Below, piece by piece: positions 1 to 52,963 of a stretch of 52,963 nucleotides of DNA; positions within the stretch are counted from its first letter, which is position 1; each line of letters starts with the position of its first letter. Origin of the DNA: Bacteriovoracaceae bacterium (GTDB lineage Bacteria; Bdellovibrionota; Bacteriovoracia; Bacteriovoracales; Bacteriovoracaceae); assembly GCA_041586955.1 (NCBI GenBank), contig JBFGZE010000014.1:1-52963 (forward strand), in the 5' to 3' direction. A program made the translations under genes and the position numbers. The notes below the pieces were generated by a model that had not been told where the DNA came from, searched no databases, and saw only the letters and a program-made list of their open reading frames with translations.

Positions 1-118
1 ACAATTGAAGAGGAGAAAACTTATCGCAAGAATAGTGAAAAACTTTGTCATGTATTTAACCTTGTGTAAAATATAAAAAAGTATATTAATTAAATATAAC
101 CTAATAAAAGTAGGACCA

Positions 119-685
119 ATGATTAAAATTTTATTACTTAATACATTATTTTTATTCCCGGCCTTAATATTAGCTAATTATACCATCTTAAAAAAGAAAG
201 GTAATATTCTAATTGATGGTAAAAATATTTACCCTGCCAAAACATTAACCAGAGGGACATTGGTCACTCAGAAAAATTCCTGGATCCAATTAAAGTCCGA
301 TACGGGGGTTCAATTTACTTTAGGGCCATCATCTACGATGGCGTTGGGGCCCCAGTCCCCCGTTTTAGAGCAGGGAAGCATAAGGCAAAAATTAGTCAAA
401 AAGTTACGGCAAGGTGCTGTTATAGTGAAAACAAAACAGGCCTCTTTTGGCGTTCGTGGAACTGATTTTTTAGTGTTGGCCAATTCCCTTTTAGGAGAGA
501 GTGAAATTATTGTGTTCACCGGCAAGGTTGAGTTTTCCAATCTCGGGCAGAAAAAGGACCAAATCTTAGTCAAAGGGGGGCAATGGGGTGGACTGGGAGG
601 TCGTTTTGGCGCCCAAATTGGCAAATTAATGGATTTACCCGCGAATATCATTAATCATTTTGACCAAAATAGCTCTATGCTTTAA
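119..685 (+). CDS. Secreted FecR-domain protein
   Basis: N-terminal signal peptide; FecR motif 'VKTKQASFGVRGTDFLV...IIVFTGKVEF'. Confidence 0.75.
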   Translation: MIKILLLNTLFLFPALILANYTILKKKGNILIDGKNIYPAKTLTRGTLVTQKNSWIQLKSDTGVQFTLGPSSTMALGPQSPVLEQGSIRQKLVKKLRQGAVIVKTKQASFGVRGTDFLVLANSLLGESEIIVFTGKVEFSNLGQKKDQILVKGGQWGGLGGRFGAQIGKLMDLPANIINHFDQNSSML

Positions 686-2310
686 GGGCCTGTTTGGGCC
701 TTTTTTTCCAAGTAATAATCATAATTTCCGGGATAAATGTGTATCCCGCCTTTATCGATTTCATAAACTTTCTCAGTGAGTGCCCTTAAGAAGTGACGAT
801 CGTGACTGACCAGCATAATGGTACCTTCGAATTTTTGGAGGGCCTCTAAAAGAACTTCACGCGATTTAATGTCTAAATGGTTTGTTGGCTCATCGAGAAC
901 TAAGAAATTATTATTTTGTGATAAAAGTACAGCTAAAATAAGACGACTTTTCTCGCCTCCAGAAAGATGCCTTACTTTTTTATCGACATCACTCCCGCGG
1001 AAAAGGAAAGCGGCCAAAAGATTGCGGAGAAAACCGTCACTGGCCTTGGGAAGTGAAGACTGGATTTCTTCTAAAACCGAAGACTCGGGATTCAGTACAT
1101 CGAGAGAGTATTGGCTAAAATAGCCTAGTTTAATACTTGGACCTAGTTGGATTGAACCGTGGCTGGCCTGTGCTTGGCCACAAATAACTTTAAGTAAGGT
1201 TGATTTTCCTGCTCCGTTGACACCGACAACAGCGAGCTTTTCTTTTCGTTTGATGGTCGTATTAAGATTATTGAAGACCTCCAAAGAGGTACCATCTTTT
1301 TTAATCCAGGTTTTCGCCAACTCCTTTATGATGACAACATCATCACCCCCTCGAGGAGGGGTTATGAATTCAAAGGAAATTTTTTCTTCTTCAGGAGGAA
1401 GCTCAATGCGCTCAATCTTTTCGAGTTTCTTGACTCTTGATTGAACCTGCGCGGCGTGTGAAGCGCGTGCTTTAAATTTGGCAATAAATTGCTCCTCCTT
1501 AGAGAGCATTTCTTGCTGTCGCGCATGTTCGGCCTTAATTTGTTTGGAACGAACTTCTTTTTCGCGCTCGTAAAAATCGAAATTACCAGAATAGGTGGTG
1601 ATTTTTTTATGAGCGATTGCCACAATTTTCTTCGCGACATTATTCATAAAATAACGATCGTGAGTGGTCATTAAAATGGCGCCCTTATAGTTTTTAAGCC
1701 ACTCTTCAAGCCAAAGGATGGTTTCCATATCGAGATAATTGGTCGGTTCGTCCATTATAATAAGGTCAGGGTTAATCACTAAAACTTTGGCGAGGGCGAT
1801 CCGCATTTTCCAACCACCGCTGAATTCTTCCACCATTTTATGGTGGTCAGCAGGCAGGATACCAAGGCCGGTTAAAACTTCTTCTGCTCGTGTTTCGAGA
1901 TCATAACCGCCTCGCTTTTCAAATTCCGTTTGAACATCTCCAAGTTTTTCTAAAATGAGGTTCATTTCGTCAGGATCTAAAGTCGGATCAACTAATTGCT
2001 CTTCAAGAGCACGCATTTTTTCTTTAAGGATTTTGACTTTGGCATCACCTTCTAAAACCTCAGTGACGGCACTTTTTCCTTTCATTTCTCCGACATTTTG
2101 TGAAAAATAGGCCATGGTGAGCTTGTCGGGAAAAGATATCTGGCCTTGATCAGGCCTTTCTTCGCCAATAATCATGCGAAAAAGCGTGGATTTTCCGGCA
2201 CCGTTAGGACCGACAAGACCGACTTTTTCTCCAGGGTAAATTTGAAAATTGGCGTTGGAATAGAGGACTTCTCCACCCATAATTTTTGAGATATTTGAGA
2301 CATTTAACAT
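682..2310 (-). CDS. ABC-F family ATPase (ribosome-associated)
   Basis: Two NBDs (GPNGAGKS, GVNGAGKS), FSGGWKMR and LSGGEKSR signatures, DEPTN Walker B motifs, inter-domain linker, no TM segments. Confidence 0.95.
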   Translation of the reverse strand: MLNVSNISKIMGGEVLYSNANFQIYPGEKVGLVGPNGAGKSTLFRMIIGEERPDQGQISFPDKLTMAYFSQNVGEMKGKSAVTEVLEGDAKVKILKEKMRALEEQLVDPTLDPDEMNLILEKLGDVQTEFEKRGGYDLETRAEEVLTGLGILPADHHKMVEEFSGGWKMRIALAKVLVINPDLIIMDEPTNYLDMETILWLEEWLKNYKGAILMTTHDRYFMNNVAKKIVAIAHKKITTYSGNFDFYEREKEVRSKQIKAEHARQQEMLSKEEQFIAKFKARASHAAQVQSRVKKLEKIERIELPPEEEKISFEFITPPRGGDDVVIIKELAKTWIKKDGTSLEVFNNLNTTIKRKEKLAVVGVNGAGKSTLLKVICGQAQASHGSIQLGPSIKLGYFSQYSLDVLNPESSVLEEIQSSLPKASDGFLRNLLAAFLFRGSDVDKKVRHLSGGEKSRLILAVLLSQNNNFLVLDEPTNHLDIKSREVLLEALQKFEGTIMLVSHDRHFLRALTEKVYEIDKGGIHIYPGNYDYYLEKKAQTGP

Positions 2311-2527
2311 TGAGATTCCTGAGCTTTTTAAAGGGTATTCTAATCGGAAATACCCATATGATCCAGAAGTAATCCCGAGAATCTTGCCTCATCGATATTG
2401 GAGTGAGGAGGCCAATGCCAACTACCTGATTTAACGATTGATTGATTTGTAAAAGATGCAAAATATGCTGGCAAGTGGGTAAATCTCAACTGATATATTA
2501 ACGTCTAAAAATTGTTTATCATTACCT

Positions 2528-3256
2528 ATGGGCAAGTCCACTATCATCCTTTTATTTTTAACTTTTCTTATAGGGTTCTCCAGACCCATAAAGGCCAATT
2601 ATTGTGGCCGTCTTTTTGATAACTTAACTTCTCCTGTTTGCACCGATGCTCGCTATATTTTTTGGACGGGAACCATTGCCACCATTGGCCTGCGTTTAGT
2701 TAAAGATCGTTTTGTCGATCAATTGCAACAAGAAATTGTTAATAAAAATCACTTACGGGATAATTGGGGAGAGTTCGGTGGCGATGTTGGTTATGGATAT
2801 TTAAATGCAGCTTATTTTTTAGGAAATCTATTTTTCGGCGGCAAAGATGGTAATAAGCGGGCAGAACATATGCTCGAAGCGACGATGTATACGCTAGGGA
2901 CCACCGTTCTTCTTAAAGACCAAATCCATGAAACAAGGCCAGGATATCCCGACGACCATCTTTCTTTTCCATCAGGCCATTCTTCAGTAGCCTTTGCTTT
3001 CGCCTCTGTTGTCACTGCTAACCATGGATGGGTATGGGGCGGGATTACTCATTTGATGGCATCATTTATTGCTTTTAGTCGCATGGATGAGAACTGGCAT
3101 TACCTTCATGATGTCGTGGCGGGGATGACTCTTGGGATGAGTTATGGCTGGGGAATTTATTTTAATCATAAGCAACATAGTAAGCCTTATTGGTTTGGCT
3201 TCAGGCCGGTTGATGATTTCTCTGGAATGGCCTTGACTTATTCTTACCAATTTTAA
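2528..3256 (+). CDS. PAP2-family phosphatase
   Basis: C1 K-x6-RP (KDQIHETRP), C2 SFPSGH, C3 SRMDENWHYLHDV. Confidence 0.9.
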   Translation: MGKSTIILLFLTFLIGFSRPIKANYCGRLFDNLTSPVCTDARYIFWTGTIATIGLRLVKDRFVDQLQQEIVNKNHLRDNWGEFGGDVGYGYLNAAYFLGNLFFGGKDGNKRAEHMLEATMYTLGTTVLLKDQIHETRPGYPDDHLSFPSGHSSVAFAFASVVTANHGWVWGGITHLMASFIAFSRMDENWHYLHDVVAGMTLGMSYGWGIYFNHKQHSKPYWFGFRPVDDFSGMALTYSYQF

Positions 3257-3441
3257 AGACGGCGGTTTTTTCTAAATTGAGTTCGGGACAAATGGTTTGC
3301 ATACGAGCAGGGATAGTCGCTACTCGAAAATAAATAATCTATTCACTGAGGGGAGTGACAGGAATCTCCAGTCTCGATATCTAGTTGTTTGTTTTTCCCA
3401 GGTATTTCAGGTATGAACTGAAATAGGTTTAGGAGAGAAAG

Positions 3442-3942
3442 ATGACTGCAGATGAAATTATTGAACAATTAAATTTGGTCCCATTGCCTGAAGAGGGTGG
3501 ATTTTTTAAAGAGACTTACCGAGATCAGGGAACTCTTGCTTCAAGCTCCATCCCCCATTTGGCCAAGGAGCATTCCTATTCAACTTGTATTTATTATCTT
3601 ATAACACCGGAAGAGTTTTCTGGCCTGCACGCAGTTAAATCGACGGAAATTTTTCATTTTTATTGTGGTGACCCTGTCGAAATGGTGCAAATTGACCAGG
3701 ATGGTCAGCAAAAAAGTATTATTATGGGACCAGATTTATTAAATAATCAAAGCCCACAGGTGGTTGTGCCTCCATTAACATGGCAGGGAACGAAGCTGGT
3801 TGCTGGAGGGAGTTGGGCCCTTCTTGGGTGTACTGTCGCTCCTGGGTTTGATTATTCCGATTTTATCAACGGAACATTTACTGAACTATGCGATTTATTT
3901 CCTCAGCACCGAGATATCATCAAGGATTTTACTCATCAATAA
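3442..3942 (+). CDS. Cupin_5 (DUF985) family protein
   Basis: 'LPEEGGFFKETY', 'STCIYYL', 'EIFHFYCGDP', 'GCTVAPGFDYSDF'; RBS AGGAG upstream. Confidence 0.9.
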   Translation: MTADEIIEQLNLVPLPEEGGFFKETYRDQGTLASSSIPHLAKEHSYSTCIYYLITPEEFSGLHAVKSTEIFHFYCGDPVEMVQIDQDGQQKSIIMGPDLLNNQSPQVVVPPLTWQGTKLVAGGSWALLGCTVAPGFDYSDFINGTFTELCDLFPQHRDIIKDFTHQ

Positions 3943-4290
3943 AGCACAAATCATTATTTGTAAGCATTTATAGGTGATGTAAAATCAATTCTATTCCTTC
4001 ATGGGTATCAATTAAAAAATATGCTTTAAATTTCCTAATAATACTGGTGGAGTCGTGATAAACCCTGAGCATTTTTCGTAGTAAGACTCATAGACAAAGG
4101 AAATTCATTTGGATTACGTTCTTGTAATTGATAATAGAATAACGTTTCGTAGAAATGAGATGAATTCATATAAGATTTAAGGGCGTGAAAACTACCCTGT
4201 GATTGGTGTTAATGCCAGGCCAATTCATTTCGGTCAAGTCCAACAATATTAAATAGCAAACCCTCATCAAGGGCATAATGGTTGCTTAGC

Positions 4291-5157
4291 TTAAGAAGAT
4301 TGATCTTCTCCTTCCGTCGGAGGGTGGGCCCCATCACTTTTAATAGTTTCTTGGGTCCGGACATATTTCACAAAATCGCGTAAAAGAGTATTGAAATCGA
4401 CAGAATTATCTAAATGGGGACTATGTGCTGAGTTGATTATATTCAGACGCTGGTTAAAGAGATGGTCAAATTTTACGTATTTGAAATAGGCCTGATTAAC
4501 GAGAGTGTCTTGAGTGCCATGGGCCAGGCAAATAGGGGTTGTACTCGAGTTGACCGTATTTAGTTCGTCGCCAAATTCTCCCTGCTGCAGGCTTAAAGAG
4601 ATTTTAGAGCGGAAATCAGTATCAGTTGCTCGTATATATTGACAGGTGTTTTGGAGGTCTTTTTGAGAGGCGCTTTTTTCATGGCATTCTCCTGCCAAGG
4701 CCTTAATATTTTCTTCACTCAATGTGCCTGTAAGGAGATGGGAAAAGGACGGGTTGGCGAGGAACATCTCTTCTATTTTAGGAGGAATGGATAAAGGAGG
4801 GGTGCCAAAAGCAAAGACTCCACTTGGAGAGAGTTCCTCGATCGTATGGATAGCGATATGGCCACCGAGTGAATGGCCTACAAGGATGGGGTTTATCAGT
4901 TTTAGTTGTTGGCAGAACTTGGTGATGATATCAGCAAAAAAGGGTAGTGAATAAACTTTGGATGAATCAGAGCTTCCATGTCCTGGTAGGTCGAGAGCAT
5001 AAAGAGTATGGAGCGGGAAAAGCTCTGAGTCTGATAATTGCTTATCAAAGCTGGCCCCGGATTGTGAGTTTCCATGGATGAAAATAATGGCCAAAGGTCC
5101 TATACCGTTTTGTTGATATTTGATTGAAAGGCCATTTATGAGTATTGATCTTTTCAT
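4291..5157 (-). CDS. Alpha/beta hydrolase
   Basis: IHGN oxyanion motif, DLPGHG, GHSLGG nucleophile elbow, HSPH catalytic His. Confidence 0.9.
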   Translation of the reverse strand: MKRSILINGLSIKYQQNGIGPLAIIFIHGNSQSGASFDKQLSDSELFPLHTLYALDLPGHGSSDSSKVYSLPFFADIITKFCQQLKLINPILVGHSLGGHIAIHTIEELSPSGVFAFGTPPLSIPPKIEEMFLANPSFSHLLTGTLSEENIKALAGECHEKSASQKDLQNTCQYIRATDTDFRSKISLSLQQGEFGDELNTVNSSTTPICLAHGTQDTLVNQAYFKYVKFDHLFNQRLNIINSAHSPHLDNSVDFNTLLRDFVKYVRTQETIKSDGAHPPTEGEDQSS

Positions 5158-5342
5158 GCTTAATTTCTCCGCTCTACTTCATGTATATAGGGTTGCGTTA
5201 ATGTTTGACTAGCTGAATGAAAATAAAACAGTAAGAAGGACTGGAATATTAACCTCGCGACATTAAATGACACGACCTGATGCGTTGTAAATGCAAAGGT
5301 CTTGTTTAAAGTTAACGAATCTTAATTTTTTTTTTTGTAAAG

Positions 5343-5375
5343 ATTTAGTGTATCTTATTTATTTAGTGTATCTTA
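5343..5375 (+). repeat. 15-bp direct repeat ATTTAGTGTATCTTA x2 (18-bp period) upstream of the response regulator
   Basis: Exact copies at 5343-5357 and 5361-5375. Confidence 0.85.
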
Positions 5376-5406
5376 ATTTATAAGAAACAATTTAAATTGG
5401 TGAATA

Positions 5407-6057
5407 ATGGAAGTTCTTTGGTTAGCAGACCCACGTTCAAATTGTATAAAAGCGTATGAAAGCATTCTGAGTGATCGTTTTGCGTTGCGACACTTCTCGT
5501 CTTTAGGGGAAGTAGAAAGTCAATTAATTCTCGTCAGGGCCGAGAATGTTCAGGCACCAGAGCTGATTATTTCTGAAATTGAGTTTAATGATGGTGGCCT
5601 GGCAGAGCTTCTTCAAAATTATGCGGATGTTTTTGCTCAAAAGCTACGCTTTATGGTTGTATCTGACATTTATGATCTCCAAACGATGAGGTTTTATTTT
5701 GATCAAGGTGCTCAGGACTATATTTTAAAACCGGTCAATGAAAATGAGTTAATCGTTAAGGTCGAGCAGGCCCTGGCGGCAACAGCAAACCTTAATGCTA
5801 AAACGCGAGAACTAAATAAACTTAAAGACGAAATTAAAAATCTCACCCTCAAAGAGTTTCAAATCTTTTCTTTATTTATTGATGCTTGTGGCCAGAAAAT
5901 TAGTAGAGAAGAAATTCACAGTAAAATTTGGTCAGGGGTTCATGTTCAGCAAAAAACTGTTGATGTGCATTTATTCAATTTACGTAGAAAAATTGAGCCG
6001 TTTAACCTTGAAATCATTACTACTAAAACTGGGGAATGGATTCTTAATAAGGTCTAG
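5407..6057 (+). CDS. OmpR/PhoB-type response regulator with atypical receiver
   Basis: Receiver end 'GAQDYILKP'; winged HTH 'LTLKEFQIF...SREEI...TVDVHLFNLRRKI'; Glu at the phospho-Asp position (LIISEIEF). Confidence 0.85.
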   Translation: MEVLWLADPRSNCIKAYESILSDRFALRHFSSLGEVESQLILVRAENVQAPELIISEIEFNDGGLAELLQNYADVFAQKLRFMVVSDIYDLQTMRFYFDQGAQDYILKPVNENELIVKVEQALAATANLNAKTRELNKLKDEIKNLTLKEFQIFSLFIDACGQKISREEIHSKIWSGVHVQQKTVDVHLFNLRRKIEPFNLEIITTKTGEWILNKV

Positions 6058-6288
6058 AGCTCGATCAATTTACAGTAAGTTTAAATTTTTTTGCTTTGAA
6101 GTTCATATATAATCTTTTTTCTGCTGGTAGAAATATAACCTTTTAAGACTTTTCTCTCTCGACGCTCTAACCTCATAGGGAAAAATCGGGAAGGCTTATG
6201 CATCGTGTCTGTTGAAATTTCTTGAACACTTATAGAAAATAAACCTAAACTAAAGCTATTATTAGTTAACTAAAATGGATGAATAACA

Positions 6289-6633
6289 ATGAGCTATGAA
6301 TTTTATAAATTATTGCATTTAGTATGCTTAGTACTGGTGGTCTCTTGCTTAGGGATTTCTTATTTTTGCAAACCTCCTCTAAAGTGGGCGAGACTGTTAG
6401 GAATGACTGCGAGTTTTTTATTGATGGTGGCGGGTATGGGGCTTTTGGTCAAAGCTTATGGAGGTCAACCTTGGCCTTTATGGGTTCAGGTGAAATTAGG
6501 TATCTGGCTTGTTCTCGCCGTTGCTGGCCCTATGATGGCCAAGCGGCTTACTAAAAATAGAGGTTATGCTTATTCTTTTTTAATGTGCCTTTTTGTTGGC
6601 GCCATTTATCTTGCTGTTTTTAGACCATTTTAA
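6289..6633 (+). CDS. Small 4-TM membrane protein (SirB2-like)
   Basis: 'YEFYKLLH', 'WPLWVQVKLGIW', C-terminal 'RPF'; four hydrophobic segments. Confidence 0.6.
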   Translation: MSYEFYKLLHLVCLVLVVSCLGISYFCKPPLKWARLLGMTASFLLMVAGMGLLVKAYGGQPWPLWVQVKLGIWLVLAVAGPMMAKRLTKNRGYAYSFLMCLFVGAIYLAVFRPF

Positions 6634-6777
6634 AAATATCTCAATTGGTTAGGGGAAGTTTCTTAGTGGAGCTTCCTCAAATACATCCTTTATGTTTTAA
6701 ATGAATATATTGCCCGGAATAGGGGCGCAATGTGATAGAGTAAATTCGGTTAATAAGTCTCTTAAAATGAGGTGATT

Positions 6778-7290
6778 ATGAAGGACATATTGAGTCGTTA
6801 TAATTTTCCAAAAGTTTCCGAGTTTATGACGAAAAAGGTGATCTCTTTTACCCCCGATCAAAATTCACTTGATGTCGTGAAATATTTTAATACTCACCAT
6901 ATCTCCGCCGCTCCGGTGCTTGACCCTTCTGATTCCACGAAGCTTATTGGCTTTATTACGGAAAAAGATTGTATGGAATTGATCGCCAATGGTAGTTTTT
7001 TTGATGAGTGTATAGAGACGCCGATTGATACTTATATGACAAAAAATGTGATTACGGTAAGTGATCAAATGGATATTTTTGAAGTGGAAAGCCTTTTTAG
7101 GGCCCATGGGATTGGACATGCTCCCGTTGTTGACAAAAATGGACACTTGGTGGGAATCTTAGGGCGCCGTGATATTTTATTGGCGTTTGAACAGGTATTA
7201 GATCGCATTAACCTTTTTAAAGAAGAGTATAATGTCCCACCGAAAGAATTAGGGGAGACTCAGGAGTTAATTCTAAGACTTAATCGCTAA
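6778..7290 (+). CDS. CBS-pair domain protein
   Basis: Two CBS repeats (VSEFMTK...LIGFITEKD; IDTYMTK...LVGILGRRD); ATG 6778 follows GAGGTG RBS. Confidence 0.9.
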   Translation: MKDILSRYNFPKVSEFMTKKVISFTPDQNSLDVVKYFNTHHISAAPVLDPSDSTKLIGFITEKDCMELIANGSFFDECIETPIDTYMTKNVITVSDQMDIFEVESLFRAHGIGHAPVVDKNGHLVGILGRRDILLAFEQVLDRINLFKEEYNVPPKELGETQELILRLNR

Positions 7291-8254
7291 TACTCATCTG
7301 AAGCGGACGGACGTATTCATCAAAAAGTCCTCCGGCCAATAGCGCGACAGATTCATTTGATCCATTATTGGCCAATACGGCGAGACCATATTGACGACCG
7401 TCTATATGGAAAACGATAACATGATTTCTGACTGAAACTTTATAGGGTGTCCCATCTGGATTTTTATCACTACCTGTTTTGGGATCAAAGGTGGCGCCAG
7501 TATAGGTGCCAGTTTTACCTCCCACATAAAGATCGCGGGGGAGGTATTTAAGCGCCTTAGAGTATCCGGTGCGGCAGGTGTGCATGAGTTTCCAAAGGGT
7601 TTCTGCACCTAAATATTTTCCCATATAAGTGTCATGTAAAAAGTCAGTTAACTCTGTGGCGGTTAATTCATTTCCATGTAAATTGCCCAGCCAGCCAGAA
7701 AATCCGCGAGTCAATTGATAACCCATGGATTGAGTAAATTCGTGAATTCTTTGACGGCCTTTATGGGCACTACCATCGCCAATCCAAGTTTGTAATTGCT
7801 TCCACGCCGAATTGGAGGAGACAACCAGCATATTGGCCATTTTTTTGGTAATGGTATCGCTTATCTTTCCCTCTTCCCTATGTAATAGGGTCGCCGCGAC
7901 AAATATCTTGGAGACAGAGGCACCAAAAATTTTTGTAGCGGCATTATTGCTTTGGTCGATAATGGTTTTTGTGTCGAGATCCATGAAGGCCCATCGAACT
8001 TTGGTGTTTTGTCCATTTTTTGTGGCGGCCTTGAGACCTTGATAGGCGGCGATATGACTTTGTGTAAAATTGGCACCCGCTCCAGTGGTGAGTGAGAGCG
8101 ACCTCCTTTTTATTTTAAAATCGGAAAGTTTTTTTCCTGAGGGGAGGGTGGTGAAGTGTGGATCACTAACGGGATTCGTTGGCATTACCGCCAAGGCGTA
8201 GTTTATCGAGAATAAGTATATTAAAAAACTTAGGTAAAGTCCTTTCAAGGTCAT
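7280..8254 (-). CDS. Secreted serine beta-lactamase / DD-peptidase-fold protein
   Basis: Signal peptide; SxxK (ASVSK), SxN (SSN) and KTG motifs in the correct order. Confidence 0.8.
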   Translation of the reverse strand: MTLKGLYLSFLIYLFSINYALAVMPTNPVSDPHFTTLPSGKKLSDFKIKRRSLSLTTGAGANFTQSHIAAYQGLKAATKNGQNTKVRWAFMDLDTKTIIDQSNNAATKIFGASVSKIFVAATLLHREEGKISDTITKKMANMLVVSSNSAWKQLQTWIGDGSAHKGRQRIHEFTQSMGYQLTRGFSGWLGNLHGNELTATELTDFLHDTYMGKYLGAETLWKLMHTCRTGYSKALKYLPRDLYVGGKTGTYTGATFDPKTGSDKNPDGTPYKVSVRNHVIVFHIDGRQYGLAVLANNGSNESVALLAGGLFDEYVRPLQMSISD

Positions 8255-8524
8255 CGGATCATCCTTTTTGAAATGTCTTTATTCCATTGTACTCAAGGGC
8301 GATTGACTTTCTATAGGGAGAAAAGATCAGGCATAGCTTAGCAAGAATGGGGGATTCGAATCCACTGAATTTAATTTACGAATCCATTATATTGAGTATT
8401 GCTCCTAATAAATTCTTAATTACAAATAGTTAGCTAAGCTTAAGGCAAAATATGGTCCCTACCCAAAGGGCTTTTGGCCTGGCAAGATGATTGTCACTTA
8501 GGACAAGATTAATTCGTATCCTCT

Positions 8525-8941
8525 TTAAGAGTTCTCAGTCGCGATTCTGTGAAGGACTTTTAAAACTGACTTCGCGATGGATTTTATTTTTTCTTGGTCT
8601 TTGCCACATTCGCTGCCCCAAATGGAACCTGGCCAGGCACGATCATTTTTATAACGACAGATTATGTGGATATGAAGTTGCGGCACCATATTGCCGAGAG
8701 CACCAGTATTAATTTTATCGGCAGAGAATTCAAGGAATAGCTCCTTTGATAACAGCGATATTTCGGTAATAAGACTGCGTTGATCATCTTTTGATAATTC
8801 AAAAATTTCTTTTATGTCCTTTCGTTTTGGGATGAGAACGACCCAAGGATTTTGACTATCTGGTAGAAGGCGAACTTGGCAAAGGTTTAGATCGCCTATG
8901 AGATCAGTATCTTTTTCCAATTGGGGATGGAGCGTAAACAT
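8525..8941 (-). CDS. HIT-family hydrolase
   Basis: 'FTLHPQLEKDT', 'PWVVLIP', 'LGNMVPQLHIHII...DRAWPG'. Confidence 0.9.
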   Translation of the reverse strand: MFTLHPQLEKDTDLIGDLNLCQVRLLPDSQNPWVVLIPKRKDIKEIFELSKDDQRSLITEISLLSKELFLEFSADKINTGALGNMVPQLHIHIICRYKNDRAWPGSIWGSECGKDQEKIKSIAKSVLKVLHRIATENS

Positions 8942-9109
8942 AGGTACTTCCTTTATTAATAGATAAATTATTATTCCATAAGAGGGGATACACGGCCATT
9001 GTAAATAAAATATCGTTAACCCCCTGGTATCAAGCGAATATTTTTCGCCTATGCGGAGTAAACAAAAAACTATGGTATTCTTGGCAGGTCTTAATAAGAA
9101 GGATTAGTT

Positions 9110-10243
9110 TTGGTCTCTAAGGTTTTTTTATTTATCTCGTTAATATTCTTAACGAGCTGCAGTTCTCTAGAATTTAATGGACTAAGGTCTACAGCTGCCG
9201 TTAATCATCGCAATTGTCTTGAAACCATTCAGACCCTTATTGATTCAGATCATCCTATTAAGAGTCATGTCTTTCAGGTGGAAGAGGGGTCTCTTGCCAG
9301 TCAGATTTCAAATTTTAATGAATTTAAAAAAAATATAATAGAGGCCAGGCCTTCGATTGATAACTTTATCAGAAACTATGAAGTAGATAAGGGAGAAAAA
9401 CCTACGATTAAAGAGGTTATTATATTTTTTGAAAAAGCATCGAATGAGATGATTCGTATTATCCAAAAATCAAAAACAGGGAATCCTCAAATTGATGGTT
9501 ATTTAATGGATCTTATAAAGGCCGTTAAACTTTCTGAGAAGGTTCAAAATTTTGTCACGGAAACGATCGCTGAAAATTCGGCCTTAATTAATGAGGTGAT
9601 TAATCTAAAAATTGATGATCATATCAATATGATAAATCGGCTCGGCCCAGGAAATTATAAAGGAGCTTTAGGAGAGTTTAATGCCTTGATGGCCATTAAA
9701 AACGTCGTGACTCAAGGTTATAGTATTAAAATGAAAATACCTGGAACGTCACCCATGGCGGCCTTGTCTGCTAAAATAAGAAATCGCTTGGCGATCAAAA
9801 TCAGGGAAGCCGATCCAAAACGTTTTGACGAATTGAATGCACGATACCCTCGTGTCTTTAAAAGAATTGAGGGATTGACAGCGGAGGAAAATATAAAAGA
9901 GGCCTTTAGGTTTATTAAGTCGAAAGAATTTGATGTGATTCAACAAGTTGGTGATAAATTTGTTTTTTATGAAGTGAAAAATCTTAAAAAAAGTTTAGAT
10001 CTTAAAAAGCTTATGGGTATGGGCAAGCAACAAGGTAAATCCATTTTTGATCAATTGATGGAAGATGTGGAAATTATCGGCCATTTAGGCCTAGAGAAAG
10101 ATATCTATTTCGCTTTAGTGGTTTTTCGCGGTGTCAGCCGTGAGTCTGTGGCGGTATTAGAAGCTCATGGGGTTAAGGTTTTAGGAACAACCTTCGAGGA
10201 AAATATAACAGCGAAACAGTTTCATCGCATCTTCCCAGAGTAA
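9110..10243 (+). CDS. Lipoprotein with putative C-terminal PD-(D/E)XK nuclease domain
   Basis: Lipobox LTS-C; 'GALGE' helix, then 'EFDVI...FVFYEVKN' catalytic-type motif. Confidence 0.6.
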   Translation: MVSKVFLFISLIFLTSCSSLEFNGLRSTAAVNHRNCLETIQTLIDSDHPIKSHVFQVEEGSLASQISNFNEFKKNIIEARPSIDNFIRNYEVDKGEKPTIKEVIIFFEKASNEMIRIIQKSKTGNPQIDGYLMDLIKAVKLSEKVQNFVTETIAENSALINEVINLKIDDHINMINRLGPGNYKGALGEFNALMAIKNVVTQGYSIKMKIPGTSPMAALSAKIRNRLAIKIREADPKRFDELNARYPRVFKRIEGLTAEENIKEAFRFIKSKEFDVIQQVGDKFVFYEVKNLKKSLDLKKLMGMGKQQGKSIFDQLMEDVEIIGHLGLEKDIYFALVVFRGVSRESVAVLEAHGVKVLGTTFEENITAKQFHRIFPE

Positions 10244-10414
10244 TTTAATCTATTTAATACTTAACTTTTTATAGAGCTAATGTACTTGAATATATCACTC
10301 GTGTGAAATAAAAATCGTTTACCCATCCTCATTAAATGCTATAATCAAATAATTAAATCCGAAGTGCTGTTGTGCAACGAAACCGAGGGAACATTTTTTT
10401 TTGGTAAGGTATGA

Positions 10415-12457
10415 ATGAATTTGTTAAAAATTTATATCATTTTTATCTATTTCCTTAATATAGGGTTAGAACGCAGTTACGCTGGGGACGTTATAACTCT
10501 TGCGACTACCGAATGGGAACCTTATATAGGGAAAAATTTATTAAACCAGGGATATGTCCATGAGCTTGTCTCTGAAGCTTTCTCAGAGATCGGCCATGAG
10601 GTTCAGTTTAAATATTTTCCTTTAGCACGGGCCTTTCAAGAAACGAAAGAAGGAAAAGCAGATGGAATGGTACCATTTTTCTTTGATAAAAACCTGTTAA
10701 AGGATTTCGTTTTTTCTGACCCTTTCCCAGGGGGGAATCTTGTTATTTTAAAAAAGAAAACACGTAAAATAACTATTTCTGGAGATCCAAAAAAAAACCT
10801 CTACAAAATTTTAAATAGTTTGAAAAATTATAGAATTGGAATCGTTCGTGGTTCTATTATTGCTCCTGAGTTTGATAATGTTAAATTTTTTAAAAAATAT
10901 TTACTTGATAAAGATATACAAAGTATTGATATGTTAGCGGCCGGTAGAGTCGATCTGATTATTATTGATAAGTTTAGTGCTGCAGATCTTTTGACTAAAG
11001 AAAGACCTCATTTGATCGGGGATTTTGAATTTGTGCGTCCGGAACTGCTCAGTAATTCCTTTTATTTAGCATTTTCAAAAAAATCAAAAAGAAGCGAGGA
11101 GTTTAAAGCTAAATTTAACTTAGGGCTAAAAGAGCTCCAAGGAAGTGGTAAGTTCGCCGCCATTCAATCTAGGCATGGATTATTTTTTTCTCCGAAAAAA
11201 TCTAATGGAAAAATTAACTTGAGCATTGCAACGGTCAATAATCGTGAGATGTTGATCATGCAAAAATTATCTAGAGAGTACGAAAAAAATCATCCTAATA
11301 TCAAAATAGAATGGCAAGTGACTGATGAAAATACAATGCGAACACGTTTACTAAGTGGTTTGGCCATAAATGAAGACCATTTTGACATAATGAGTATTGG
11401 AGAATTTGAAACGTCAATATGGGCAAAAAATAAATGGATAAAACCGTTAATTGATTTCCCTGATCAATACGATCTTGCGGACGTGTTAAAACCGGTTCGT
11501 GAGCGTCTTTCCTATAAAGGAAAACTGTATGCCCTGCCATTTTATGTTGAAAGCTCGATGACCTTTTATCGTAAGGACCTTTTTAAAGCTGCAGGAATAA
11601 AAATGCCTAAGTCACCAACTTATGCAGATATATTGGAATTTGCAAAAAAAATTCATAACCCCCGTAAAAATATTTACGGCATTTGTCTACGGGGGCTACC
11701 TGGGTGGGGGACCAATGTGGGCTATTTGACTACAATGGTAAATACTTTTGGAGGGCGATGGTTTGATGAAAATTGGAATAGCGAAATTCAATCTTCTGAG
11801 TGGAGGTCGGCATTATCATTATACAAAAAATTGCTCACAAAATATGGGCCCCCAAACGTTACCTCTTTAAACTTTAACGAGCTTAAAGATCTTTTTTCTA
11901 ATGGACATTGTGGGATGTGGGTCGATGCCACCGTTGCTGCCGGCACGCTCTTTGACCCTCGGCAATCAAAAGTTCATAAATCTGTAGGCTTTGTCTCGGC
12001 GCCAATTGCAAAAACGAAGAAAGGGGCGCGATGGATGTGGACATGGGCCTTGGCGATATCTTCATCTTCTAAATATCCTAAAGAAGCATTTGATTTTATT
12101 CTTTGGGCCACGTCAAAAGAATATATTAAACTTGTCGCAAAACAAGATGGATGGATTTCAGTTCCCCCTGGGACCCGCCAATCAACCTATGATAATGAAA
12201 ATTATCAAGCTGTCGCACCATTCGCCAATTTTGTCCTCTCATTAATTAAAAATACAAGCTCTGTTGATAATACTTTACTGCCTACGCCCTATAAAGGTAT
12301 TCAGTTTGTGGAAATACCTGAGTACCCTTCAATGGGCACTCGGTTAGGATTAGAAATTGCCAAAGTTCTTAAAGGTGAAATATCTATAGAAGAAGCATTA
12401 AAAAATGGTCACCGGGAAGTCACCAAGCAAATGAAATCCTCTGGCTACATAAAGTAG
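10415..12457 (+). CDS. Fusion of family-3 (amino-acid type) and family-1 (SmoE/MtlE polyol type) solute-binding domains
   Basis: N half 'TTEWEPY...PLARA...GRVDLII...FYLAFSK'; C half 'IATVNN...ICLRGLPGWG...MWVDATVAA...WTWALAI...PPGTRQSTY'. Confidence 0.85.
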   Translation: MNLLKIYIIFIYFLNIGLERSYAGDVITLATTEWEPYIGKNLLNQGYVHELVSEAFSEIGHEVQFKYFPLARAFQETKEGKADGMVPFFFDKNLLKDFVFSDPFPGGNLVILKKKTRKITISGDPKKNLYKILNSLKNYRIGIVRGSIIAPEFDNVKFFKKYLLDKDIQSIDMLAAGRVDLIIIDKFSAADLLTKERPHLIGDFEFVRPELLSNSFYLAFSKKSKRSEEFKAKFNLGLKELQGSGKFAAIQSRHGLFFSPKKSNGKINLSIATVNNREMLIMQKLSREYEKNHPNIKIEWQVTDENTMRTRLLSGLAINEDHFDIMSIGEFETSIWAKNKWIKPLIDFPDQYDLADVLKPVRERLSYKGKLYALPFYVESSMTFYRKDLFKAAGIKMPKSPTYADILEFAKKIHNPRKNIYGICLRGLPGWGTNVGYLTTMVNTFGGRWFDENWNSEIQSSEWRSALSLYKKLLTKYGPPNVTSLNFNELKDLFSNGHCGMWVDATVAAGTLFDPRQSKVHKSVGFVSAPIAKTKKGARWMWTWALAISSSSKYPKEAFDFILWATSKEYIKLVAKQDGWISVPPGTRQSTYDNENYQAVAPFANFVLSLIKNTSSVDNTLLPTPYKGIQFVEIPEYPSMGTRLGLEIAKVLKGEISIEEALKNGHREVTKQMKSSGYIK

Positions 12458-12486
12458 AGAAGTCACAATAAGTACGGATTATTTTT

Positions 12487-13314
12487 TTACAGTTTTTGAT
12501 TAAAAACATGAACATCTCTTTGTGGAAAGGGGATAGACATTCCAGATTGCTCTATTTCTTCTTTGACTTTTTTGGTTAGATCCCAGTGAGTTTGCCAGTA
12601 TTCGTCGACAAGGGTCCAAGCTCTTAGTTGTAAATTAATAGAACTATCTCCCATGGAAATCACCATGGCCTGCGGCGGAGGATCACTTAAGAATCTTGTT
12701 TCCTCTGCCATTATTTTATTTAGAACTTCTAATGCTTTGTCTATAGAATCTGAGTATGAAATCCCCACGACGATATCTAGTCGGCGTTTACCATTTCGAT
12801 GAAAGTTTTTAATGCTACTCCCCCAGATTGTGCCATTCGGAGAGGAGACAAAAAGGCCATCTGGTGTTTCAAGTATTGTCGTAAATAAGTTTATTTCTTT
12901 TACTTTTCCAATTATTGAAGCAAATTCAATAGTTTCATTGACCCGAAAAGGCCTTAGTATGAGAAGCATAATTCCTGCTGCGATATTACTTAAAGTGTCT
13001 TTTAGGGCAAAACCTACCGCCAGGCCGATGGCACCTAGTAGAGCAATTATACTTGCAGTATTAACACCAAAAATATCTAAAATAATAACTGTGCCTATTA
13101 TATAAACTATATATTTTGAAGTCGTACATAAGATTGGTACTAAGGTCGCATCAAGTTGCTCAATTTTATCATTTGCTTTTAAAATAGCTTTTTTAATAAT
13201 CTTTGAAATGATCCAGCAGGATAAAAATACAACAAGCGATAGAAATAAGTTATAGGCCGAATTTAAAATAAGTTCAGAGTGGTCGTGCCAAATTTTGATG
13301 GGGGTATTTTTCAT
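12487..13314 (-). CDS. mscS: Small-conductance mechanosensitive channel
   Basis: 'GAIGLAVGFALKDTLSNIAAG...RPF' and C-terminal 'SIPFPQRDVH'. Confidence 0.93.
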   Translation of the reverse strand: MKNTPIKIWHDHSELILNSAYNLFLSLVVFLSCWIISKIIKKAILKANDKIEQLDATLVPILCTTSKYIVYIIGTVIILDIFGVNTASIIALLGAIGLAVGFALKDTLSNIAAGIMLLILRPFRVNETIEFASIIGKVKEINLFTTILETPDGLFVSSPNGTIWGSSIKNFHRNGKRRLDIVVGISYSDSIDKALEVLNKIMAEETRFLSDPPPQAMVISMGDSSINLQLRAWTLVDEYWQTHWDLTKKVKEEIEQSGMSIPFPQRDVHVFNQKL

Positions 13315-13335
13315 GATTAATCCTTCTCCGCAATT

Positions 13336-14400
13336 CTATAGCCATTTTTTTCTTTTAAAAAATGCAAGCATTCCAATTCCAGTTAAAATTAATACACTCC
13401 AAAATATAAAATAACTATATTTATATTTAAGTTCAGGAATATATTCAAAATTAGTGCCGTAAATACCCGCTATAAAAGTTAACGGGATAAAAGTAACGGA
13501 AAATATTGTTAATATCTTCATTATTTCGTTGAGTTTATTATTTGTCACAGAATCATAGAAATTCAAATAATCGGTGAGTATGACCCCGTATATATCGACT
13601 ATTTCTCTTGCTTGAGTTGAAAGATCGAGAAGATCTTTTAAAAAGGGCGCTGTTTCCTCCTTAAAGAATTCGGTATCAATCTTACATAATTGCAAAATGA
13701 AGTTTTTTGTGGGACGAATAGATTTTCTCAAATAGCTTATTTCTTGCTTGTAGCGATAAATTTTGGTCAAAATTTCCTTTGAAGGGTTGGAGATGAGGTC
13801 GCTTTCTATTTCTTCAATTTTATCACCAAGTTTTCCAATAACTAATAAATAATGATCGATTATTGTATCTAGAAGAGCATAGGCAAGGTAATCACTCGCC
13901 CGTTCTCGTATTCGACCCTTGTTTTTTCGAATTCTATTGATAACTGGTTTAAAAATATCGCTAGATCGCTCTTGAAATGTAATGAGAAATGACCTTCCTA
14001 GTATTAAACTTAATTGTTCACTTTTAATTGTCTCCATCGTCTCATCAAAATTCATAATCTTTAAAATAAAAACCAAATAATCATCATATTCTTCCATCTT
14101 AGGTCTTTGCCCAGTATGTAAAATATCTTCTAAAGTTAAAGGATGAATATTAAAGGCCTCTCCAATTTCGTTTATTAATTTTGTATTATGAATTCCGTAA
14201 ATATTGATCCAAGTAACAGTATGACCTTCGATACAAGAGAGGGCATCTTTTATTGCGGACAAATCTTTTTCAAGAATTGTTTCACTGCCATAGTCTATTA
14301 ATTTTAAGCTCGCTTCATTTACTTTTCTTTCACCGATAAAAATGAGCTCCTCGGGAGCTTTTCCAATAGAGGCCTTTTTGTTTTTTAAAAATCTTGCCAT
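13336..14400 (-). CDS. corA: CorA Mg2+/Co2+ transporter
   Basis: 'HPLTLEDI...QRPKMEEY', 'NEIMKILTIFS...FIPLTFIAGIYGTNF..IPEL' (GMN-type motif here GTN), KKKW end. Confidence 0.93.
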   Translation of the reverse strand: MARFLKNKKASIGKAPEELIFIGERKVNEASLKLIDYGSETILEKDLSAIKDALSCIEGHTVTWINIYGIHNTKLINEIGEAFNIHPLTLEDILHTGQRPKMEEYDDYLVFILKIMNFDETMETIKSEQLSLILGRSFLITFQERSSDIFKPVINRIRKNKGRIRERASDYLAYALLDTIIDHYLLVIGKLGDKIEEIESDLISNPSKEILTKIYRYKQEISYLRKSIRPTKNFILQLCKIDTEFFKEETAPFLKDLLDLSTQAREIVDIYGVILTDYLNFYDSVTNNKLNEIMKILTIFSVTFIPLTFIAGIYGTNFEYIPELKYKYSYFIFWSVLILTGIGMLAFFKRKKWL

Positions 14401-14514
14401 GTTATATTCCTTGACTTCGGTGGATTTTAAAAAATTTATTAGCTAGATGTATTGTTTAGGTTTCAGTTTGTTTGCCCAGTATCAATGCCTCGAGTATGCT
14501 ACGGCACGACCGGG

Positions 14515-16434
14515 TTAGAGTGAGATTTCAAGTATTCCCACCTCTGTCTTCTTTTTGACTAGCTTAGGCCTACAAAATATGATTTGAGGATGAATTGTCG
14601 GCGTATCTGCTATTTCAAGCTTAATTTTTTCTATGCGAGAACTAGCGAGCTTTAAAGTTTCCTCTTTATTGGGAATAGGTGTACCACCCTTTTTTTCTAA
14701 TTCATTAATACTGGCCAAGGGGCAAAGGACAAAATTTAGATTCTTCTTTTTTAATAAAAATTTCTTTAACTTTGTGATCACATCTTTAGATCCTTCTTTG
14801 AGTTGATCAGAATGAGGGTGAAATTCGATATTTTGAAATCTTGGTTTTGTGAGAAATTTATAACTACCACTAACAAGAATGAGTGCATTTCCAGGTGAAA
14901 ATGGGATGCTCGAAACTAAAAGTGGAAGAAATTGCGTCGCCACCTTTGTTGCTATAATGGAGCTCAATTTAGACGAGATGAGTGATCCCAACCCTGCTCG
15001 TAACAATGGCAGAAGGCCAAATTCGGGATTTCGTTCATCTCCGGAGATATCAAATTCTAATTCAATCGCGCCCTTGTCATTCCGGATCAATGATATGGCA
15101 GTTTTTAATGGTAAACTGGTTTCCCCTTTGATTTCCTTCCCTGATTCATCTTCGTCATCGATTGTGAATTGGTTGAAAACTAACTTTGCTTTCCCTTTGC
15201 TTTGGTGGTCTTTTGTCACTAATTGGATATTCAAATTGAGTTTTCCAGACTCAATCTGATACCCCAAGGTTGCTTCAAATGTTTCAGAGAATGGTAATAA
15301 ATTGATATTAAGAAATTGAGCATCCAATCTTTTTTCTTTGTTTATGTAGGATTCTGTGATTTTAATGATTCCACCATTATTATATTCTGCAGAGAGTGTC
15401 ATGGGCTTACTGGTGGCGTCGATGACATGCGGCCTGTAAAACGAGAAGTCTTGTAATTTGATTTTTGAGTTACGCGAGAATTTTTTCTTGCTGTCAAACT
15501 TTTTTTTAGTAATTGATAAAATCAAATTCGTGAACATGACCTCATTCGCATTAAATGTTGTTTCCTTTTTGTTGATCGAGATTTTCGCATCAACTAAGTT
15601 GAGCTTGTGAATAAAATAATCTATCGTATTTAAATCCTTTGAGAATGACTTAAAATCATTCAATGTTAGATTTGTTATGGCATTCAGGCCATTAACATCA
15701 AAACGCATATTAGTTTTTGTATCGAGTTTACCTTCAATCATTCCTAAGTTATCAGGTTGAAAATAGTTGGTGTTCTTGAGGTCAAATCGTTTGGTGAGAA
15801 AGTTAATTTCCCCCGCAGGTGAGGAGAAATAATTATTGATAAACCCATTTATTTCTATTTTAGAATCGTTGAGGCCTAGATTGCCAGAAAATGATGTTTT
15901 TTCTGCACTATCAAAAGTAAACAAATCTTTTATTGTTAATCTTTTTATTTTTAATACCGGACCATCTTTAAATTTGCCCTTAAAGTCATTTATGGCCAGT
16001 TTCTTTATGACGATGTTCCAAGCTACCGGCCTGTCATTGATGGCATTTTTATGTGGTTTTGTTGTCTTTAAATTTTCAATGGTATATCCACTATCATCTT
16101 TTAATATTTGAGTGTCTATTCCATTTATTTTTAATTCCGAAACTTCAAGACGCTTTGTAAGAATATTTTTAATGGATAAGTCGATGAAAATATTTCCTAT
16201 CCTATGTTTGTTACTTAACGATAGCCCCTCAATATGGATCGTTAATCCGATCGGTTCAAAAGCAATTTTTTCTACACGTAACTTAAAACCTGTTTGTTTT
16301 AAAATAATTGGCCTGAGCTTTGATATCGCAAAGTGAGGTAATGCAAACTTGAGCAATAAGTAAGAGCTTAGGGTTATTAAGATAAAGAGAATGAGAAAAT
16401 TAAATTTTTTGATAACATGAAGAACATTAGTCAT
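14515..16434 (-). CDS. DUF748/AsmA-like envelope protein
   Basis: N-terminal membrane anchor, beta-rich body, 'GYQIESGKL', 'SLPLKTAISLIRNDKGAIELEFDISGD..NPEF'. Confidence 0.75.
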   Translation of the reverse strand: MTNVLHVIKKFNFLILFILITLSSYLLLKFALPHFAISKLRPIILKQTGFKLRVEKIAFEPIGLTIHIEGLSLSNKHRIGNIFIDLSIKNILTKRLEVSELKINGIDTQILKDDSGYTIENLKTTKPHKNAINDRPVAWNIVIKKLAINDFKGKFKDGPVLKIKRLTIKDLFTFDSAEKTSFSGNLGLNDSKIEINGFINNYFSSPAGEINFLTKRFDLKNTNYFQPDNLGMIEGKLDTKTNMRFDVNGLNAITNLTLNDFKSFSKDLNTIDYFIHKLNLVDAKISINKKETTFNANEVMFTNLILSITKKKFDSKKKFSRNSKIKLQDFSFYRPHVIDATSKPMTLSAEYNNGGIIKITESYINKEKRLDAQFLNINLLPFSETFEATLGYQIESGKLNLNIQLVTKDHQSKGKAKLVFNQFTIDDEDESGKEIKGETSLPLKTAISLIRNDKGAIELEFDISGDERNPEFGLLPLLRAGLGSLISSKLSSIIATKVATQFLPLLVSSIPFSPGNALILVSGSYKFLTKPRFQNIEFHPHSDQLKEGSKDVITKLKKFLLKKKNLNFVLCPLASINELEKKGGTPIPNKEETLKLASSRIEKIKLEIADTPTIHPQIIFCRPKLVKKKTEVGILEISL

Positions 16435-16660
16435 TTTTGGACCAATGTTTTGAAATCTTCAAAGTCATAATTGCGCCTAAAATAATGCCTAAGAAAATTG
16501 AAACCAAAACTAAATAAAGCTTAGGAATTTGTAGTAACTCCCAAAAGAAAAATTTAATTGAAATAGGTTCAGCATTTTGGATACAAAAGAAAGAAACGAC
16601 AAAAATAATAAGCAAGCTCGTTATGCCTTTTGGCCCGAGAAATGCGATAATTTTTTTCAT
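16427..16660 (-). CDS. LapA-domain small membrane protein
   Basis: 'FCIQNAEPISIKFFFW...P...LVSIFLGIILG'; ATG 16660 preceded by AAGGAG. Confidence 0.75.
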   Translation of the reverse strand: MKKIIAFLGPKGITSLLIIFVVSFFCIQNAEPISIKFFFWELLQIPKLYLVLVSIFLGIILGAIMTLKISKHWSKND

Positions 16661-17406
16661 CCCTGCCGCTCCTTTTAGTTCTTTATGAGATAACGATCGC
16701 ACGTTTATGTTTTTCCTAGCTACCTATAAGTATGAGCTTATAGCATAATTTTGAAAATTAATTAGCCTTTCCCTAATGAAAAGACAAAGGTGATTTAAGA
16801 GGGGATAAATGGAGGCCGTATTTTGGAATTTCTGGCACCTCTTATTGTCATGGAGTTAAAATTCTTTTTAATTTCAGGGTCTTGGAGCTGGATGCAATCT
16901 TAAGAAATGGCGATCAAGCGTACTTATTCCTTGCTTTACTGACGGTACATGTAGATTGTTTTGCAACGAGAGCAGAGCTGGCACATAGAGGCCTTCTTCA
17001 TCCTGACCACTCTTAATCTTAACCATGTGTGCCATTTAAAGACCGTCACTAAAGTACCTGCTTTTCATTGGCCTATATTGGTTAGAGTTACCTCGCTCAA
17101 AAAGGGGTTGGAACTTGACTAATATGGAACGGCCTTTGATAGATAATTTAGTGGACACAAAAACTCCCTAGGAGTACTAATTGTCTATAATAGTAGTTCA
17201 TATTATGCCCTGAATACTATTAACATTAGCTTATGTTCTCAGCTCGCCAAGCTTTGGTTACTAGATGTAAAGAGATTTTTTGGCCTAGAAAGTCTTTGAA
17301 AAACACTGGATGAAGTAATGCCCACATTAGTTGGGCCTACGGCACGTAAAATTATTTTGGATGCAGTTGTTTCATCTCAAAGTAATTTTCTGAGGGTAAA
17401 AACACA

Positions 17407-18654
17407 ATGACTATTTTGATTTGGGCATCATTTGTGGTTGTTATAATTGCCCTCCTGGCAATTGACCTAGGCCTATTTCATAGGAAACCACATGAAATAC
17501 TCCCCAAAGAAGCTCTTGTCTTGAGTTTTTTTTGGCTTGCAACGGCCTTGTTATTCAATGGCCTAGTGTATCTTATCTATGAGCAGAATTGGGCAAGTGT
17601 ACCAAGCAGTGATCAAATCTCCGGAGCAAAGGCCGCAACTCTTTTTTTTACAGGCTATATCGTTGAGAAATCGTTAAGCATTGATAATATTTTTGTCATT
17701 GCAATGATATTTTCTTTTTTTAACATTCCTCTAAAGCATCAGCATCGATTACTTTTCTGGGGTGTGTTTGGCGCGATTATATTGAGAGCAATAATGATTT
17801 TTGCAGGAATTACTTTAATACAAAAGTTTTCTTGGTTAAATTACGTCCTTGGCACGCTGCTCATAATAACGGCAATTAAAATGCTCATTATAAGACATGA
17901 TAATATCGATCCCAACAGTACTATAATAATAAAGATTGTTAGAAAGTTCTTGCGTGAGTCGGCCCACTCTGACGGAGCGAAATTATTGACAAGGATTGAT
18001 GGCGAAAAAGCTATTACGCCTATGGGAATGGCCTTTGTTTTAATTGGAGCGTTTGGTCTTCTTTTTGCGGTTGATTCTGTTCCTGCAGTGATGGCCATTA
18101 CACTAGATCCCTTTATTATATTTACAACGAATGTATTTGCAATGCTGGGGTTGAGATCTCTTTATTTTGCTTTAGCGGGAATGATGGATCGGTTTCGTTT
18201 TATAAAGATAAGCCTTGTTTATGTACTTACATTTGTTGGAGTCAAAATAATGATGTCTAATCATTATCTAATAAGTCCCATGTTTTCCCTTTTTGTAATA
18301 TTAGGAATTTTATCTGTCGGGGTTATTGCATCTATAACTTCAGGAAAAAGTGACACGATGGCATTGAAATCACCTATCGAATCAGAGTTGGCGCGACTAT
18401 CAAACTTAACTTTAAGAACCATTAAAAAAATCATTATTCTTGTTGTAGGTTCAACTCTTTTATTGCTCGGTACTCTAATGATTATTACTCCTGGCCCAGG
18501 AGTCCCTATTATGATTGTAGGGTTGCTTATCTTGGGAACGGAATTTGTGTGGGCAAAAACCTGGCTTACAAAGGTCAAGTCTACTCTCAAGAACGCTGGA
18601 ACCAAAGCAAGGAAGGTTTTACGTATGGATGAAATGAATAAGGAGAAATTTTAA
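17407..18654 (+). CDS. TerC/Alx family membrane protein with C-terminal PGPGW domain
   Basis: 'FFTGYIVEKSLSIDNIFV', 'QHRLLFWGVFGA', 'FAVDSVPA', 'NVFAMLGLRSLYF'; C-terminal 'TPGPG...GLLILGTEFVWAK'. Confidence 0.9.
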   Translation: MTILIWASFVVVIIALLAIDLGLFHRKPHEILPKEALVLSFFWLATALLFNGLVYLIYEQNWASVPSSDQISGAKAATLFFTGYIVEKSLSIDNIFVIAMIFSFFNIPLKHQHRLLFWGVFGAIILRAIMIFAGITLIQKFSWLNYVLGTLLIITAIKMLIIRHDNIDPNSTIIIKIVRKFLRESAHSDGAKLLTRIDGEKAITPMGMAFVLIGAFGLLFAVDSVPAVMAITLDPFIIFTTNVFAMLGLRSLYFALAGMMDRFRFIKISLVYVLTFVGVKIMMSNHYLISPMFSLFVILGILSVGVIASITSGKSDTMALKSPIESELARLSNLTLRTIKKIIILVVGSTLLLLGTLMIITPGPGVPIMIVGLLILGTEFVWAKTWLTKVKSTLKNAGTKARKVLRMDEMNKEKF

Positions 18655-19568
18655 TGACAATTTTTAAAAGAGTTTTTTTGTTCATAGCAATCAATGCTCT
18701 TGTGTTGATCACAATCTCGATGCTGACATCGGCATTGGGAATTCGGCCCTATTTAGGACAAATTGGCATTGATTATGAATCGTTATTGGTTTTTTGTCTT
18801 GCTTGGGGTTTTGGAGGAGCATTTATATCACTAGCTATTTCGAGAATGATGGCAAAGTGGATGATGGGTGTTCAAATGATATCTCCTGGGAGTCGTGCCC
18901 CTCATTTACGTGAAATATATCAAATGGTTGAAACTTATTCCAAAAAGGCGGGGCTGCCAGTAACCCCTGAAGTCGGCATTTATGAGTCACCTGAAATGAA
19001 TGCATTTGCTACTGGACCTACGAGACGTCATGCCCTGGTTGCGGTCTCGACAGGTCTTATCGAAAAAATGGACTCGAGGTCAATCAGTGGTGTGATTGCT
19101 CACGAGGTGGCCCATATTGCAAATGGTGATATGGTCACCATGACTTTATTACAAGGGGTTGTGAATGCCTTTGTTATGTTTCTTGCAAGGGTCGTTGCCC
19201 AAATTATTTCAGGTAGCATCTCTAGGAATAATCACTCTAGTAGCGGCATAGCATCAACGGGAATCTATTTTGTAATAGTTATTGTATTGGAAATGGTTTT
19301 TATGATTTTAGGTTCAATCATTGTTGCTGGCTTTTCTCGATTTCGAGAGTTTAGGGCCGATGCTGGAGGAGCATCACTCGCGGGAAAAACTGCGATGATT
19401 TCAGCTCTGACATCTCTTAAGAGAGAATACTTAAAAGTGGTTGGTACTGAAAAAAGATCGGGGGTTCAATTTTTAATGATTTCTGGGAAAAGCAATCTTC
19501 TTTTTCGGCTATTTGCGACGCATCCTCCATTAGAAAAAAGAATTCAAAAACTAACACAAGGTTATTAA
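18654..19568 (+). CDS. htpX: Protease HtpX (M48 zinc metalloprotease)
   Basis: 'NAFATG', HEVAH, 'NGDMVTMTLLQGVVNAF', 'FSRFREFRAD', 'THPPLEKRI'; TAATG overlap with the terC stop. Confidence 0.95.
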   Translation: MTIFKRVFLFIAINALVLITISMLTSALGIRPYLGQIGIDYESLLVFCLAWGFGGAFISLAISRMMAKWMMGVQMISPGSRAPHLREIYQMVETYSKKAGLPVTPEVGIYESPEMNAFATGPTRRHALVAVSTGLIEKMDSRSISGVIAHEVAHIANGDMVTMTLLQGVVNAFVMFLARVVAQIISGSISRNNHSSSGIASTGIYFVIVIVLEMVFMILGSIIVAGFSRFREFRADAGGASLAGKTAMISALTSLKREYLKVVGTEKRSGVQFLMISGKSNLLFRLFATHPPLEKRIQKLTQGY

Positions 19569-19584
19569 TAACATAGGGGTTTAT

Positions 19585-19977
19585 ATGAAAAGTAACCAGG
19601 AAGAAATTAATTTTATTAATGCCGCAGGCGCCGTCTATGCCTGGATGTGTGCTTGCGATGGTAATGTAACGGCTGATGAAAGTGAAGGATTTGCTGAGTA
19701 CTTGAATCATTCATCGTATGTCAACAGTATTACGCATAAAGATTTTGTACAGGCCTACTCTGAAATTTTACACGCTTTTGAAGCCGATTTCGATGATGGC
19801 TATAATCGAACTCTGGCCTTAATTGGGCCTTTCAAATCAAATAAAAAATTTGCTATTGAATTGGTTAAAATTGCACGAGAAGCTTTAGTTGCAGATGAAA
19901 AACTTGAAGAGGTTGAGGAAAATGTGATTAGAGAACTTTGCACAATCCTTGCGATTAATGAGGATGACGTAAAGTAA
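19585..19977 (+). CDS. TerB-family protein
   Basis: Paired motifs 'ACDGNVTADE' and 'ADEKLEEVEENVIRELCTILAI'. Confidence 0.8.
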   Translation: MKSNQEEINFINAAGAVYAWMCACDGNVTADESEGFAEYLNHSSYVNSITHKDFVQAYSEILHAFEADFDDGYNRTLALIGPFKSNKKFAIELVKIAREALVADEKLEEVEENVIRELCTILAINEDDVK

Positions 19978-20030
19978 TTCGTTTTCGCATGGAAGACGAG
20001 GCCTAAAATAGGGCAATTTACGTGGGCCCT

Positions 20031-21545
20031 TTAGGCCACTTTCTTATATTCGTCGGTTAATTCACAGATAAAGCGCAAGTTTAAGTTTGCGTGACTGGTA
20101 TTTTCAATACCAATTCTTTTAATGGACCTTAATTTTAATTTAGGTGTGATCGGTTCATAAATTAATTGAATTTCATTACCAAAAATAGATTGGTTATTTA
20201 TTCTTTTAAAGAAGTCTTTTTCTTCTTCTGACCATTTTGCTTCCGAAGAACCTCGTTTTACCGTTTCAAAACCTTTATCACCCCTGACGATACCCCGAAG
20301 AGCTCTACCTGAACCATCTTGCGTCTTTTCACCAGAGATATGCCGTAATAGGATTCCTCCATATATACCTTTCTCTCTATTGCCACAGGTTATATCGACA
20401 CCGTGTCGATTAAATATTGGGGGAGACCAATTGGGAAATTTTGATTTTGTATGAAAGTAAAATGTACCGGAATTGAGTTGTTCATCTCTACAATGAACAG
20501 CGCTATCTTCTATTAAATTTGGAATACATAAATAGAACTCTAGTGCAAGAAATCGATGTTCCCCTCGCTTGGTTTTTATTTTCCAATTATTGATGAGCTC
20601 ACTTGCAATTAATTCCGCTTTCTCAAGAACTTCTTCTTCAGACTCACAAGTTTCAAAATCTAAAAGATCGATTAAGAATTCCTGATTAAGTTTGTCGATC
20701 TTTGATTCTGTTTCATAAATTTGGGATAGATCTAGATCGTATTTTTGAGAAACAGTAATTATTACGAATGTTTGAAAGAGTCCAAAAAAGTGGTCATGGG
20801 GTAGAACTCGATGAAGCATACTTTCTGTCGTTTCATTTTTTAGGGTATAGGTTCGAAGTAAGTTGGTAAGCGTTTTTGAGGCCGAGACTATAAGGTTTTC
20901 AAATTCTGCATTGTCCGGACTGATTTTATCAAGCCCCATGCTAGAGAGGTCATTATTGCCATAAACCATACCCATCGCCATGACTAGTTTAATTATATCG
21001 ATTCGTTTCTCAATATCCATTTTTAGTGTGATATAAATTAAATCTTTATCATTCTGGATGCCGATAAATTCTTCTAGCCATTGGGCCCTAACGGATTCAT
21101 AGTTTTCGAGGATGTATTCAACTGGATGCTTGTTGAAAATCATATAGGAATAAAGGCCTTTAGGTATATCTAATAGAGATATATCACAAGCAATTAAAGC
21201 TTCGTAAATATTTGGTACTATTGTATTACAAATCTCACTAGGTTCCATCCCAGGTGCTAGTCTCTCTAAAAAGTCTAATGCCTCCTTTCCTTTCTTTAAA
21301 GGGAAGCAGGAAGTAAAATAATTAATAAAGTAGTGAAGGGTATGTGGATTAAGATCAATTGCCTTTTTGAAGTATATATTCGCCTGTTCAGGATTCCCCA
21401 AAGAAGATTGTGCAATCCCCCAATAATTCCATAGTCTCGAATCGCTTTCATTGATATGCTCATGGAGGTAGTCATTTAGTTCACTATATTGAGAGTTCTC
21501 TAAAAACTGGATACATTTTTTATTTAAGTCCATGTTAATTGTCAC
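20031..21545 (-). CDS. TPR protein with C-terminal MPG/AAG-like (3-methyladenine DNA glycosylase fold) domain
   Basis: TPR 'LWNYWGIAQSSLGNPEQANIYFKKAIDLNP'; C-terminal 'LEFY..D.AVH..Q..G.FYFH..GVDITCG..YGGILLR..G.G..RIGI..LRF'. Confidence 0.65.
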   Translation of the reverse strand: MTINMDLNKKCIQFLENSQYSELNDYLHEHINESDSRLWNYWGIAQSSLGNPEQANIYFKKAIDLNPHTLHYFINYFTSCFPLKKGKEALDFLERLAPGMEPSEICNTIVPNIYEALIACDISLLDIPKGLYSYMIFNKHPVEYILENYESVRAQWLEEFIGIQNDKDLIYITLKMDIEKRIDIIKLVMAMGMVYGNNDLSSMGLDKISPDNAEFENLIVSASKTLTNLLRTYTLKNETTESMLHRVLPHDHFFGLFQTFVIITVSQKYDLDLSQIYETESKIDKLNQEFLIDLLDFETCESEEEVLEKAELIASELINNWKIKTKRGEHRFLALEFYLCIPNLIEDSAVHCRDEQLNSGTFYFHTKSKFPNWSPPIFNRHGVDITCGNREKGIYGGILLRHISGEKTQDGSGRALRGIVRGDKGFETVKRGSSEAKWSEEEKDFFKRINNQSIFGNEIQLIYEPITPKLKLRSIKRIGIENTSHANLNLRFICELTDEYKKVA

Positions 21546-21893
21546 TTATTTTGTTCATTAAGTCCTAGGGGGAATCCTTTTGGGCCATGAAGAGGGAATA
21601 TTATAATATTGTTACTTGTGTTTTCGTATTCATTTATCGGACTTAAATTTAATGGCCATGAATAATAATTAAAGTTATAGGAGAAAGCAACTTTTGCCGT
21701 GGTGGCCATAAAAACGTAAATTAAATGGGTTAGGCCAGAATTATATTACTCTGATAAGATTAAATATCTATATGTTATATATGTCATACCCCATTAAATA
21801 GAACTTGGTGCGCAAACTAATCAGATAATAATAGGGAACGAAGTAATATAACAATTATACCTATAATAGATTATTTTATATTTGGGAGGAGAA

Positions 21894-22787
21894 ATGTTGA
21901 ATCGTCTCTTAGATATGTCAGTCATCTTTTCTTTTGATAAGAGTGGTTTTCTTAGGCACAAAAAATATTTTGTGAGTGAAGATTTCTGTGATCTGTCTGA
22001 CCGGAAAATCTTAGTGACGGGAGGGACTTCCGGAATTGGTCTGAAAGTGACGCAAACCCTTGTCGCTTGTGGAGCTAGTTTGTTTTATACCGGTAGGAAT
22101 AGGATAAAGGGCAAGAAAAATGAAAGGGAGAATCAAAAATTTATTCCTTTGGATATGGCCGATTGGAAGGCCATTGATTCTTTTGTCGCTTGTTCACGAG
22201 TTCTCGATGCAATTGTTCTTAATGCGGGAGGTATGCCTGAATATTATACGGAAAACTCCCATGGGGTAGAATTACAGGCGGCGTCTCAGTTATTTGGTCA
22301 TTATTATCTCATTAAAAGTTTAAGGGATAAAGGAAAGCTAGGCCCAGATGCACGAATTGTATGGGTTAGTTCTGGAGGAATGTATTTAAAAAAACTGGAT
22401 TTAGATAATCTATTGCGAACCATGTCTTATGATAAGGTTGATGTTTACGCCAATGTGAAGCGAGCACAAGTCACGCTGGTGGAAGAATTAGCAAAAGATT
22501 CAACCTGGAGTGATATTAGGATTGTATCAATGCATCCCGGCTGGGTAGGGACTGAGGGGGTGAAGTATGCATTACCAAAATTTTATAAATTGATGAAAAA
22601 ACGCCTTCGCAGCTTAGAGCAGGGGGCCGATACTATTGTGTGGTTACTGCGTACCAAAAAAGAAATTCAATCTGGTGGTTTTTATTTTGACCGAAAAATT
22701 GTCTCTCCCTATATATCAAAGCAGTATATCCCCACTAGAGAGCAAAGAGCGAAGTTAATTGATTTATTGAATTCCCAAAAGTACTGA
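21894..22787 (+). CDS. Short-chain dehydrogenase/reductase (DHRS12-like)
   Basis: TGGTSGIG, 'VSSGGMY', YANVK (YxxxK), 'MHPGWV'; GGAGG RBS. Confidence 0.9.
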   Translation: MLNRLLDMSVIFSFDKSGFLRHKKYFVSEDFCDLSDRKILVTGGTSGIGLKVTQTLVACGASLFYTGRNRIKGKKNERENQKFIPLDMADWKAIDSFVACSRVLDAIVLNAGGMPEYYTENSHGVELQAASQLFGHYYLIKSLRDKGKLGPDARIVWVSSGGMYLKKLDLDNLLRTMSYDKVDVYANVKRAQVTLVEELAKDSTWSDIRIVSMHPGWVGTEGVKYALPKFYKLMKKRLRSLEQGADTIVWLLRTKKEIQSGGFYFDRKIVSPYISKQYIPTREQRAKLIDLLNSQKY

Positions 22788-22800
22788 TGAGTAAAAATCT

Positions 22801-23763
22801 CTAATTCATATTTAATGTTTGCCCCATTCTTCCTGCAGTCAAGGGGGTGCATACTTCTCTAAATGACAGAGATAAAGATTTTATCAAATGATCATCTTTA
22901 CTCTTTGTATGGCACGCAAAAAAGATTCGGTGTTTCCAGTATCCATTTTTTGGCCCTAGTGAGCATAGTGATTTATCCTCAAGCTCCTTGGTGATATAAG
23001 CAAGCGGTAAAAATGTTATTCCTATTTTCCCAACCACAGACCTGGGGAGAGATTCGATGACGTCACTTTCAAAAGCGATCCTTCCTTTTAGGGCGTTCGC
23101 TTCAAAGAAATGATTTATCTCGGACCTTAGTTTGAAACCGCTAGAGGGCATTACCCATTGGCAAATGCTATCCTTCGTTAATTTTCTTAATGTCGTCGCA
23201 ATATTTGAATGACGTTTTTTGGGTGATAATTTGTTAGTAACGGTACATATTAAGTTCACAGGAATTTCAGCATATTGTAAATTTTCGAGCTCTGGGTTTT
23301 TCATTGATAGTGGTGTAATAACGACATCTATCTCTCTAAATCGCAATTGATCACTAAGCTTTTCGTGCTCACCTGAAATCATTGTAACTTTTGGCCGTAG
23401 TTTGTCATTATACTTGGCCAAAAAATTACTTATGATCTTTACCACAAACGAGTTTGCTATTTCATTTGAAACACCAATATGAACTCTTCTTGAGGCATAG
23501 GGAATGTATTCCGTAATTGACTCATGCATTTCCTCTGAAAGCTCAAACATTTGTCTGCAAAAGCCAAAGATCAAGGCGCCTTCTGACGTCAATTCATTTT
23601 TTCGGCCATTTTTCTTAAAAAGTTTAATTTGTAAAAAATCTTCTAATACTTTTAATTGTCCACTCAATGAAGGTTGACTAATTAATAGATGCTTGGCGGC
23701 AGAGGTGACCCCTCCAGATTTTACAGTGATGTAAAAATAATAAAGGTGATTATAATTATACAT
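22801..23763 (-). CDS. LysR-family regulator (NhaR-like N-terminus)
   Basis: 'NYNHLYYF...AAKHLLISQPSLSGQLKVLE'. Confidence 0.92.
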   Translation of the reverse strand: MYNYNHLYYFYITVKSGGVTSAAKHLLISQPSLSGQLKVLEDFLQIKLFKKNGRKNELTSEGALIFGFCRQMFELSEEMHESITEYIPYASRRVHIGVSNEIANSFVVKIISNFLAKYNDKLRPKVTMISGEHEKLSDQLRFREIDVVITPLSMKNPELENLQYAEIPVNLICTVTNKLSPKKRHSNIATTLRKLTKDSICQWVMPSSGFKLRSEINHFFEANALKGRIAFESDVIESLPRSVVGKIGITFLPLAYITKELEDKSLCSLGPKNGYWKHRIFFACHTKSKDDHLIKSLSLSFREVCTPLTAGRMGQTLNMN

Positions 23764-23862
23764 ACGTTTATCCTATGTATCATATAGTAACTTTATATTA
23801 TATCTATTAATAAGAAGATGGCATGATGAGCTTCCCTAGTAATTTAAACACAGGAGAACATT

Positions 23863-24063
23863 ATGCCAATACCACAAAATGAATGGAAAGTAACAAAGGG
23901 AAAGATTAAAGCAAAGTTTGGAAAACTTAGTGATTCAGATATTGAATCATTAAATGGTCATATGGACCAACTGACCAGTAAGGTTCAAAAGGCCTACATG
24001 TATGACAAAACTAAGGCCGAAAAAGAGTGTAAAGCTTTTAATGAATCCTTAAAAAAGCATTAA
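23863..24063 (+). CDS. CsbD/YjbJ-family stress protein
   Basis: 'EWKVTKGKIKAKFGKLSDSDI...G..DQL..KVQKAY'; AGGAG RBS. Confidence 0.85.
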   Translation: MPIPQNEWKVTKGKIKAKFGKLSDSDIESLNGHMDQLTSKVQKAYMYDKTKAEKECKAFNESLKKH

Positions 24064-24103
24064 TCTAGTACACTACTTTTTTAAAGGGTAGCGTATTAAT
24101 GAC

Positions 24104-24149
24104 AGAGAGCTTACTTCTAAAAAGAAAGGGAGTAAGCTCTTTCTTATTT
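24104..24149 (+). terminator. Intrinsic terminator after the csbD-like gene
   Basis: Stem AGAGCTTACT (24106-24115) / AGTAAGCTCT (24131-24140) followed by a T-rich tail. Confidence 0.7.
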
Positions 24150-24241
24150 ATTGAATTCTTTAAGCTTGAAAATATGTGCGACGCTCCTTGCGTGGGCCTC
24201 TTTTATTCGTCTATTGACGTTTAACGACTTGAAATTATTGC

Positions 24242-24263
24242 TATTTGACCGGTTGGTCAAATA
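24242..24263. promoter_or_regulatory. TetR operator 1 overlapping the -35 box of the tetR promoter
   Basis: Perfect 9-bp arms TATTTGACC-GGTT-GGTCAAATA; -35 TTGACC 24245-24250, extended -10 TGcTATACT 24266-24274. Confidence 0.8.
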
Positions 24264-24280
24264 AGTGCTATACTTTTATT

Positions 24281-24850
24281 ATGAGCAGAGTAATTGACTT
24301 TGATAGAGATGATATTATTGAAAAAGCAATGAATGTTTTTTGGGCCAAGGGGTATAAAAATACATCCGTGCGTGACCTTATGGACGCAACAGGCCTGCTA
24401 AAGGGAAGCATTTATAATGCTTTTGAAAGCAAGGAGAATCTATTTCTTATTTGCTTAGAAAGATATGGGCAATACTCAAAAACATTTCACTACAAGGATG
24501 GAGAGGACCCCTCTATCTATTTAAAAAGATTTTTCAAGCGCCTAGTCGATGAAGGGGTTGATCAAAGAAATGTGAAAGGCTGCCTCATAATGAACTCATG
24601 TCTTGAGTTTTCAGAAACAGAAAACCAGTTGGCAGAAAGGTCAAAACTTCTATTTGAAGTAACAGAACTTAATCTGAAGAGGGCAAGTGATGCACTTTTA
24701 CATAAATCAAAAGTGAGAACCAGGAATGCTGAGTCAATATTAATTTCGGCCGCCTTTTCGATAAGAGAGATCTCTAAATTTAAAAAAGATGAAGTTTTTT
24801 TAACACAAATTGCAAATAACGCACTCGCATGTGTGGGTTTGACTATGTAG
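24281..24850 (+). CDS. TetR/AcrR regulator (NemR/ComR-like)
   Basis: 'FW.KGY..TSVRDLMDATGL.KGSIYNAFESKENLF' HTH; 'GCLIMNSCLE' motif. Confidence 0.92.
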   Translation: MSRVIDFDRDDIIEKAMNVFWAKGYKNTSVRDLMDATGLLKGSIYNAFESKENLFLICLERYGQYSKTFHYKDGEDPSIYLKRFFKRLVDEGVDQRNVKGCLIMNSCLEFSETENQLAERSKLLFEVTELNLKRASDALLHKSKVRTRNAESILISAAFSIREISKFKKDEVFLTQIANNALACVGLTM

Positions 24851-24864
24851 TTTTTTTTACCCTT

Positions 24865-24886
24865 TATTTGACCGATCGTTCAAGTA
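24865..24886. promoter_or_regulatory. TetR operator 2 upstream of ccdA
   Basis: TATTTGACC-GATC-GTTCAAGTA: left arm identical to operator 1, right arm with 2 mismatches. Confidence 0.75.
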
Positions 24887-24899
24887 TATTGGAGAAGGT

Positions 24900-25628
24900 A
24901 TGGCGTTTAGTTTAGTATTAAGTTCATTTTTGGCAGGAGTTTTAACAATTTTTTCTCCTTGTATATTGCCAATAGTTCCATTTGTGGTTCGTTCATCAAT
25001 GGAAAAATCCAAATGGGGTCCTGTTCTCTTAGCACTGGGACTTGCGACTAGTTTTTCTATTTCCACATACTTCATTGCAACAACTGGTAGGTTGATTGGG
25101 TTGTCTCCAGATAATTTAAAAATGGCCTCAGGTGTATTTTTACTTATTGCCTCATTACTTTTTCTCTTTCCTAAGTTGACGGAAAAAATGTCTCTCCTGC
25201 TGGCCCCTATAAATAACAAGCTTCAGGCATATGGTGCTAAGTCAAATTCTGAAAATAGCTCAGTTTTTATGGAATTTTTGAATGGGATATTTTTAGGCCC
25301 TATTTGGGCGCCATGTAGCGGTCCGACACTTGCTATAATAATCGGAATAATTGTTAACACACCAGAACTTAAATCTTCTATGCTCTTATTAGCGATATTC
25401 TCAATTGGCGCAATATGTCCAATTTTATTTATTTCCTATGGGGCCAAAAGTCTTGTGGAGAAAGTTAAAAAGAAAAGCTTAAATAATTCACATAAATTAA
25501 AGCTATTTTTAGGCAGTTTATCTGGGGTAATGTCCATCTTGATCTTAACGGGACAAGACAAAAAATTAGAATCTTTTATACTGAGCTTATTGCCAGAGTT
25601 TATAACGAATTTATCATTATCTATTTGA
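24900..25628 (+). CDS. ccdA: CcdA/DsbD-type transmembrane electron transporter
   Basis: 'AGVLTIFSPCILPIVP' and 'WAPCSGPTL' redox Cys motifs. Confidence 0.9.
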   Translation: MAFSLVLSSFLAGVLTIFSPCILPIVPFVVRSSMEKSKWGPVLLALGLATSFSISTYFIATTGRLIGLSPDNLKMASGVFLLIASLLFLFPKLTEKMSLLLAPINNKLQAYGAKSNSENSSVFMEFLNGIFLGPIWAPCSGPTLAIIIGIIVNTPELKSSMLLLAIFSIGAICPILFISYGAKSLVEKVKKKSLNNSHKLKLFLGSLSGVMSILILTGQDKKLESFILSLLPEFITNLSLSI

Positions 25629-25647
25629 TATAAAAAGGGGTTGTTAG

Positions 25648-26640
25648 ATGAATCGAATTTTACTTGTATTAGCTTTTTTCCTAAGTGGGATCATTTATGC
25701 GAATGATTCTACCAGTAATATTAAAACTTTCTTGAAGGCGAATAAGAATGTTCTTGTTCATGTTCATGCTGATTGGTGCCCATCATGTAAAGTCCAAAAG
25801 AAAATCCTTACTACAGTTTCTTTGAAGGGGGCCAAGCTGCTTGAGGTCAATTTTGATAAAGATAAAATATTTTTAAAAGACAATAAGGTGTTTCAGCAAT
25901 CTATGTTGATTGCATTTAAAGATGGAAAGGAAGCAAGTCGTGTTTTTGGTATTACGAAAAAAGAGAAAATTATGAATTTCATTAATAAAAATTTTAATGA
26001 GTCTTTACAAGAAAAGATCAATAAAAAGAGAGCAGGATCAAGTGTTCCTAAAAAAGAGAGAATGACAATGGAGCAAGCTACTGAAAAACTCAGAAAGTCA
26101 GGAATTGTAGATAAGGCGAAAAAGAAGGGGGATTCTTTTATAGATTTTACTTTGCCGAATGTTGATGGAAAGACAGTCCGTTTATCCGAAGAGTTAAAAA
26201 AAGGGCCAGTGGTTTTAACTTTCTACAGAGGTGGTTGGTGTCCGTATTGTAATATTCAGCTTAAGGCCTATCAAGATAGCTTGGATGAGTTTAAATTAGC
26301 TGGAGGGCAATTAATAGCAATTTCTCCTGAATCAATGGACTCGGCCAATACGACTGTAAAAAAACATGAGATAAAATTTAAAATTTTGTCAGATAATCTT
26401 AATAAGGTAGCAAAACAATATGGATTGGTTTTTAAGCTAGATGAAAATATTAAGAACGTTTATCTTAAATTTGGCCTTGATCTTGAAAAAAGCCAGGGGA
26501 ATGATTTATGGGAGCTTCCTATTCCTGCAACCTATGTGATCAATAAAGACGGGAAGATTGTATATTCCTTTTTGAATGTGGATTACATCCAGCGTGCGGA
26601 GCCAAAAGATATTATAAAAACTCTAGAAAGCCTAAAGTAG
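25648..26640 (+). CDS. Exported thioredoxin + AhpC/TSA peroxiredoxin-like fusion
   Basis: Signal peptide; HADWCPSC; second domain 'FYRGGWCPYCN...LPIPATYVI'. Confidence 0.85.
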   Translation: MNRILLVLAFFLSGIIYANDSTSNIKTFLKANKNVLVHVHADWCPSCKVQKKILTTVSLKGAKLLEVNFDKDKIFLKDNKVFQQSMLIAFKDGKEASRVFGITKKEKIMNFINKNFNESLQEKINKKRAGSSVPKKERMTMEQATEKLRKSGIVDKAKKKGDSFIDFTLPNVDGKTVRLSEELKKGPVVLTFYRGGWCPYCNIQLKAYQDSLDEFKLAGGQLIAISPESMDSANTTVKKHEIKFKILSDNLNKVAKQYGLVFKLDENIKNVYLKFGLDLEKSQGNDLWELPIPATYVINKDGKIVYSFLNVDYIQRAEPKDIIKTLESLK

Positions 26641-26650
26641 AGGACACAAT

Positions 26651-27073
26651 ATGAGCAACTTCAAGGAAAAAAACTACCTCATCTTTAGAGCGGTGATGGG
26701 AGTTAATATGATAATTCATGGCGGAGTGAGAATTTTTGGTGACTATCAAGGGTTTATTTCTAAAATGGTGAAAATGTTTGAACCAACCTTTCTTCCGCGT
26801 TTTATGATTGAATTTAGCGCTCATCTAATTTCACCAGTTGAATTATTATTTGGCGCACTTCTATTTCTAGGCCTTCAAACGAGAGCTTCGATTCTTGTGT
26901 TAACTGCGAATATGATGCTTTTGATTGTCGGTGTTAGTTTGCTTCAAAAGTGGGATTTAGCGGCCTTGCAAATGTCTTATGTATTATATCTCTTTTTCTT
27001 AGGGAATTTTGTAGAATTGAATGCCCTATCTTTAGATCAACTTATTAACAGAAAAAGGACTAATCATGAATAA
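26651..27073 (+). CDS. DoxX-family membrane protein
   Basis: 'R..MGVNMIIHG..RI', 'ELLFGALLFLGLQTR', 'LSLD'. Confidence 0.8.
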   Translation: MSNFKEKNYLIFRAVMGVNMIIHGGVRIFGDYQGFISKMVKMFEPTFLPRFMIEFSAHLISPVELLFGALLFLGLQTRASILVLTANMMLLIVGVSLLQKWDLAALQMSYVLYLFFLGNFVELNALSLDQLINRKRTNHE

Positions 27074-27527
27074 AGTTATGAAGATTACGGCATTTCTAAA
27101 TGGACTATTATTGATCAGGTTTTCACTCTCAAAATTATTCGCATGGCCCATTTCTGTTCAGGCATTTATTGATATGGCCAGGCCAATAGGTATTGACCCA
27201 ACTTTTTTTAGAATTTTTACAGGTATCATTATTTCTACTATTTGCTTAGGCTATTTTATAAGCTTTTACATTTTAATTAAAAACAAAACTCAGGAAAATG
27301 TGAGGAAGCTTATTTATGTAGCGTTCTTCAATTTTCTCGGCGCCATGGTAATGATTGGTGCGCTTGGGGCAGAGTTTTTACTCAGGACAGAACCTAAGTG
27401 GCCGCTCGTGATTATAGCTTTCTTTATTATTATAACCTCAGTTTATAATTTGATTTGCTTGAAAAAGTTCGATGTTTATTCGCATCTTTGTCATTCTAGT
27501 AAATTAAAATTACCTGAGAACTCTTAA
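27066..27527 (+). CDS. Membrane protein (DoxX-like, 4 TM)
   Basis: 'SKLFAWPISVQAF..M..PIGIDPTFFRIFTG'; overlaps the upstream gene. Confidence 0.55.
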   Translation: MNKVMKITAFLNGLLLIRFSLSKLFAWPISVQAFIDMARPIGIDPTFFRIFTGIIISTICLGYFISFYILIKNKTQENVRKLIYVAFFNFLGAMVMIGALGAEFLLRTEPKWPLVIIAFFIIITSVYNLICLKKFDVYSHLCHSSKLKLPENS

Positions 27528-27542
27528 ATAAGTGAAAACGTT

Positions 27543-28577
27543 ATGAAAAAATTAGAAACTTGTACGAAACTTAATAAAATTCGAGCTATAGTTGTAATTC
27601 AAATGGCCTCCTTATGTTTTTTGGTGACTTCATGTTCTTCGGTCAGAACCTACGACGCCCGCCTAAGCGGTTATAAATATCCATTTGAAGTTAAAAATTT
27701 TAAACTTAAAACTCAAAATCAATCTTTAGAAATGTCGTATATGGATCTCAACCAACAATCTAAGAACGTGGTTGTTCTCCTGCATGGAAAAAACTTTGCA
27801 GGTTTCTATTGGAAAAGAATAGCTCAGGATTTGATGAGAAGAGGATATCGAGTAATCATACCTGACCAAATAGGCTTTGGTAAAAGTTCTAAGCCTAAAA
27901 ATTATCAATATAGTTTTTCTCAGTTAGCACTAAATACCAAGAAGTTACTTGAAAGCTTAGAGGTAAAAAAAATCTCTATTGTGGGACATTCAATGGGGGG
28001 GATGCTGGCCGTAATATTTGCCGATAATTTTAAAAATAGTGTTAATCAAGTCATTTTGATCAATCCTATAGGACTAGAGGATTATGGTCGATATGTTCAG
28101 TTTAAAGATCCTTCGTTCTTTTATACAATAGAACTTAATAAGACGGCCGAAAAAATTAAAGAGTATCAAAAGAAAAACTATTATGATGGGTCATGGAAAC
28201 CTGAGTACGAAGACTTAGTTACTCCGTTTGCCAAGCAAATTGATGGACCTGACTGGAAGTTAGTCGCTTGGAATAATGCTCTCACTTATGGACCGATTTT
28301 TACCGAGAACATTATTGATAAACTTGAAAGAACCCAGGTTCCAATATCTATACTTTTAGGTATTAGAGATCGAACAGGTCCTGGAAGAAAATGGAAAAAA
28401 GAAGGCGTTAATTATCAATTAGGGCAGTATCAATTGATGAAAAGTAGATTAGTAAAATTGAGTGATAAAATACACATTAAAAACTTAAACGATTTGGGGC
28501 ATCTTCCACACTTTGAAGACTATGAACGTTTTTCCAAGAGCTTTTATCTTAATTTTCCGCAGATTAAAAGTCCTTAA
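27543..28577 (+). CDS. Alpha/beta hydrolase, probable lipoprotein
   Basis: VTS-C lipobox; LLHGKNF, PDQIGFGKSSKP, GHSMGG, GHLPH. Confidence 0.9.
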   Translation: MKKLETCTKLNKIRAIVVIQMASLCFLVTSCSSVRTYDARLSGYKYPFEVKNFKLKTQNQSLEMSYMDLNQQSKNVVVLLHGKNFAGFYWKRIAQDLMRRGYRVIIPDQIGFGKSSKPKNYQYSFSQLALNTKKLLESLEVKKISIVGHSMGGMLAVIFADNFKNSVNQVILINPIGLEDYGRYVQFKDPSFFYTIELNKTAEKIKEYQKKNYYDGSWKPEYEDLVTPFAKQIDGPDWKLVAWNNALTYGPIFTENIIDKLERTQVPISILLGIRDRTGPGRKWKKEGVNYQLGQYQLMKSRLVKLSDKIHIKNLNDLGHLPHFEDYERFSKSFYLNFPQIKSP

Positions 28578-28616
28578 GCTTCGACGGGAACTACTAGGTT
28601 TGATCCTGAATTAACT

Positions 28617-29501
28617 CTATATAAGGGACGTAATATACTGTTCCAAATATAAGTATCTCGAAGGTAGTTCAGTACCACGCTTTTTTATAATGTAAACGTC
28701 CTTAGAGATTGGTTTTTTCGGGGTGTATTTATGGTAGGAAGATTTTTTTCCAAACTTTTCGAGTGCAAATTGCGGTAAGACTGTAAAGCCAATCCCTTTG
28801 GTAATAGGTAAAGGAATTTGCTCTAATTGATTTATGTAGCCAATCGTTGGTATGTTCTCTAGTTTTAAGCTTTTAAGAATTTTATCATTTGATTGTTCTA
28901 AATAGAGAGAAAGGTACATTTTCGCATTGGGGTGATCTATAAGACCACACTCCATAAAAGTATTTGTCGTAATCTTTTTTTGACTGAATTGACGTGGGAA
29001 AATTAAATTTAATTCTTCTTTACCAATTTTTTTACATTCAAATAATTTTTGATCTGGAATTTGATGAACTAATCCAATTTCTATCTTTCTTTTAAGAATA
29101 TCATCAAATATTTTACTATCTGGTGCAGACTCAAGGAATATAATCAATTCACTGTTTTCTTTTTGAAGTTTTAAAAAATGAGGATAAAGTTTAAGGGCCA
29201 TAGAACCCGAGCATGATAAATAACAATTTCCTTTGTAGGGACTATCTAGGTCTAGTTTACTTCTAAGCTTCAGCTCGCTTTCGATAAGGGTTTTTGCGTA
29301 CTCATAAACAAGTCTTCCTTTTTCCGTTATTTCAAAACCTTTATTAATTCGAGTTATTAGTTGATGTCCACAAGCGTCTTCAAGCTTTGTTATGTGTTGA
29401 CTTACCCCCGGTTGTGTCATGTTTAGCTTTTTGGCCGTAAGGGTAAAATGGTTGATTTCAATTAAAGTTTTAAAAGTTAAAAGCCATTCACTATTAAGCA
29501 T
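28617..29501 (-). CDS. LysR-family regulator
   Basis: 'MLNSEWLLTF...HFTLTAKKLNMTQPGVSQHITKLE'; divergent from the glyoxalase gene. Confidence 0.92.
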   Translation of the reverse strand: MLNSEWLLTFKTLIEINHFTLTAKKLNMTQPGVSQHITKLEDACGHQLITRINKGFEITEKGRLVYEYAKTLIESELKLRSKLDLDSPYKGNCYLSCSGSMALKLYPHFLKLQKENSELIIFLESAPDSKIFDDILKRKIEIGLVHQIPDQKLFECKKIGKEELNLIFPRQFSQKKITTNTFMECGLIDHPNAKMYLSLYLEQSNDKILKSLKLENIPTIGYINQLEQIPLPITKGIGFTVLPQFALEKFGKKSSYHKYTPKKPISKDVYIIKKRGTELPSRYLYLEQYITSLI

Positions 29502-29516
29502 TTTAACCCCTAGGTC

Positions 29517-29556
29517 ATAAGCTTTTGTTATTATTTTGATCATAAATGATAATTAT
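29517..29556. promoter_or_regulatory. Two LysR boxes (ATAA-N7-TTAT)
   Basis: ATAAGCTTTTGTTAT 29517-29531 and ATAAATGATAATTAT 29542-29556, both fitting T-N11-A, in the divergent intergenic region. Confidence 0.65.
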
Positions 29557-29622
29557 ATATTTTCAAAGTGAAAGGTTATAATCCCATTACCACTAAAGGA
29601 CTATAAAAGATAAGGAGTCATT

Positions 29623-30150
29623 ATGTCTGAACCTACATATCCACGAAGTTTTTCACATATAGGAATTTCTGTCCCAAACCTAGAAGAAGCTGTGAAGTTT
29701 TATACTGAAGTATTGGGCTGGTATTTGATAATGGAGCCTACTGACATTATTGAAGATGATTCTGCTATCGGAGAAATGTGTACTGATGTCTTTGGTGCGG
29801 GATGGGAGAAGTTTCGCATTGCTCACCTCTCAACTGGAGATCGAATTGGGGTTGAGTTATTTCAATTTAAGAATCAAAAGAATCCTGAAAATAACTTTGA
29901 GTATTGGAAGACTGGAATATTCCACTTTTGTGTACAGGATCCAAACTTAGAAGAGTTAGCTGACAAAATTGTCAAAGCTGGAGGAAAGAGAAGGATGAAG
30001 AAGCCTCGCTATTACTATCCTGGAGAAAAACCATATAGAATGATTTATTTGGAAGATCCATTTGGAAATATCTTGGAGATTTATAGTCACAGTTATGAAC
30101 TACATTATTCTAGTGGAGCATACGCAAAAAAATTGCCACTCATTAAATAG
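29623..30150 (+). CDS. Lactoylglutathione lyase / VOC family protein
   Basis: 'YPRSFSHIGISVP', 'GVELFQF', 'FHFCVQDP', 'EDPFGNILEIYSHSYE'. Confidence 0.9.
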   Translation: MSEPTYPRSFSHIGISVPNLEEAVKFYTEVLGWYLIMEPTDIIEDDSAIGEMCTDVFGAGWEKFRIAHLSTGDRIGVELFQFKNQKNPENNFEYWKTGIFHFCVQDPNLEELADKIVKAGGKRRMKKPRYYYPGEKPYRMIYLEDPFGNILEIYSHSYELHYSSGAYAKKLPLIK

Positions 30151-30270
30151 TTTGTTGTTATAAATTTACAGTTATGGGGGTCCCTGACGGTCAAGGTTGG
30201 GGATTTTGGCCGTGAATGTCGAGATTAGGCCTTTCGATAATAAAATGAATTGGAACTTAATCAAAATAAA

Positions 30271-30401
30271 GTGGCCAAAGGGAAATCAAATTATTCTAAA
30301 GAATTCAGAGAAAAAGTGGTAAAAGGAGGCCATTAAATCCAATAATTCTAAGGCCACGGCCGATAAATACGAGCTCAAAGTCTCCACATTAAAGGGTCTG
30401 G
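30271..30401 (+). pseudogene. Frameshifted IS3-family transposase OrfA (HTH) remnant
   Basis: Joining across two +1 shifts gives MAKGKSNYSKEFREKVVK/EAIKSNNSKATADKYELKVSTLKG/W, matching the 'YSxEF...STLxxW' OrfA pattern. Confidence 0.6.
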
Positions 30402-30689
30402 GCCGCCTCTATTATAAAATGGATCCAAGTCATGACCTTCTGGCCTTGGCGAAAACAAATCCTTTTTATAAAGGTGAAGGTTATCTCTTACCCCTGCATA
30501 AGGAATCGGATCGAAGTAAATACTGGAAGCTACTATTTATAAATTGCGATCAAGACCATAATTGCAGAAAAATTAAAAAGAAATGCCGATATAATAGAAC
30601 CACTGAACTTTTTCAACACCCAAAACGAAAAAACGAGGTCAAAAGCCTCGTAATCTCAATAATCTAAATGTGTCAAAAAAGTTCGAAAA

Positions 30690-30766
30690 TGGCGGGAGCG
30701 AAGGGACTCGAACCCTCGGCCTTCTGCGTGACAGGCAGACGTTATAACCAACTTAACTACGCCCCC
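30690..30766 (-). tRNA. tRNA-Asp(GTC)
   Basis: GGGGGCGTAGTTAAGTTGGTTATAACGTCTGCCTGTCACGCAGAAGGCCGAGGGTTCGAGTCCCTTCGCTCCCGCCA: full cloverleaf, anticodon GTC, encoded CCA. Confidence 0.97.
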
Positions 30767-30818
30767 GCGATTTGTAGATGAGTATATGGACTCAATTTTT
30801 TATCGTCAAGTAAAATTC

Positions 30819-31640
30819 TTAATTAATATAGGTCTTGAGTAAAATTCTTCCACCGAAAAAAAGCAGCATCACAATAAAAGCTCTTTTGCTGATGTGGTTA
30901 GGGATTCGACTTGAGAGTTTAGCACCCCATTTAGAGGTGGTCATGGCGCCTAGACTGATAATGAAGGAGACGCCTAGGTTGACGAAACCAAATTGGAAGT
31001 TCTGCAAAGCGTCTATTGGCCATTGGAAATTGGGAGTTTGACCGAGGGCCAAAGTAAGGGCACCAACGAAGGTGCCAACCATCATGGCCGGGTTGGAATA
31101 GGCCGAGACCCAGCGAAAAGGGGCCTCTAGCACCATGATGAGAACTGGTACGACTATCAGACCACCGCCTAGGCCTGTCAGGCCGGATACAATACCTCCG
31201 AGAAAGGTTAAACAAAAAAGAGTGAGTGCCTTTTTAGTATTAAGTTTTGGCTCCCAATTAATGCCGTCGATACGAGGATTAGGGGCCATTAGTGTGCGTA
31301 TGGCGACGAAGATGACGATAATACCGAAAATACGGCGGATGACTAAAGGGGAGAGGCCCATGGCGATATAACCACTGATGCTCGCACCAAGGGCCATGGC
31401 GACGCCCATTCCGAGGGCCAGGGAGAGCTGGGGTTTTTGGCCGAGCCGGATGAAGTTGATTGTATTGGTAAGGGAATTGAGGCAAATGACACCGAGGGAG
31501 ATTCCAATGACCATTTGCGCGGGCATGGCGGGGAAAAGAGTGTAAAGAGTGGGCACTATGATGATGCCACCACCGACGCCGAAGAATGAGGAAATGAGGC
31601 CGACTGCTGGGCCCAAAATTAGAAGAAGAAGTATTAGCAT
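30819..31640 (-). CDS. TauE/SafE family sulfite exporter
   Basis: Duplicated 'GVGGGIIIVP' / 'GLGGGLIVVP' motifs, multiple TM segments. Confidence 0.9.
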   Translation of the reverse strand: MLILLLLILGPAVGLISSFFGVGGGIIIVPTLYTLFPAMPAQMVIGISLGVICLNSLTNTINFIRLGQKPQLSLALGMGVAMALGASISGYIAMGLSPLVIRRIFGIIVIFVAIRTLMAPNPRIDGINWEPKLNTKKALTLFCLTFLGGIVSGLTGLGGGLIVVPVLIMVLEAPFRWVSAYSNPAMMVGTFVGALTLALGQTPNFQWPIDALQNFQFGFVNLGVSFIISLGAMTTSKWGAKLSSRIPNHISKRAFIVMLLFFGGRILLKTYIN

Positions 31641-31694
31641 CGTGCGTTCTTTTTGTTATGGTTAATGAATGATCTTTATTAGGAATTGTGACAT

Positions 31695-32744
31695 ATGATT
31701 GAGCTTTTGAAAAATTTTTGGATGTTTTGCCAGGAAGCGGCGCCCTTTCTCTTAATGGGGTTATTTGTGGCGGGACTTGTTCATCAATTTATTAATGTCA
31801 CTATGATTCAAAGACATTTGGGAAATGGAAAACTGTCCTCGGTTTTTAAAGCTGCCATTTTGGGAGTTCCTTTGCCCTTGTGTTCTTGTTCAGTGATTCC
31901 TGCGGCGGTGACGTTAAAAAAACAAGGGGCCAGTAATGGTGCGACCTCGGCCTTTTTGATTGCGACTCCAGAGTCAGGTATTGATTCCATTTCCATAACT
32001 TATGCTATGATGGATTTACCAATGACGATTATTCGGCCAGTCGCTGCTTTTCTATCGGCCTTTTTAGCGGGCGGCATTAATCATTATAAAAATGATTTTA
32101 AAGGTGAGACGGAGATTGACTCTTGTTGCGCGAAGAAAAAAGCGGAAGAGCAAAAGGTGCCATCTTGTTGTGTTAAAAAGAAAGAGGCCAGTTTTAGTGG
32201 CCGTTTTATGAAGGCCGTTCATTTTGCTTATTTTGATTTAATCGATGACATTGCGACCTGGCTACTGATTGGCCTTTTTGCTGGAGCTCTTATTACGACT
32301 CTTGTTCCTATGGAGTTGATTCAAACTGCCAATGGAACGACCGGTCGCCTTTTGATCTTAGCTATAGGTATCCCTCTTTATATTTGTGCCTCTGCCTCGA
32401 CGCCGATTGCGGCGGGTTTGATGTTAAAGGGTCTAAGTCCAGGAACAGCGTTGATTTTATTATTGGTAGGGCCAGCGACGAATATTTCTAATATTGCTGT
32501 TCTACAAAAATATATTGGGCGTAAGGGTGTTATCATCAACATTCTCTCTATTGGCCTAGTGGCACTTCTCTTATCTTATGTGGTTGATGCCCTTTATCTT
32601 AAAATGGGATGGCCCTTACCATTAAGCGGTGGCGGCAGTATGGAAGAACAAGGTACTCTTTGGCAGTCGATCGCGGCGGGGATTCTTTTAATTCTTTTGG
32701 TTAAAGGCGTTTATAAAGAAAAGTTTAAAAAAGGTTCTCATTAA
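31695..32744 (+). CDS. ArsP/DUF318 (SO_0444-like) metal permease
   Basis: 'GVPLPLCSCSVIP', 'TPESGIDS', 'PLYICASASTPIA', 'GPATN'; CC-containing loop. Confidence 0.88.
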   Translation: MIELLKNFWMFCQEAAPFLLMGLFVAGLVHQFINVTMIQRHLGNGKLSSVFKAAILGVPLPLCSCSVIPAAVTLKKQGASNGATSAFLIATPESGIDSISITYAMMDLPMTIIRPVAAFLSAFLAGGINHYKNDFKGETEIDSCCAKKKAEEQKVPSCCVKKKEASFSGRFMKAVHFAYFDLIDDIATWLLIGLFAGALITTLVPMELIQTANGTTGRLLILAIGIPLYICASASTPIAAGLMLKGLSPGTALILLLVGPATNISNIAVLQKYIGRKGVIINILSIGLVALLLSYVVDALYLKMGWPLPLSGGGSMEEQGTLWQSIAAGILLILLVKGVYKEKFKKGSH

Positions 32745-33487
32745 TGAAAATTTTTATTACCGGCGGGACTTCAGGAATTGGTTTGGCCTTGGCCTTGCTT
32801 TATTTAAAAAGAGGAGAAAAAGTTGGTCTTTGTGGGCGTGATCTCTCCAAGGTTTCCGAGTTAATCAATACTTATCCTCAATTAAAAACCTATCAGGTTG
32901 ATGTCCTCGATCGAGAAGAATTGCTTAAGGCGATCGCTGATTTTGGTGATGGATCACTCGATATGATGATTGCCTGTGCTGGGCGTAGCCATGGAAAAAA
33001 AACAAAAACGCCTGATTTTGAGGCGAGTCGTAATATTATTGAAATTAACACCCTTGGGGTTTTAAATACTTTTGAAGGCGCGCTGGCGCAAATGTTACCG
33101 CGTAAAAAAGGTCATTTGGTAGCGATCGCTTCGGTTGCTGGGCTGGTTGGTCTGCCGGGGGCGAGTGCTTATTCGGCATCTAAGTCGGCAGTGATTAAAT
33201 TATGTGAATCTTATCAATTGGATTTGAAAGAATGGGGTATTGATGTCACCACTGTTTGTCCGGGATTTGTGGATACTCCCTTAACTCGTAAAAATAATCA
33301 TGCCATGCCATTTTTAATGCCGGTGGAAGAAGGCGCGCGGCGTATTGCTCGGGCGCTCGATCAGAAAAAGGCGCTCTTTATTTTTCCCTGGCAAATGAAA
33401 TTTGTCATAACACTTTTGGAGAAGATGCCAAGATCATGGTATCGGTGTATAATGGGCATGAAAATATTTAATTATAGTCAGGAATAG
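32744..33487 (+). CDS. Short-chain dehydrogenase/reductase
   Basis: TGGTSGIG, YSASK, PGFVDTPLT. Confidence 0.92.
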   Translation: MKIFITGGTSGIGLALALLYLKRGEKVGLCGRDLSKVSELINTYPQLKTYQVDVLDREELLKAIADFGDGSLDMMIACAGRSHGKKTKTPDFEASRNIIEINTLGVLNTFEGALAQMLPRKKGHLVAIASVAGLVGLPGASAYSASKSAVIKLCESYQLDLKEWGIDVTTVCPGFVDTPLTRKNNHAMPFLMPVEEGARRIARALDQKKALFIFPWQMKFVITLLEKMPRSWYRCIMGMKIFNYSQE

Positions 33488-33489
33488 TC

Positions 33490-33753
33490 ATGAAAAAACT
33501 AACTCTTTTTTGTCTTGTTTTATTAATCTTTTCTTGTCAGAAAAAAGAAGAGGAAGCAATTTCTTCTCCAGCGGTAGAGCGAGGAACTCAAGTCAGTCAA
33601 AATCAATTGGGTGACGAGTTTTCCGATCTTAAGAAAAAAGAAGACGGCGCTTGTGACACAGAAAAAGACCTTGAAAAGGAATTAGAAAAAAAGATCAAAG
33701 AAAATAAAGCAGTTCTATTACAAGGTGGCGGTTCAGACTGTGCCGTTGACTAA
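33490..33753 (+). CDS. Small lipoprotein, unknown function
   Basis: Lipobox IFS-C; directly follows the SDR gene. Confidence 0.65.
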   Translation: MKKLTLFCLVLLIFSCQKKEEEAISSPAVERGTQVSQNQLGDEFSDLKKKEDGACDTEKDLEKELEKKIKENKAVLLQGGGSDCAVD

Positions 33754-34422
33754 ATCGATATCGATAATCACAATTTGATGACCGACAAATTGAAAGCGGA
33801 TGTTATAACGGCCAAAGAAGAGGCCATAAATTTTATCCGCGTCATCCTTTTTATATCGGGGACGTGGGTCTTTCGCTAAAATTTCTTTGATTTCCTCTAA
33901 TTCTTCTGGTGCTACCTTTAACGCTAAATCCTCTGAAATCTCGATAGGGTAGGCCTTTTCTTGGGCCTTTTGGGTCCAACCTTCTGCGGCGTGGGGAATT
34001 GAGTCGTATGAAGGAATATAGGGTTTGATATCAAAAATAGGGGTTTGGTCAACGACATCAGCACCCCAAATATCAAGATGAACCAGTCCCGATTTTTGGA
34101 AAAACTCACCGCGCTTAACGACGGAAAGGCCAAGGTTATTGGGGCGATTAGGAGCGCGACTGGCAAAGACGCCGACACGTTTATTACCGCCTAAGCGAGG
34201 AGGTCGCACGGTTTGGGGGACCTCTTTTGATGACGTCATTTGATGGAAGTGAAAAATAAGCCAAATATAATCAAAGCCTTCTAATTGATTTAAGGCCTCA
34301 AGACGAATCTCTTTAGAGAAAATGATGGTGGATTTTATGTGCGGTAAAAGTCCTGGCTGTCTGGGGGTGCCAAATTTTTCTTTAAAAGGAGAGTGGACGA
34401 CGCCAACGGGACAAAGTTCCAT
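33733..34422 (-). CDS. trmO: tRNA (t6A37) N6-methyltransferase TrmO/TsaA
   Basis: 'KFGTPRQPG', 'VRPPRLGGNKRVGVFASRAPNRPN', 'TPIFDIKPY', 'DPRP'. Confidence 0.93.
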   Translation of the reverse strand: MELCPVGVVHSPFKEKFGTPRQPGLLPHIKSTIIFSKEIRLEALNQLEGFDYIWLIFHFHQMTSSKEVPQTVRPPRLGGNKRVGVFASRAPNRPNNLGLSVVKRGEFFQKSGLVHLDIWGADVVDQTPIFDIKPYIPSYDSIPHAAEGWTQKAQEKAYPIEISEDLALKVAPEELEEIKEILAKDPRPRYKKDDADKIYGLFFGRYNIRFQFVGHQIVIIDIDLVNGTV

Positions 34423-34958
34423 TATTCATCGGCCCAGAATTGATCAAATTCTTCCAAGAAACTGAATTTTTTTGAGTCTTTAAGGTGATCAACGTAGAGT
34501 ACTCCAAAGAGATGATCCAATTCATGTTGGAAAACCGTGGCCAAGAAACCTTCTGCGATGATCGTTTGTGGGTTTGCGAATTCATCGAGGTAATCGACTT
34601 GAACTTTTCGAGGGCGCTCCACATAACCACGTAATTGTGGAACACTGAGGCAACCCTCCCAAAAACCTTGTAGGGTTTTATCGAGAACTTTAATCTCAGG
34701 GTTAATGATGACCATCAATTCTGAACTTGGGGCATCAGGATAGCGCTCGCTATCAGTGGGGATTTCAATAATGGTTAATTGTTTGGGAATGGCAATTTGA
34801 GGAGCGGCAATGCCGATACCACCTTCTTCTCTCATGGTATCAATCATGTCTTTAATAAGACTTTGCACCTCTGAAGATTGAATTTCTTCAGTGCTTAAGG
34901 GAGTCGCAATTTGTCGCAATAGGGGATGTCCCATGCGGATAACTTCTCTTATTGCCAT
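34422..34958 (-). CDS. def: Peptide deformylase
   Basis: GIGIAAPQI, EGCLS, QHELDHL. Confidence 0.97.
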   Translation of the reverse strand: MAIREVIRMGHPLLRQIATPLSTEEIQSSEVQSLIKDMIDTMREEGGIGIAAPQIAIPKQLTIIEIPTDSERYPDAPSSELMVIINPEIKVLDKTLQGFWEGCLSVPQLRGYVERPRKVQVDYLDEFANPQTIIAEGFLATVFQHELDHLFGVLYVDHLKDSKKFSFLEEFDQFWADE

Positions 34959-35041
34959 AACGACTCCTCGAATTTTATTGAATCTTTTGGTAAACTAGAT
35001 TCCTGTGTTCATTCTTGGGCATTTTATACCAAGGAGAAGAA

Positions 35042-35521
35042 ATGGTCAGGGTTTTATTTGTTTGTTTGGGAAATATTTGTCGTTCTCCAGCGGCCGAAGG
35101 TGTGATGAAAGATTTGGCCGATCAAAAGGGACTAGCGGAGACACTTATAATCGACTCGGCGGGAACGAGTGGATTTCATACCGGCCAATTACCAGATAGT
35201 CGTATGCGTGACGCTGCAGGTGCCCGTGGTATTGCACTTGATTCCTATGCTCGTGAATTTAAAGCAGATTTTGATTTTGACTCTTTTGATTATATTATTG
35301 CTATGGATCGTAGTAATTTTCATCATATAAAATATATGGATGCTCAGGGTCTCCACGGCCCTAAGATATTTCTCTTGTCTGAATTTAAAAGGGAACGCAG
35401 TGAGAATGAAGTGCCTGACCCTTATTATGGTGGACCGGAAAGTTTTGAGCGGGTTCTCGATATTGTCACTGATGCTTGCGAAGGACTGCTGCAAGAAATT
35501 ATAAAAAATCATGGCCTTTGA
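35042..35521 (+). CDS. Low-molecular-weight protein tyrosine phosphatase
   Basis: VCLGNICRS P-loop, DSAGT, DPYYG; AAGGAG RBS. Confidence 0.95.
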   Translation: MVRVLFVCLGNICRSPAAEGVMKDLADQKGLAETLIIDSAGTSGFHTGQLPDSRMRDAAGARGIALDSYAREFKADFDFDSFDYIIAMDRSNFHHIKYMDAQGLHGPKIFLLSEFKRERSENEVPDPYYGGPESFERVLDIVTDACEGLLQEIIKNHGL

Positions 35522-36020
35522 AATTAATTATATTACTCCTCAGGGGTATCAGAAATTATTGGATGAGAGAGACTTTTTGGTCAAAAAAGAACGACCGAAA
35601 ATAACGGAATTAGTCACTTGGGCGGCAGGACTAGGGGATCGTTCTGAAAATGCAGATTATCAATATGGGAAAAAACGCTTACGGGAAATTGACAGGCGTC
35701 TTCGCTTTTTGAATAAGCGTCTCAATTGTGCTCAGGTGGTTGACCCACTAGAGCAATCGGGGCAGAGAGTGGCCTTTGGTGCTACTGTTAAAGTGGAAAA
35801 TGAGGATGGCCTAGAAAAAATTTATTGTATTGTAGGTGTTGATGAAATCGATTTGAAGCGTAATTTAATTTCTTGGCGCTCTCCTATTGGTAAGGCCCTT
35901 ATCGGGCGTAGCTTAGGGGATAGTGTTGAGGTGGTGACACCTATAGGGTTAGTTGAGCTTGAAATTATAGCAATTTCCTTTGTCGAAATTTTGACCATTC
36001 CTTTTGAAGAAGAAATGTGA
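35511..36020 (+). CDS. greB: Transcription elongation factor GreB
   Basis: 'WAAGLGDRSENADYQYGKKRLREIDRRLRFL', 'IVGVDE...ISWRSP'. Confidence 0.95.
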   Translation: MAFEINYITPQGYQKLLDERDFLVKKERPKITELVTWAAGLGDRSENADYQYGKKRLREIDRRLRFLNKRLNCAQVVDPLEQSGQRVAFGATVKVENEDGLEKIYCIVGVDEIDLKRNLISWRSPIGKALIGRSLGDSVEVVTPIGLVELEIIAISFVEILTIPFEEEM

Positions 36021-36138
36021 TTTCGCTGTGCAGAAAGCCTTTTCTTGAAAATCATTGAATAAAGTTTTTGGTTTAGGGAAATGTAAGGTAGAATTCCAAC
36101 CTATTATTTATCCATTTATTGTCAGTCGAGGGCCAGGT

Positions 36139-36948
36139 ATGTTGACGAAAACAAATTCCAATATTCCAGTGGAATTAAAATATAAACTTTATGAAAAATC
36201 AGTTCAATGCCATGAGAGTGATATTGAGTTTATCTCCAGAGAGTTTAAGAAATTTCGCAATAGAGTGCCTAAATTTTTCCGTGAAGACTTTGGCGGGACA
36301 GGGGCGATGGCCTGTGATTGGGTTAAACAAGGTCCTGATTATGAAGCTGTTGCAATCGATCTCGATCCTGAGCCGATTAATTATGGGAAGAGCAATCATT
36401 TTCAACGGCTTAACACTGAAGAACAAACAAGAATGAGATACCTTGAGGCCAATGTCCTCGATGAAGTTGATTTCAAATCTGATATTACAGTCGCTTTTAA
36501 CTTTTCCTATTTCATCTTCAAAAAGCGTCAATTATTACTTGATTATTTTAAAAAGGTTAAGGCCGGTTTAAAAGACGATGGTGCTTTTTTTGTTGATATT
36601 TTTGGAGGTATGGCCTGCGGTGAGCCTTTGGAAGAAGAAACTGAGCATGATGATCATACTTACATTTGGGATTGTGATTCTTTTAATTGCCTGACTAACG
36701 ATGTCCTTTATTATATTCATTTTAAAACCCATGCTGATAATAAGAAGTACGAAAGGGTCTTTACCTATGATTGGAGAATGTGGTCTGTCCGTGAAATCAC
36801 TGAAATCATGGAAGAGGCGGGATTTTCAAAGGTTGTGACCTTTTGGGAGGGGACCGATGAAGACGGTGACGGCGATGGCAATTTCTTTGAGTCACAAGAA
36901 GAGGAAAATTGTGAGTCCTGGGTTACATATATTTTAGGTCTGGTATAA
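36139..36948 (+). CDS. Class I SAM-dependent methyltransferase
   Basis: 'LYEKSVQ', 'REDFGGTG', 'AIDLD', 'AFNFSY', 'FTYDWRMWS'; start chosen at ATG 36139. Confidence 0.8.
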   Translation: MLTKTNSNIPVELKYKLYEKSVQCHESDIEFISREFKKFRNRVPKFFREDFGGTGAMACDWVKQGPDYEAVAIDLDPEPINYGKSNHFQRLNTEEQTRMRYLEANVLDEVDFKSDITVAFNFSYFIFKKRQLLLDYFKKVKAGLKDDGAFFVDIFGGMACGEPLEEETEHDDHTYIWDCDSFNCLTNDVLYYIHFKTHADNKKYERVFTYDWRMWSVREITEIMEEAGFSKVVTFWEGTDEDGDGDGNFFESQEEENCESWVTYILGLV

Positions 36949-36995
36949 TACAATAATTAGTATTGTTTATAGACCTTTAACCAAAGAAGTGCCGA

Positions 36996-38396
36996 ATGAC
37001 GAGTTTAATTGAAGGAAAAGTTCTCATCGTTGATGATGAGAAGTTGATTCGGGATATTATTTCTCTGATGATCGGCCCTTATCTTAATGGGGAAATCCTT
37101 GAAGCTGCTTCGGGTCCAGAAGCAGTTGAGATTCTTAAAAAGGATTTGTCAGCTATTCAATTAATTATTAGTGATTTTTATATGCCTGATGGTAATGGTG
37201 ATGTCCTCTATCAATATATGAAGGATCATAACCTTACTATTCCTTTTATTTTATGTTCCTCTAGTCGGCCATTTGATAAAAAACCTTTTACCGAATTTGA
37301 GAGTGAGAGAAAGAGTAACCTCTTTTTGCAAAAGCCTTTTGATTTTGATGGTTTTCTCGATGATATTTTTAAGGTCTTAGGAAAATTTAAAGCTGGTGAA
37401 GAGGATGTGGTGGATGAGAAGTTTTTGCGTTTCAATGCCAAGCTTCTTGTTAAATACTTTAATATGAAAGAGAAGCTTGATATCTATATCCGCTTACCTC
37501 GTGGCAAGATGGTTAAAATTGTCGATGCTGCTAATATTGGCACTGAGAAGGAAACCCTCGAGCATTTTCACGAAAAAGGTATTAAGGAATTCTTTCTGGT
37601 TAAGGATTCCTTCAAGCTTTGTGTAGAGAATATTCTAAGTAATCTTAAGGAGCAGTTTCAAGAGTTTGATAATTATACGCCTGGTGCGGCAGAGAAGAAA
37701 TTGGACCTTGTTTTCGACTCTGTAGATGGGATTCGATCTGCCCTTAAAGTTCTCGGTGTTAGTGATGATGTGATTGAACTTATTGATAATGTTGTTGATG
37801 CCACAGAAGGTTTGATTGGCGAGGAAGCTTCTCTTGGGAAGTTGTTAACACAAATTCGTGCGCGTGAAGGTTATATTAAAAATCATGGTTATTTAACCGC
37901 CTATTTGGCCTGCGCCATGATCGATCAATGGGATTGGAAGCCTGAAGGCATTGGCCATATATTAATTATGGCCTCACTTTTTCAAAATATTACTCTTGAT
38001 AAGGATGAATTGGCGGCGATCTCCTCTTGGGAGAGTGTGGAATTCTCCAGCTTAACTCAAGAACAGCAGGATGAAGTTCTTAAGCACCCTCTTAAGGCAG
38101 GAGAGTTATTAGGGGGGAAGTCTGGCCCCTATTCACAAATTGGACGTTTTATTGAAATTTCACATGAAAGACCTGACGGTACCGGATTCCCAAAAGGGCT
38201 TAAGGCCGATGATATTGATGAAGTTGAAGCCCTTTTTATTTTAGCGGTGAGTTTTGCTCATGAGTTAATGGAAAAGGGGACACTTGGTGATGTTCCTGTT
38301 TTGGCCACAGATTTTAAGGACCTTTATAATTCTGGTACTTTTCAAAAAGCTTATGCTGCTTTTCTTCAAACTTTCTCTCAAGTTAAATTTTATTAA
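36996..38396 (+). CDS. Response regulator receiver + degenerate HD-GYP domain
   Basis: 'VLIVDDE...IISDFYMP...KP'; 'HP..A...SHERPDGTGFPKGL'; HD dyad replaced by QN. Confidence 0.8.
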   Translation: MTSLIEGKVLIVDDEKLIRDIISLMIGPYLNGEILEAASGPEAVEILKKDLSAIQLIISDFYMPDGNGDVLYQYMKDHNLTIPFILCSSSRPFDKKPFTEFESERKSNLFLQKPFDFDGFLDDIFKVLGKFKAGEEDVVDEKFLRFNAKLLVKYFNMKEKLDIYIRLPRGKMVKIVDAANIGTEKETLEHFHEKGIKEFFLVKDSFKLCVENILSNLKEQFQEFDNYTPGAAEKKLDLVFDSVDGIRSALKVLGVSDDVIELIDNVVDATEGLIGEEASLGKLLTQIRAREGYIKNHGYLTAYLACAMIDQWDWKPEGIGHILIMASLFQNITLDKDELAAISSWESVEFSSLTQEQQDEVLKHPLKAGELLGGKSGPYSQIGRFIEISHERPDGTGFPKGLKADDIDEVEALFILAVSFAHELMEKGTLGDVPVLATDFKDLYNSGTFQKAYAAFLQTFSQVKFY

Positions 38397-38796
38397 GGTC
38401 AAAAGCGGTAAAGCTCCAATCGGTTAAGACCTTCTTAAGGGCCTGTGTGTCTTTAGATGGATTTTTGCTGAGAACGACGGCCTTTTTGTGTCGAAAAGTA
38501 CTGGGAATGGCCTTGCTGAACTTTTGTAATTCACTTTCGTTTTTTACAAAAATGAGGAAGAGAGGGTGATCAAAATTTTTGTGAATAAGCATTGTCGGGG
38601 AACTATCTGCGTTATTGTCTAAATGCTGGGTCAGTAATTGGTCAAAGAGGTAATCCATTTCTTGATAAAGAAGTCCACCTTTCTTTAGGCCTTGTTCATC
38701 AATCCATACAATTCCATCTACCTCTTCAGTGATAATATCCTTTAATGAGATTGACCCTGAATGGGATTTATTTGTGGACGGCATCGAGTACAGCAT
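38383..38796 (-). CDS. Hypothetical protein
   Basis: ORF overlapping the nusB stop; start may be ATG 38784. Confidence 0.55.
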   Translation of the reverse strand: MLYSMPSTNKSHSGSISLKDIITEEVDGIVWIDEQGLKKGGLLYQEMDYLFDQLLTQHLDNNADSSPTMLIHKNFDHPLFLIFVKNESELQKFSKAIPSTFRHKKAVVLSKNPSKDTQALKKVLTDWSFTAFDLNKI

Positions 38797-39235
38797 TGAT
38801 TAGAGAAAACGAATCTTCTGGCCCAAATGTTTTGGCCAAGTCGATATAATTAGAAATAATTTTATTGGCGGCCTGGTCGCCATTTTTTAATTCATAAACC
38901 CCCAGGAGAAGGATTGCCTGTTCAATTCTATCAAGGGAAGAAAAATTCTTTTTGGTTAAATATTCATTGGCAATACCAACAAGCTCTTGTCTTTTAGGAG
39001 TGAGCCCTCTAATTAATTGACGCGCCAAATGAGTTTCATGGTCACTTAGAATATTATTGGGATGCTCGCCATCAGGTATTTGAAAGGACTGATCAAATTC
39101 ACTAAATAATTCATCTAAATGGTCACTGAGGTCTTCGTCGGAGACCAATAAATTTTGTCCATTATGGGCACCGGCCTGAAGGAAAAATAAAAATTTGAGA
39201 GCGTACTCGCGGGCCCTATATTTGGGTTTGGCCAT
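38768..39235 (-). CDS. nusB: Transcription antitermination factor NusB
   Basis: 'RAREYALKFLF', 'LDRIEQAILLLGVYEL', 'LAKTFG...INAVLD'. Confidence 0.88.
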   Translation of the reverse strand: MAKPKYRAREYALKFLFFLQAGAHNGQNLLVSDEDLSDHLDELFSEFDQSFQIPDGEHPNNILSDHETHLARQLIRGLTPKRQELVGIANEYLTKKNFSSLDRIEQAILLLGVYELKNGDQAANKIISNYIDLAKTFGPEDSFSLINAVLDAVHK

Positions 39236-39455
39236 ATTATTCACCTGACTTTAATGTAAATTTCTTCTCCAAAATAAGCCAATTAGATGCTCATTTGCAA
39301 GAACCAAATGGAGGGAAGGGCGATTGTTACCTGCGTCAAACGGGCAAGTGTAATAAAAAACATTTATGGATCGCGAGAATAGAGGAAAATGATGAGGTCT
39401 ATACAGACTCTGCTGGCCTTGATTATTTTCCTGGCCATTCTCGCTGGTCAAATAA

Positions 39456-40151
39456 CTACTTAATATTTTTAATTTTAAGTAATTCCAATTCAAAAATAAT
39501 GGTCTCTCCGCCCAGAACCTTTGGTGGGGCACCGGCATCACCATAAGCGAGATCTGAAGGGGCGACTATCATGATTTTACCGCCTGGGCCGATATGAGAG
39601 AGTGCCTCTCTCCATGCTTTAAGCATCCCGGAATAGGGGTAAAAATAAGTGGGCTTAGCAGGTGTTTTTTCAAAAACGTCACCATTTATATGCATGGCCT
39701 TAAAGGCGAGAAGGGCACCTTGGCCATCTTGAATTCGTCTTTTTTTACCAGGGACGAGGACTTTATAATAAAGCCCGGATTCTGATTTCTCAAGGCCTTG
39801 TGCGCTCACAATCTCTTGAACCTTGCTAGCGCTTTCTGCGATCATTTTAGCGGCCTTCTCTTTTCTTTGTTCTTCAATAAGGTCCGCTAATTTTGCGGAC
39901 CAGGCCTGAATATTAACCTGTGCCTCTTTTCCTGCAAAAGAGTCTTGAGCACCGGCAATGAAGGCGGTGGTATCCTGAGCGGTTGGCGCGATCTTTTTGA
40001 TACGATCGCCATAACTATAGCCTTGAGCGTAGAAGATCTTTTCATTGATAGACATCTCAGCTGATTTTTTGACATCAACTTTTTTGGCCTTGGGGGCGTT
40101 ATCTTTTTTACAACTAACAATAAGCAAACTAAGTAATAAGAGGTATTTCAT
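39456..40151 (-). CDS. FKBP-type peptidyl-prolyl isomerase lipoprotein (FkpA/Mip-like)
   Basis: Lipobox IVS-C; 'SGLYYKVL..G', 'WREAL', 'PSDLAYG..G.PP', 'IIFELELL'. Confidence 0.9.
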   Translation of the reverse strand: MKYLLLLSLLIVSCKKDNAPKAKKVDVKKSAEMSINEKIFYAQGYSYGDRIKKIAPTAQDTTAFIAGAQDSFAGKEAQVNIQAWSAKLADLIEEQRKEKAAKMIAESASKVQEIVSAQGLEKSESGLYYKVLVPGKKRRIQDGQGALLAFKAMHINGDVFEKTPAKPTYFYPYSGMLKAWREALSHIGPGGKIMIVAPSDLAYGDAGAPPKVLGGETIIFELELLKIKNIK

Positions 40152-40166
40152 GTTTTTATCCTTCTT

Positions 40167-42308
40167 TTAAAAATTATATAGCATTCCAAGTTTCATTTTT
40201 GTTGTACTGGTATTCACACTTGTATCATCAACAGTAAAAGTGGTTCTGAAGTCTTCTCGATAAAGCTCGGCGAAGTAACTGGTTCTTCTACTGTGTTTAT
40301 AATCGAGACTACCAAAGATAGTTAAGTAGAAAGTATTTTTATGAGGGCCAAGAAGAGTTTGAGTATTTTCGGCATCAAATTTCGGGGAGGCGTAAGCTCC
40401 TGCATAGAAATGGGTTTGTTCATAAACGGGCATTTCTAAACGCATTCCGGCGAAGAACCCTCTATAAGTAATATCGCCAACTCCTAGAATACCAAGACTG
40501 CCAATATCAAGCTTTCTATGCATATGGCCTGCATAAACATCTATCAGCGAGATAAAGAGGTTTCCCTCTAGCATAAAGGAATAACCGAGCCCCGCCTTGA
40601 AATTATTATTCGCCAAATCAAACTTACTTATATTAGAAAAGCTTCGCTCCGATTCAATAATACCGACAAAGCCGAATGGAAGGAAAATATCGGCCCCTAG
40701 GAAAAGGGAGGGAACCGTTTTAGTGGTGGAGGAGGAGGCAATTGCTGTGAGATCCCCCGCTATCTTTCCCCGTACTAATTTTCGATTATTCTTAATATTA
40801 TGTTTGACGTAGACGGGCTTAATATCTTTGAGACGGTCATGTCCTGTTAATTGGACCCAATCACCCTTTTTAATAGGAATTTCCTCGGAGTATAATTTGA
40901 GAATACGACCGATAGAACCACTTTCTTTGATTTCAGAGAGGATTCCGCCACCAATTACCATTTTTTCCCAGCGCACAGAAAAGTCCTCGCCTTGTTGAAT
41001 CTGAACAATTTTGGTGGGGCGATAAATTTCAAAATATTGCTCATTTCTATGAATTGCTTTTTTTCCAAGGTCAATCAAGACACTGCCTTCAATCGATTCA
41101 ACCACAACAGCATCCATCGGCATTTGATGGACATATTGGAGTAGCCATTTAAAGAGAACATCGGTGATATACTCGGGCGTGGACTTATTGAGAATCTCGG
41201 CCCTTTTAAAATAGACATTAAAGCCATTTTCGCCATAAACAATAAGGTTGAGACGAGTTCCTAAGGCCATTTTCTCAATATTTACCTTGATCATCGTTCC
41301 TGCTGATAATTTTTTGGAAATGGTCCGCAAAACGTCAGGGGTTTGTAGGTATTGATCGAGATTGGAGCCATATTTCCCAAGGATATCGAAGAACTTTTTA
41401 TCATTTCGTAAATAGCACCACTTTCCGTTTTCGACTTTTTTGAGGAATTGCTCCCGAATCAGGTTTTGATCAGGGTGGTCGCCAATAAAGGGGAAAATCG
41501 CGCAAGCGCGTAGGGAATATTGATAATGGGTAGAGAAATCAATTCTCTTTTCAGTCTCAATAAGATCCATTTTTGAAGAGTTCTTTTTTATATTGAGAAG
41601 GGTGACTCCCATATCCTTATAATTGCCATAATCTTCAAAAACTTTATTATCATTATAAAGGTGGCCAATAAGAACACCGTCAACCGCCTTGTGAAAGATG
41701 CCGCGTAATTCGAAATGATTGATGCGTTTACAGGCCTTGGTGAGGCAATAAATTTTGAAATGTTTTCCGACATGCTGTTCCGAATGATAGTCGAGCGGGA
41801 ATTTGGTATAAATGGTTCTTTTATCAACTTTTACAATTTTACCGGTTTCAGGCAAATCATGAAAATAATCTTCTAACCAGCCAAACAACTTCCTGGTTGC
41901 AACTTTAAGGTTAATCGCTTGATTAATTGTTTTTCTAAAAATCTTTTCCCCTGTGTGCTTATAGATTACAAGAGAGAGGTAGGTTTGATTGGATAGCAGG
42001 CGCTTCATTTCCAAATAAATAATATGATCTGCTAGGGTTTGAGTACGAATCGCTTTGAGGGTCTTTTTATTGATGCCCTCACTTTTTTCGAGAATGGGGA
42101 TAATTTTTTCACTGGCAACCAGGTGTAGCTTTTTGGCAGTTAGAAAATTGCGAACTTTGAGGTAGAGAGCTTTTTGAAGAGCGTGATCTTTAGTCACCGG
42201 TGGGTGAATGAAGTATTTAAGGAGCTGAGCGGGAACTTGGTCCTCCGCTTTGATCGCTTGGAAAAATATGGCCCATAGTGTAAAGGCAATAATTTTAAAT
42301 GTTTTCAT
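40167..42308 (-). CDS. Exported protein with duplicated periplasmic module and probable C-terminal outer-membrane beta-barrel
   Basis: Signal peptide; two similar segments 'WLEDYFHDLPETGKIV' / 'WLLQYVHQMPMDAVVV'; alternating beta-strands ending in 'LGMLYNF'. Confidence 0.6.
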   Translation of the reverse strand: MKTFKIIAFTLWAIFFQAIKAEDQVPAQLLKYFIHPPVTKDHALQKALYLKVRNFLTAKKLHLVASEKIIPILEKSEGINKKTLKAIRTQTLADHIIYLEMKRLLSNQTYLSLVIYKHTGEKIFRKTINQAINLKVATRKLFGWLEDYFHDLPETGKIVKVDKRTIYTKFPLDYHSEQHVGKHFKIYCLTKACKRINHFELRGIFHKAVDGVLIGHLYNDNKVFEDYGNYKDMGVTLLNIKKNSSKMDLIETEKRIDFSTHYQYSLRACAIFPFIGDHPDQNLIREQFLKKVENGKWCYLRNDKKFFDILGKYGSNLDQYLQTPDVLRTISKKLSAGTMIKVNIEKMALGTRLNLIVYGENGFNVYFKRAEILNKSTPEYITDVLFKWLLQYVHQMPMDAVVVESIEGSVLIDLGKKAIHRNEQYFEIYRPTKIVQIQQGEDFSVRWEKMVIGGGILSEIKESGSIGRILKLYSEEIPIKKGDWVQLTGHDRLKDIKPVYVKHNIKNNRKLVRGKIAGDLTAIASSSTTKTVPSLFLGADIFLPFGFVGIIESERSFSNISKFDLANNNFKAGLGYSFMLEGNLFISLIDVYAGHMHRKLDIGSLGILGVGDITYRGFFAGMRLEMPVYEQTHFYAGAYASPKFDAENTQTLLGPHKNTFYLTIFGSLDYKHSRRTSYFAELYREDFRTTFTVDDTSVNTSTTKMKLGMLYNF

Positions 42309-42588
42309 GCCTTGAGTATAACGTGAGAAGTCATGGATGAAAAATAGGCAAAAGTGGTTATACACCTTCAGGCGGTTATTTCTTGTGGAGAACTAAAATT
42401 GTCAGGCTTACCAGGAGAGTCACTAGAGTAAATATTAAAATAAATAGAAGAAAGGAATCAAAAGAATGATTGTTTAATGGGGCCATACTTTTACTGTAAT
42501 TTTTTAAAAGCTATAATCATCTTCTTTTAAACTAGACCAATCTTTTTGCTCAGGGTTTTTCTTAGCAAATATGAGGTAATCATATTAT

Positions 42589-45500
42589 TTATTGTTTCTT
42601 GATGATCATGAGCTGTGCGGGGTCACTAGAGGTCACAGTGGTTGTCACAATCTCTGTTTCATCTTCTGTCGTTAGCGTAATGACATCATTAACGCTGAGG
42701 CCATCAAGAGAAATTTGCATATTACAAGAACTTTCAAGATGGAGGTCGCCGCTGACAGATCCTCTCATAAAGTTAGAGCTACATTCACCGCCACTAACAG
42801 GAGCTCCATTGACAAGAACTTTGACCACGTGGTTAGCACGATCGGTTGTAGATACTCTGGTGACATGAGAAGAATAGTTAAGAAGGTAATCCCCATCTTT
42901 TAAAACCGTTATTTGATGGTTATTAACACCGGTATTATGAGAATACACGGTATTATCAATAGTGGACTGAGTATCCCAACCAACGTTATCTGTCGCTGTC
43001 CAATCGGCAGGTCCTGGAGATGTTAAAACAAGAGTATCACTTGTGGTATCAATTTTTTCGATAATAATCTGGGCCTCTCTCGTTACAGCGTCGTCATTAT
43101 CGACCATAATAAGGAGACCTTGAGAATTATCATTAGTTGAACCACTGACATCAATGGTGAGAACTTGACCAGCTGCCGCGGTGATAAGACCGGTAAAAGT
43201 TGTGCTGCCTTGTTCAGAGCCGTTGGCGCAGCGGCTATAACCATTGGCACCAATGGCGCTTGTGACATCACCACCATCTAATTGGGCCCTAAGACGGACA
43301 CCACCACGTTTATTCGCCCCACAGCCAGTGTTGGTATAGAAGGGGACATTGACACTGACATAATAAGTGCCGGCATTAACAAGAGTAATGTTTTCAGGGT
43401 TTGTAGCATTGTCATGGGTAAAATCAGCGTCTTTAATAGTATCGGTCCATTCCATCGGTGATGTTGCCGCGGTATTAAAGTCTGTACCACCAACGGTTCT
43501 TGTTCCTGTCGCTTTGAATATTGAACGAGATGGTTTGATATATTCCATATAAATGTTTGCACCATTAGATACAATGAGACCGGCAACAGCAGTAAGTTTG
43601 GTTTTTACTGTTATGACATCGTTGGCGGTGAGGTTTAGGATACCTGTAATGGAGTTAGAAGATTGACGTTGGTTATCGGCATTTCTAATATAAGCGGTAT
43701 TGGTTCTAAATTCAGATTGTAAAGCGCCGTTAACAAAAACATCCATCCCAATATTGGCTTGTGCACCACCACCTACTGAAGGAGATTCAAGTGGAGAGTT
43801 AAGTGAAATGAGGTATTCTCCAGTCACCTTAACCGTAATCTGATGAGCATTTGTCGATGTTGAGTGAGAAAAATAGCCACCATCTAGGCGAGAGTAATCA
43901 CTGAATGAGATTTCATCTCCGGCAGAAAGGTTAAAGTTAAAGCGATCAGCACCAGACGCTGTCGTTTGACTACCTATGGCGACAATGAATGGAGGTGAAC
44001 TAATACTCCAAGCGGCCGATGCCGTATAAGCTGATTCAAGGCCGGCAGCATCTACTGTTTTTACAAGTGTGTAATAATTGGTATCAAGTAAGAGATTGAG
44101 GCCTGACATATTGGCCGATGTGACGTTTCCAACATCGGTCCAACCACCACCAGTGATAATATTCGCATCACTTGTTGTGGTGGAAATGGCGATCTCATAA
44201 TGATCAAGAGTACAATTATCCGTCATTGCATCCCAATCAGTTGTAATACTTGTTATTGTAGTGGCGTCACTTGGTGATGCTAATACAACCCCTGTTGGCT
44301 GTGCTGGAGCTGTATTATCCCATTTAAACCCAGTTCCCTCAGTGACAACTGTCGAGATATTTCCGGCTGCATCATGAGTTCTTGCCGATGGATAAAGAGT
44401 TGAACATTCTGATGCCGGGGTAATTCCTGTAAAAGTATGACTTGTTCCGGTCGCAACATTAGTCCAGCCCGAAATCTCATTACCACCAACTGTGGTACCA
44501 AGTGCGACCTCGACATGATCAAAAGTTGTTCCTGGATTAGTCCAGCTAAATAAAGGTGCCGCAATTGGAGTTGCACCAGTGGCCCAATTGGCCGCGAGAG
44601 TTTCACTTGTTACAGGGTCCGGGTTAACAAGGTCAATATTCATGCCACCTGAACAAGCTGAAGTGGTTGTGTTGCCGGCATCATCGGTAATAATAATTTT
44701 GTGATAATAGGTATTGGCATGGGCCGCCGTTGTAAAGGCGTCGGTTGTGGCTGCATTACCAAGACTATTCGTGGTTCCCGTAGAGACACTACAAGCAGCA
44801 TCTGTGTAATAGGTGATATCTTGCGAGGCAACGTCTGTATCGACAGAAAGGGTCCATGTGGAGTTAATTGTCGTCGCATTATAAGGAGAAGTCTCCGCCC
44901 AACCAAGCCCTGTGACAGCAGCTGGTGCAGATGTATCGATGAGCATTGCTGCAGAACAAGCGGAATCTGTTTCGTTCGCAGCACCATCTATAGAAACGAC
45001 CATGAAGTAATAAGTTGTTCCATCTGCGCCGGCGAACGAATCATTTGTTGCCACAGCTGATTTGGCCGAAGATGAAGCCGGTGCACCACTACAAGTTGCA
45101 TTGGTAAAGTATTCCACTCGTTGAGAGCTAATATCTGTTGAAGTTGATACACTCCAAGTAGAAGTAACAGTGTTAGAATTATAAGGAGTTGATTCAAACC
45201 AGGCAATGGCCGTCGCGGCGTTTGGTGCCACAGTATCGACGTCAATTGTTCCCGAACAAGCGGATGCAGTGACGTTACCGGCATTATCTGTGGTGGTCAC
45301 AATATAAGAATAGGTATTGCCATTTGTTACACTGGCCAATGATTGGCTTGTCGCCGCTGCGCCAAGAGCAACTGGTCCGCCTGTGGCACTAGAGCAGGTT
45401 CCATTATCATGGAATTGAATAGATTGTGAGGCGACGTCTGGTGAACCACCTAATGTCCAATTGGCATTAATTGTGGTTGCCGAGGTTGCTGTTCCCTCCG

Positions 45501-48500
45501 CCCATACTAAGGTATTAGCGGCCGTAGGAGCGGTGAGGTCAAGTTCGATTTGCGCGGAACAGGCCGTGTCGCTGGTATTCCCAGCATTATCTGTGGTTGT
45601 AATAATGAAGCTGTACTTTTTCGTATTAGCACCACTGGTGTAATTATAGGTTCCTGTACCGGCAGCAAGAACAACGGTTGCTGTGGCAGCCCCGCCACAA
45701 ATGGCATCATCTTCCCAAATCTTAATCGTTTCACTGGCTACGTCACCTGAAGCTGACGATGTCCAATTGGCATTAATGGAGAGGTCAGTATCATAAGCTC
45801 CTTCTGCCCATGAGATACCAGTTGCTGCTGTTGGAGCATCTGTATCGATTGTAATGGTACCAGAGCAGCCAGATACCGATGAGTTACTAGCGCCATCAAA
45901 GGATGTAATTTTATAAGAATAAGTATTGGTATTGGTTACACCGGCGAGAGATTGCGTCTCGGTTGCAGCGGCCAGAGCAATTGAGGAACCAAAAGTGGTT
46001 GTACACGTTCCATCAGAATAGAATTGGATTGATTGGCTGGCCAAGTCAGCATCAGTTGATTTATCCCAATCCGCAGTGACACTCGCACCTGAAAAGGGAT
46101 CAGACTCTTGCCACGATAAGTTCGTGGGAAGGGCCGGTGGATTGACATCGATAAAGATTGAAGCTGAGCACCCTGAAACGGTCGAGTTACCGGCGTCATC
46201 AATGGTCGTTATTTTATAGGTATAATCGTTATTCGAAACACCGCCTGCGAAACTATATGAATTAGCGTTATCGGCAAGTCCGGTTGCTGTATCTACTGGT
46301 GCACCACCACACGCATTAGATTGGTAAATATTAATTTCTTGGCTAGCGACATCACCTGAAGTGGACGCTGTCCAATTGGGATTAATAGGTGAGCTATTCG
46401 ATGTGGCGCCTTCGGCCCAAATCATCGCCGTTGAAGAAAGTGGTGCTGTTGTATCGATCAGAAGAGCATTAGAACAAGCGGATCCTGTTTCATTACCTGC
46501 TGAATCAATAGCGTAGACTTTATAAGAATGGGTTAATGCGTTGGTTCCCGTGAAATTATCGGAAGTCGCAGCAGCACCAACTGTACCTGAAGAGGCGACA
46601 ACACCGGCACAAGTTCCGTCATCGTAATAATCAACACGATGTGAGGCGACATCACCTGAGCCACCAAGGGTCCAAGTTGATGTCACTGCAGTATTATTGT
46701 GTGGCGAAGCTTGAGTCCAAACCGGAGCTGTCGGAGCATTTGGTGCTGTCACGTCAATGGCCATTACAGGAGAACAAGCGGAATTCGTAAAGTTTCCGGC
46801 AGTATCGGTTGTTTTCACTAAGTAGTAGAAAGAGTTTCCATCTATACCGGTGAAGTTATTTGTTGTGGCCGCGGCACCGATGGTATTAGATGTACCCTCT
46901 GCTGCGGTACAACTCGCATCTGTGTAGTAGATAACTGTTTGACTGGCAACATCACCTGAACCAGATACGCTCCAAGATGAAGTGACAGCGGTATTATCAT
47001 GAGGTGAAACTTCAACCCAGCTGATAGCAGTTGCCGCTAATGGCGCTGCAGTATCGATATTCATAACACTGGAGCAAGCAGAAGTGGTTGAGTTATTAGC
47101 AGTATCATAAGTAACGATATGAAAATAATACGAAGAACCATTTGTTCCAGTAAAGGCATGAGTCGCGACTCCGGTACCAAGGCCTGTGGCCGAGGTCCCT
47201 TCAACAACTGTACAGGCGGCATCAATATAGTAAATAATATCTTGTGAGGCGATGTCGCCAGATGTTGAGACGGTCCAGTTCGCGTTAACACCCGTCGCAT
47301 TATGAGGAGATGTCTCGGCCCAGCTAAGTGCTGTGGCAGCTGACGGAGCAGCTGTATCGATGCTCATGATGGCGGAACAAGCAGAAGTTGTTTCATTATC
47401 TGCATTATCAATGGCCGTTGACGTGAAATAATAACTATTGCCATTGGCCCCTGTGAATGAATCTGTTGTGGCAACGGCCGCGACAGAATTGCTGGTTCCT
47501 GCTGTGACGGAACAAAGAACGTCAGTATAATAATCGATTCTTTGTGAAGCGATATCTGGAGACGTCGATACTGTCCAAGTAGCAGTTACAGTGGCATTAT
47601 TTGAAGGTGTCGCTTCTACCCATGCTGGAGCAGTTGGCGCTAATGGTGCTGATGTATCAATTTTCATGAGCGCAGAACAGGCAGAGGTTGTATCGTTATC
47701 GGCAGTATCATAGGAGGTAATGGTGTAATAATAATCATTAGCATCGAGACCCGCGAAATTATGAGTATTTGTTCCGGGGGGTAACCCTGCTTGTGAAGTG
47801 CCTTCCACTGTCGTACACGAAGCATCTGTATAATAAATAATTGTCTGGGTATCAAGGTCTGCGGCCGCAGAGACGGTCCATGAAGCAGTGACATTTACAT
47901 TATCATGAGGTGATGTTTCACTCCATCCAAGAGCTGTTGCCGCAGCAGGTGCTGAGGTGTCGATACTCATGATTGGTGAACAAGCAGAGGAGGTGGCATT
48001 ATCGGCAGTATCAATGGCCGTTACTGTGAAGTAATAATCATTGCCATTTGAACCTGTAAAGCTATTCGTCGCTGTTGCTGGAAGGATACCTGTATCAGTA
48101 GTTCCTTGAAGCGTTGTACAAGTCGGATTGGTATAATAGGTTACTGTTTGTGAAGCAATATCCCCAGCACCAGAAATAGTCCAAGTTGAAGTTACGACAA
48201 GTCCATCATGAGGAGAAGCTTCTGACCAACCAAGAGTTGTTGGAGCGGCCGGGAAAGTCGTGTCAATTGCCATAGCAGCAGAGCAACCTGATGTACTGAC
48301 GTTAGTGGCCGTATCTCTTGACGCAATTGTATAATAGAAGCTTGCACCATTTGATCCTGTAAAGGAATGAGTGGCAGTCGCTGCTGATACAACAGCTGAT
48401 GTTCCTTGTGGAGTGGTACAGCTCGCGTCTGTATAATAAGTAATTGTCTGATCAGCAAGGTCAGCAGAAACAGATGGAGTCCAAGCGGCGGTTACTGCAG

Positions 48501-51500
48501 TCGCATCATGAGGGCTGACTTCTGACCAGCCAAGTGCTGTGGCATTGGCGGGAGGAGTGGCATCGATGAACATACTGGAAGAACAAGCAGAAGTCGTTAT
48601 ATTACCGGCATCATCAATGGTGTCGATCTCGTAATAGTAAGTGTTATTACTAACCCCGGTAAAAGCATTTGCCGCAACAGTATCTCCAAGACCAGACGTT
48701 GAGGTCCCTTCAACAGTTGTACAAGTTGCATCAGTATAATAGGTGATAGTCTGAGATGCCACATCAGTTGATGTTGAAACCGTCCAATTAGCATTAACAT
48801 TTACGGCATTCGAAGATGACCCTTCTGCCCAACCAAGTACTGTTGCTGCGTTAGGAGCAGTTGTATCAATTAATATTACGGAAGAACAAGTAGACGTTCC
48901 TTCGTTACTAGCAGCATCGATGGCCGTCACTGTGAAATAATAAGAGTTTCCGTTACTACCAGTGAAAGAGTCTGAAGTTGGAGCAGAACCAATAGTATTT
49001 GATGTTCCTTCAGCTGTGGAACAAGTGGCATCTGTATAATAATCTATTCTTTGGTTAACGACATCACCAGCACCAGAAACGGTCCAGGTGGCGGTAATTG
49101 TTGTTGTATTATGAGGTGTACTCTCTGACCAGGCCGGAACAGTAGGGGCAGCAGGAGCTGTTGTATCAATACCCATAATTGTTGAACAGGCCGAATCGGT
49201 AACGTTATCAGCTGTATCAGTTGTTCTGACTAAGTAATAATAAGAGTTATTGTCCGCGCCAGTAAATGGATTGGTTGTTGCAGCAGCACCAATCGTGTTG
49301 GAAGTCCCTTCAGCTGCTGTACAACTGGCATCGGTATAATAAATAATAGTTTGGCTAGCAACATCCCCAGAGCCTGATACGGCCCAAGATGAAGTAACAG
49401 CTGTATTATCATGAGGTGACACTTCAACCCATACTGGAGCAGTTGCCGCTAACGGGGGAGAAGTATCGATCGTCATGACTGCCGAACAACTAGAAACGGT
49501 TGAGTTGCTGGCATTATCATATGTTGTAATCTTATAATAATAATTTGACCCATTTGTTCCCGTAAAGGCATGGGACGCAACTGCGGGACCTAGTCCGGTC
49601 GCACTCGTTCCTTCTGCTGTGGTACAGCCAGCATCTGTATAATAGACGATGTCTTGAGTGGCGACATCTCCTGAAGTAGAAACTGTCCAATTGGTATTAA
49701 TACCAGTGGCATTATGTGGAGTTGTTTCGGCCCAAACTAATGCTGTTGCTGCATTGGGTGCCGTTGTATCTAAAAGGATCGCCGCTGAACAAGCACTGGC
49801 CGTTTCGTTGGTCGCGTTGTCGATGGCCGTGACTTTGAAATAATAGGTATTGCCATCTGCTCCAGTAAAAGAGTCTGTTGTGGCCACACTTGATTTAGCA
49901 TTCGAAGTCCCTTCAGCGACTGTACAAGCAGCATCTGTAAAATAATCAACTCGTTGACTACCAATATCAGGTGAGCCGGAAACCGTCCATGAGGCGGTTA
50001 CTGTGGCACTTGAGCTTGGCGACGACTCAACCCAAGCTGGAACTGTTGGAGCCGCTGGAGCTGTTGTATCAATAGTCATAATAGCAGAACAAGCAGAAAC
50101 CGTTGCGTTCCCTGCCGTATCTGTCGTTGTGACTTCATAATAATAAGAGTTGCCATCCGTACCAGTTGTAAATGAATCACTCACGGCCGCAGCCGAGAGA
50201 GCATTACTTGTTCCTTCAGCAGTTGTACAAGAAGCATCTGTATAATAGTCAATATTTTGACTGGCAATATCTGTGGAGTTTGAAAGTGTCCAGCTGGCAG
50301 TAACTGTCGTTGTTTTATGGGGTGATGTTTCAGACCAGCCCAAGGCGGTAGCAGCGTTAGGTGCGGTTGTATCAATACTCATAATAGATGAACAGGCCGA
50401 ATTAGTCGCGTTATCTGCCGTATCTATAGTGGTAATGATATAATAAAAATCACTTGCATTAGTACCAGTAAAGGCGTGAGTGGCAGTTGCTGGTAAAAGA
50501 CCCGTTGCCGATGTTCCTTCAGCCGCCGTACAAGTTGGGTTGGTATAATAAGTAATGGTTTGTGAGGCGACATCACCAGCACCCGAAACGGTCCAAGCAG
50601 CATTCACAGAAACGGCATTATGAGGAGTGACCTCTGTCCAGCCAATACCCGTTGCGGCAGCAGGAAAAACAGTGTCGATCGACATAATTGCTGAACAGGC
50701 AGAGTTGGTATTATTACCAGCATTATCTGTTGAGGTAATGAGGTAATAATAATCGGCGCCATTATTACCGGAAAAAGAGTGGCTATTTGTCGCTGCAGAA
50801 AGCGCTTGAGAAGTCCCTTCAGGAGCTGTACAAGCAGCGTCTGTATAATAAACAATCGTTTGTGAACCAAGGTCTGCAGAGACAGAAATGGTCCAGCTGG
50901 CATTAACTGCAGTGGCATTATGAGGAGATACTTCTAACCAGCCAAGAGCTGTTGCCGCTGCTGGAGGAGTTGCATCAATAAACATACTGGCAGAACAGGC
51001 CGAATCAGTGGAGTTTCCAGCATCATCAATAGTTGTAATTTCATAATAATAAGTACTATTAGAGGCACCAGTAAAAGCATGGGTTGCTACCGCATCTCCA
51101 AGGCCTGAAGCAGAAGTTCCTTCTGCGGTTGAACAAGTGGCATCAGTATAATAGGTGATGGTTTGCGAGGCGACATCAGTTGAGGTTGATACCGTCCAAT
51201 TGGCGTTAACATTGGTATTTAAAGATGATGAGCCTTCTGCCCAAACAGCTGCTGTTGCAGCATTTGGTGGAGTGGTATCAATCAGCATGGCAGCGGAACA
51301 AGCAGATGTTCCTTCGTTGCTGGCGGCATCAATTGCAGTGACGGTGAAGTAATAAGAATTGGCATCTGATCCGGTAAATGAATCAGAGGTTGGAGCTGAA
51401 CCAATAGTATTTGATGTCCCTTGAGCTGTCGAACAAGTGGCGTCTGTATAATAATCTATTCTTTGGTTAACGACATCACCAGCACCAGAAACGGTCCAGG

Positions 51501-52963
51501 TGGCGGTAATGGTTGTTGTATTATGAGGTGTAGTCTCTGACCAAGCTGGAACAGTAGGGCCAGCAGGAGCAGTTACGTCAATCGCCATAATTGGTGAACA
51601 GGCCGAATCGGTGTCATTTCCAGCAGTATCAGTAGTTCTTACAAGGTAGTAATAAGAATTTCCATCAATTCCTGTAAAAGAATTTGATGTGGCAGCAGCG
51701 CCAATTGTATTGGAAGTTCCCTCTGCGGCGGTACAAGAGGCATCAGTATAATAAATAATTGTTTGTGAAGCTTTGTCCCCAGAAGCCGAAACCGTCCAGC
51801 TTGAAGTCGCTACAGTATTGTCATGAGGTGAAACTTCCACCCAGCCAAGGCCTGATGCCGCGAGAGGCGCAGAAGTATCAATATTCATAACGGAAGAACA
51901 GGCAGAGGGAGTTGAGTTTCCAGCATTATCGTTTGTCGTAACAATATAATAATAGCTTGAGCCATTTGTTCCGGTGAAAGCATGAGTGACAACCGCAGCA
52001 CCAAGACCGGTGGCGGAAGTTCCTTCAGCAACGGTACAAGCAGCATCTGTATAATAGACAATGTCTTGATCGGCGACATCACCCGCAGTTGAAGCGGTCC
52101 AATTGGCATTTACTCCAGTAGCATTGTAAGGGGTCGATTCGGCCCAGCCAAGGGAAGTGGCCGCTGTTGGAGCAGCGGTGTCAATTAACATGCCAGCAGA
52201 ACAAGCTGACGTCGTTTCGTTTGAAGCATTGTCAATCGCAGTTGTTGTGAAATAATAAGTATTGCCATTCGCTCCAGTAAAGGAATCGGTAGTAGTGACA
52301 GTTGATACTGAGCTTGTTGTTCCCGTTGTCACGGTACAAATAGCATCTGTATAATATTCAACTCTTTGACTGGCGATATCGGGAGAAGTTGATACCGTCC
52401 AAGTTGATGTTACAGTGGCATTATTTGATGGAGTCGCTTCAACCCAAGATGGTGCTGTCGGCGCTAGTGGCGATGAGGTATCGATGGCCATAAGGGCAGA
52501 ACAAGCAGAAACGGTATTATTACCAGCAGTATCTGTTGTGGTAATTTCATAATAATAATTATTGCCATCAATTCCTGTGAATGTATCGGTCACAGCGGCA
52601 GCACCAAGAGCATTTGAAGTTCCCTCAGCAGTGGCACAGGTGGCATCAATATAATAATCAATGTTTTGACTGGCGATATCAGTTGACGTTGATAATGTCC
52701 AAGCTGCAGTGACACCAGTAGCATTATGAGGAGATGTTTCTGACCAACCAAGAGATGTCGCCGCGTTAGGAGCTGAGGTGTCGATACTCATGATAGCAGA
52801 ACAAGCAGAGTTTGTTGAGTTGTTGGCATTATCAATAGTCGTAATGACGTAATAATAATCGGTAGCATCTGCACCGGTAAAGGCGTGAGTGGCAGTTGCT
52901 GGAAGAAGGCCTGGCGCTGATGTTCCTTCGGCCGTCGTACAAGTGGGGTTGGTATAATAAGTA
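42589..52963 (-). CDS. Giant repetitive surface protein / adhesin (5' end outside the window)
   Basis: Frame stays open to the window edge; ~29 Ig/FN3-like ~100-aa domains (IDTxAP...W...W...DxASQ...YY.DA.C...Y.Y...D.A.N...SACS) plus three C-terminal C1q/TNF-like domains. Confidence 0.9.
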   Translation of the reverse strand, partial: TYYTNPTCTTAEGTSAPGLLPATATHAFTGADATDYYYVITTIDNANNSTNSACSAIMSIDTSAPNAATSLGWSETSPHNATGVTAAWTLSTSTDIASQNIDYYIDATCATAEGTSNALGAAAVTDTFTGIDGNNYYYEITTTDTAGNNTVSACSALMAIDTSSPLAPTAPSWVEATPSNNATVTSTWTVSTSPDIASQRVEYYTDAICTVTTGTTSSVSTVTTTDSFTGANGNTYYFTTTAIDNASNETTSACSAGMLIDTAAPTAATSLGWAESTPYNATGVNANWTASTAGDVADQDIVYYTDAACTVAEGTSATGLGAAVVTHAFTGTNGSSYYYIVTTNDNAGNSTPSACSSVMNIDTSAPLAASGLGWVEVSPHDNTVATSSWTVSASGDKASQTIIYYTDASCTAAEGTSNTIGAAATSNSFTGIDGNSYYYLVRTTDTAGNDTDSACSPIMAIDVTAPAGPTVPAWSETTPHNTTTITATWTVSGAGDVVNQRIDYYTDATCSTAQGTSNTIGSAPTSDSFTGSDANSYYFTVTAIDAASNEGTSACSAAMLIDTTPPNAATAAVWAEGSSSLNTNVNANWTVSTSTDVASQTITYYTDATCSTAEGTSASGLGDAVATHAFTGASNSTYYYEITTIDDAGNSTDSACSASMFIDATPPAAATALGWLEVSPHNATAVNASWTISVSADLGSQTIVYYTDAACTAPEGTSQALSAATNSHSFSGNNGADYYYLITSTDNAGNNTNSACSAIMSIDTVFPAAATGIGWTEVTPHNAVSVNAAWTVSGAGDVASQTITYYTNPTCTAAEGTSATGLLPATATHAFTGTNASDFYYIITTIDTADNATNSACSSIMSIDTTAPNAATALGWSETSPHKTTTVTASWTLSNSTDIASQNIDYYTDASCTTAEGTSNALSAAAVSDSFTTGTDGNSYYYEVTTTDTAGNATVSACSAIMTIDTTAPAAPTVPAWVESSPSSSATVTASWTVSGSPDIGSQRVDYFTDAACTVAEGTSNAKSSVATTDSFTGADGNTYYFKVTAIDNATNETASACSAAILLDTTAPNAATALVWAETTPHNATGINTNWTVSTSGDVATQDIVYYTDAGCTTAEGTSATGLGPAVASHAFTGTNGSNYYYKITTYDNASNSTVSSCSAVMTIDTSPPLAATAPVWVEVSPHDNTAVTSSWAVSGSGDVASQTIIYYTDASCTAAEGTSNTIGAAATTNPFTGADNNSYYYLVRTTDTADNVTDSACSTIMGIDTTAPAAPTVPAWSESTPHNTTTITATWTVSGAGDVVNQRIDYYTDATCSTAEGTSNTIGSAPTSDSFTGSNGNSYYFTVTAIDAASNEGTSTCSSVILIDTTAPNAATVLGWAEGSSSNAVNVNANWTVSTSTDVASQTITYYTDATCTTVEGTSTSGLGDTVAANAFTGVSNNTYYYEIDTIDDAGNITTSACSSSMFIDATPPANATALGWSEVSPHDATAVTAAWTPSVSADLADQTITYYTDASCTTPQGTSAVVSAATATHSFTGSNGASFYYTIASRDTATNVSTSGCSAAMAIDTTFPAAPTTLGWSEASPHDGLVVTSTWTISGAGDIASQTVTYYTNPTCTTLQGTTDTGILPATATNSFTGSNGNDYYFTVTAIDTADNATSSACSPIMSIDTSAPAAATALGWSETSPHDNVNVTASWTVSAAADLDTQTIIYYTDASCTTVEGTSQAGLPPGTNTHNFAGLDANDYYYTITSYDTADNDTTSACSALMKIDTSAPLAPTAPAWVEATPSNNATVTATWTVSTSPDIASQRIDYYTDVLCSVTAGTSNSVAAVATTDSFTGANGNSYYFTSTAIDNADNETTSACSAIMSIDTAAPSAATALSWAETSPHNATGVNANWTVSTSGDIASQDIIYYIDAACTVVEGTSATGLGTGVATHAFTGTNGSSYYFHIVTYDTANNSTTSACSSVMNIDTAAPLAATAISWVEVSPHDNTAVTSSWSVSGSGDVASQTVIYYTDASCTAAEGTSNTIGAAATTNNFTGIDGNSFYYLVKTTDTAGNFTNSACSPVMAIDVTAPNAPTAPVWTQASPHNNTAVTSTWTLGGSGDVASHRVDYYDDGTCAGVVASSGTVGAAATSDNFTGTNALTHSYKVYAIDSAGNETGSACSNALLIDTTAPLSSTAMIWAEGATSNSSPINPNWTASTSGDVASQEINIYQSNACGGAPVDTATGLADNANSYSFAGGVSNNDYTYKITTIDDAGNSTVSGCSASIFIDVNPPALPTNLSWQESDPFSGASVTADWDKSTDADLASQSIQFYSDGTCTTTFGSSIALAAATETQSLAGVTNTNTYSYKITSFDGASNSSVSGCSGTITIDTDAPTAATGISWAEGAYDTDLSINANWTSSASGDVASETIKIWEDDAICGGAATATVVLAAGTGTYNYTSGANTKKYSFIITTTDNAGNTSDTACSAQIELDLTAPTAANTLVWAEGTATSATTINANWTLGGSPDVASQSIQFHDNGTCSSATGGPVALGAAATSQSLASVTNGNTYSYIVTTTDNAGNVTASACSGTIDVDTVAPNAATAIAWFESTPYNSNTVTSTWSVSTSTDISSQRVEYFTNATCSGAPASSSAKSAVATNDSFAGADGTTYYFMVVSIDGAANETDSACSAAMLIDTSAPAAVTGLGWAETSPYNATTINSTWTLSVDTDVASQDITYYTDAACSVSTGTTNSLGNAATTDAFTTAAHANTYYHKIIITDDAGNTTTSACSGGMNIDLVNPDPVTSETLAANWATGATPIAAPLFSWTNPGTTFDHVEVALGTTVGGNEISGWTNVATGTSHTFTGITPASECSTLYPSARTHDAAGNISTVVTEGTGFKWDNTAPAQPTGVVLASPSDATTITSITTDWDAMTDNCTLDHYEIAISTTTSDANIITGGGWTDVGNVTSANMSGLNLLLDTNYYTLVKTVDAAGLESAYTASAAWSISSPPFIVAIGSQTTASGADRFNFNLSAGDEISFSDYSRLDGGYFSHSTSTNAHQITVKVTGEYLISLNSPLESPSVGGGAQANIGMDVFVNGALQSEFRTNTAYIRNADNQRQSSNSITGILNLTANDVITVKTKLTAVAGLIVSNGANIYMEYIKPSRSIFKATGTRTVGGTDFNTAATSPMEWTDTIKDADFTHDNATNPENITLVNAGTYYVSVNVPFYTNTGCGANKRGGVRLRAQLDGGDVTSAIGANGYSRCANGSEQGSTTFTGLITAAAGQVLTIDVSGSTNDNSQGLLIMVDNDDAVTREAQIIIEKIDTTSDTLVLTSPGPADWTATDNVGWDTQSTIDNTVYSHNTGVNNHQITVLKDGDYLLNYSSHVTRVSTTDRANHVVKVLVNGAPVSGGECSSNFMRGSVSGDLHLESSCNMQISLDGLSVNDVITLTTEDETEIVTTTVTSSDPAQLMIIKKQ
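46750..52963 (-). repeat. Intragenic higher-order repeat, period ~2.41 kb (8 domains)
   Basis: Near-identical DNA at 48977-49147 vs 51389-51559 (offset 2412) and at 50471 vs 52880 (offset 2409). Confidence 0.85.

Follow-up and report, generated by a model that had tools for sequence, protein, structure and literature searches.

The fusion gene lies on the minus strand of the window (the whole stretch of DNA analysed, 52,963 nucleotides), where the open reading frame reported in the first-pass annotation does exist and encodes 504 aa if translation is started at GTG (Table 1). The true start is likely the ATG at 21533, giving a protein of 500 aa, and this codon was preferred because it agrees with the gene prediction of the collection (in which the window protein is P0001) and with where both full-length relatives start in the alignment. 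The gene is monocistronic, with a TerB-like gene 53 bp downstream in convergent orientation and an SDR gene 336 bp upstream in divergent orientation. No partner gene is adjacent to it. The sequence GGCCATRAA occurs six times in the window against 1.29 expected, and three of the six copies are located in the intergenic region upstream of the gene, where they may constitute a putative operator. Scans for promoter-like sites (11 near the gene versus 9.2 in shuffles) and terminator-like sites (2 versus 1.5) performed no better than chance.

Table 1. Features of the fusion gene and of its 5' intergenic region, in window positions; residues are numbered on the 504-aa reading frame
Feature	Position	Strand	Remarks
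Whole ORF	20031..21545	-	504 aa from GTG; 500 aa from the likely ATG at 21533
TPR-like helical repeats, ~residues 5-120	21186..21533	-	Best single repeat at residues 37-68; boundaries approximate
Middle helical region, ~residues 121-289	20679..21185	-	No known family matched
Divergent AAG/MPG-superfamily glycosylase domain, residues 290-504	20034..20678	-	Predicted from model, fold match and conservation
Glu336 codon (LEFY), predicted general base	20538..20540	-	Glu336 in 203/203 relatives; AAG Glu125 taken as its equivalent from the motif order
Enlarged loop, residues 365-382, between the GTFYFH and GVDIT strands	20400..20453	-	Putative counterpart of the AAG hairpin
Three direct copies of GGCCATRAA, 5' intergenic	21583..21712	+	Starts at 21583, 21654 and 21704

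The 43 neighbouring ORFs scanned in the 53-kb window were housekeeping, stress or unknown genes, and no integrase, transposase or defence gene was found among them. The Rfam scan of the window returned tRNA only. The gene had been assigned earlier to a tRNA-linked accessory region, a view that did not hold, as the sole tRNA (Asp, 30690-30766) is separated from it by 9 kb and ten genes with no integrase between. The GC and GC3 of the fusion gene were within 1 sd of those of its neighbours, and by these measures its composition is native.

Fold and predicted active site of the C-terminal domain

The AlphaFold2 model of residues 290-504, built from a 59-sequence alignment, reached a pLDDT of 95.9 and a pTM of 0.92. 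When this model was searched against the PDB with Foldseek, ranks 1-9 were all occupied by chains of human alkyladenine DNA glycosylase (AAG/MPG; E 1.0e-5 to 6.5e-3; probability 1.00 at ranks 1-8 and 0.97 at rank 9), followed by a sharp drop at rank 10 (E 0.71, probability 0.02). AAG was still first in the fold search with the full-length model, which is poor (pLDDT 52.9). The agreement with AAG is that of a distant relative in its values, with a TMq of just 0.42-0.54 and an rmsd of 6-8 Å. The superfamily is marked by one alpha/beta domain, a curved antiparallel beta-sheet with flanking helices, and by its fold matches to human AAG the model of residues 290-504 belongs to it. In the Atlas the nearest named cluster to this domain was MPG at 0.88, which is under the 0.9 level and serves as a lead only. 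UDG or Brig structures were absent from the significant PDB fold matches, in a PDB copy that possibly does not hold the Brig3 coordinates. As modelled, the C-terminal domain folds like AAG/MPG, as the first-pass annotation had proposed, AAG alone being significant in the PDB.

The window protein gave no match to Pfam PF02245 (Pur_DNA_glyco) even at E <= 10, no MPG model of NCBIfam matched it, and the searches of Pfam, NCBIfam, PADLOC and the PDB (phmmer) with this protein returned weak TPR only. We therefore place it as a member of the superfamily and not as a canonical MPG. Co-linear sub-threshold matches to PF02245 were obtained in 10 of 95 relatives and none of the 95 exceeded the curated cut-off, which is 27 bits for PF02245 and 116-182 bits for TIGR00567 / NF002003. 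Among 26 relatives chosen mostly by their precomputed PF02245 label, 22 matched this model, 13 of them at 27.0 bits or above. P0172, which belongs to these 13, has 52% identity to the window domain and covers HMM positions 3-177 of 181. The scores of the relatives ranged from 16 to 33 bits on PF02245 and from 17 to 20 bits on the NCBIfam 3-methyladenine glycosylase model. None of three family profiles recovered AAG from the PDB sequences; one gave a CarD match at E 0.34, one gave nothing and one gave engineered coiled-coil constructs on the first helix, which we read as noise.

The motifs of the domain are LEFY (335-338), D347-x-A-x-H351, GTFYFH (360-365), GILLR (397-401), GSG (411-413), RIGI (477-480) and LRF (490-492). 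The motif list of the first-pass annotation was thus recovered in full, in the order given and near-invariant across 203 relatives. Besides Glu336, present in all 203, the conserved residues were Tyr338 (200), Asp347 (201), His351 (195), Tyr363 (202), His365 (197), Leu399 (199), Arg401 (185) and Arg477 (200). Asp347, Gln356 and Asp384 are near-invariant in the family and additional to the set of AAG. The residues were paired with those of AAG by motif order and not by superposition. On this basis Glu336/Tyr338, His351, the Tyr363/His365 strand and Leu399/Arg401 would correspond to Glu125/Tyr127, His136, Tyr159 and Leu180/Arg182 of AAG, respectively. In AAG, Glu125 is described as catalytic, Tyr127 as stacking, His136 as a pocket residue and Leu180/Arg182 as helping to hold the water (PMC1874660, PMC13299579). 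The three fused proteins retain every near-invariant residue of the family (among them Glu336, Tyr338, His351, Tyr363, His365, Asp384, Arg401 and Arg477), and judged by these residues the fused domain is a catalytically intact, predicted-active member of a divergent branch.

The hairpin had also been described as longer than in AAG, and the count agrees, with 34 residues from His365 to Leu399 against 21 from Tyr159 to Leu180 (AAG numbering from PMC13299579), given the putative equivalence of these residues. In the model, domain residues 76-93 have no regular secondary structure, and the 10-residue blocks covering them have a mean pLDDT of 92-98. This loop (residues 365-382) is conserved among close relatives and would sit at the position of the DNA-intercalating hairpin of AAG.

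The family, the N-terminal module and the loss of charge

The domain family, with 635 matches, is a large, unnamed and divergent branch of the MPG superfamily with a patchy spread over bacteria, bdelloid rotifers, ciliates, amoebae and giant viruses. Most members are single domains of ~200-230 aa. Among the 203 relatives analysed 188 are standalone and the N-terminal module occurs in three only (P0001, P0002 and P0003), which makes the fusion to a TPR-like module truly rare. In the tree these three proteins form one group (support 94/70) nested among standalone proteins, their branches are short (0.15-0.56) and all 200 bootstrap trees give the fusion as a single change. As read from this tree, the TPR-like module was gained once, in a narrow lineage, by an otherwise standalone enzyme. 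The closest standalone clade includes P0177 (Pseudobdellovibrio exovorus), P0155/P0163 (Bdellovibrionales MAGs) and P0006/P0178 (Geopsychrobacter-type MAGs), all annotated as 'hypothetical protein'. Its members share 50-59% identity with the window catalytic domain over >90% of the length, the invariant residues are common to both and the fused forms branch from within the clade; its members differ in being 209-235 aa long, basic (median pI 9.2) and devoid of the N-terminal module.

The N-terminal ~290 aa form an acidic, all-helical module, whose TPR-like character is loosely supported. Positions ~11-97 of the family profile match many multi-TPR proteins and the nearest Atlas clusters of this part are TPR (0.96), which supports a TPR-like character for the N-terminus. 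For TPR proper, with tandem helix-turn-helix repeats of 34 residues, Pfam TPR_2 gave one repeat at 23.3 bits where its cut-off is 27, and scored still weaker on the full-length relatives. In the full-length model (4 sequences) residues 1-316 are all-helical, with helices of 7-14 residues in the TPR-like part, and the fold search with the N-terminal part gave no match at E <= 0.001. The model of this part is too poor (pLDDT ~50) for a count of repeats. The middle region (~121-289) was covered only by P0002 and P0005 in the best 150 profile matches, and P0003 covers it too. The N-terminal half (1-289) has a pI of 4.9. A DNA-binding HEAT-like module of the AlkD type was considered and dropped because it had no Pfam match and the module is acidic.

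The catalytic domain of the family is basic, with a median pI of 8.93 and 81% of members above 8, from which DNA appears to be the substrate of the family. In the three fused proteins the pI of this domain is 6.15-6.56 and the net charge is -3, -2 and -5, compared with a median net charge of +6 in 33 close standalone relatives and a pI of ~9.1 in the sister group. By these calculated values the fused forms have lost the positive charge of the family. A neutral fused domain could equally mean a non-DNA substrate.

Proposed function and rival explanations

We consider it reasonably probable that the gene encodes a two-part protein for genome maintenance, in which a divergent base-excision enzyme of MPG fold is predicted to depend on a partner through its TPR-like module. 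The domain would flip a damaged or modified base from DNA into a pocket of Tyr338, His351, Tyr363 and His365, as AAG does, and Glu336, aided by Arg401, would activate a water molecule for cleavage of the N-glycosidic bond, leaving an abasic site. The preferred base is probably other than that of AAG, because a histidine stands at the Tyr159 position, the loop has 13 more residues and Asp347, Gln356 and Asp384 are extra. Judging from its loss of charge, the fused domain would find DNA poorly when unaided. The gain of the module together with the loss of charge suggests that access to DNA became partner-dependent, and the TPR-like module may either recruit the enzyme to a protein partner, such as a factor of DNA repair or replication, or hold it back as long as no partner is bound. 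Given its native chromosomal setting among genes of stress response and housekeeping, a role in genome maintenance is more likely than one in immunity.

The first-pass annotation had instead favoured a single-chain immune protein, with a TPR-like sensor or brake and excision of modified phage bases by the MPG-fold domain, which we regard as unlikely. Base-excising defence enzymes are known (Brig1, Brig2 and Brig3; 10.64898/2026.02.25.707755), the sensors met most often in bacterial STAND immune proteins are reported to be TPR-like repeats (PMC13581612), pocket and DNA loop differ from those of AAG, and the patchy family extends to giant viruses, rotifers and protists. However, the 53-kb window carries no defence or mobility genes, its tRNA is distant and the composition of the gene is native. 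The fusion protein has no NTPase family and no P-loop / Walker A motif, and tblastn against 50,697 phage and 72,556 plasmid records gave no match. PHROGs gave nothing for the catalytic domain and a weak 18-bit match on the first 40 residues only, and DUF4326-related matches on the relative P0208. PADLOC-DB 2.0.0 assigned 0 families to the fusion protein and four window neighbours, a silence that weighs little because this library of 2023 cannot contain Brig-type systems. Four genomic contexts were compared, namely the window and the loci of three relatives, with the metagenomic contigs of P0002 and P0003 outside the comparison. Of the relatives' loci, two have a metabolic setting. Only the third, L003, adjoins WYL/WCX, AAA_5 and HNH genes and a fragment of Endonuclease I, and for its neighbours PADLOC returned generic WYL, HNH and AAA domain matches only. 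Taken over the window genes, composition, PADLOC, PHROGs, phage and plasmid records and NTPase motifs, the sensor-effector or anti-phage reading found no support here.

Two further explanations keep the domain but change its task. The fused protein might cut an N-glycosidic bond in a substrate other than duplex DNA (a nucleotide, free or modified, an ADP-ribose-type compound or RNA) while the N-terminal module regulates or localises it. The basic charge is indeed lost in all three fused catalytic domains, and three proteins of the wider family carry a fused DUF4326, a domain proposed to process ADP-ribose-derivative phosphates (PMC9503650), but these fusions belong to distant branches outside the fused clade. 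P0004 has a small piece of a SIR2 (NAD-using) domain, but this piece spans only 27 model positions and is sub-threshold. As the sole structural relatives are DNA-bound AAG structures, the conserved residues match the DNA-acting set of AAG and most of the family is basic, we find a non-DNA substrate improbable. A domain that has lost its positive charge and is joined to scaffold-type repeats might also be a dead glycosylase, reused as a DNA-lesion- or base-binding module in a scaffold protein. Against this, all near-invariant residues are kept in the three fused proteins and their branches are not long, and we hold such reuse to be very improbable.

Comparison with known systems and significance

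The AAG superfamily is described as consisting of compact single-domain repair enzymes (PMC1874660). The proteins studied here share with AAG/MPG and the bacterial 3-methyladenine DNA glycosylases of PF02245 the predicted fold and the motif order ending in R-[VI]-G-[VI] and LRF, and most relatives resemble them in being single domains of ~200-230 aa. They differ in that most relatives fall under the PF02245 cut-off, TM-scores are ~0.5, a histidine probably takes the place of Tyr159 and the putative DNA-inserting loop exceeds that of AAG by ~13 residues, and the window protein adds a TPR-like module of ~290 aa and a non-basic catalytic domain.

The Brig family is UDG-derived according to its authors, who describe the use of an Asp (D127N mutant) and an inserting Asn225, and its genes are located in defence islands and operons (10.64898/2026.02.25.707755). 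This agrees with the earlier remark that Brig1 has a different fold, and the same preprint calls the Brig3 core 'similar to' AAG. Brig1, Brig2 and Brig3 have in common with the window protein a monofunctional base excision (predicted in the latter) and offer a precedent for action on modified phage DNA, but they are set apart by their published description, and here no matching structure and no defence island was found. Avs/STAND immune proteins, which are built around a STAND NTPase (PMC13581612), similarly combine TPR-like repeats and an enzymatic domain in one chain, whereas the window protein lacks an NTPase or Walker A motif and has just 500 aa.

In a stronger form of the sensor-effector reading, which we think distinctly unlikely, P0001-3 would be the first self-contained sensor-effectors of MPG fold and the 600-plus relatives a new functional AAG class for modified and not alkylated bases. 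The acidic module would then mask the de-charged domain up to the binding of a protein that is foreign or specific to stress, and the unmasked enzyme would remove an unusual base, hypermodified or damaged, from DNA.

In the open literature, with subscription journals outside the scope of the search, no publication describing such a branch of the MPG superfamily or its TPR fusion was found. The family departs from the published picture of the superfamily as an unnamed sister branch with its own near-invariant active-site signature, mostly missed by the current Pfam and NCBIfam models. Within it, the rare lineage in which an enzyme of predicted MPG fold acquired a TPR-like module and appears without its positive charge represents a second departure. 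The identity of the substrate would extend the known chemistry of the fold and show any recruitment beyond alkylation repair.

Fold and predicted active site of the C-terminal domain

By sequence alone, the protein encoded by the window ORF (see table) is almost blank. Pfam returned a single TPR repeat at residues 37-68 (numbered from GTG; 23.3 bits, below the threshold of 27) and no match to PF02245, the MPG family, even at E <= 10, and NCBIfam, PADLOC and the PDB sequences gave nothing beyond weak TPR echoes. Its 500-aa prediction (P0001) and the aligned N-termini of two full-length relatives, P0002 and P0003, suggest that translation in fact begins at the ATG at 21533. The first-pass annotation had listed MPG-type motifs in the C-terminal part; all were present in the order described, and the observation as a whole was confirmed.

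The AF2 model of residues 290-504, built without templates from the 59-sequence alignment A2, reached pLDDT 95.9 and pTM 0.92. In the Foldseek comparison with PDB, human AAG chains occupied ranks 1-9 throughout (3qi5, 3uby, 1f4r, 1f6o, 1ewn, 1bnk and 7xfh; E 1.0e-5 to 6.5e-3, probability 1.00-0.97, TMq 0.42-0.54) and rank 10 fell to E 0.71 and probability 0.02. Profile searches of PDB sequences did not reach AAG. PF02245 was matched in 10 of 95 relatives, co-linearly and near full length, all below threshold (best 25.1 bits). Among 26 relatives picked mostly for a precomputed PF02245 label, 22 matched the family and 13 scored at least 27.0 bits, including P0172, which has 52% identity to the window's domain and aligns to HMM positions 3-177 of 181. 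The NCBIfam 3-methyladenine glycosylase models scored the relatives at 17-20 bits against cut-offs of 116-182. The domain is a member of the AAG/MPG superfamily outside the canonical family.

Conservation was counted in the 203 relatives that aligned to 150 or more of the 255 model positions. Glu336 was kept in all 203, Gln356 and Tyr363 in 202 each, Asp347 and Asp384 in 201 each, Tyr338 and Arg477 in 200 each, Leu399 in 199, His365 in 197, His351 in 195 and Arg401 in 185. The AAG motifs ETEAY and VLLR aided the residue mapping. By motif order and spacing, Glu336 and Tyr338 would correspond to AAG Glu125 and Tyr127, His351 to His136, His365 to Tyr159, and Leu399 and Arg401 to Leu180 and Arg182. 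The DNA-inserting loop, noted at first pass as a hairpin longer than that of AAG, would be 13 residues longer on this mapping, and has no regular secondary structure in the domain model. As described for AAG in PMC13299579 and PMC1874660, Glu125 is the general base and holds water with Arg182, the flipped base stacks with Tyr127 and Tyr159 and forms a hydrogen bond with His136, Leu180 discriminates substrates and Tyr162 intercalates into DNA.

Relatives, fusion and loss of charge

Word-seeded searching across 5.8 billion proteins yielded just three relatives: P0002 and P0003, full length at 60% and 44% identity and located on metagenomic contigs, and P0004 (291 aa), which shares the C-terminal domain alone and has an unrelated N-terminus. 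In P0004, encoded on a 3.6-Mb NCBI/ENA contig, the MPG-like domain is preceded by a match to no more than the first 27 positions of SIR2 (21.5 bits, under the cut-off of 24), a join that may reflect a fusion created by deletion, a wrongly called start or a frameshift. The profile of the window protein and these three relatives matched 583 of 1.84 billion representatives at E <= 1e-3; positions ~280-490 were matched mostly by proteins of ~190-240 aa and positions ~11-97 by generic multi-TPR proteins, and among the best 150 matches the middle region was covered by P0002 and P0005 (269 aa, N-terminal part only) alone.

The A2 search gave 635 matches. Among the best 120, the closest were 'hypothetical proteins' (209-235 aa, 50-59% identity) of Bdellovibrionales MAGs, Pseudobdellovibrio exovorus and Geopsychrobacter-type MAGs, and more distant ones came from bdelloid rotifers (Adineta, Rotaria, Didymodactylos), the ciliate Euplotes and the amoeba Arcella; 19 carried a precomputed PF02245 label, three the JGI name 'Mpg' and three DUF4326. 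In the fold search of viral models, two uncharacterised giant-virus proteins, from Catovirus and Hyperionvirus (BFVD A0A1V0SB56, A0A3G5A9Y1), matched the domain model at E ~1e-11 and no others did. Its distribution over these eukaryotes and giant viruses suggests that the family has moved between bacteria, microbial eukaryotes and their viruses.

Standalone domains made up 188 of the 203 relatives; seven were extended N-terminally by 60 aa or more, seven C-terminally and one at both ends, and the ~270-aa N-terminal module was found in P0001-P0003 only. A distant member, P0085 (318 aa), ends in a C-terminal HTH. In a maximum-likelihood tree of 48 of the 203 domain sequences (the 42 closest and six distant as outgroup), a single branch (support 94/70) separated P0001-P0003 from all others. 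They were nested among standalone proteins beside P0158/P0162/P0169 (83/89) and had ordinary branch lengths, and one change accounted for the fusion in 100% of 200 bootstrap trees. The N-terminal half of the window protein is acidic (pI 4.9), with no Walker A motif. The catalytic domain has a median pI of 8.93 across the family, with 81% of values above 8; the sister group stands at ~9.1-9.2 and the three fused proteins at 6.15-6.56. Net charge in the fused domains is -3, -2 and -5, whereas 33 close standalone relatives have a median of +6. These changes occur throughout the domain, with the highest density in the first helix (residues 289-311) and in an acidic tail added at the C-terminus.

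Genomic setting

The gene stands alone, its neighbours being a convergent TerB-like gene and a divergent SDR gene. TerC and HtpX lie on one flank and LysR, CsbD, TetR, DsbD, thioredoxin-peroxiredoxin and others on the other; elsewhere the window carries def, greA, nusB, trmO, an ABC-F ATPase and comparable genes. The 43 ORFs scanned included no integrase, transposase or defence gene. For the gene itself, GC (0.350) and GC3 (0.307) compare with 0.372 +/- 0.042 and 0.341 +/- 0.057 for 23 neighbours. A 130-bp stretch of the 336-bp upstream region contains three direct GGCCATRAA copies (six in the whole window, 1.29 expected), which may form a regulator binding site common to this gene and the divergent SDR gene.

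Features of the window and of locus L003, which carries a standalone relative
Feature	Position	Strand	Remark
TPR/MPG-like ORF	20031..21545	-	504 aa from GTG
GGCCATRAA copy	21583-21591
GGCCATRAA copy	21654-21662
GGCCATRAA copy	21704-21712
tRNA-Asp	30690-30766		sole tRNA in window
TauE-family gene	30819-31640	-	directly beyond tRNA-Asp
ORF	9110-10243	+	no Pfam match
ORF	27066-27527	+	no Pfam match
ORF	36055-36948	+	no Pfam match
ORF	38383-38796	-	no Pfam match
ORF	40167-42365	-	no Pfam match
3400-aa ORF	42589-52791	-	no Pfam family except one weak NTF2-like stretch
L003 ORF	9006-9281		adjoins standalone relative
L003 ORF	10342-10638		adjoins standalone relative
L003 ORF	10679-10993		adjoins standalone relative

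Window composition changes at about the TauE-family gene (GC 0.49, GC3 0.55, well over its neighbours) and tRNA-Asp; GC is ~0.45-0.47 around the 3400-aa ORF against ~0.33-0.38 at 13-30 kb. The five further Pfam-blank ORFs encode 137-732 aa.

Among three loci of standalone relatives, L001 and L002 had metabolic neighbours, and L003 (Bdellovibrionales MAG) had Endonuclease I fragment, split WYL/WCX, AAA_5 and HNH_3 genes nearby, in which PADLOC found generic domains only. The ORFs adjoining its standalone relative, a 91-aa Endonuclease I fragment and one regulator's WCX and WYL halves in separate ORFs, appear to be decayed genes or products of assembly frameshifts. No copy of the window gene was found in the phage and plasmid collections, and no PHROG for the domain.

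Proposed function of the fused protein

The first-pass interpretation held for the MPG fold; for the defence role attached to it no evidence emerged. Brig enzymes, as presented in 10.64898/2026.02.25.707755, are a precedent for defence by glycosylases, and TPR-like sensors are described as common in immunity (PMC13581612), but none of the contextual marks tested was present, and the window protein has no NTPase of the kind that known TPR-sensor immune systems require; we regard an anti-phage enzyme as unlikely. Action on a non-DNA substrate, similarly improbable, stays a live rival because the fused catalytic domains have lost positive charge, and DUF4326 fusions elsewhere in the family lend it slight support. 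DUF4326 is proposed in PMC9503650 to act on phosphates of ADP-ribose derivatives; three distant members, P0208, P0232 and P0246 (406-420 aa), carry it C-terminally at 74-81 bits.

The best-supported reading is that the protein belongs to the AAG superfamily as a base-excision enzyme with a changed pocket. In this narrow lineage the enzyme, encoded in a native chromosomal setting, would have come to rely on a TPR-like protein-interaction module or to be under its control.
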